DNA of 26,775 nt from a bacterium (GTDB taxonomy: Bacteria > Zixibacteria > MSB-5A5 > GN15 > FEB-12). The position numbers and the translations under genes were made by a program. A model generated the notes under the pieces. The model was not told the origin of the DNA. It saw only the letters and a list, made by a program, of their open reading frames with translations, and ran no database searches. Of this stretch, positions 1 to 26,775 are shown piece after piece (the first letter of the stretch is position 1; every line of letters starts with the position of its first letter). The stretch lies in the NCBI GenBank assembly GCA_030640905.1, contig DAOWIM010000082.1, positions 1-26,775 on the forward strand, written 5' to 3'.

Positions 1-1
1 C

Positions 2-307
2 GTTCCGACGAATAACCGTAGCGTGGAAATTTCTTCCTATCGGCAGCTTGTCCTTGCGATGACCAATCATCACCGGAGAATCAACCAGCAACCGGGCCAA
101 CTGCTGCAACTCCTCACCTGGAAACCGCCCGCCAAAGCTGTTGACTTCGTCCGACGCAATAAACATTGCCCGGATAAAAACATCATCCGCCTTAACCGGA
201 TCAGGGGGAGCAACATTTGTGTTGATCAGCTCAACTAAATTATTGGTGACCCTGGCCTCTTCCGCCTCGGCCAACGCGGCATGGATACGTCCCAAACTGG
301 CTTCCAT
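2..307 (-). CDS. Phage prohead (capsid maturation) protease-like protein, N-terminal 102 aa, runs off the left edge; absent from the ORF track
   Basis: ATG at 307 with GGAG upstream; frame open to the edge: MEASLGRIHAALAEAEEARVTNNLVELINTNVAPPDPVKADDVFIRAMFIASDEVNSFGGRFPGEELQQLARLLVDSPVMIGHRKDKLPIGRNFHATVIRRN. The D-x-N..RF..L..L..P-V-x-x-GH....PIGR pattern resembles caudoviral prohead proteases, and the gene lies downstream of portal and terminase. Confidence 0.7.
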   Translation of the reverse strand, partial: MEASLGRIHAALAEAEEARVTNNLVELINTNVAPPDPVKADDVFIRAMFIASDEVNSFGGRFPGEELQQLARLLVDSPVMIGHRKDKLPIGRNFHATVIRRN

Positions 308-337
308 CTGCACTCCGAATTCTGTTTTTACTAAGTC

Positions 338-356
338 CTGTTCAACTTTTGAACAG
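338..356. promoter_or_regulatory. Perfect inverted repeat CTGTTCAA-ctt-TTGAACAG (TGT-N11-ACA); candidate enhancer-binding-protein site
   Basis: Read directly from the sequence. It lies about 135-150 nt upstream of a sigma-54 promoter and a near-identical copy occurs at 3721-3739. Confidence 0.55.
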
Positions 357-488
357 CAGCAGGTTGCCACCATTTTTGTGCACAGCTTTGCCGAGCTAAG
401 GCCTTGTAGTCAAAGCACTACTTTATGGACAAGCCCCTATCCCCTTGTCAGGTCGATCTTTAGGGGTGCGGTAATGTTAAATAAACGG

Positions 489-504
489 GGGCACTCGATT
501 TGCT
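489..504 (+). promoter_or_regulatory. Sigma-54 (RpoN) -24/-12 promoter
   Basis: GGGCAC-TCGAT-TTGCT: GG at 490-491, GC at 502-503, exact GG-N10-GC spacing, 43 nt upstream of a PEP-CTERM start. PEP-CTERM genes are known to be sigma-54 associated. Confidence 0.8.
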
Positions 505-546
505 TTCAAGAACATAGATAATTTAATTAACAGATGGAGTAGAGCC

Positions 547-909
547 ATGGTCGTTTACAGAAACAGCAGCAAAGCACCGTTGAAATGGCTGGTAGCCATG
601 ATCATTTTTCTGCTGGCCATGACTGTTACCTGGGCAGACGTTGAAGGGATAGAAGTCAGCTCTGGTCGCCACGCGCCTGTTTATCAAGAACAGTCCACAA
701 TGCCGATTCAGCCTGGCAGCAACACCAGTTGGCTGGAAAGCAGTTCCGACACCTATCATGTCACCTCGTTACCACCGACTTATTCAGATTTTCAGCAAAG
801 CCCAACCAACGGTGACCCGACGGCGGTACCGGAACCTGGCACAATGCTGCTACTTGGTAGCGGCCTGACTGCGATCTACCTGGCAAGAAAGAAAAACATC
901 TCGTCCTAA
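547..909 (+). CDS. Small PEP-CTERM sorting-domain protein (120 aa, Ser/Thr/Pro/Gln-rich)
   Basis: N-terminal signal peptide (KWLVAMIIFLLAMTVTWA); C-terminal VPEPGTMLLLGSGLTAIYLARKK (PEP, TM helix, basic tail); GGAG upstream of the ATG. Confidence 0.92.
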   Translation: MVVYRNSSKAPLKWLVAMIIFLLAMTVTWADVEGIEVSSGRHAPVYQEQSTMPIQPGSNTSWLESSSDTYHVTSLPPTYSDFQQSPTNGDPTAVPEPGTMLLLGSGLTAIYLARKKNISS

Positions 910-940
910 TAATATCCCAACTCTCCCCACCTTAACTCGC

Positions 941-978
941 ACGCCTTTCGAGCTCCCACCTTGAAAGGCGTTTCTTTT
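941..978 (+). terminator. Rho-independent terminator after the first PEP-CTERM gene
   Basis: Stem ACGCCTTTCGAG / CTTGAAAGGCGT (one G-U pair), 7-nt loop, followed by TTCTTTT. Confidence 0.6.
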
Positions 979-984
979 GGGCCG

Positions 985-2325
985 TCAGGCCCGCCCAACT
1001 CGGGGAGCAGGCTGAGCCACTCTTTCCTTGCGTAGCGGCCAGATTGCCAGGGCCAGCGCCATGAGGGCGTCGCACTCATTGTTACTGTCCCAACGCGCCT
1101 GTCGTAACTCATCCTCCAGCGACCACACCCGGCCCGGCCCATCGGGTAGTTCCCAGCGATCATACGCAATCTCTCCCCTGGCATGGAACAGCTCAACATT
1201 GGTAAGAAGTTCGGCCTTGGTCCGAGGCGAAAAAATCACCGCTTCGGGATTGTACTCCTTCAATTGCTCCACGACCACATCGCCAAGACCGGTAGCATCG
1301 ACAATCAACTGACCGGGGTACTCATTCTGCCGCCGCTTGATATGTTCAATCACAACCGCCCAGTCAAACAGACGAAACCGCTCCAGCGCAATAACCCGCG
1401 CCATACCATCGACAAGCTCAACAGTAATCCCGACCGTCGCCGTCTTCTTCCGCGCCAGGTCCCACCCGCTCAAATAGACCGGAGGATGCAGAATGTCTCC
1501 CCGAGGCGAACCTGCCCCGGCCATTGCCGCCAGCGCTGCGTCAACATACTCACCCCTGAGAATTTCACCGCCGGAATCAACAAACTGCCCCATGACGTTC
1601 TGCTGCGCCCGTGACTCCGAGAAATACCGCAACCGATCTTCGAGAAACTCCTGTGAGATGAAACAGTTTTCCCGACTGTCGCCCGACTGATAATAACCAT
1701 CGCGTTTGCCATCAATGATATCGCGGGCCCGGCGATAGAACCAGTTCTTGCCATTCGGCGTTGAGACCAGATCGAGCTTCCCTTCGCGGTCGGCCAGTCG
1801 CATCTGGATAACATTCTCAACAACATATTCCGGATCGGCCTCAAACGCGACTTCATCAAAAATGAAAAGATCGTAGTCGTTACCCAGCAGGTACTCGCCA
1901 CGGTTCTGCGTCGAGCGGGCTTCCACCCGACTACCGTTACCAAATTCAAGACGTGGGTAGGGCGTTCGCGTGGACGACACCACCAGACATTCCAGAAAAT
2001 CGGAGCCATGGATCATGCCGATCACATGAGAATAGATTATCTCGGCTTGATCCTGCGTAATTGACGCGGTGACAATTCGATACTTTCCAACTCGATCATA
2101 CTTGAGGGGACGCACCCTGAATAACGCATGGTGAATGATCTTGATCGCCGAAACAAATGATTTCCCCCAGCGATTGCCGGTAACCAGAACATTCTCCTGC
2201 CGGTGCGAATTGCTCAACCATTCCTCCTGACCGGGATGAAGGTCGATCTTGAGAACAGCCGATGCAAAATATCCCCAATCGGTAATCGCACGACGCCAGT
2301 CAATCGCGTCGTAGAACGTCTTTAT
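985..2325 (-). CDS. terL: Phage terminase large subunit (ATPase + RNase H-like nuclease); about 446 aa from a probable ATA start at 2325 (ORF track starts at TTG 2217)
   Basis: Q motif LHPGQ 17 residues before Walker A GNRWGKS; Walker B LFIFDE; coupling motif VSTP; nuclease acidic residues in WDLARK, IVDATG and CDALMALALA. Confidence 0.93.
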   Translation of the reverse strand: MKTFYDAIDWRRAITDWGYFASAVLKIDLHPGQEEWLSNSHRQENVLVTGNRWGKSFVSAIKIIHHALFRVRPLKYDRVGKYRIVTASITQDQAEIIYSHVIGMIHGSDFLECLVVSSTRTPYPRLEFGNGSRVEARSTQNRGEYLLGNDYDLFIFDEVAFEADPEYVVENVIQMRLADREGKLDLVSTPNGKNWFYRRARDIIDGKRDGYYQSGDSRENCFISQEFLEDRLRYFSESRAQQNVMGQFVDSGGEILRGEYVDAALAAMAGAGSPRGDILHPPVYLSGWDLARKKTATVGITVELVDGMARVIALERFRLFDWAVVIEHIKRRQNEYPGQLIVDATGLGDVVVEQLKEYNPEAVIFSPRTKAELLTNVELFHARGEIAYDRWELPDGPGRVWSLEDELRQARWDSNNECDALMALALAIWPLRKERVAQPAPRVGRA

Positions 2326-3602
2326 ATCAGCCCCTGCGCCTTCTGTCGAGCCGCCTCCTCATCTATCAAACCGGCCTGATAGAGCTTGAGAATATTGTCA
2401 ACACGGCTGTTTTCGATAGTCATCTTTTCGGTCGCTTCATAGGCAAAAGTATTGTCAAAAACAAAACGGCACTTGCAATCGGACCCGGCCAGCGCCAACT
2501 CGACATTGCCGATCCACTCCATAAATCGAGCCACCTCAGCCTGAATCGACTTCACCTGCCGCATGACGACATCGAACTTAAAACTCGACCATGTGTTGGT
2601 TGCACCATAGGAGTAACCGAGCAGGAACGGAGCCAGGTTGGTCCCGGCGCAGATGTCCTCAATCATCGCCCGATGATTCAGAAACCACGCATTGGAGCCT
2701 CCTCTACTAGTCTTCGGCCCAACGTGTTCTATTTCAACATTGTTCCACGTAACCGGGTTGTCATCGACCTCGCACGACTTTATCATCGAAACGGTCGAAT
2801 CGAAATAGCCGTTGATACGGTCAACATACGCCTGATCACTCTCGCCGGACATCCGCTCCGGCGGCGTCACCTTCACATGCAACCGGTGGAACCCGGCGTT
2901 GTGGTTAGCCCGACGCATATCATCGACCAACTGCTGCTCAATGTAGGAAACAAACGGAACGGCCTGCAACACTGACCGACCAAGCGGCTGCGAAGGCCCC
3001 CCGCTCAGTGGGATGGAATAGAAATCGGTACGACTCAAATCTATCCGGGCAGAGTCTGACTCAAGAAACAGTCGCGGCTTGCCGCTGCTGTTGTCGCAGA
3101 GCAAGTCGGCCGAGTCGACCGGAACAAAACGGTCAACACCCGACCCGTCCCGATGAACCGTCAGGAACCCCCCAAAGATGCCATCCCGAAAAAGTATGGT
3201 GAAAAGATCGGGAAGAAAAGCTGCAACCCCTTGCCGGTTACCATCGCCGGCACCGGTGGCATAGACACGATCAGCCAGTCTCTTCAGCCGAGCGTCCGCC
3301 CTCTCAGTTGACACTCCTTTTTCGTCTCCAACAATCCGGTACTCCCCCGGCGCCGCAGCCAGCCGGCCCCATGTCCAGATACACGAACTTACAACCGGGA
3401 TATTATCGCTGAGAAACCGATAAAGCTGAACCCGGTATCGCCCGGAGAGCACATCGGTGTTGGCAACCCGAAGCATTGAGCCAATCTTCCCAGCCGACCG
3501 GAACCCGCTCCGTTTCTCATCAACCCTGATCATATCAATCCGATTCGTCGGCTGCTGCGCAGTTGCCGCCGGACTTTCGGGAGTCAATTGCTTGCTTCTC
3601 AT
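2322..3602 (-). CDS. Phage portal protein (about 426 aa; ATG 3602 preferred over 3641)
   Basis: Portal-like segments LYRFLSDNIPVVSSCIWTWGRL, PLGRSVLQAVPF and IEDICAGTNLAPFLLG, and C-terminal LYQAGLIDEEAAR. Size fits a portal, it is adjacent to TerL, and AGGCAGG lies upstream of ATG 3602. Confidence 0.8.
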   Translation of the reverse strand: MRSKQLTPESPAATAQQPTNRIDMIRVDEKRSGFRSAGKIGSMLRVANTDVLSGRYRVQLYRFLSDNIPVVSSCIWTWGRLAAAPGEYRIVGDEKGVSTERADARLKRLADRVYATGAGDGNRQGVAAFLPDLFTILFRDGIFGGFLTVHRDGSGVDRFVPVDSADLLCDNSSGKPRLFLESDSARIDLSRTDFYSIPLSGGPSQPLGRSVLQAVPFVSYIEQQLVDDMRRANHNAGFHRLHVKVTPPERMSGESDQAYVDRINGYFDSTVSMIKSCEVDDNPVTWNNVEIEHVGPKTSRGGSNAWFLNHRAMIEDICAGTNLAPFLLGYSYGATNTWSSFKFDVVMRQVKSIQAEVARFMEWIGNVELALAGSDCKCRFVFDNTFAYEATEKMTIENSRVDNILKLYQAGLIDEEAARQKAQGLI

Positions 3603-3720
3603 CAATACCTGCCTTTTTTGACTCTCCGCACCGCTACGCATTCAACCCCAATATTAATCACTTTTTGCTCTCTCGCATTGTGCACATAGGCGACTTTCGC
3701 TACGCACCAGATCACACCAT

Positions 3721-3739
3721 CTGTTCAATAAGTGTACAA
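3721..3739. promoter_or_regulatory. Imperfect inverted repeat CTGTTCAA-taa-GTGTACAA (TGT-N11-ACA); candidate enhancer-binding-protein site
   Basis: Left arm identical to the repeat at 338-356; lies about 107-124 nt upstream of the second sigma-54 promoter. Confidence 0.55.
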
Positions 3740-3843
3740 AAATGTGCATTTCACTTCTCACTCTCAGAAAAGCGCAAATCGCCACCACCGCCCCATCTTA
3801 TTGCACAACAGGACATTAGAGCGGTTCGCCTTTTGAGAGCTGG

Positions 3844-3859
3844 CGGCACCGGGATTGCT
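3844..3859 (+). promoter_or_regulatory. Sigma-54 (RpoN) -24/-12 promoter
   Basis: CGGCAC-CGGGA-TTGCT: GG at 3845-3846, GC at 3857-3858, exact GG-N10-GC spacing upstream of the second PEP-CTERM gene. Confidence 0.8.
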
Positions 3860-3897
3860 ATACAACACTGTGTTGGGTAAGATATATCTGGTTCGTA

Positions 3898-4734
3898 ATG
3901 CAAACTGAGGACAAACAACTAGTGAAGACTTTTCTGATTGCTACCACTTTGATACTACTGAGTAGTTGCGCCTTTGGTTTTGATTTCTACTACGACGGCG
4001 TTTTTGCCGATAACTCCAGCCCGTTCGATTTTAATAACAATACGGCTCCTATCAACTATCCGACCGGAGCAGGTCTCCCCTCGCCTGGGACACAGGGTGA
4101 GGGCGGCGAGGGCTTCGACCTCGAAGGGTTGCGGGTAGCCGAAAACGGTGATTATATCTATATCGCTTTAGCCAATTCCTTTGGATGGGCCGCGCACTCT
4201 ACCACATATAACCAAGACTTCTGGATGGGTGACCTCTTCATTGGCATTGATGGCGCTGATTACAGTCTGGCCATCGATATTCAGGAACTGACCTATGGCG
4301 CTTCCGGTTCGACCCGAATGTACGATGTCTCGGGCGGCAACTGGAACGGTATTCCGTCGATATTAGGTGGCTACGGCAATGACTCCTACCCATATGCCAG
4401 TATTGTGGACGCCGTGGGCGCTTTCGATAAAGGCGACAACAGTCAGGCCAATATGAGCAGCGAAATCGATGTTTATCTGGGTATGATAGAAGGTTACGAA
4501 GAAGACTTTGGCGCTCTCGCGTCTGATGGCGGTGATACTTACGTCTGGGAATTCCGCCTCCACCGCTCGCTCATTGGTGATTTCAAGAACCTGGAGTTCC
4601 ACGCCAGTCTGGCCTGCGGTAACGACGTTCTCGAAGGCTCATATACAGCTACAGCCATTCCAGAGCCGGCCACGGCGCTTCTGTTTGCCCTTGGCATGGC
4701 CGGAGTTGCGGCATACCGGCGACGCCGGAACTGA
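3898..4734 (+). CDS. PEP-CTERM exosortase-dependent surface protein (alternative start GTG 3922)
   Basis: Signal peptide KTFLIATTLILLSSCAFG; Asp/Gly/aromatic-rich body with a GDLFIG motif; C-terminal IPEPATALLFALGMAGVAAYRRRRN; GAGGA at 3907-3911 favours the 3922 start. Confidence 0.93.
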   Translation: MQTEDKQLVKTFLIATTLILLSSCAFGFDFYYDGVFADNSSPFDFNNNTAPINYPTGAGLPSPGTQGEGGEGFDLEGLRVAENGDYIYIALANSFGWAAHSTTYNQDFWMGDLFIGIDGADYSLAIDIQELTYGASGSTRMYDVSGGNWNGIPSILGGYGNDSYPYASIVDAVGAFDKGDNSQANMSSEIDVYLGMIEGYEEDFGALASDGGDTYVWEFRLHRSLIGDFKNLEFHASLACGNDVLEGSYTATAIPEPATALLFALGMAGVAAYRRRRN

Positions 4735-4761
4735 TATCGGCCGATAACCCAAGTTTTTCCG

Positions 4762-4792
4762 AAGAGGGAACCACCGGTTCCCTCTTTTTTTT
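4762..4792 (+). terminator. Rho-independent terminator
   Basis: AAGAGGGAACC-acc-GGTTCCCTCTT perfect stem running into a T8 tract. Confidence 0.9.
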
Positions 4793-4827
4793 GCCTCAGG
4801 AATCGGCCAAAACGGTAAAAATTGAAT

Positions 4828-4855
4828 TTGACCGCCCGGCCACACTCTCTATATT
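4828..4855 (+). promoter_or_regulatory. Putative sigma-70 promoter for the TPR lipoprotein gene
   Basis: TTGACC-N16-TATATT, directly after the terminator and about 45 nt before ATG 4901. Confidence 0.5.
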
Positions 4856-4900
4856 CTCTTGCGTTAGCTTTTGGATAAAACCACCGATATCAATGGATAT

Positions 4901-6379
4901 ATGATGCTCAAACTATTAAGTGCAATTCTGGCGGCCCTGATGCTCGTTTCGGCCTGTTCCGATAACGAAGCAGTCCGCCTCCGTTATCAGGCCGAGAAAG
5001 ACCTTTACCAACTCGACCGAAAGATGCGCGACATCCGGCAGGCCGGCGAGATCGACTCAACTGTAATCCGACAACTCGCCGCCGATTACCGACAGCTATC
5101 CGATTTCTGTGCGGAAGCAACCGTATCGATCGATGCCGAACAGTATCCGGTAGAGAACCGCGAGTTATCACATCTGACTTTTCGATCGTTCATTCGTCTG
5201 TCGCAGCTCTACTTCAACACGCGCCAGTACGACAGTTGCACTTCCCAGTTGGGACGTCTGCTCTCAACAGTGAAGTTGGTCGGCCATGAGCAGGCGGTGG
5301 CACGGATGAACCTCGGACAGGCTCTTCAGGCTGGCGGTAACCTTGACAGTGCCGCAGCTGTTTTTGATCGCATCACCGATGATTTCTACCCGCCGATTGA
5401 TGACACCGGTGCCGTGCTTCTGGACCTGTTCAATCTCCCGCTGCACACCTATCGCCTCGCTGGCTACGTCTTTGACTCAACGGCGCGGGCCGAGCGATAT
5501 TCCAAAACCGAAAGTTACTACCGAAAGGTGGTAGAAGATTATCCCGAAACGAAACTTGAGATGACCGGCCGCAGCAACCTGGCTCGTCTCTATGAGAATA
5601 ACGGCGAGTGGGAAAAGACTATCGCGGAGTTGGAAGCACTCAACAAAATGACCGAGACGGATAATAAAATCATCAGAGTGAAAATTGCAGATATCCTGAC
5701 AACCCGTCTCAAAAAATACGACACAGCGCTCGCCCTGTATGGTCACATTCTGGAAACCATACCGCAACAGGACAGTCTCGACTACGCTCTGATTCTATTC
5801 AAAACGGCAATCGTAAAAATGGAACAGAAAAAATACACCGAGGCCAGAGAACTCGTTGTTGATGTCCGCCAGAAATACGCCGTCTTTTTTGCCCGCACAC
5901 CTCTGGCTCAACTTACCATAGCGCGCTCATTTGAATTTGAAGGCAACTGGAACAGGGCAGAGGTAGAATACGGTTTCTTGATCGAACAGTATGCCACCTC
6001 CGATGAAGCTCTGGCTTCATTTCTGCACATTGCCGATTACTATCGCGCGAAGAACCGCCCCACTCTGGTAGACAAGTGGCTCAACGATGCCGAACAGCAC
6101 TACGAACAAATGGAGATTCGAGGCGCTGGATCGCAACTGGGAGCAAAGGCTCTCATCTTCAAGGCCGATCTATACGAACGAAAGGAACAGCCAGAAAAAT
6201 CGGCTCGCGTTCTAATGGAACTCTTTGACCGATATCCACAGACCGAACCGGGTCGGCGAGGCCTGTTGAGCGCCGCCAGAATATTCCGTGATCGGCTGGG
6301 AGATCAAGCGACTGCCGATTCACTGGTCCAGGTATTGAAAACGAGCCTGACTCAACCCATCGGCAAATTTGAAATTTAG
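4901..6379 (+). CDS. Tetratricopeptide-repeat lipoprotein
   Basis: Signal peptide with lipobox (MMLKLLSAILAALMLVSAC); many TPR-like helical pairs (e.g. ARMNLGQALQAGGNLDSAAAVFDRI, LARLYENNGEWEKTIAELEAL). Confidence 0.85.
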   Translation: MMLKLLSAILAALMLVSACSDNEAVRLRYQAEKDLYQLDRKMRDIRQAGEIDSTVIRQLAADYRQLSDFCAEATVSIDAEQYPVENRELSHLTFRSFIRLSQLYFNTRQYDSCTSQLGRLLSTVKLVGHEQAVARMNLGQALQAGGNLDSAAAVFDRITDDFYPPIDDTGAVLLDLFNLPLHTYRLAGYVFDSTARAERYSKTESYYRKVVEDYPETKLEMTGRSNLARLYENNGEWEKTIAELEALNKMTETDNKIIRVKIADILTTRLKKYDTALALYGHILETIPQQDSLDYALILFKTAIVKMEQKKYTEARELVVDVRQKYAVFFARTPLAQLTIARSFEFEGNWNRAEVEYGFLIEQYATSDEALASFLHIADYYRAKNRPTLVDKWLNDAEQHYEQMEIRGAGSQLGAKALIFKADLYERKEQPEKSARVLMELFDRYPQTEPGRRGLLSAARIFRDRLGDQATADSLVQVLKTSLTQPIGKFEI

Positions 6380-6445
6380 GACCTTTTCAACCACTGGGAT
6401 GTATGAAGACGAGAAGAAATCTTTATGGCACATATTGGAGGAACA

Positions 6446-7015
6446 ATGAAAACAACCGCTAAATTTGGATTAGCCCTGCTGATCCTGTTACCGAATATCT
6501 GCTTGGCTCAACAAGACACATTCGGCAAGCTGGATACTATGTATGCCGACGTAGCCAGAGTTGATTCATCAACCTGGTCAATCACTATCAGCTACGACAA
6601 CGACGAGGATGTCGAAGGGCTGACCGTTGCCCTGAAAATGACCGCCGGAATGACCAAGATAGTAGCTGATTCGGCAATATTCACCGGGGGACGAGTGGAG
6701 CATTTCAGTTACAAGGGATTCCGGCCCGACTCAGCTATTCAGTGCGTAACTCTCGGAATGGTGGCCAACCTGGGACCGATCGACAAATATCTCGCAGCAG
6801 GGACTGGTCGCCTATGCACAATTTTTGTCTCTTCGCTGGGGGATCAGGCTGTTGAAAAACTGATGATCGACACGACCACGACGCAACCAGCCAACACACT
6901 GATGGCGATTGCCTATCCCTACCAGCACCAGGGAGACAAGATCGACACGATTCCGATAGATCGTCGCCGCGAACTTGAAATCCATCCAGCCTGGGTCGTC
7001 AAATACGTTGAGTAA
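6446..7015 (+). CDS. Secreted beta-sandwich protein, cohesin-like
   Basis: GGAGG at 6438-6442 before the ATG; signal peptide; beta-rich pattern (ITISYDNDEDVEGLTVAL...DSAIFTGGRV...GTGRLCTIF) resembling cohesin-like domains. Family assignment is by eye. Confidence 0.55.
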   Translation: MKTTAKFGLALLILLPNICLAQQDTFGKLDTMYADVARVDSSTWSITISYDNDEDVEGLTVALKMTAGMTKIVADSAIFTGGRVEHFSYKGFRPDSAIQCVTLGMVANLGPIDKYLAAGTGRLCTIFVSSLGDQAVEKLMIDTTTTQPANTLMAIAYPYQHQGDKIDTIPIDRRRELEIHPAWVVKYVE

Positions 7016-7028
7016 CAATCTGGACTCC

Positions 7029-7058
7029 AAAAAAAACCCGCCACCGGCGGGTTTTTTT
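7029..7058. terminator. Bidirectional Rho-independent terminator between convergent genes
   Basis: A8-CCCGCC-acc-GGCGGG-T7. Confidence 0.92.
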
Positions 7059-7086
7059 GTGCCCAAGAAATTGTCCAACACCCTAC

Positions 7087-8325
7087 CTACTCATTATCAA
7101 AGCGCTTCCGGGACGGTCGCGGAATTACAACAACCCTCTCCCCTCTCTTGATGTACTCTTCCAACTGGTCCCTTTGCTCATCAGTCAGGCGTCCGGTGAG
7201 ATAGACCTTCTTCATAAACTCGTTGCCGTTTAGTTCGAAAAACAGGTCCATCCCTTCCCAACCGTTAACCAATGCGTTCAGATCAGCATGCGCCTTTTGG
7301 TCTGCCGTCCGGGTAACTAGTTTCTCTTCCCGACTAATCCTGACATCAACCCGCCCCGACTTTGCAAAGAATTTCGACATATTCAACTCGCGGGCCAATT
7401 CAACCAGGTCCTCCTTGAGCGATCGTTTCTCAGCTTCGAACTCTTTGATTTTCAAGTGAACACCGATCATCGCCTCAGCCTTCTCAGCCGCTCTTTCCTC
7501 CGGCGTGCTGCCATCACTATCCTCTTTTTCCAACACCTCCATCGCAAAACGATGCCGCCGCGCCGGACAAAGCTCCTCGTAGTTACAGTAGGCGCAGAGA
7601 GCGCTCTCAGTCGGCGGGAAATTGTCGTTGCGTTCCGCCGCAACTATTGCCGCAAGCGTCAGACGAACCTGCTCGGTCAACTCATCAAGTTCATCAGGCG
7701 ACATCCGACAGGCAACTTCTTCATCCTGCCGCAAGTAGATCTGTACTAAATCGATGTCGTGAAACTGCGGATAGGCATCCTGTACCGCCAACTGATACAA
7801 ACCCATTTGAAAACGAAAATCCAAGTCGTGCGTTTGCAGCATGTGCTGGCCGGTCTTGTAATCACAAATCTCAAGCGACCCATCGTCCTTCTTGGAAAGA
7901 CGATCAATCTTGGCACTAATAACAAACGGCGTTTCTGGCAGAGTAAACTTAAGCGACAACTCCGAGCCGAGGATAACTCCATGCTTGAACGGTTTGTACT
8001 TGTGATAATGGCGGACCAACACCTCACGCCCGATGCGGATAAAGTCGTCTACCGTGTAGTGCTCCGATGGCAGGACCAGTGACTCCGGATCAACCTTGTC
8101 CCATTCTTTCTGGTAGAATTCAACGACATCATTCTCCGGCCAGACCACACCATCGGCACCCATCTTGTACAGGTGTCTCAGAGCTTTGTGAACAGCCGTA
8201 CCCAGAAACGCCTGAGGGCTCACTTTCCGACGCACAACCGGCTTCTCAATATACTGGAATTTAAACTGACGCGGGCAATTGCGATATGTGCCCAGCGAAC
8301 TGTGACTAAACGATTTCGGTAACAT
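7087..8325 (-). CDS. PD-(D/E)XK nuclease, RecB/AddB/Cas4-like, with 4-Cys Fe-S motif and C-terminal helical extension
   Basis: FSHSSLGTYRNCPRQF, GTAVHKAL, KIDRL...ICDYKTG, QMGLY, CAYCNYEELCP; SD AAGGGGGG upstream. Confidence 0.9.
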   Translation of the reverse strand: MLPKSFSHSSLGTYRNCPRQFKFQYIEKPVVRRKVSPQAFLGTAVHKALRHLYKMGADGVVWPENDVVEFYQKEWDKVDPESLVLPSEHYTVDDFIRIGREVLVRHYHKYKPFKHGVILGSELSLKFTLPETPFVISAKIDRLSKKDDGSLEICDYKTGQHMLQTHDLDFRFQMGLYQLAVQDAYPQFHDIDLVQIYLRQDEEVACRMSPDELDELTEQVRLTLAAIVAAERNDNFPPTESALCAYCNYEELCPARRHRFAMEVLEKEDSDGSTPEERAAEKAEAMIGVHLKIKEFEAEKRSLKEDLVELARELNMSKFFAKSGRVDVRISREEKLVTRTADQKAHADLNALVNGWEGMDLFFELNGNEFMKKVYLTGRLTDEQRDQLEEYIKRGERVVVIPRPSRKRFDNE

Positions 8326-8385
8326 CTTCCCCCCTTAGCAACGACAGGTTAACATCGGTAAGACGACAGCAGATCGCACAGCCGA

Positions 8386-9390
8386 CTATTTCTTTAGATA
8401 GTGATTAATAAACTCCCTGACAAAACCGAAACCCAGCCCAAAATGAATGGTCGGGTATACCAACGGCCCAAACAGGATACACCCCATCTGTCCTTTGGCC
8501 AATCCCAGGAAGAGCGAAAAGAGCAAGACGAGCAGCAAGTACAGAGCAACCAGATTCTTAAAAAAACCAAACACCGCCGCCGAGAGAAAAGAGAGCACCA
8601 GCAGAACGGCAAATACCGCCAGAGCTATTCCCGCCAACCATTGAATCGGCGATGCCAGATTATGCTTTCGGGCAAACCGAAAACGACCCGTTCCGTACCG
8701 TACCATTTGCTTCCATAACCCGCCCAGCGTCGCACGAGGATAATAATAGACACGCAACTGCGGAGACAACACAGCCTTCAGACCAGCCTGCCTGACACGG
8801 TAATTGAAATCAACATCCTCGCAGACATCAAACTTCTCATCGAAATAACCAACCTGATCAAAAACAGAACGGTCGTATATCGCGCCTGACGATGTCGGAT
8901 CAACTTCGCCCTCAAAATCCGAATAGATGTCAGACGACGGGTTATGGCCGATAGCCGAAGCTCGGCACAGCGCCACCGCACTCTGAAATTCAGAAATATC
9001 GGGTGGCATCATCGGTTGCGCCCGGCACAGACATTTCGCGCCCGTTGATTCAAACAGATCAATCGTAGCCCGCAGCAGATTCTTGCCGGGGATATGAGAG
9101 TGACCATCAATCACCAGAACGTACCGCGCCGTTGAGTTTCGCACGGCAATGTTGCGCCCGGACGAGGACAACCGTGCCGGATTGTCCAGCACCTTCAGAG
9201 ATCCAAAACGGTCTTTGTATGACTCCGCTATCTCTCTGGTATGATCAGTGGAACCACCATCGGCCACCACTACTTCGACCCGAGACATCGGGAAATCCTG
9301 CATATATATCTGATCGAGAGTGCGGCCGATATATTTCTCCTCGTTGAGAACCGGCATCACCACCGCAATATCAAATTTGGAGTCAGTCAT
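8386..9390 (-). CDS. Glycosyltransferase family 2 (ExoA-like) with C-terminal TM helices
   Basis: VVMPVLNEEKYI, VADGGSTD, IDGHS (DxH), VCEDVDFNYR; hydrophobic C-terminus. Confidence 0.92.
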   Translation of the reverse strand: MTDSKFDIAVVMPVLNEEKYIGRTLDQIYMQDFPMSRVEVVVADGGSTDHTREIAESYKDRFGSLKVLDNPARLSSSGRNIAVRNSTARYVLVIDGHSHIPGKNLLRATIDLFESTGAKCLCRAQPMMPPDISEFQSAVALCRASAIGHNPSSDIYSDFEGEVDPTSSGAIYDRSVFDQVGYFDEKFDVCEDVDFNYRVRQAGLKAVLSPQLRVYYYPRATLGGLWKQMVRYGTGRFRFARKHNLASPIQWLAGIALAVFAVLLVLSFLSAAVFGFFKNLVALYLLLVLLFSLFLGLAKGQMGCILFGPLVYPTIHFGLGFGFVREFINHYLKK

Positions 9391-9587
9391 ATTGATCGAT
9401 TCAGCTTATCCTATTTACGCCGGAACAGCAACCAACACACCGCCAACCGGCCAGCTCTTTCGCCATTTCTTACCGATTTGATGATACCGTTGCAAGAGCT
9501 CGACCTCAATATAAAAAATCAGGTGCAACCGAAGTTGTGACACCTCTGAAAACACACATAACGAAATGAAAAATGACGTGGGTACAG

Positions 9588-10721
9588 TTAGCGAAGTTCG
9601 CGGTACAGTGTTTGCCAATCATTGCAAACGCCGGAAGCTGCGTGCCTCTCAGCCGTTGCCAGCGCCGCCTCAGAGAGAGACGATACCAGTTCGGGAGTTT
9701 CGATCAGTTCGATAATCCGATCAGCTATTCCCGAAAAATCGTTCACCCGCGCCAGCAAACCGTTCTGTCGATCCTTGATAATTTCCCCGACACCACCGGT
9801 ATCGGTAGCAACAATCGGCAAACCGGCCGATAGCGCCCGCCATATCGCCGCAGGGATAGAGTCGTGCACCGAGGCGCTCAAAAACAGATCGGCTCGCATG
9901 ATCAGACGGTCAATCTCCGATGAACAAGCTGCCGTTTCAAAAGTGATCCCAAGAATCTTCTCACGGCTCACCAGATTCTGCAAGTATTCCCGACGGGTAC
10001 CATCGCCCGCAATAACCATCTCCGCCCGCGGAAATTTCTGCTTAACCAGTTTAAAAGCCCGTATCGCCGCCACATATCCCGCCTGTCGCTCCAGGGGACG
10101 AACCATCACGATACGAGGCTGCAACTGCAAAACCGGCTTCGGCTCGGCTATCCTCCCGGCAATACCTCCAGGCATAACCTCAGAGTCGAACCGATATCCA
10201 GACAAAACCGTTCTGAGGTAATAACTGGAAACCACAACCCTATCACAGAGACGGAGGATCGGTCGGTAAATCTCGTGTGAACGCTCAAGGTCCAGCTCGG
10301 CCATACTATCGGAATAGCTCAGGATAACCTTTTTGCCAAAAAACTTTGCGAGAATAATCGCCGGGGCAGCGTGCAGCAGAAACAAACGGCCCGAAAAATG
10401 AAAGACATGCACAATATCGTGCCGGGGAATTGCTGTCAGCAAAGTCCTAATTCTGGCCATTTTCTCACCAAAAGCTGACAAAAAACCAATCGGGCGGGGT
10501 TGGTGCCTCAAACTGGTAACAGCATCACACGTAGATTGAGCAGCCGATGGCAAATTGGCCGAAAACTGTTGAAATTGATCAGCTTCAGCTGGATCGGGGA
10601 TTACCCGTGGGGCCAGCAGCAAAACCCGAACAGACTCCCGCGCCAATTCCGCGCCGGGCGTCACTTCAGCCGTTAGTACTCTAATGCTCGATACCGTCAA
10701 ATCAGTCTCCGAAATGCTCAC
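9588..10721 (-). CDS. Glycosyltransferase family 4 (GT-B fold), possibly degenerate; start uncertain
   Basis: HDIVHVF, IAGDG, ADLFLSAS, GLPIVATDTGGVGEII, NGLL. Confidence 0.85.
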   Translation of the reverse strand: MSISETDLTVSSIRVLTAEVTPGAELARESVRVLLLAPRVIPDPAEADQFQQFSANLPSAAQSTCDAVTSLRHQPRPIGFLSAFGEKMARIRTLLTAIPRHDIVHVFHFSGRLFLLHAAPAIILAKFFGKKVILSYSDSMAELDLERSHEIYRPILRLCDRVVVSSYYLRTVLSGYRFDSEVMPGGIAGRIAEPKPVLQLQPRIVMVRPLERQAGYVAAIRAFKLVKQKFPRAEMVIAGDGTRREYLQNLVSREKILGITFETAACSSEIDRLIMRADLFLSASVHDSIPAAIWRALSAGLPIVATDTGGVGEIIKDRQNGLLARVNDFSGIADRIIELIETPELVSSLSEAALATAERHAASGVCNDWQTLYRELR

Positions 10722-10858
10722 GTCAGCCGAACCACCATTTGTCCAGCTATTTCCTTTTACTCCTGAGCACCCGATTAGTTTGGACTATTCGGCAGGCAGA
10801 TCCCTGTCAAAAACAAATTTATATTGCGCCCTGCGCCCATATTATTGTTCTTTCCTTG

Positions 10859-12589
10859 ATGGATCAACAGGTTATCGGCGGTTACAAGATCCTCAAGCCT
10901 ATCGGCGCAGGAGGCATGGCCAAAGTTTATCTGGCTGTCCACGAAGATGTCCCCAATTTGCAGGTAATTCTCAAGGTCCTCACCGACAGCCGCCTGGTCG
11001 AGCGTTTCAAACAGGAAGCCGACAAACTGGCCCTGCTGGACGGCAACCCCAACATCTGCCGGATAAAACACTTCTTCCATCACGGTGACAATATCGTCAT
11101 CGCCATGGAGTACATCGACGGAATCACGCTGGACGACCGGATCAAAGATGACGGCAAAGTTGAGACAGGTGAGACTCTGAAGATAGTGCTTGATGTCCTC
11201 GGCGTCATCGAATTTGCTCATCAGAAGGGGATATATCACCGCGATATCAAACCAAGCAACATAATGATCGATAAGCATGGTACCGTCAAGGTCATCGACT
11301 TTGGTATCGCCAAGGCAGAATCGGACCCAAACCTCACTCAGGCCGGATCGGCTTGCGGTACTCCCGCCTATATGGCCCCGGAGCAGTTCACTCCCTCCGA
11401 AGACACCAATTATGCCGCGATTGACATCTATGCGGTCGGTGTGACGCTCTACCGCGCTCTCACCGGTGAACTCCCTTTCAAGGGTGACAACGAGTTTGCT
11501 ATTCGCGACGCCAAACTTTTCACCGACCCGCCCCGTGCCCGAGAACTGAACCCACAAATTGATCGGAAGCTGGACGACCTTATCATGCGCTGTATGAAAA
11601 AAGACCCAGTTGACCGATTCTCAACTGCAAGCGAGTTAATAGCCGCTCTGCATGCTGTTTCTCCTAAGATGGCCGCCAGCGAGACACCGACACGGACGAT
11701 ATCTCAAACGCCTCAGAAAAAATTCCCAATCAAAATTGTCGCCGGTGCTGCCGGTGTTGTTGCCGCAGCGGTGATCGGTTTCATCCTGATTTCCGGTAGC
11801 GAAAACGTCCCGCTCGTCCCGCAATTGACCCAGCCGACCGATGGCTCCACGCTTGAGGTACCATCACCAACCCTCAGCTGGACCGGTGTGACCAAAGATG
11901 ATGAGACGTACACTCTGGAGTATGCCAACAACCCCGACTTTTTCATCTCGGAGATCGTAACCGACCTGACAACCGCCAGCCATGCCATTGGCGAGGGACT
12001 CGAAAGCGATAGCTACTGGTGGCGTGTCCAGACTGTAAACTCAGAGGGCGATTCCAGCGGTTACGGACCACCCTTCACTTTCACAGTCGAGTTGCCGACT
12101 CCGCTCACACCGCAGGGAACAATTGAGATTGCCGTTGATCCCGATGGTGATATCTATCTCGGCGATGAACTAATCGCGCAAAACAGCTCAGGCACATCGG
12201 TTACCGTCGATACTGGCACCTACTCGGTCCGGGTCCGCAACAATCGAGCGACCAGAAAAGAAATGAACCGCGAAGTATATGTAGCCACCGACACAAACAT
12301 AACTTTGAACTACCGATTCAACTTCCCCGCCGCAACAAAACCAGCCGAGCCGAAACCGGCCCCAACATTAGGTGAAGTCAAAGTTGGATCCAAGCCAATC
12401 AACGGCGCGGATATTTATATCGATGGTGAGCTTCAGGACCGCAAAACCCCCAGCGCTTTTCAGGTAACGCCGGGACGACACGTCATCAGGGGAATATTGA
12501 ACTTCGACGGTGCCTTGCGTATAAGAATAGACACTGTCAGCGTGATTGCGGGAGATTCGCACCGTATCATTCTCGATTTTGATAAATAG
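10859..12589 (+). CDS. Membrane-anchored Hanks-type Ser/Thr protein kinase with periplasmic Ig/FN3-like and PEGA-like domains (ATG 10859 preferred over 10739)
   Basis: IGAGGMAKVY, HRDIKPSN, DFG, GTPAYMAPE, DIYAVG; TM IVAGAAGVVAAAVIGFILI; PTLSW...YWWRVQ segment; PEGA-like GADIYIDG...KTP...VTPGRH. Confidence 0.93.
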   Translation: MDQQVIGGYKILKPIGAGGMAKVYLAVHEDVPNLQVILKVLTDSRLVERFKQEADKLALLDGNPNICRIKHFFHHGDNIVIAMEYIDGITLDDRIKDDGKVETGETLKIVLDVLGVIEFAHQKGIYHRDIKPSNIMIDKHGTVKVIDFGIAKAESDPNLTQAGSACGTPAYMAPEQFTPSEDTNYAAIDIYAVGVTLYRALTGELPFKGDNEFAIRDAKLFTDPPRARELNPQIDRKLDDLIMRCMKKDPVDRFSTASELIAALHAVSPKMAASETPTRTISQTPQKKFPIKIVAGAAGVVAAAVIGFILISGSENVPLVPQLTQPTDGSTLEVPSPTLSWTGVTKDDETYTLEYANNPDFFISEIVTDLTTASHAIGEGLESDSYWWRVQTVNSEGDSSGYGPPFTFTVELPTPLTPQGTIEIAVDPDGDIYLGDELIAQNSSGTSVTVDTGTYSVRVRNNRATRKEMNREVYVATDTNITLNYRFNFPAATKPAEPKPAPTLGEVKVGSKPINGADIYIDGELQDRKTPSAFQVTPGRHVIRGILNFDGALRIRIDTVSVIAGDSHRIILDFDK

Positions 12590-12664
12590 TGGCCGCTGGC
12601 CCAGTTTTTATGTAAAATAGATAGATACGTTGTACTTTGATTCTTCAAAATGAAAGGAATAAAG

Positions 12665-13714
12665 ATGAATAAGCTAACCTGCAGATGTTCTCGTCTGCTC
12701 ATGACGCTTGTCCTCGCCGCCGTTGTGCTGACCGCAGGCGCCGGTGTCCACGCCAATGAGGGGACAGTAGCCGACAAGCTGGCGGAAGCCCTCAATTACT
12801 ACAGCGAGCTGGAATTCGAAAAGAGCATCCAGATCGCCGAGGGTCTACTCGGTCGCGACGATCTCACCTCCCGTGACAGTATCGCCATTTTCGAAACCCT
12901 CAGTATTGTCACCTACGCCAAGGGTGAGGGCTTCCTGAAAAAGGCGGTCAACTACCTTGAGCAGATATCAACTGTCGGCCCTTGTGTCAGCCGCCTGCCG
13001 CAGGAGATGTGGCCACAGGAACTGAGAGACAAATGGTACAATATCCTCAAAGGCAAGAATCAACTGACCTGCGACGAAGACGGCCCCGATGGAATCAAAA
13101 CAATCGCCATCCTTGAGTTCGACAACTACTCGGTCGGCGAATATCAGGAAAAGCTGGGCGCACTCGGTAAAGGCCTGGCCGATTTCTTTGAACATGATTT
13201 TTCCAAGCTCAGCGACCTGCGCGTAGTCGAGCGTGACAAGATCGACTTTATCTTAAAAGAGATCGCAATGGTCCAAGCCGGTAAGGTTGACAAGGCAACA
13301 GCGGTCAAAGTCGGCAAGATTGTCGGCGCCCAACTGATGGTCTTCGGCAGCATCACCCAGCTTGACAGCAAGAACGCCCGCATGGTTGTTCGTGTGGTCA
13401 ATGTCGAAACCTCGGAGATCATGGCCTCGGTTGACAAAGAAGGCAAACCGGAATTCTCCAAGATGGAGAAAGAACTGGTTAAGGAAATCGCCGAATTGCT
13501 CGATCTGGAACTCAGCGATGACATCATGAAGGCGATTGATCAGGGCGGAACGACATCACTGGACGCCACCTCCTACTATTCGCTCGGACTGGAATACATG
13601 GATCGTTACGATTACAAGAATGCTTATGCCAGCTTCAAGAAAGCATATGAAATGGACTCAAGCTTTGTTGAAGCCAAGCGCAAAATGGATGTTTACCGCC
13701 CGCTGGTAGGATAG
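12665..13714 (+). CDS. Secreted CsgG/HfaB-family domain protein with TPR-like helices
   Basis: Signal peptide; IAILEFDN...LRVVERDKIDFILKEI...VGKIVGAQLMVFGSI is the CsgG/FlgO/HfaB pattern; AAAGGA upstream of ATG 12665. Confidence 0.85.
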   Translation: MNKLTCRCSRLLMTLVLAAVVLTAGAGVHANEGTVADKLAEALNYYSELEFEKSIQIAEGLLGRDDLTSRDSIAIFETLSIVTYAKGEGFLKKAVNYLEQISTVGPCVSRLPQEMWPQELRDKWYNILKGKNQLTCDEDGPDGIKTIAILEFDNYSVGEYQEKLGALGKGLADFFEHDFSKLSDLRVVERDKIDFILKEIAMVQAGKVDKATAVKVGKIVGAQLMVFGSITQLDSKNARMVVRVVNVETSEIMASVDKEGKPEFSKMEKELVKEIAELLDLELSDDIMKAIDQGGTTSLDATSYYSLGLEYMDRYDYKNAYASFKKAYEMDSSFVEAKRKMDVYRPLVG

Positions 13715-13737
13715 CCCGACAGCGAGAAAGGTCTGGT

Positions 13738-15036
13738 ATGACAAATAGGATTCTAATCTTACCACTGCTCTTGCTGGTCGCCTGTTCGCAGAGTTTCTAT
13801 GGTCAGGGCAAGAAACTGGCCGGTCAGGAACGGTACGAAGAAGCGATTGAGAATTTCTACAAAGAAATCTCGGCTAATCCACAGAGCGCAGATGCCTGGC
13901 GCGAACTGGGGATTGCCTACTACAAGAGTGGTGACATGCAGAAGGCCACAGAGTCACTGCAACAGGCTCAGGCCATCGCCCCCGGAGCTCGAGCCTATTT
14001 GTTCCTTGGCTTGATCGCGGAGAACGGCGAGGACTACCAGGGCGCAATCGACGCCTATGCCAACGCGCTCCAGTTGAACCCATCCGGAAAAACGAAAAAC
14101 ACAATCCGGGCTCATCTTGATCGATTGATACACCACAAGATCGCAAAAGAAGTTGCCGCTGCTCTGGAAAATGAGTCAACGATAGACGCCGAATCGGTTC
14201 CGGAAAACAGCGTGGCCGTTGTCAATTTTGATGGCTCCAATCTCGACCCCGAGTTTGCCCCAATAGCGATTGGATTGGCCGAATTTGCATCGGCTGATCT
14301 GGCCAAAGTCAAATCGCTCAACGTTGTCGAAAGACTGAAGATCGACATCATCATGGAAGAGTTAAAACTCGGCCAGCAAGGGTTCGTCGATCCGACTACA
14401 GCACCACGGGTCGGACGCCTTCTGGGAGCACGCAAAATTGTTACCGGTTCGATTGTCGGTATTGGCGGTGATAATTTCCGACTTGATGGCGCTCTGATCA
14501 ATACTTTCGACAGCACCACACGGTTTGCCGAACCTGCCGAAGGTGATATTCGGAAATTGTTCGAAGTCGAGAAGAAACTCGTCTTCTCATTGATTACCGA
14601 ACTCGGCGTTAAGCTGACCGCCGAGGAACGCGATGCCATAAGAGAAGTGCCAACCGAATCATATCTGGCGTTTCTTTCCTACTGTCGCGGCCTCGACTAC
14701 CAGCGTCGCGGTATGACCCAGCCAGCCGAACAGGAGTTCAACAACGCTCTGAGTTTCGACGCCAACTTCGGCGCAGCAGATCGCGCTCTTCAAAAAGCAG
14801 CCGCCGGTGACATGGCTGCCGGATACGGCCAATCGGTCCAGACCGTCGAAGCGCTGGCTCTTTCCAGCCAACAACTCGAAGCGGTGGTTGGTGGTCTCGA
14901 TGAAACATTATCCAACGTCGTGCTCAACACCGGCGTGATCCCCGCCAAATGGGGTCGCAACCCGGCCAGATTGCAACCTCGACTGACCGGTTCCGGTTCA
15001 GTTCTAATCAGGGTGGACTTTAACTATGCCGACTAA
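13738..15036 (+). CDS. TPR + CsgG/HfaB-family lipoprotein
   Basis: Lipobox LLLVAC; TPRs (AWRELGIAYYKSGDMQKA, AYLFLGLIAENGEDYQGA); VAVVNFD...LNVVERLKID...VGRLLGARKIVTGSI. Confidence 0.87.
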   Translation: MTNRILILPLLLLVACSQSFYGQGKKLAGQERYEEAIENFYKEISANPQSADAWRELGIAYYKSGDMQKATESLQQAQAIAPGARAYLFLGLIAENGEDYQGAIDAYANALQLNPSGKTKNTIRAHLDRLIHHKIAKEVAAALENESTIDAESVPENSVAVVNFDGSNLDPEFAPIAIGLAEFASADLAKVKSLNVVERLKIDIIMEELKLGQQGFVDPTTAPRVGRLLGARKIVTGSIVGIGGDNFRLDGALINTFDSTTRFAEPAEGDIRKLFEVEKKLVFSLITELGVKLTAEERDAIREVPTESYLAFLSYCRGLDYQRRGMTQPAEQEFNNALSFDANFGAADRALQKAAAGDMAAGYGQSVQTVEALALSSQQLEAVVGGLDETLSNVVLNTGVIPAKWGRNPARLQPRLTGSGSVLIRVDFNYAD

Positions 15037-16174
15037 TAGAAAATTCTGGTGCGTCCTCCTGCTGGGGCTTCTGCTGTTGGCGTCATCGGTCTCCGGTCAG
15101 ATTGTTTTTGGCCAGAAGACCTGGGGCAGCCCACAGTTTGTCTACACCCACTGGACGGTCACGCACGATGATCTGGAATTGACAATCAATCAATCGCACA
15201 TGCCGTTGACTGGTTTCGTTCCACTCAAAGACAATCTCGAACTCCAATTCTATGTTGCCAATTCATCAAGCTCGCTTGAGTTTGGCGACTATGATATCAG
15301 CGTTTCCGGACTGAGCGACACCCGTCTGCAAATTAGTCAGTCTCTCAGCGACGATCAGATCGTCATCAGCGGCGGCATGAATCTTCCGACCGGCAAGAAG
15401 AAACTTGGCTATTCCGATGAATGGGCCGTTATCGAACTTCTGGCGCAGGACTTTCTTGACGTACCTTCCAGAAAGTACGGCGAAGGACTCGGCCTCAGCG
15501 CTCTGGTCGGTATTGCCCGCGACATCGGTGGCATGCAGGTCGGCGGCGGGATCAGTTTCCAGTTCAACGGCAAGTATGAACCTTACGAGGAAGCCGGAAA
15601 CTACGATCCCGGCGACATGATCGGCATCAACGCCGGCGGTGAGCTACAGCGCGGCCCCATCAAATGGTCGGCCAATCTCGCCTACACGATGTTTACAGCA
15701 GACAAACTCGAAGACAAGAAAACGCTCAAACAAGGTTCGCAGTTGGCCGTTGGGTTGGGAGTCGTTCATGAAACCGAAACTCGCGCCATCGGCGGCAGCC
15801 TCAGCTATCTCATACGCGACCGCAACGAAACATATGACTCCGACGAATCTGTACTCAGTTGCTTAAAATCGTACGGTAACGAGTTGGTTGTCAACGGATT
15901 TGCAACACTGCAACCAGCGGCGGGCTGGACAGTCACACCTTCGGCCAGTCTTCAAAAACTGGCAGCAAGAGAATCCAGTTTCCGAATCGCCACCATAATC
16001 GAGGATGACTTCGGAGCCGGGTCGATTCTTGGTGCCGGATGCGGGATTAATCGCGAGATCACTCCGCAGATCGATGCCGGTCTTGGTTTCAGATATTTCA
16101 CCGGCAGCACTGATGGCGGCGACATTGACTTAAGCGGCTATCAAATTGGCCTTAGCCTTTCGGCAACGTTGTAG
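15026..16174 (+). CDS. Putative outer-membrane beta-barrel protein
   Basis: Signal peptide; alternating amphipathic strands rich in G/Y/F (GMQVGGGISFQF, IDAGLGFRYF, GYQIGLSLSATL); overlaps the upstream gene by 11 nt. Confidence 0.7.
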   Translation: MPTNRKFWCVLLLGLLLLASSVSGQIVFGQKTWGSPQFVYTHWTVTHDDLELTINQSHMPLTGFVPLKDNLELQFYVANSSSSLEFGDYDISVSGLSDTRLQISQSLSDDQIVISGGMNLPTGKKKLGYSDEWAVIELLAQDFLDVPSRKYGEGLGLSALVGIARDIGGMQVGGGISFQFNGKYEPYEEAGNYDPGDMIGINAGGELQRGPIKWSANLAYTMFTADKLEDKKTLKQGSQLAVGLGVVHETETRAIGGSLSYLIRDRNETYDSDESVLSCLKSYGNELVVNGFATLQPAAGWTVTPSASLQKLAARESSFRIATIIEDDFGAGSILGAGCGINREITPQIDAGLGFRYFTGSTDGGDIDLSGYQIGLSLSATL

Positions 16175-16185
16175 GAGGTTTGAAG

Positions 16186-17622
16186 ATGACGACAAAAGCA
16201 AATACGTTTTCCGCATTCATGGGAGCGGCATTGCTGGCGGTGGCCATCATTCTGACCGCCCTCAGTTGTTCCGAGAAACTCATAAACGAAGGTTCCGGCG
16301 ATCACAATGTGGCTATCAACGCCAAGCTGATGATACCCGACCTGGTGCAGGCAATCAATCGCCTCAGACTGACTGTCAAGGCCGAGGATTTTGACCCGAT
16401 TATCACCGAAAAAGTGTGGGACGGGCGGTCGGTTATCTTCGAAGTGAATATTCCGGCTGGAGCAAACCGGTATTTTTTGCTGGAGGCATACGATACCCGT
16501 GGCGCCCCGGCTGTTGATTCGCTGTCTCTTCTGATCTATTCGGGGACTGCCATTGTCAATGTCGGGTCAGACGGAATCACCGCTGTTCCCATTGAGATGG
16601 TGCCCCGCGTACCGCTGGTAAAAGTCACACCGACTCACAATGTGATCGCCGCCGGCGCCCAGTTCCGGCTCAAGCTGGAAACATTCAACATGACCGACCT
16701 GACCCAGGCCGCCGTCTATCTGTCCAACAACTACGATCACATGACGATTGATTCGGCTACGCGCGGTTCAAGCCTGACCGATACCGATACGTTGAACATC
16801 TTTTACGGAGAGGTAGCCGATTTTATCGGTCTGTCTGTGAACTTGCCGATAAGGAATGATACAACCGATTTTCTCGACCAGAATGGCTACTGCCATATAG
16901 CCAATCTGTTTTACACCAGTCGCTATCTGGCCGACACCGCTGATATCTTCTCGACGATCTCAATGGGTGACTCGCAGTTCTGGCTCAAGACCGGTCAGCT
17001 CAACTACGACCAATTCTATGAACACTACAGCGTCATCCAATTCCGCCCGGCCACCGACATCGCCCTCTTCATTCCTGATACTAGCCTTATGTACTACCTC
17101 GACAACGAGATCAGGCGGGTTACCGGTCTTCCCGCAGGTACCGAAATAATGCTGTCGCACGCGTTGCGCTTGCGCTACATATCATCAATGTTCGATGAAG
17201 CGCATTTCATCGACAGTCTCACCGGTATCGGGCAACTGGCTAACCTGGAGTCGCTGGGCCTTAGCAACCAAACCCTCACCGACCTGACACCGCTGGCTGA
17301 TCTAGCGCGGCTTGAGGTGCTGCGGATGAGTTATTGCAGCCTGACGCCGACAATACTCACCACGATCTCATCAATGACCCGACTGGAGTACATTGATCTG
17401 CGCTGGAATAGTTTGGCCGACATTTCGGCGCTCGAGACGATGACCGGGCTGCGGACGATCTATCTGGACAACAACCAGATAACCGACATAACGCCCCTGG
17501 TGAACAACACCGGTCTCGGCCAATACGACTACGTGTACCTCCGCAACAACCCTCTCGACAACAACTCGACAACCGTTCTGATTCCTCAGCTTCAAGCTCG
17601 CGGGGTAACAGTAACGTTGTAG
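16186..17622 (+). CDS. Leucine-rich-repeat lipoprotein (internalin-like LRRs at the C-terminus)
   Basis: AGGAGG at 16173-16178; lipobox ALSC; repeats LESLGLSNQTLTDLTPL, LEYIDLRWNSLADISAL, LRTIYLDNNQITDITPL. Confidence 0.88.
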   Translation: MTTKANTFSAFMGAALLAVAIILTALSCSEKLINEGSGDHNVAINAKLMIPDLVQAINRLRLTVKAEDFDPIITEKVWDGRSVIFEVNIPAGANRYFLLEAYDTRGAPAVDSLSLLIYSGTAIVNVGSDGITAVPIEMVPRVPLVKVTPTHNVIAAGAQFRLKLETFNMTDLTQAAVYLSNNYDHMTIDSATRGSSLTDTDTLNIFYGEVADFIGLSVNLPIRNDTTDFLDQNGYCHIANLFYTSRYLADTADIFSTISMGDSQFWLKTGQLNYDQFYEHYSVIQFRPATDIALFIPDTSLMYYLDNEIRRVTGLPAGTEIMLSHALRLRYISSMFDEAHFIDSLTGIGQLANLESLGLSNQTLTDLTPLADLARLEVLRMSYCSLTPTILTTISSMTRLEYIDLRWNSLADISALETMTGLRTIYLDNNQITDITPLVNNTGLGQYDYVYLRNNPLDNNSTTVLIPQLQARGVTVTL

Positions 17623-17646
17623 TAGAACACAAGTATCGGACAAAAC

Positions 17647-17678
17647 AAGGGCCGGATTCCCGTGAGAATCCGGCCCTT
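17647..17678. terminator. Terminator hairpin between the convergent kinase operon and T6SS operon
   Basis: 13-bp perfect stem AAGGGCCGGATTC-ccgtga-GAATCCGGCCCTT with A-rich and T-rich flanks. Confidence 0.8.
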
Positions 17679-17708
17679 TCCATTTGGCGTCACCCGTGTT
17701 GTCGTTGT

Positions 17709-18239
17709 CTAATTGTCCTGCAGAATAACCGTCTCGGCGATTGTAGCCGTATAGACCTTGTACGGTGAGATTTCTCCCTGTCCGCCCTTGATAAACAAAC
17801 CGGCAATAAACAGGTACGAAAGAATCTTCTTCCCCTTACCTTCGGCGGTAATCGTACCGGTAAGCTTGATCGGTCCGTTCTCGGCAGTGTGGAAATCGCC
17901 CTTGGGCGTCAACTCGCCGAATTCGAGTACTATCTTTCCCGGTTTACCGGCCTTTCGGGATTTGACCGATTCGGTAACGGTAGCCGTTCCCTCGGCTCCC
18001 TTTTCGATGATCGTCTTGCCACCAATCATGACGTCCTCATCGACATAAAACAGAAGCGGTACACCGGTTCCGAGAACACCCGATGAAATCTTGATGCTGG
18101 TCGGGAACTTGACCTTTATTTCCGTGCCTTCCGGCAATTGCACCTTGGCAGCCTGAGCAGTAGCAACAAAAGAGACAAGTGCTACTATCACTGCTAAGAG
18201 CACAAGTACGTATCGCCGATTAGTAATAAATCTGCTCAT
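17709..18239 (-). CDS. Small secreted protein with TrbI/VirB10-like beta pattern; last gene of the T6SS operon
   Basis: Signal peptide ending AQA; LPEGTEIKV...VDEDVMIGGKTIIEKGAEG.ATV...GKPGKIVL resembles the 'IPxGT...I.KG' VirB10-like family; starts 35 nt after the upstream stop. Confidence 0.55.
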   Translation of the reverse strand: MSRFITNRRYVLVLLAVIVALVSFVATAQAAKVQLPEGTEIKVKFPTSIKISSGVLGTGVPLLFYVDEDVMIGGKTIIEKGAEGTATVTESVKSRKAGKPGKIVLEFGELTPKGDFHTAENGPIKLTGTITAEGKGKKILSYLFIAGLFIKGGQGEISPYKVYTATIAETVILQDN

Positions 18240-18274
18240 TCCCTACTCCATTTCTCAATACGAGTCAGCGTTCC

Positions 18275-20482
18275 TTACTTCTTCAAAACTGGTAATCGTC
18301 CGGCCAGCTCCGGTTTGAAACTTATGGTAACCTGCTTGCCTACATTCTGGAAAGTTAAATTCCCCTCCATTTCGAACAAGCAATATTTTCCCTTCAAGAC
18401 GATTTTGTCACTGGGATTGGCGCCCCAGTTACAAGCCCGATCAATGGCGTCAAATGAGATGTGGATATCATCGTTCAGCTTCCACTCAAATGGATATTCA
18501 TCACCCTCAAATATCTGGTTCTGCTCAGCCCAGGTCGGGTTCTCACCGCGAGCGGTTACTTCAATATGCAGATGAGCATTATCCGGCACTGTTTCAATGC
18601 GGTAAGTGAACTTCTGCTTTTTGGCCCACTTCTTGGCGTCACGGATATACCGATCAACAGCTTTGATCGCAGCCCTATCGGTGAGATCTGACTTGATTTT
18701 CCGGAGCCGCTTGACGGCGCCATCAAGGCGGTAACTTGGATCGTTGTTGCCGTTAACTTCTTCTATAAGATCGTCAAGCTCCACCACCGCCCGCTTGGAT
18801 GCCTCTACCTTGGCCTTAGCTTCGGTTTTGACCTGCAACTTGGCTACCAGCGATTTTCCAAGCTTGCGCTCGGCATCGCTTAAGTCCGTGCCGTAGTTGT
18901 CACCATTAAATTTGACCTGCTCGACTACAGCCGTAGGAATTGTACTGTCACCGCGACTGGCAATAAACTGCGAAAACAATTCCCAGTAGCGTAGAACTCG
19001 CCCGCTTCGTGTAAAGAGCACAGAGGTCTCATCACCAGTGTGGAACTCACCGAGATCGGCCAGCATCTTCTCCAAGTCGGGCAACATCTCAAGCGAATCA
19101 GTCGCCGGATTGAGTTTTGGCCAATAGGCCGAGTCGCTGACCATCGCATTGAAACGAGTGATCGTCTTGTCCAGAACCTTAACCGATTCAGAGATGTCAA
19201 AATCCCGATAGAACTGTCGGACCTTACCGGAAGGAGCCTGGAACTCTTTGAAGAACCACTTCACACACCACGAGTTTTCGTAACGACTGTAAGCTGTCTG
19301 AATACGACGACGCTCATCGGCCCCGGTGCTAAACACCTGACCGGAGTTGGCCTTCAAGATTTCTCGCTCCACCAACTCCGCCTGAGGCAGAAGATAGTTG
19401 AGATGATAGATAAACGGCATCGAACAGAGCACCGCCCAGATGATACTGACAATCATGACAACCTTGGCAAGAGCTCGTATACGTGAAACACCTCGATTCC
19501 GACGCACTGCAGTGAGAATCCAGTAGAAGGGATCTTTCACACCGATCGGCCTGATCTTTGAAGGCGGCTTGTAGATCGAACGACCTACATCGGTACCAAC
19601 TTTTTCAGGCTCATCACCGGTATTGGAAACGAAGAATATCTGGAAGTTAAGCGTCCGGCCAACGATAACCTTTAGGAAATCAGCCAGCTTGATCAGAACG
19701 TTACGCACCGACCCAGCCCAGGCCTGATCGGCCGACACCGTTTTCCCGGCCAGCATTCTATTCAGGAACATATCGAAATCATCGCTGAGCAGATGCTCGT
19801 CTTCGGGACTAATCAGCATTACCTGATCATCCTTGGCAAAACCCGGTAACACATCAGCCTTGGTAACCACCAAACCAACCGGTATTGGCAAACGTTTGTG
19901 TCCGGGAGCGATCTGTTCAATCAAACTGACAAACGATGAAACGTGTGCCTGACTCTCAAGCTCCGATCCCATCACCTTCGGATCATAGAAAAACAACAAG
20001 CCATCGCACGAAGTCATGAAATCGATTATCTTGTCCTTGAGTTCGTCGCCGCCAGCCAACGCTATCGATTTGCCGGGGAAGTCATACGCCACCACCGGCA
20101 CCTTCGTCGAACCATCAAGGATCGCATTGAATATCAGGCACTGATCCTTCTCGGAAGGATCGGGGAATTTCCGTTCACCCCTCAGGTCCACCACGGTGCC
20201 GACTTCCGAAGTTGAACCCAGCCCCCAGATAGCCCTGCGGTTCATCAGGAACGAATTAGAAGTGGCATTATCTGTTACAGAAAGCTGCAGATTCTTCGAA
20301 ATCTTGCTCTCTTCGTTGAGGACCGTAAAATAAACCGTCTTGCCGCTATTCTGATGTCCATAGATGCCTATCTTGATACCCGCCGGCCATTCAAAAGCGC
20401 CACCACCACCGCTGCCTTTCGACTTGCTGGCTGCTTTCGAGCCGAACTTGAAAAGTTTCTTTATGACTTTAAGCGGTTTCAT
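18275..20482 (-). CDS. TssM/IcmF-like membrane protein: N-terminal P-loop NTPase, one TM, periplasmic helical plus beta domain (735 aa)
   Basis: GHQNSGKT, YDFPG, DGLLFFYD and PVGLVVTKADVLPGF (compare IcmF-type PVY...TKxDL..GF); TM VMIVSIIWAVLCSMPFIY; position two genes downstream of tssK. Confidence 0.65.
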   Translation of the reverse strand: MKPLKVIKKLFKFGSKAASKSKGSGGGGAFEWPAGIKIGIYGHQNSGKTVYFTVLNEESKISKNLQLSVTDNATSNSFLMNRRAIWGLGSTSEVGTVVDLRGERKFPDPSEKDQCLIFNAILDGSTKVPVVAYDFPGKSIALAGGDELKDKIIDFMTSCDGLLFFYDPKVMGSELESQAHVSSFVSLIEQIAPGHKRLPIPVGLVVTKADVLPGFAKDDQVMLISPEDEHLLSDDFDMFLNRMLAGKTVSADQAWAGSVRNVLIKLADFLKVIVGRTLNFQIFFVSNTGDEPEKVGTDVGRSIYKPPSKIRPIGVKDPFYWILTAVRRNRGVSRIRALAKVVMIVSIIWAVLCSMPFIYHLNYLLPQAELVEREILKANSGQVFSTGADERRRIQTAYSRYENSWCVKWFFKEFQAPSGKVRQFYRDFDISESVKVLDKTITRFNAMVSDSAYWPKLNPATDSLEMLPDLEKMLADLGEFHTGDETSVLFTRSGRVLRYWELFSQFIASRGDSTIPTAVVEQVKFNGDNYGTDLSDAERKLGKSLVAKLQVKTEAKAKVEASKRAVVELDDLIEEVNGNNDPSYRLDGAVKRLRKIKSDLTDRAAIKAVDRYIRDAKKWAKKQKFTYRIETVPDNAHLHIEVTARGENPTWAEQNQIFEGDEYPFEWKLNDDIHISFDAIDRACNWGANPSDKIVLKGKYCLFEMEGNLTFQNVGKQVTISFKPELAGRLPVLKK

Positions 20483-20516
20483 ATATCCTCAATTAAGAAC
20501 AGCATCCTGCTGCCGG

Positions 20517-21440
20517 TCACTTTCCCCCTCCACTGCGGAGGTTGCTGGCTTTTTCCTGAAATTCCGTCAATACTTTGTTCGTTTTTCCACTCCACCAACT
20601 CGGCACACCAATCGCCACACCGAGGAAGATGATTATCACAATCGTATAGACAAAGTAGGCCAGCGAACGTTGTGTACTCAGCAATCTAAAATAACTAAAA
20701 TTGGAAAAGGCGCCCCTGACCTTGGTGCCAAGCTCGCCAAACCATGAGGAGAGTTTAGACCAGAAAGTGGTCGTGGCAAAATATCCCCAATCCCTCAAGA
20801 AATACTCAACAAGCTTACTGCCACCGCCCAGCCGTCCAAAAACATCAACCCGCTGCAAATGAAATTCCAGCGAATTGCGGTCGTCAATGAGGTCTTTACC
20901 AAGAGCCAGCCGACGGCGCTGCAACTGGAGCATCTTGCCGGCGGTGGAAAAAGCGTCGAAAGCTTCCGGCGACAGGTCAGCATTAACACGGGTGCCGAAC
21001 TTGTTCATATAGGCGCCAACTTCTCCCAGGAAAAACGAGCTCAACTCGAAATTGTTCTTCAGGCTGCCTTCCTCGAAAAGCTGCTTGACAAGGTGACCCT
21101 CGAAAAACGCTACATCCTGTTTGGCCGGTCGAAGATTCCGACAGTATGAATATGCCTGATTGGAACGACCATCAGTATCCGCTTCCGACTCAAACCGCGT
21201 GATCAGCACCTGAACCGTAACCTGTCGAAGATCGGACGATGTCAGCGGCGAGAGCTTGATCTTGTCCAGAAAGTAGTAGTCAATCTCAACTGCCTGGTCA
21301 CGGTCACTTCGCAGAGTCTGGAAAACATTGATGATCCCGGTGTAAGTCTGAAGAAACGCTTCTGTCTTGAACTGAGCGTAGTCCGTCTCGTACGTCTCTA
21401 TATATTTGAAGAGGTCATCAATGTAGGATTTCATCGCCAC
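20517..21440 (-). CDS. Hypothetical inner-membrane protein with TssL/DotU-like topology
   Basis: Helical soluble N-terminal region with a single C-terminal TM (YFVYTIVIIIFLGVAIGVPSWW); sits between tssK and the TssM-like gene. No DotU sequence motif recognised. Confidence 0.55.
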   Translation of the reverse strand: MAMKSYIDDLFKYIETYETDYAQFKTEAFLQTYTGIINVFQTLRSDRDQAVEIDYYFLDKIKLSPLTSSDLRQVTVQVLITRFESEADTDGRSNQAYSYCRNLRPAKQDVAFFEGHLVKQLFEEGSLKNNFELSSFFLGEVGAYMNKFGTRVNADLSPEAFDAFSTAGKMLQLQRRRLALGKDLIDDRNSLEFHLQRVDVFGRLGGGSKLVEYFLRDWGYFATTTFWSKLSSWFGELGTKVRGAFSNFSYFRLLSTQRSLAYFVYTIVIIIFLGVAIGVPSWWSGKTNKVLTEFQEKASNLRSGGGK

Positions 21441-21463
21441 AACAATTACACCATAGCCTTCCG

Positions 21464-22915
21464 TTACAGTTTATAAATAATCAGGTCCGATTTGCCGAGA
21501 CTGGAGAGTTTCTCAGCATCGCCCGCACCGCGGAAAATCAGAGTCACCTGTTTGACCTGGGACGATTTTACCATATCCTGCGCATGCAGAGACACTTTAT
21601 TGGCAAAAGTTCCCGCATCAATCGATATCGGGTCTGTCTCGCCAAGTCCTCGTGCTTCGTTGAGACCCAACCGAACCTGCATGTTCGACCAGATTCTCGT
21701 CTCAAACAAATCTTTGGCCATCAGGATCACTAAGTCAGACATCGGCGCAGGCTTGGCAATCTCCACCACTAAGTAGTGCAAATCACCAACTTTTTCCACC
21801 TTACTGCTACTGTAGTCAGCCAGTTGGAACGTAATCCCTCGGTATGTCAGCGACTCGGTAGCCATCGCCTGATCGGCCAGTTGATCCTTTTTGACCTCGG
21901 CAAAGAAGCCCAGGATCGCCCGAAGCGTTGAGAGGAGACTGTCAATCGAAGCGAGATGACCGCCCAGATCGTTATGGTTGTAGGGAGCCATCAGGAAACT
22001 ATCGATAGACTTCATATATCGTTCGATATCCGACTGGCCCACCTTCATAAAGTACTTCTCGTTCACATAGTCCCTGAGACCGCCGTGTAGATTCAGAAGC
22101 GTGGAGAAAACCCGAAACAGCCGCTTGAAATAAACCACCAGCGAAAGCGGGTGAGACGCATTTCTTCCGGGCACCAGTTGATCAAAAGACGATGCCAGAT
22201 GATGGACAAAATGCCCAATCGTATCCTTAAAGGCCGCCTGCAACGAGGTCTTCTGGCTGGCCAGCGTTGTGTCCGCCGATATTGCCATATAAGCCTGCGA
22301 TGCCAGCGTAATCAGAGTATCCAGTCGGTTCTTATAATCGTGGACTTTTTTGTCGAGACCCTCATCAGAAAAAAGCGTCATGCACGGAGGATAGTATTCC
22401 GCTGCCGGTGTCACTTCGCCACCCGATACCTTTAACGAAGCTATCTGAATATACTGCCCCTCAGGCACCGATGGTTTCTTGCCGATGTGCACGGCACAAT
22501 CGTGGCAAATATACGGTACGCGGGGAACTTCCTCAGAAGGATCAGGATCACCCACCTGCTTTTTCCCGACCGCATCAATCGAAATATAGACCGGTACGGC
22601 ACCATCGGAAACCTGAGCTTCTGCCTGTGCTCCGCCGTACGATGATTCATTGATCTCAACATAGTGTCCATCAGGCATCAGCGCCTGGCAACGAACAACT
22701 TCGACCGCCAACCGCCCCCCTCTGACCGATAGATTGAGACTCAGAGCCGGTTTACCGGAAAATGATTTCCGCACCAACCCATAGTTGTCAGCAACCTGCA
22801 AACTGTGCCATCGAACCAGTTCTTCAACATAGCGCTCCTGATCCCGGAGATGCTGCTGCGTAATCAGCATTCCGTCTTGCCAGTTAACCGAGTATAAGTT
22901 TAAGTCACTCATCAC
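21464..22915 (-). CDS. tssK: Type VI secretion baseplate subunit TssK, Bacteroidota-like N-terminus
   Basis: N-terminal VNWQDGMLITQQHL...NYGL motif; located in a baseplate gene cluster. Confidence 0.85.
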   Translation of the reverse strand: MMSDLNLYSVNWQDGMLITQQHLRDQERYVEELVRWHSLQVADNYGLVRKSFSGKPALSLNLSVRGGRLAVEVVRCQALMPDGHYVEINESSYGGAQAEAQVSDGAVPVYISIDAVGKKQVGDPDPSEEVPRVPYICHDCAVHIGKKPSVPEGQYIQIASLKVSGGEVTPAAEYYPPCMTLFSDEGLDKKVHDYKNRLDTLITLASQAYMAISADTTLASQKTSLQAAFKDTIGHFVHHLASSFDQLVPGRNASHPLSLVVYFKRLFRVFSTLLNLHGGLRDYVNEKYFMKVGQSDIERYMKSIDSFLMAPYNHNDLGGHLASIDSLLSTLRAILGFFAEVKKDQLADQAMATESLTYRGITFQLADYSSSKVEKVGDLHYLVVEIAKPAPMSDLVILMAKDLFETRIWSNMQVRLGLNEARGLGETDPISIDAGTFANKVSLHAQDMVKSSQVKQVTLIFRGAGDAEKLSSLGKSDLIIYKL

Positions 22916-22997
22916 TTTGCCTCTAACAGAAGGAACTCGCCAAGAATCTATGACTGTCGTGTCCCAAAGTCAAGAACAACTCCTTTCACTATCGCAC

Positions 22998-23909
22998 TCA
23001 AACGTGCGAAGAATATCCAAGGTAACATTCGCCAGAAGCGTTTCCAATTTTCACACTCTGGCGAGTTGTCTTTACGCGAATCGTGTAATCAAGATGATTC
23101 GGCATCGCAATTTCAAGGGCCCGCTCTATCTTGCGGCGCGTTCTGCCTCCCGGCAGCAGGTCAGCCGCTTCTTTGGGCCGCACGCCGCTTATAATCACTT
23201 CGTACCCTGAGTCAAGATCAGAAAATCTACGACCGAGAATAGTCCCTTTACCGAGCGGGTCTTTCTCGGAACCAAGCTTGTACCTACAGTCTTCAGGAAT
23301 CTCATTTTCAAGCCGTACGTTTTCGACAATGTCAAATCCAAACCCAAACAGCGTCTTCAGAACGCGACAGACCAGCTCAGCATTTCCGGCCCATAGATGA
23401 AAACCGGGGAACACAGCAGACCAGACTAACATTTCGTCAAGGTCGGCTGCGTTTTCATCGGATGAAAAATTGAAGAGCTTCAGAAATCTCTTGAGATGCG
23501 CATAGTCAATAAACCCGAAACTACTCTTGAGGCTCTCAAATTCCGCCGTCGCTTCATGCCGAACCACAGCCGCATCAAAGGGAGCCATTACCGCTCGCGC
23601 CTGATCTTCCCAACTACCGGTCGAATCGGCGATCCTCTGTACACCGTAAAAAAACTGGTATGGCATACAATCGACAGCGCTGGGGAATCCAACCCGAAGA
23701 GTAATCTTGACATGCTCCCCCAGCGGCGTACCGGGCTCCGGGTCCTGACCGAGTATCTCGCCTTTATAGTTCTCAAACTCCCCGACAGCAATCAGATCAA
23801 CTTTGTTGATATCAACACCAAGCTTAGTCAACGTATTCAACGCCGCACCGTAGTGAAACGGATAACGACGATTACAAAAATCGGGCATGCCCTGGCTACC
23901 GGGATTCAT
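22998..23909 (-). CDS. tssG: Type VI secretion baseplate subunit TssG with an N-terminal PASTA-like domain
   Basis: ATGA overlap with tssF; TssG-like WAGNAELVCRVLKTLFGFGFDIVEN and LLPGG...IERALEIAMP; N-terminal MPDF...GEILGQDPEPGTPL...ITLRVG. Confidence 0.78.
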   Translation of the reverse strand: MNPGSQGMPDFCNRRYPFHYGAALNTLTKLGVDINKVDLIAVGEFENYKGEILGQDPEPGTPLGEHVKITLRVGFPSAVDCMPYQFFYGVQRIADSTGSWEDQARAVMAPFDAAVVRHEATAEFESLKSSFGFIDYAHLKRFLKLFNFSSDENAADLDEMLVWSAVFPGFHLWAGNAELVCRVLKTLFGFGFDIVENVRLENEIPEDCRYKLGSEKDPLGKGTILGRRFSDLDSGYEVIISGVRPKEAADLLPGGRTRRKIERALEIAMPNHLDYTIRVKTTRQSVKIGNASGECYLGYSSHV

Positions 23910-25573
23910 CGCCTGATAATCTCCACAACAAAAGTCGAATTAACAGCAGATCGTGACCGGAGAAACTCATTGAGCCGCCGCTGCAACAGAGTAGCTTCGT
24001 CATCGGAATAAAAATCCTCAGCCCCTACCTGCACCCGGACCCTGATACACCGCCTGACACCACGATCAATCCGCTGGACGCTGTTGTCGCACTCGACCTT
24101 GTTGATTCTGGGATCAAACGCTTTTGTCCAGGAAGCAATCTCTTCAAAACTCAGCACTCGGTCACGGTTGCGCAGACGTGCCGATACCTCGGTCATGATC
24201 TGGGCCTCGGTCTTTGCCGGTATGGCACCGAGAACGGGAACGATATTTTCAGCCTCAGACACTCCCGGATGCTTCTCATAAAGCTCGCTGACCTGACCTG
24301 CCGAAATACCGTTGGCGGCTACCCCGGCGGTGATAGCGTAGTTCACTGTCACGTAGTCGGGAGGAGCTTCAAGCTGGGTCGAAAAATCAAACCACAGCAC
24401 CAGATGGTTGTTCCTCTCCTCAAGAGCGTAGGAACGCTGCGAAGGATTAGCCTGAATCTTATGACGCGGCAGATATTCATCCCCGCGCGAATCGACGACC
24501 GAAGTGATCCCCAGGATATTGTCCAACTCCTCCGGCACCTCTACTTCAACAAGCTTATTCCCGCCCGTGTACTTGTAGGTCGATAGTTCGTTCTTATTGG
24601 TTGCCACAAAACAGTTGAAATGGAGGTTGAAGCCATCTTTCAATTTGAGCTTGTTGCCACCGGGAGGCAGATCTATCCGAATCCAGTAGAACCGGTCACC
24701 CGATGCATCCAGATCGATATCGTGATGCACCAGCAGATCACACAGGCCGGGGTCGGTCGGGCCAAGTTCCCATGTCGATGTGAATTTGTCGGGAAGAATC
24801 ACAAAGTTGTCACCAAGTTGGTCGAATAGGTCAGAGGAACTTCGCAGCCCACCCCAGTCAACCCGTTCGCCGGATTCGGCAAACAGCGCTTCCACATCAC
24901 CAGCCAGACCCGGACAATAGCCCGAATCCTCGTGGAAACCACCAAAATTGGAACCGGGGTACCAGTGCCCCCACTGAAGCTGTCGCAGAACAGTATCAGG
25001 ACCGGCCAGATACAAACTGGCTCCCTTAAGCGCCGAAGGCATCCCGCCGTACTCGACCGCTGCATAAACCTGTCCCGAACCTTTCCCCAGTAGGTCGGTA
25101 TCGGGGATATGGTGGCCGCCGACCGATCCTTCGGAGGGCATAAGATTTACCAGCGTGTCTTCAAAGCGGACAAACAAGTGCCGCACTTCCGCCGCGATCA
25201 ACTTCTCCTGCTTCTGCGAAGAGAAGAAGAACGTCTTGCCACCCTCGCGTTTCTCCTTGTAGAAAAAGCGTGTGTGTTCGTCTATCTCAACGACCGGATC
25301 GGAGATCGCACACTTCATGATAGTGAACGCCGGCACCGGCCATTTCTTGCTTTCGGGCACCAGTGACTTGATAAGCGAGTTGATCGAAACTTCCCATGTC
25401 TGGTCAATCCGTTTGTCAATCCGCTCCAGTTGGTGAGCGTAAAGCTGAATCAATATCTTCAGGACCGGATCAAGCCGATCAACCGATTCGGAAACGGAAG
25501 GATTCCACCGCCGTAACTCGCGATGCATATCTGAAAATATCTGTTCTTTCGATCGTGATTTCTCAATACTCAT
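23906..25573 (-). CDS. tssF: Type VI secretion baseplate subunit TssF, Bacteroidota-like
   Basis: N-terminal DPVLKILIQLYAHQLERI...LVP...PVPAFTI; C-terminal LRNRDRVLSFEEI; lies between gp25-like and tssG genes. Confidence 0.83.
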   Translation of the reverse strand: MSIEKSRSKEQIFSDMHRELRRWNPSVSESVDRLDPVLKILIQLYAHQLERIDKRIDQTWEVSINSLIKSLVPESKKWPVPAFTIMKCAISDPVVEIDEHTRFFYKEKREGGKTFFFSSQKQEKLIAAEVRHLFVRFEDTLVNLMPSEGSVGGHHIPDTDLLGKGSGQVYAAVEYGGMPSALKGASLYLAGPDTVLRQLQWGHWYPGSNFGGFHEDSGYCPGLAGDVEALFAESGERVDWGGLRSSSDLFDQLGDNFVILPDKFTSTWELGPTDPGLCDLLVHHDIDLDASGDRFYWIRIDLPPGGNKLKLKDGFNLHFNCFVATNKNELSTYKYTGGNKLVEVEVPEELDNILGITSVVDSRGDEYLPRHKIQANPSQRSYALEERNNHLVLWFDFSTQLEAPPDYVTVNYAITAGVAANGISAGQVSELYEKHPGVSEAENIVPVLGAIPAKTEAQIMTEVSARLRNRDRVLSFEEIASWTKAFDPRINKVECDNSVQRIDRGVRRCIRVRVQVGAEDFYSDDEATLLQRRLNEFLRSRSAVNSTFVVEIIRR

Positions 25574-25593
25574 TTCGGTGTCCGTTCCGCCTG

Positions 25594-26775: not shown

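Follow-up and report, generated by a model that had tools for sequence, protein, structure and literature searches.

The window, i.e. the whole 26.8-kb stretch of DNA analysed here (26,775 nucleotides), is an entire contig whose minus strand carries a portal gene, a large terminase gene (TerL) and the start of a head protease gene (Table 1). The coordinates confirm the order portal, TerL, protease reported in an earlier note on this DNA, and its claim that no small terminase (TerS), integrase or phage regulator lies upstream of the portal also held. Two points of layout had not been weighed there: a small PEP-CTERM open reading frame lies on the opposite strand between TerL and protease, convergent with the former and divergent from the latter, and position 1 is the end of the contig, not of the module.

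Table 1. Features of the head-gene locus and its surroundings, by position in the window.
Feature	Position	Strand	Remarks
Head (prohead) serine protease, first 102 codons	2..307	-	Cut by contig end
TTGTGCACA (palindromic core TGTGCACA)	376..384		69-77 nt upstream of protease ATG
Sigma-54-type -24/-12 promoter (GGCAC-N5-TTGC)	490..503	+	44 nt before small PEP-CTERM gene
Small PEP-CTERM protein, 120 aa	547..909	+	Pfam PEP-CTERM 1.5e-06, above cut-off
Hairpin between convergent TerL and PEP-CTERM genes	941..971		12-nt arms, 92% complementary, 7-nt loop
TerL	985..2325	-	446 codons if the start is ATA 2325-2323, overlapping the portal stop (ATAA)
Portal protein	2322..3641	-	439-aa ORF; PHROG matches, AF2 and Foldseek, 17-ortholog alignment
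TTGTGCACA, second copy	3678..3686		Upstream of portal gene
Sigma-54-type -24/-12 promoter, second	3845..3858	+	40 nt before 278-aa PEP-CTERM gene
PEP-CTERM protein, 278 aa	3898..4734	+	Pfam PEP-CTERM 7.3e-06; divergent from portal
TPR protein (502 aa) and secreted 196-aa protein	4871..7015	+	Conserved left-hand neighbours of the module

At the sequence level the portal family is divergent: the protein matched three PHROG portal families (best 3.8e-13), with no Pfam match at E 0.01 and no profile match to PDB sequences. An AlphaFold2 model of the window's own portal (pLDDT 69.8) met the fold criterion of wing, stem, clip and crown, and in a Foldseek comparison of this model with the PDB the top 50 matches were all portals (best E 1.0e-10, probability 1.00), including those of phage 812, HFTV1, lambda, HK97, G20c and T4. 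Forty-two columns were invariant in an alignment of 17 orthologs. The second methionine, at 3602, may be the true start.

TerL matched Pfam Terminase_6N above cut-off (9.9e-08) and phrog_2 (1.4e-28), and a profile of 18 orthologs covered both domains when compared with the PDB, matching the P74-26/G20c nuclease domains (5tge, 7.3e-10) and the ATPase domain (4zni, 4.1e-08), while the best TerL of an isolate phage shared only 29% identity. The motifs, previously described as intact, are so: the Q motif (HPGQ..WL) is present, Walker A (TGNRWGKS), Walker B (DYD..FDE) and the coupling motif (STPNG.NW) are invariant in 18 orthologs from 9 families, and the three acidic nuclease motifs (GWDLARK, DATGLGD and CDA) are likewise invariant in 18 orthologs. 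The full TerL frame of the window has no canonical start codon; the Q motif lies upstream of the first ATG, GTG or TTG, and a start at the first canonical codon (TTG 2217, giving 985-2217) would remove it. Because no stop interrupts the frame up to 2358 and the upstream part is represented in orthologs, we take 985-2325, with ATA in the start position, to be the real gene. An ATAA or ATAG portal-TerL junction was found in at least 12 of ~70 orthologs, with ATGA or GTGA in others.

The protease gene, whose ATG at 307-305 is preceded by GGAG, resumes on another contig of the same MAG (G000 C301:5588-6748, minus strand), with residues 1-100 of a 479-aa ortholog matching C125:5-307 and residues 116-471 matching C301:5597-6748. 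It matches phrog_16951, and no Pfam S78 match was obtained even at E 10. A His and a Ser invariant in 11-12 protease orthologs align to H65 and S114 of HK97 gp4, which we take to be the catalytic residues of that enzyme, on a weak hhalign score (E 0.016). In a model of a full-length ortholog, the N-domain (pLDDT only 45-82) matched a BFVD 'prohead serine protease' (E 1.5e-06, 24% identity), and no solved protease was among the top matches of the model in the PDB. The C-terminal half, of ~270 aa, is predicted to adopt DNA-ligase nucleotidyltransferase-like and LigD 3'-phosphoesterase-like folds, the ligase-like domain being without the conserved motif I lysine, and the protein also carries a Cys4-type zinc-ribbon-like insertion (CxxC...CxH).

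Leftward extension, proposed in the earlier note as a check, succeeded: C301 carries the remainder of the protease together with the capsid gene and at least five more conserved genes. Among its products are the major capsid protein and decoration-like, BNR-propeller and adaptor-like proteins, and no integrase, att site or TerS was found on it. The whole set spans ~13-14 kb and comprises portal, TerL, serine protease, decoration-like protein, HK97-fold major capsid protein, BNR-propeller protein, adaptor-like protein and several small or fibre-like proteins, of which the adaptor and fibre assignments derive from language-model and structure look-alikes and are leads only. What had been described as a fragmented module is mostly an assembly break. 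In a few genomes a part is lost or broken: families f11 and f12 are without TerL, as is the complete genome G029, which retains the capsid gene, and in CP070674.1 the capsid gene is cut after ~190 codons.

Within the cluster we found no integrase, replication, lysogeny, TerS, tube, sheath, tape-measure or baseplate genes. The analysis covered three full loci, whose gene lists included 10-kb flanks, and a comparison of 19 loci: within 10 kb on either side of the three full loci there were no integrase, att sites, repressor or replication genes, and integrase, TerS and tail Pfams were absent from the precomputed gene lists. A search for the TerS Pfams PF03592 and PF05119 in 5 complete genomes returned nothing adjoining the cluster and one unlinked match only. 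The set fits the first criterion for a viriform, the possession of virion genes of phage origin in the absence of genes for replication, integration or lysogeny.

TerL was found in 261 of the 285 species genomes of Zixibacteria, at roughly one copy each, amounting to 190 of the 198 of high quality and 123 of 130 genera; a distant TerL query recovered 262, and the capsid gene was found in 255. A motif scan of 185,579 species genomes returned 258 relatives, approximately the number inside Zixibacteria. Gene order and flanking host genes are common to 15 of 19 loci, spanning 7 families. In the TerL tree all 17 sampled GTDB families were monophyletic, requiring 16 family label changes (the minimum) against a mean of 53 when labels were shuffled. 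TerL dN/dS was 0.03-0.10 (0.081 at dS 0.30, 0.096 at dS 0.48 and 0.049 at dS 1.4), and the core head genes are better conserved than the flanking host genes. Single-copy syntenic orthologs, a congruent phylogeny and dN/dS well below 1 had been named in the earlier note as tests of domestication, and all three were satisfied; neither of the cases that it would have taken as refutation, a patchily distributed complete prophage or relaxed selection, appeared. The second viriform criterion, vertical inheritance with the host clade under purifying selection, is also met. In some genomes the locus is split and both halves are retained: in G035 a distance of 1.4 Mb separates TerL from the capsid gene, and in G064 and G170 the two are unlinked. 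A functioning prophage could not withstand such a separation.

An ordinary cryptic or decaying prophage, or temperate phages repeatedly integrating at one conserved site, with fragmentation as decay, would suit the phage origin of every recognisable gene, the listing of one such cluster as viral in IMG/VR and the loss or truncation seen in a few genomes. However, this is scarcely credible for a set found in 190 of 198 high-quality genomes across a whole phylum and in monophyletic families, with dN/dS below 0.1, invariant catalytic motifs, head genes that evolve more slowly than their neighbours, and no integration, replication or lysogeny genes. Distribution, phylogeny, selection and missing genes already contradict the prophage reading. 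Domestication of the head genes, as the earlier note had inferred, is strongly supported, although the reasons first given for it, gene order and the absence of TerS, are weak on their own.

The presence of head, packaging and adaptor-like genes without tail genes is also what would be expected of a capsid-forming satellite, or of a tail-less head module that uses the tails of helper phages (like cf-PICIs) and has become fixed in the chromosome. A 55-kb IMG/VR contig on which adaptor-like, TerL and portal homologs lie beside a tailspike gene is in keeping with this, and indicates that tailed relatives exist. We nevertheless regard such an origin as very unlikely, since mobile satellites are patchy whereas this set is phylum-wide, single-copy and syntenic with a host-congruent phylogeny, its halves are unlinked in some lineages, and the loci lack integrase, primase/rep, alpA and TerS beside the head genes.

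The control regions of the two head-gene units share an element. Exact copies of TTGTGCACA occur only twice in the window, upstream of the protease and of the portal, and in orthologs from the same family TTTTGCGCAAAAT-like motifs stand ~75 nt ahead of the start of the protease, making it a candidate operator or promoter element of the head genes. The sigma-54 pattern was likewise observed exactly twice, against 0.25 expected, and both occurrences precede PEP-CTERM ORFs. A PEP-CTERM-like ORF of ~100 aa is found in the same place and on the same strand as the small PEP-CTERM gene in 28 of 50 related loci with full flank; orthologs of the 278-aa protein occupy the same place in f1, f2 and f4 loci, with a relocated copy in f16. 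The hairpin is likely a two-way terminator ending the portal-TerL unit, a function assigned from position only. The TPR and 196-aa genes keep position and orientation in 11-14 of 19 loci; their membership of the module is uncertain, and both diverge faster than the head genes (TPR protein 21-45% identity vs 41-74% for TerL).

This arrangement, in which PEP-CTERM genes with sigma-54 promoters stand back to back with both head-gene units, leaves room for a domesticated capsid with a role other than gene transfer. It might store or export a cargo of DNA or protein, act as a decoy or as an abortive packaging response when phages infect the cell, or form a particle linked to the surface or biofilm and regulated together with the PEP-CTERM proteins. 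Such a role would fit the absence of long-tail or injection machinery, the conservation of BNR/sialidase-like propeller and Ig-like fibre proteins, and the ligase-like and LigD-phosphoesterase-like folds of the protease, which suggest handling or binding of DNA ends in the head. We consider it unlikely: invariant TerL ATPase and nuclease motifs, together with the portal, speak for DNA being packaged in the way usual for phages, no link to known defence systems was seen, and the protease ligase-like domain lacks its motif I lysine.

The set looks like a host-owned virus-like particle system and not a prophage, one that appears to be undescribed; in the collection of papers searched there was no description of this Zixibacteria head-gene system. 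In our judgement it is probably a phage-derived, chromosomal and vertically inherited feature of Zixibacteria (a domesticated 'viriform'), likely producing a DNA-filled particle akin to that of a gene transfer agent (GTA), with particle and transfer inferred. GTA-like function itself is inferred and not shown: there are no observations of a particle, of packaged DNA or of a transcript, RNA or virome runs containing the sequence were not found, and machinery for GTA-like delivery has not been identified in the cluster, which gave no tube, sheath or tape-measure matches.

As a GTA-like system, the host would express two units, portal-TerL and protease-to-capsid, sharing the upstream TGTGCACA-type element. 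In this lineage TerL would probably be made at a low level, by re-initiation at the ATA overlapping the portal stop. The protease would mature a procapsid built on the portal, and TerL, given its invariant ATPase and nuclease motifs, would pump DNA in and cut it by headful, possibly without sequence specificity in the absence of a recognisable TerS. Adaptor-like and fibre-like proteins may then close and decorate the portal vertex. Such a system would most likely yield small particles, short-tailed or tail-less, that are filled with host DNA as those of gene transfer agents are. We further raise, tentatively and as a possibility we would not yet favour, a phylum-wide DNA-packaging capsid system of an origin independent of all described GTAs, with a short tail or none, in which ATA re-initiation sets the portal-TerL stoichiometry, the protease brings pseudo-ligase and phosphoesterase-like DNA-end-binding domains into the head, and shared divergent control regions tie production to sigma-54-driven PEP-CTERM surface proteins, i.e. 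to biofilm or envelope state. If true, this would be the first phylum-wide viriform outside Pseudomonadota. In practical terms, viral-prediction pipelines call these loci prophage or virus (one is in IMG/VR), and they should be masked when lysogeny in Zixibacteria is counted.

Among known systems, the closest solved or isolated TerL proteins are those of the Thermus phages P23-45, P74-26, G20c and Riverbug, with profile matches to both ATPase and nuclease domains, and Thermus phage portals are among the fold matches of the Zixibacteria portal. However, TerL identity is only 25-29%, and these phages are complete, with tails and a TerS, and their genes run TerL-(TerS)-portal. The protease resembles HK97 gp4 (peptidase family S78) in the alignment of its His and Ser to positions 65 and 114 and in the place of its gene between packaging and capsid genes, and differs in having no Pfam S78 match, a zinc-ribbon-like insertion and a ligase/phosphoesterase-like C-terminal half. 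Like cf-PICIs, the Zixibacteria set encodes head, packaging and connector genes without tail genes, whereas cf-PICIs are mobile, patchy and helper-dependent, with integrase, replication genes and TerS, and the Zixibacteria set lacks these genes and is a fixed feature of its phylum. The genes that would mark it as a cf-PICI, namely integrase, alpA, primase/rep and TerS, are absent beside the head genes.

GTAs have been described in few lineages, and how they arose and what benefit they bring has long been puzzling. Those of the RcGTA type in Alphaproteobacteria (Rhodobacter capsulatus, Caulobacter) consist of head and packaging genes of phage origin, with no functions for replication or integration; they are chromosomal, approximately single-copy and vertically inherited across a large clade under purifying selection, their parts need not be linked, and a TerS is missing or difficult to recognise. 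The Zixibacteria set is alike in all these respects. In contrast, there is no detectable sequence relationship between the two, the portal precedes TerL with protease, decoration and capsid genes in a second unit, tube, tape-measure, hub and megatron-like tail genes are lacking, and the host phylum is a different one (FCB group); for the Zixibacteria set, particle production and DNA transfer are only inferred. A second ancient, phylum-wide system, differently built and lacking a long tail, would establish the domestication of phage heads as something that evolution does repeatedly, would offer a natural comparison for identifying what selection keeps such systems, and would suggest a path by which genes are exchanged in a phylum of sediments and cold seeps that is abundant and uncultured.

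The head genes at the left end of C125, the contig that makes up the window, are one part of a longer block. Position 1 is an assembly break and no biological boundary, because the window is the entire contig from a fragmented metagenome-assembled genome (MAG; 346 contigs, 2.48 Mb, 78% completeness, 3.4% contamination), of which it is the longest. Extending leftward, as the earlier note had advised, led to C301 (locus L105; 6,748 bp), a contig of the same MAG that begins ~15 codons past the end of C125, with its genes in the same direction as the C125 head genes, and that holds the rest of the protease, a capsid gene and further module genes (see table). Contigs from other runs aligned to the window were short and of low depth, and none crossed the C125-C301 gap; the public runs containing the window sequence were cold-seep metagenomes, and no RNA-type sequencing runs containing the stretch were found. 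On the longer contigs of relatives, the block goes on to encode a pair of small proteins, one or two fibre-like proteins bearing CarboxypepD_reg/Ig domains and a ~110-aa small protein, and its far end borders a host M1 peptidase gene.

Features of the head-gene block and of its surroundings (coordinates without a prefix are those of C125)
Feature	Location	Strand	Remarks
Protease ORF	2-373	minus	runs off contig end
TTGTGCACA, two copies	376-384; 3678-3686		palindromic core
Predicted sigma-54 type -24/-12 sites	490-503; 3845-3858		GGCAC-N5-TTGC
PEP-CTERM ORF, 120 aa	547-909	plus	PEP-CTERM sorting signal; between TerL and protease
Hairpin	941-971
TerL ORF, 410 aa from first canonical start	985-2217	minus	frame open to 2358
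Portal ORF, 439 aa	2322-3641	minus
PD-(D/E)XK nuclease	7087-8325		PDDEXK_1 3.9e-36; weaker DUF2800 and Cas4 matches
Baseplate-like genes of type VI secretion cluster	17709-26775		VgrG-like OB domain, gp25/TssE, TssF, TssG plus PASTA domain
Rest of protease	C301 (L105):5588-6748		continues C125 gene
Protease, three domains (ortholog)	L004:11988-13427
Two small proteins	C301
Decoration-like 'virion structural protein', 139 aa	C301		phrog_4588
Major capsid protein, 367 aa	C301		phrog_3922 7.8e-61 (ortholog); Pfam Phage_capsid_4 above cut-off
BNR/sialidase-like propeller protein, 470 aa	C301
Adaptor-like protein, 271 aa	C301		nearest named look-alikes are head-tail adaptors (lead only)

The portal, TerL and protease had been named, in that order, from the sequence alone, and PHROG and Pfam matches, orthologs and structure models bear out both identities and order. 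The portal had no match in Pfam, and a profile search of PDB sequences returned nothing usable; it matched three PHROG portal families (best 3.8e-13), and when the window's own protein was modelled with an alignment of 17 orthologs (pLDDT 69.8), each of the 50 best PDB matches by Foldseek was a portal protein (best E 1.0e-10), among them those of phage 812, HFTV1, lambda, HK97, G20c, T4 and P74-26. TerL matched Pfam Terminase_6N and phrog_2 (1.4e-28), and a profile of 18 orthologs matched the solved nuclease and ATPase domains of P74-26 / G20c TerL. Its Walker A, Walker B, coupling motif and three acidic nuclease motifs showed no variation between the window's family and even the most distant ones sampled.

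The only PHROG match to the protease was a family of 'unknown function'; no protease family emerged from Pfam when 12 protease N-domains were scanned with a limit of E 10, PDB sequences yielded no usable profile match and hhalign found no match between the protease profile and the Thermus phage Riverbug protease. Its identity is supported by a His (in VGHRKD.LP) and a Ser (in KECSIGF) that do not vary among eleven orthologs, by hhalign, which aligns the two residues, though weakly (E 0.016), with the catalytic residues 65 and 114 of HK97 gp4, a maturation protease, and by an AF2 model of a 479-aa ortholog that matched a viral 'prohead serine protease' (E 1.5e-06, 24% identity). The true start is the ATG at 307-305, preceded by GGAG, and the N-domain carries a CxxC...CxH zinc-ribbon-like insert. 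In the ortholog, residues 205-362 resemble a DNA-ligase nucleotidyltransferase fold (Z 10.9, 3gde) and residues 366-474 a LigD 3'-phosphoesterase fold (Z 10.6, 3p4h). Since the motif I lysine of the ligase-like domain is not conserved, this C-terminal half, encoded on C301 in our MAG, is probably a binding module and not an enzyme. The ORF is only 244-295 aa in families f16 and f17.

For the conserved N-terminal 36 residues of TerL, which include the Q motif, there is no upstream ATG, GTG or TTG (window 2217-2361). The start position is occupied by ATA at 2325-2323, which shares bases with the portal stop (ATAA); among ~70 orthologs, the exact portal/TerL junction reads ATAA or ATAG in at least 12, and ATGA, GTGA or CTGA in others. 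Contigs from two other runs covered the ATA site with no difference listed. A perfect AGGAGG lies 5 nt ahead of the TTG at 2217, but a start there would remove the Q motif; for a frameshift fusion, no conserved slippery site was seen. We infer, without expression data, that TerL is translated by re-initiation at AUA, and that little TerL is made per portal.

The intergenic regions before the protease and before the portal share one layout, in which a PEP-CTERM gene and a head-gene unit lie back to back. The predicted sigma-54 sites are the only two in the window (0.25 expected) and precede the PEP-CTERM genes by 44 nt and 40 nt. Similarly, the window has exactly two copies of TTGTGCACA, one ahead of the protease and one ahead of the portal, 106 and 159 nt from the predicted promoters; the word may serve the head genes as an operator, the PEP-CTERM promoters as an enhancer site, or both. 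The element before the portal and the protease takes the forms TGTGCACA and TTGCGCAA, and a TTTTGCGCAAAAT-like word lies ~75 nt before the protease start in relatives, even without a PEP-CTERM gene. An exact 9-mer search found no promoter word common to families; all that was seen was a motif of the degenerate TTG(Y)GCA(M)AA type, inside the window's own family. The small PEP-CTERM gene is no accident of this MAG: of 50 related loci, 28 have a like ORF, always convergent with TerL; the hairpin probably terminates both its transcript and that of TerL.

In the block and its 10-kb flanks there was no sign of an integrase, a repressor, replication genes, TerS, or tube, sheath or tape-measure genes. 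Five complete genomes lacked two common TerS Pfam families, save for one unlinked match, and it cannot be ruled out that one of the small proteins is a highly divergent TerS. Profile searches of PDB sequences with the adaptor-like protein (g269) and the propeller protein (g471) gave nothing usable, hhalign of g269 with the HK97 gp6 adaptor found no match, and a complex prediction of portal with g269 scored 0.01 against a mark of 0.32, which speaks neither for nor against binding. At the other end of the contig, genes of a type VI secretion cluster resemble a phage tail baseplate, and these baseplate-like genes (17.7-26.8 kb) were considered as the missing tail; this was rejected, as they belong to a separate secretion system outside the conserved block. 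The PD-(D/E)XK nuclease gene forms an operon with two glycosyltransferases, and its place next to the module is conserved in families f1-f4, with no role in the module assigned.

Orthologs proved to be almost always single-copy and mostly syntenic, as the earlier note had expected of a domesticated element. TerL, almost always single, was present in 261/285 Zixibacteria species genomes (190/198 high-quality genomes, 123/130 genera), a query from a distant family found it in 262/285, and the capsid gene was present in 255/285. Of 19 loci compared, 15, from seven families, have gene order and both flanks in common; in the remaining loci the portal-TerL pair stands by itself. The capsid gene lies 1.4 Mb from portal-TerL in genome G035 and is unlinked in G064 and G170, both genes being kept. 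On one complete Zixibacteria chromosome (L002, CP070674.1, 16571-17149), the capsid gene ends after ~190 codons and unrelated genes follow, reflecting either rearrangement through the gene or local decay; that genome has a second capsid match elsewhere.

The family's two signature peptides, scanned in 185,579 prokaryote species, returned 258 relatives, approximately the number within Zixibacteria. Some TerL homologs carry NCBI titles ('Acidobacteriota', 'Deferrimicrobium' and 'Ignavibacteriales' among them) that initially suggested horizontal transfer; this was rejected, as these contigs, like one titled 'Thermoplasmata archaeon', belong to GTDB Zixibacteria genomes with the same synteny. NCBI names of the MAGs (L106-L185) range over Zixiibacteriota, GN15, Ignavibacteriales, Calditrichota, Deferrimicrobium and 'Thermoplasmata archaeon' within what GTDB treats as one phylum; host-range counts of the module from NCBI organism names would mislead. 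TerL identity drops stepwise with taxonomic distance from either end of the phylum, and the phylogeny is congruent: 70 TerL sequences gave a maximum-likelihood tree in which all 17 sampled GTDB families were monophyletic, family labels changed 16 times, the minimum (shuffled mean 53), and the window's order formed a supported clade. Three rows of family f7 (G025, G026 and G027) were left out, the Walker A pattern having missed their frame. Pairwise TerL dN/dS in unsaturated pairs was well below 1 (0.081, 0.096 and 0.049, at dS 0.30, 0.48 and 1.4, respectively), and the neighbouring genes for the TPR protein, the nuclease and the secreted protein were less conserved than capsid, TerL and portal.

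Phage relatives were distant. No close relative was present in the isolate phage collection (best TerL 29% identical), the capsid was 34-36% identical to those of five uncultured gut phage contigs, and the only close match in IMG/VR was another copy of the Zixibacteria cluster. The nearest true phage seen was a 55-kb viral contig (L099, IMGVR_UViG_3300031920_000406, region 6227-12803) with a tailspike, a g269 homolog (5e-23), a 211-aa ORF, TerL (28% identity) and a portal of the same PHROG (3.8e-35), in that order, so that TerL precedes the portal, unlike in the Zixibacteria block.

These results establish a complete, conserved, host-owned gene set for head assembly and DNA packaging. Domestication, as the earlier note proposed, is very likely: distribution, tree, selection and synteny all agree with the expectations set out there, and neither the patchily distributed prophage nor the relaxed selection that would have refuted it was encountered. 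In the working that we propose, a procapsid would assemble on the portal and be matured by the protease, TerL would fill the head, cutting by headful, and the adaptor-like, propeller and fibre-like proteins would then close and decorate the portal vertex, yielding a DNA-filled particle with a short or absent tail. The most economical function is carriage of host DNA between cells in the manner of a gene transfer agent (GTA), an inference made with no delivery apparatus identified and no expression or particle data; granted domestication, we regard GTA-like transfer as an evenly balanced proposition.

In the paper library searched, nothing linked Zixibacteria with a gene transfer agent, and among the papers listed there on Zixibacteria and terminase, no title or abstract dealt with this system. 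Among known systems, capsid-forming cf-PICIs are similar in content (a head without a tail), but the Zixibacteria module lacks any of their mobility genes. Agents of the RcGTA type are alike in working without being relatives: both have lost selfish functions, descend vertically, are under purifying selection and tolerate unlinking, whereas the Zixibacteria module differs in its gene order, in having no long-tail genes and in its host phylum.
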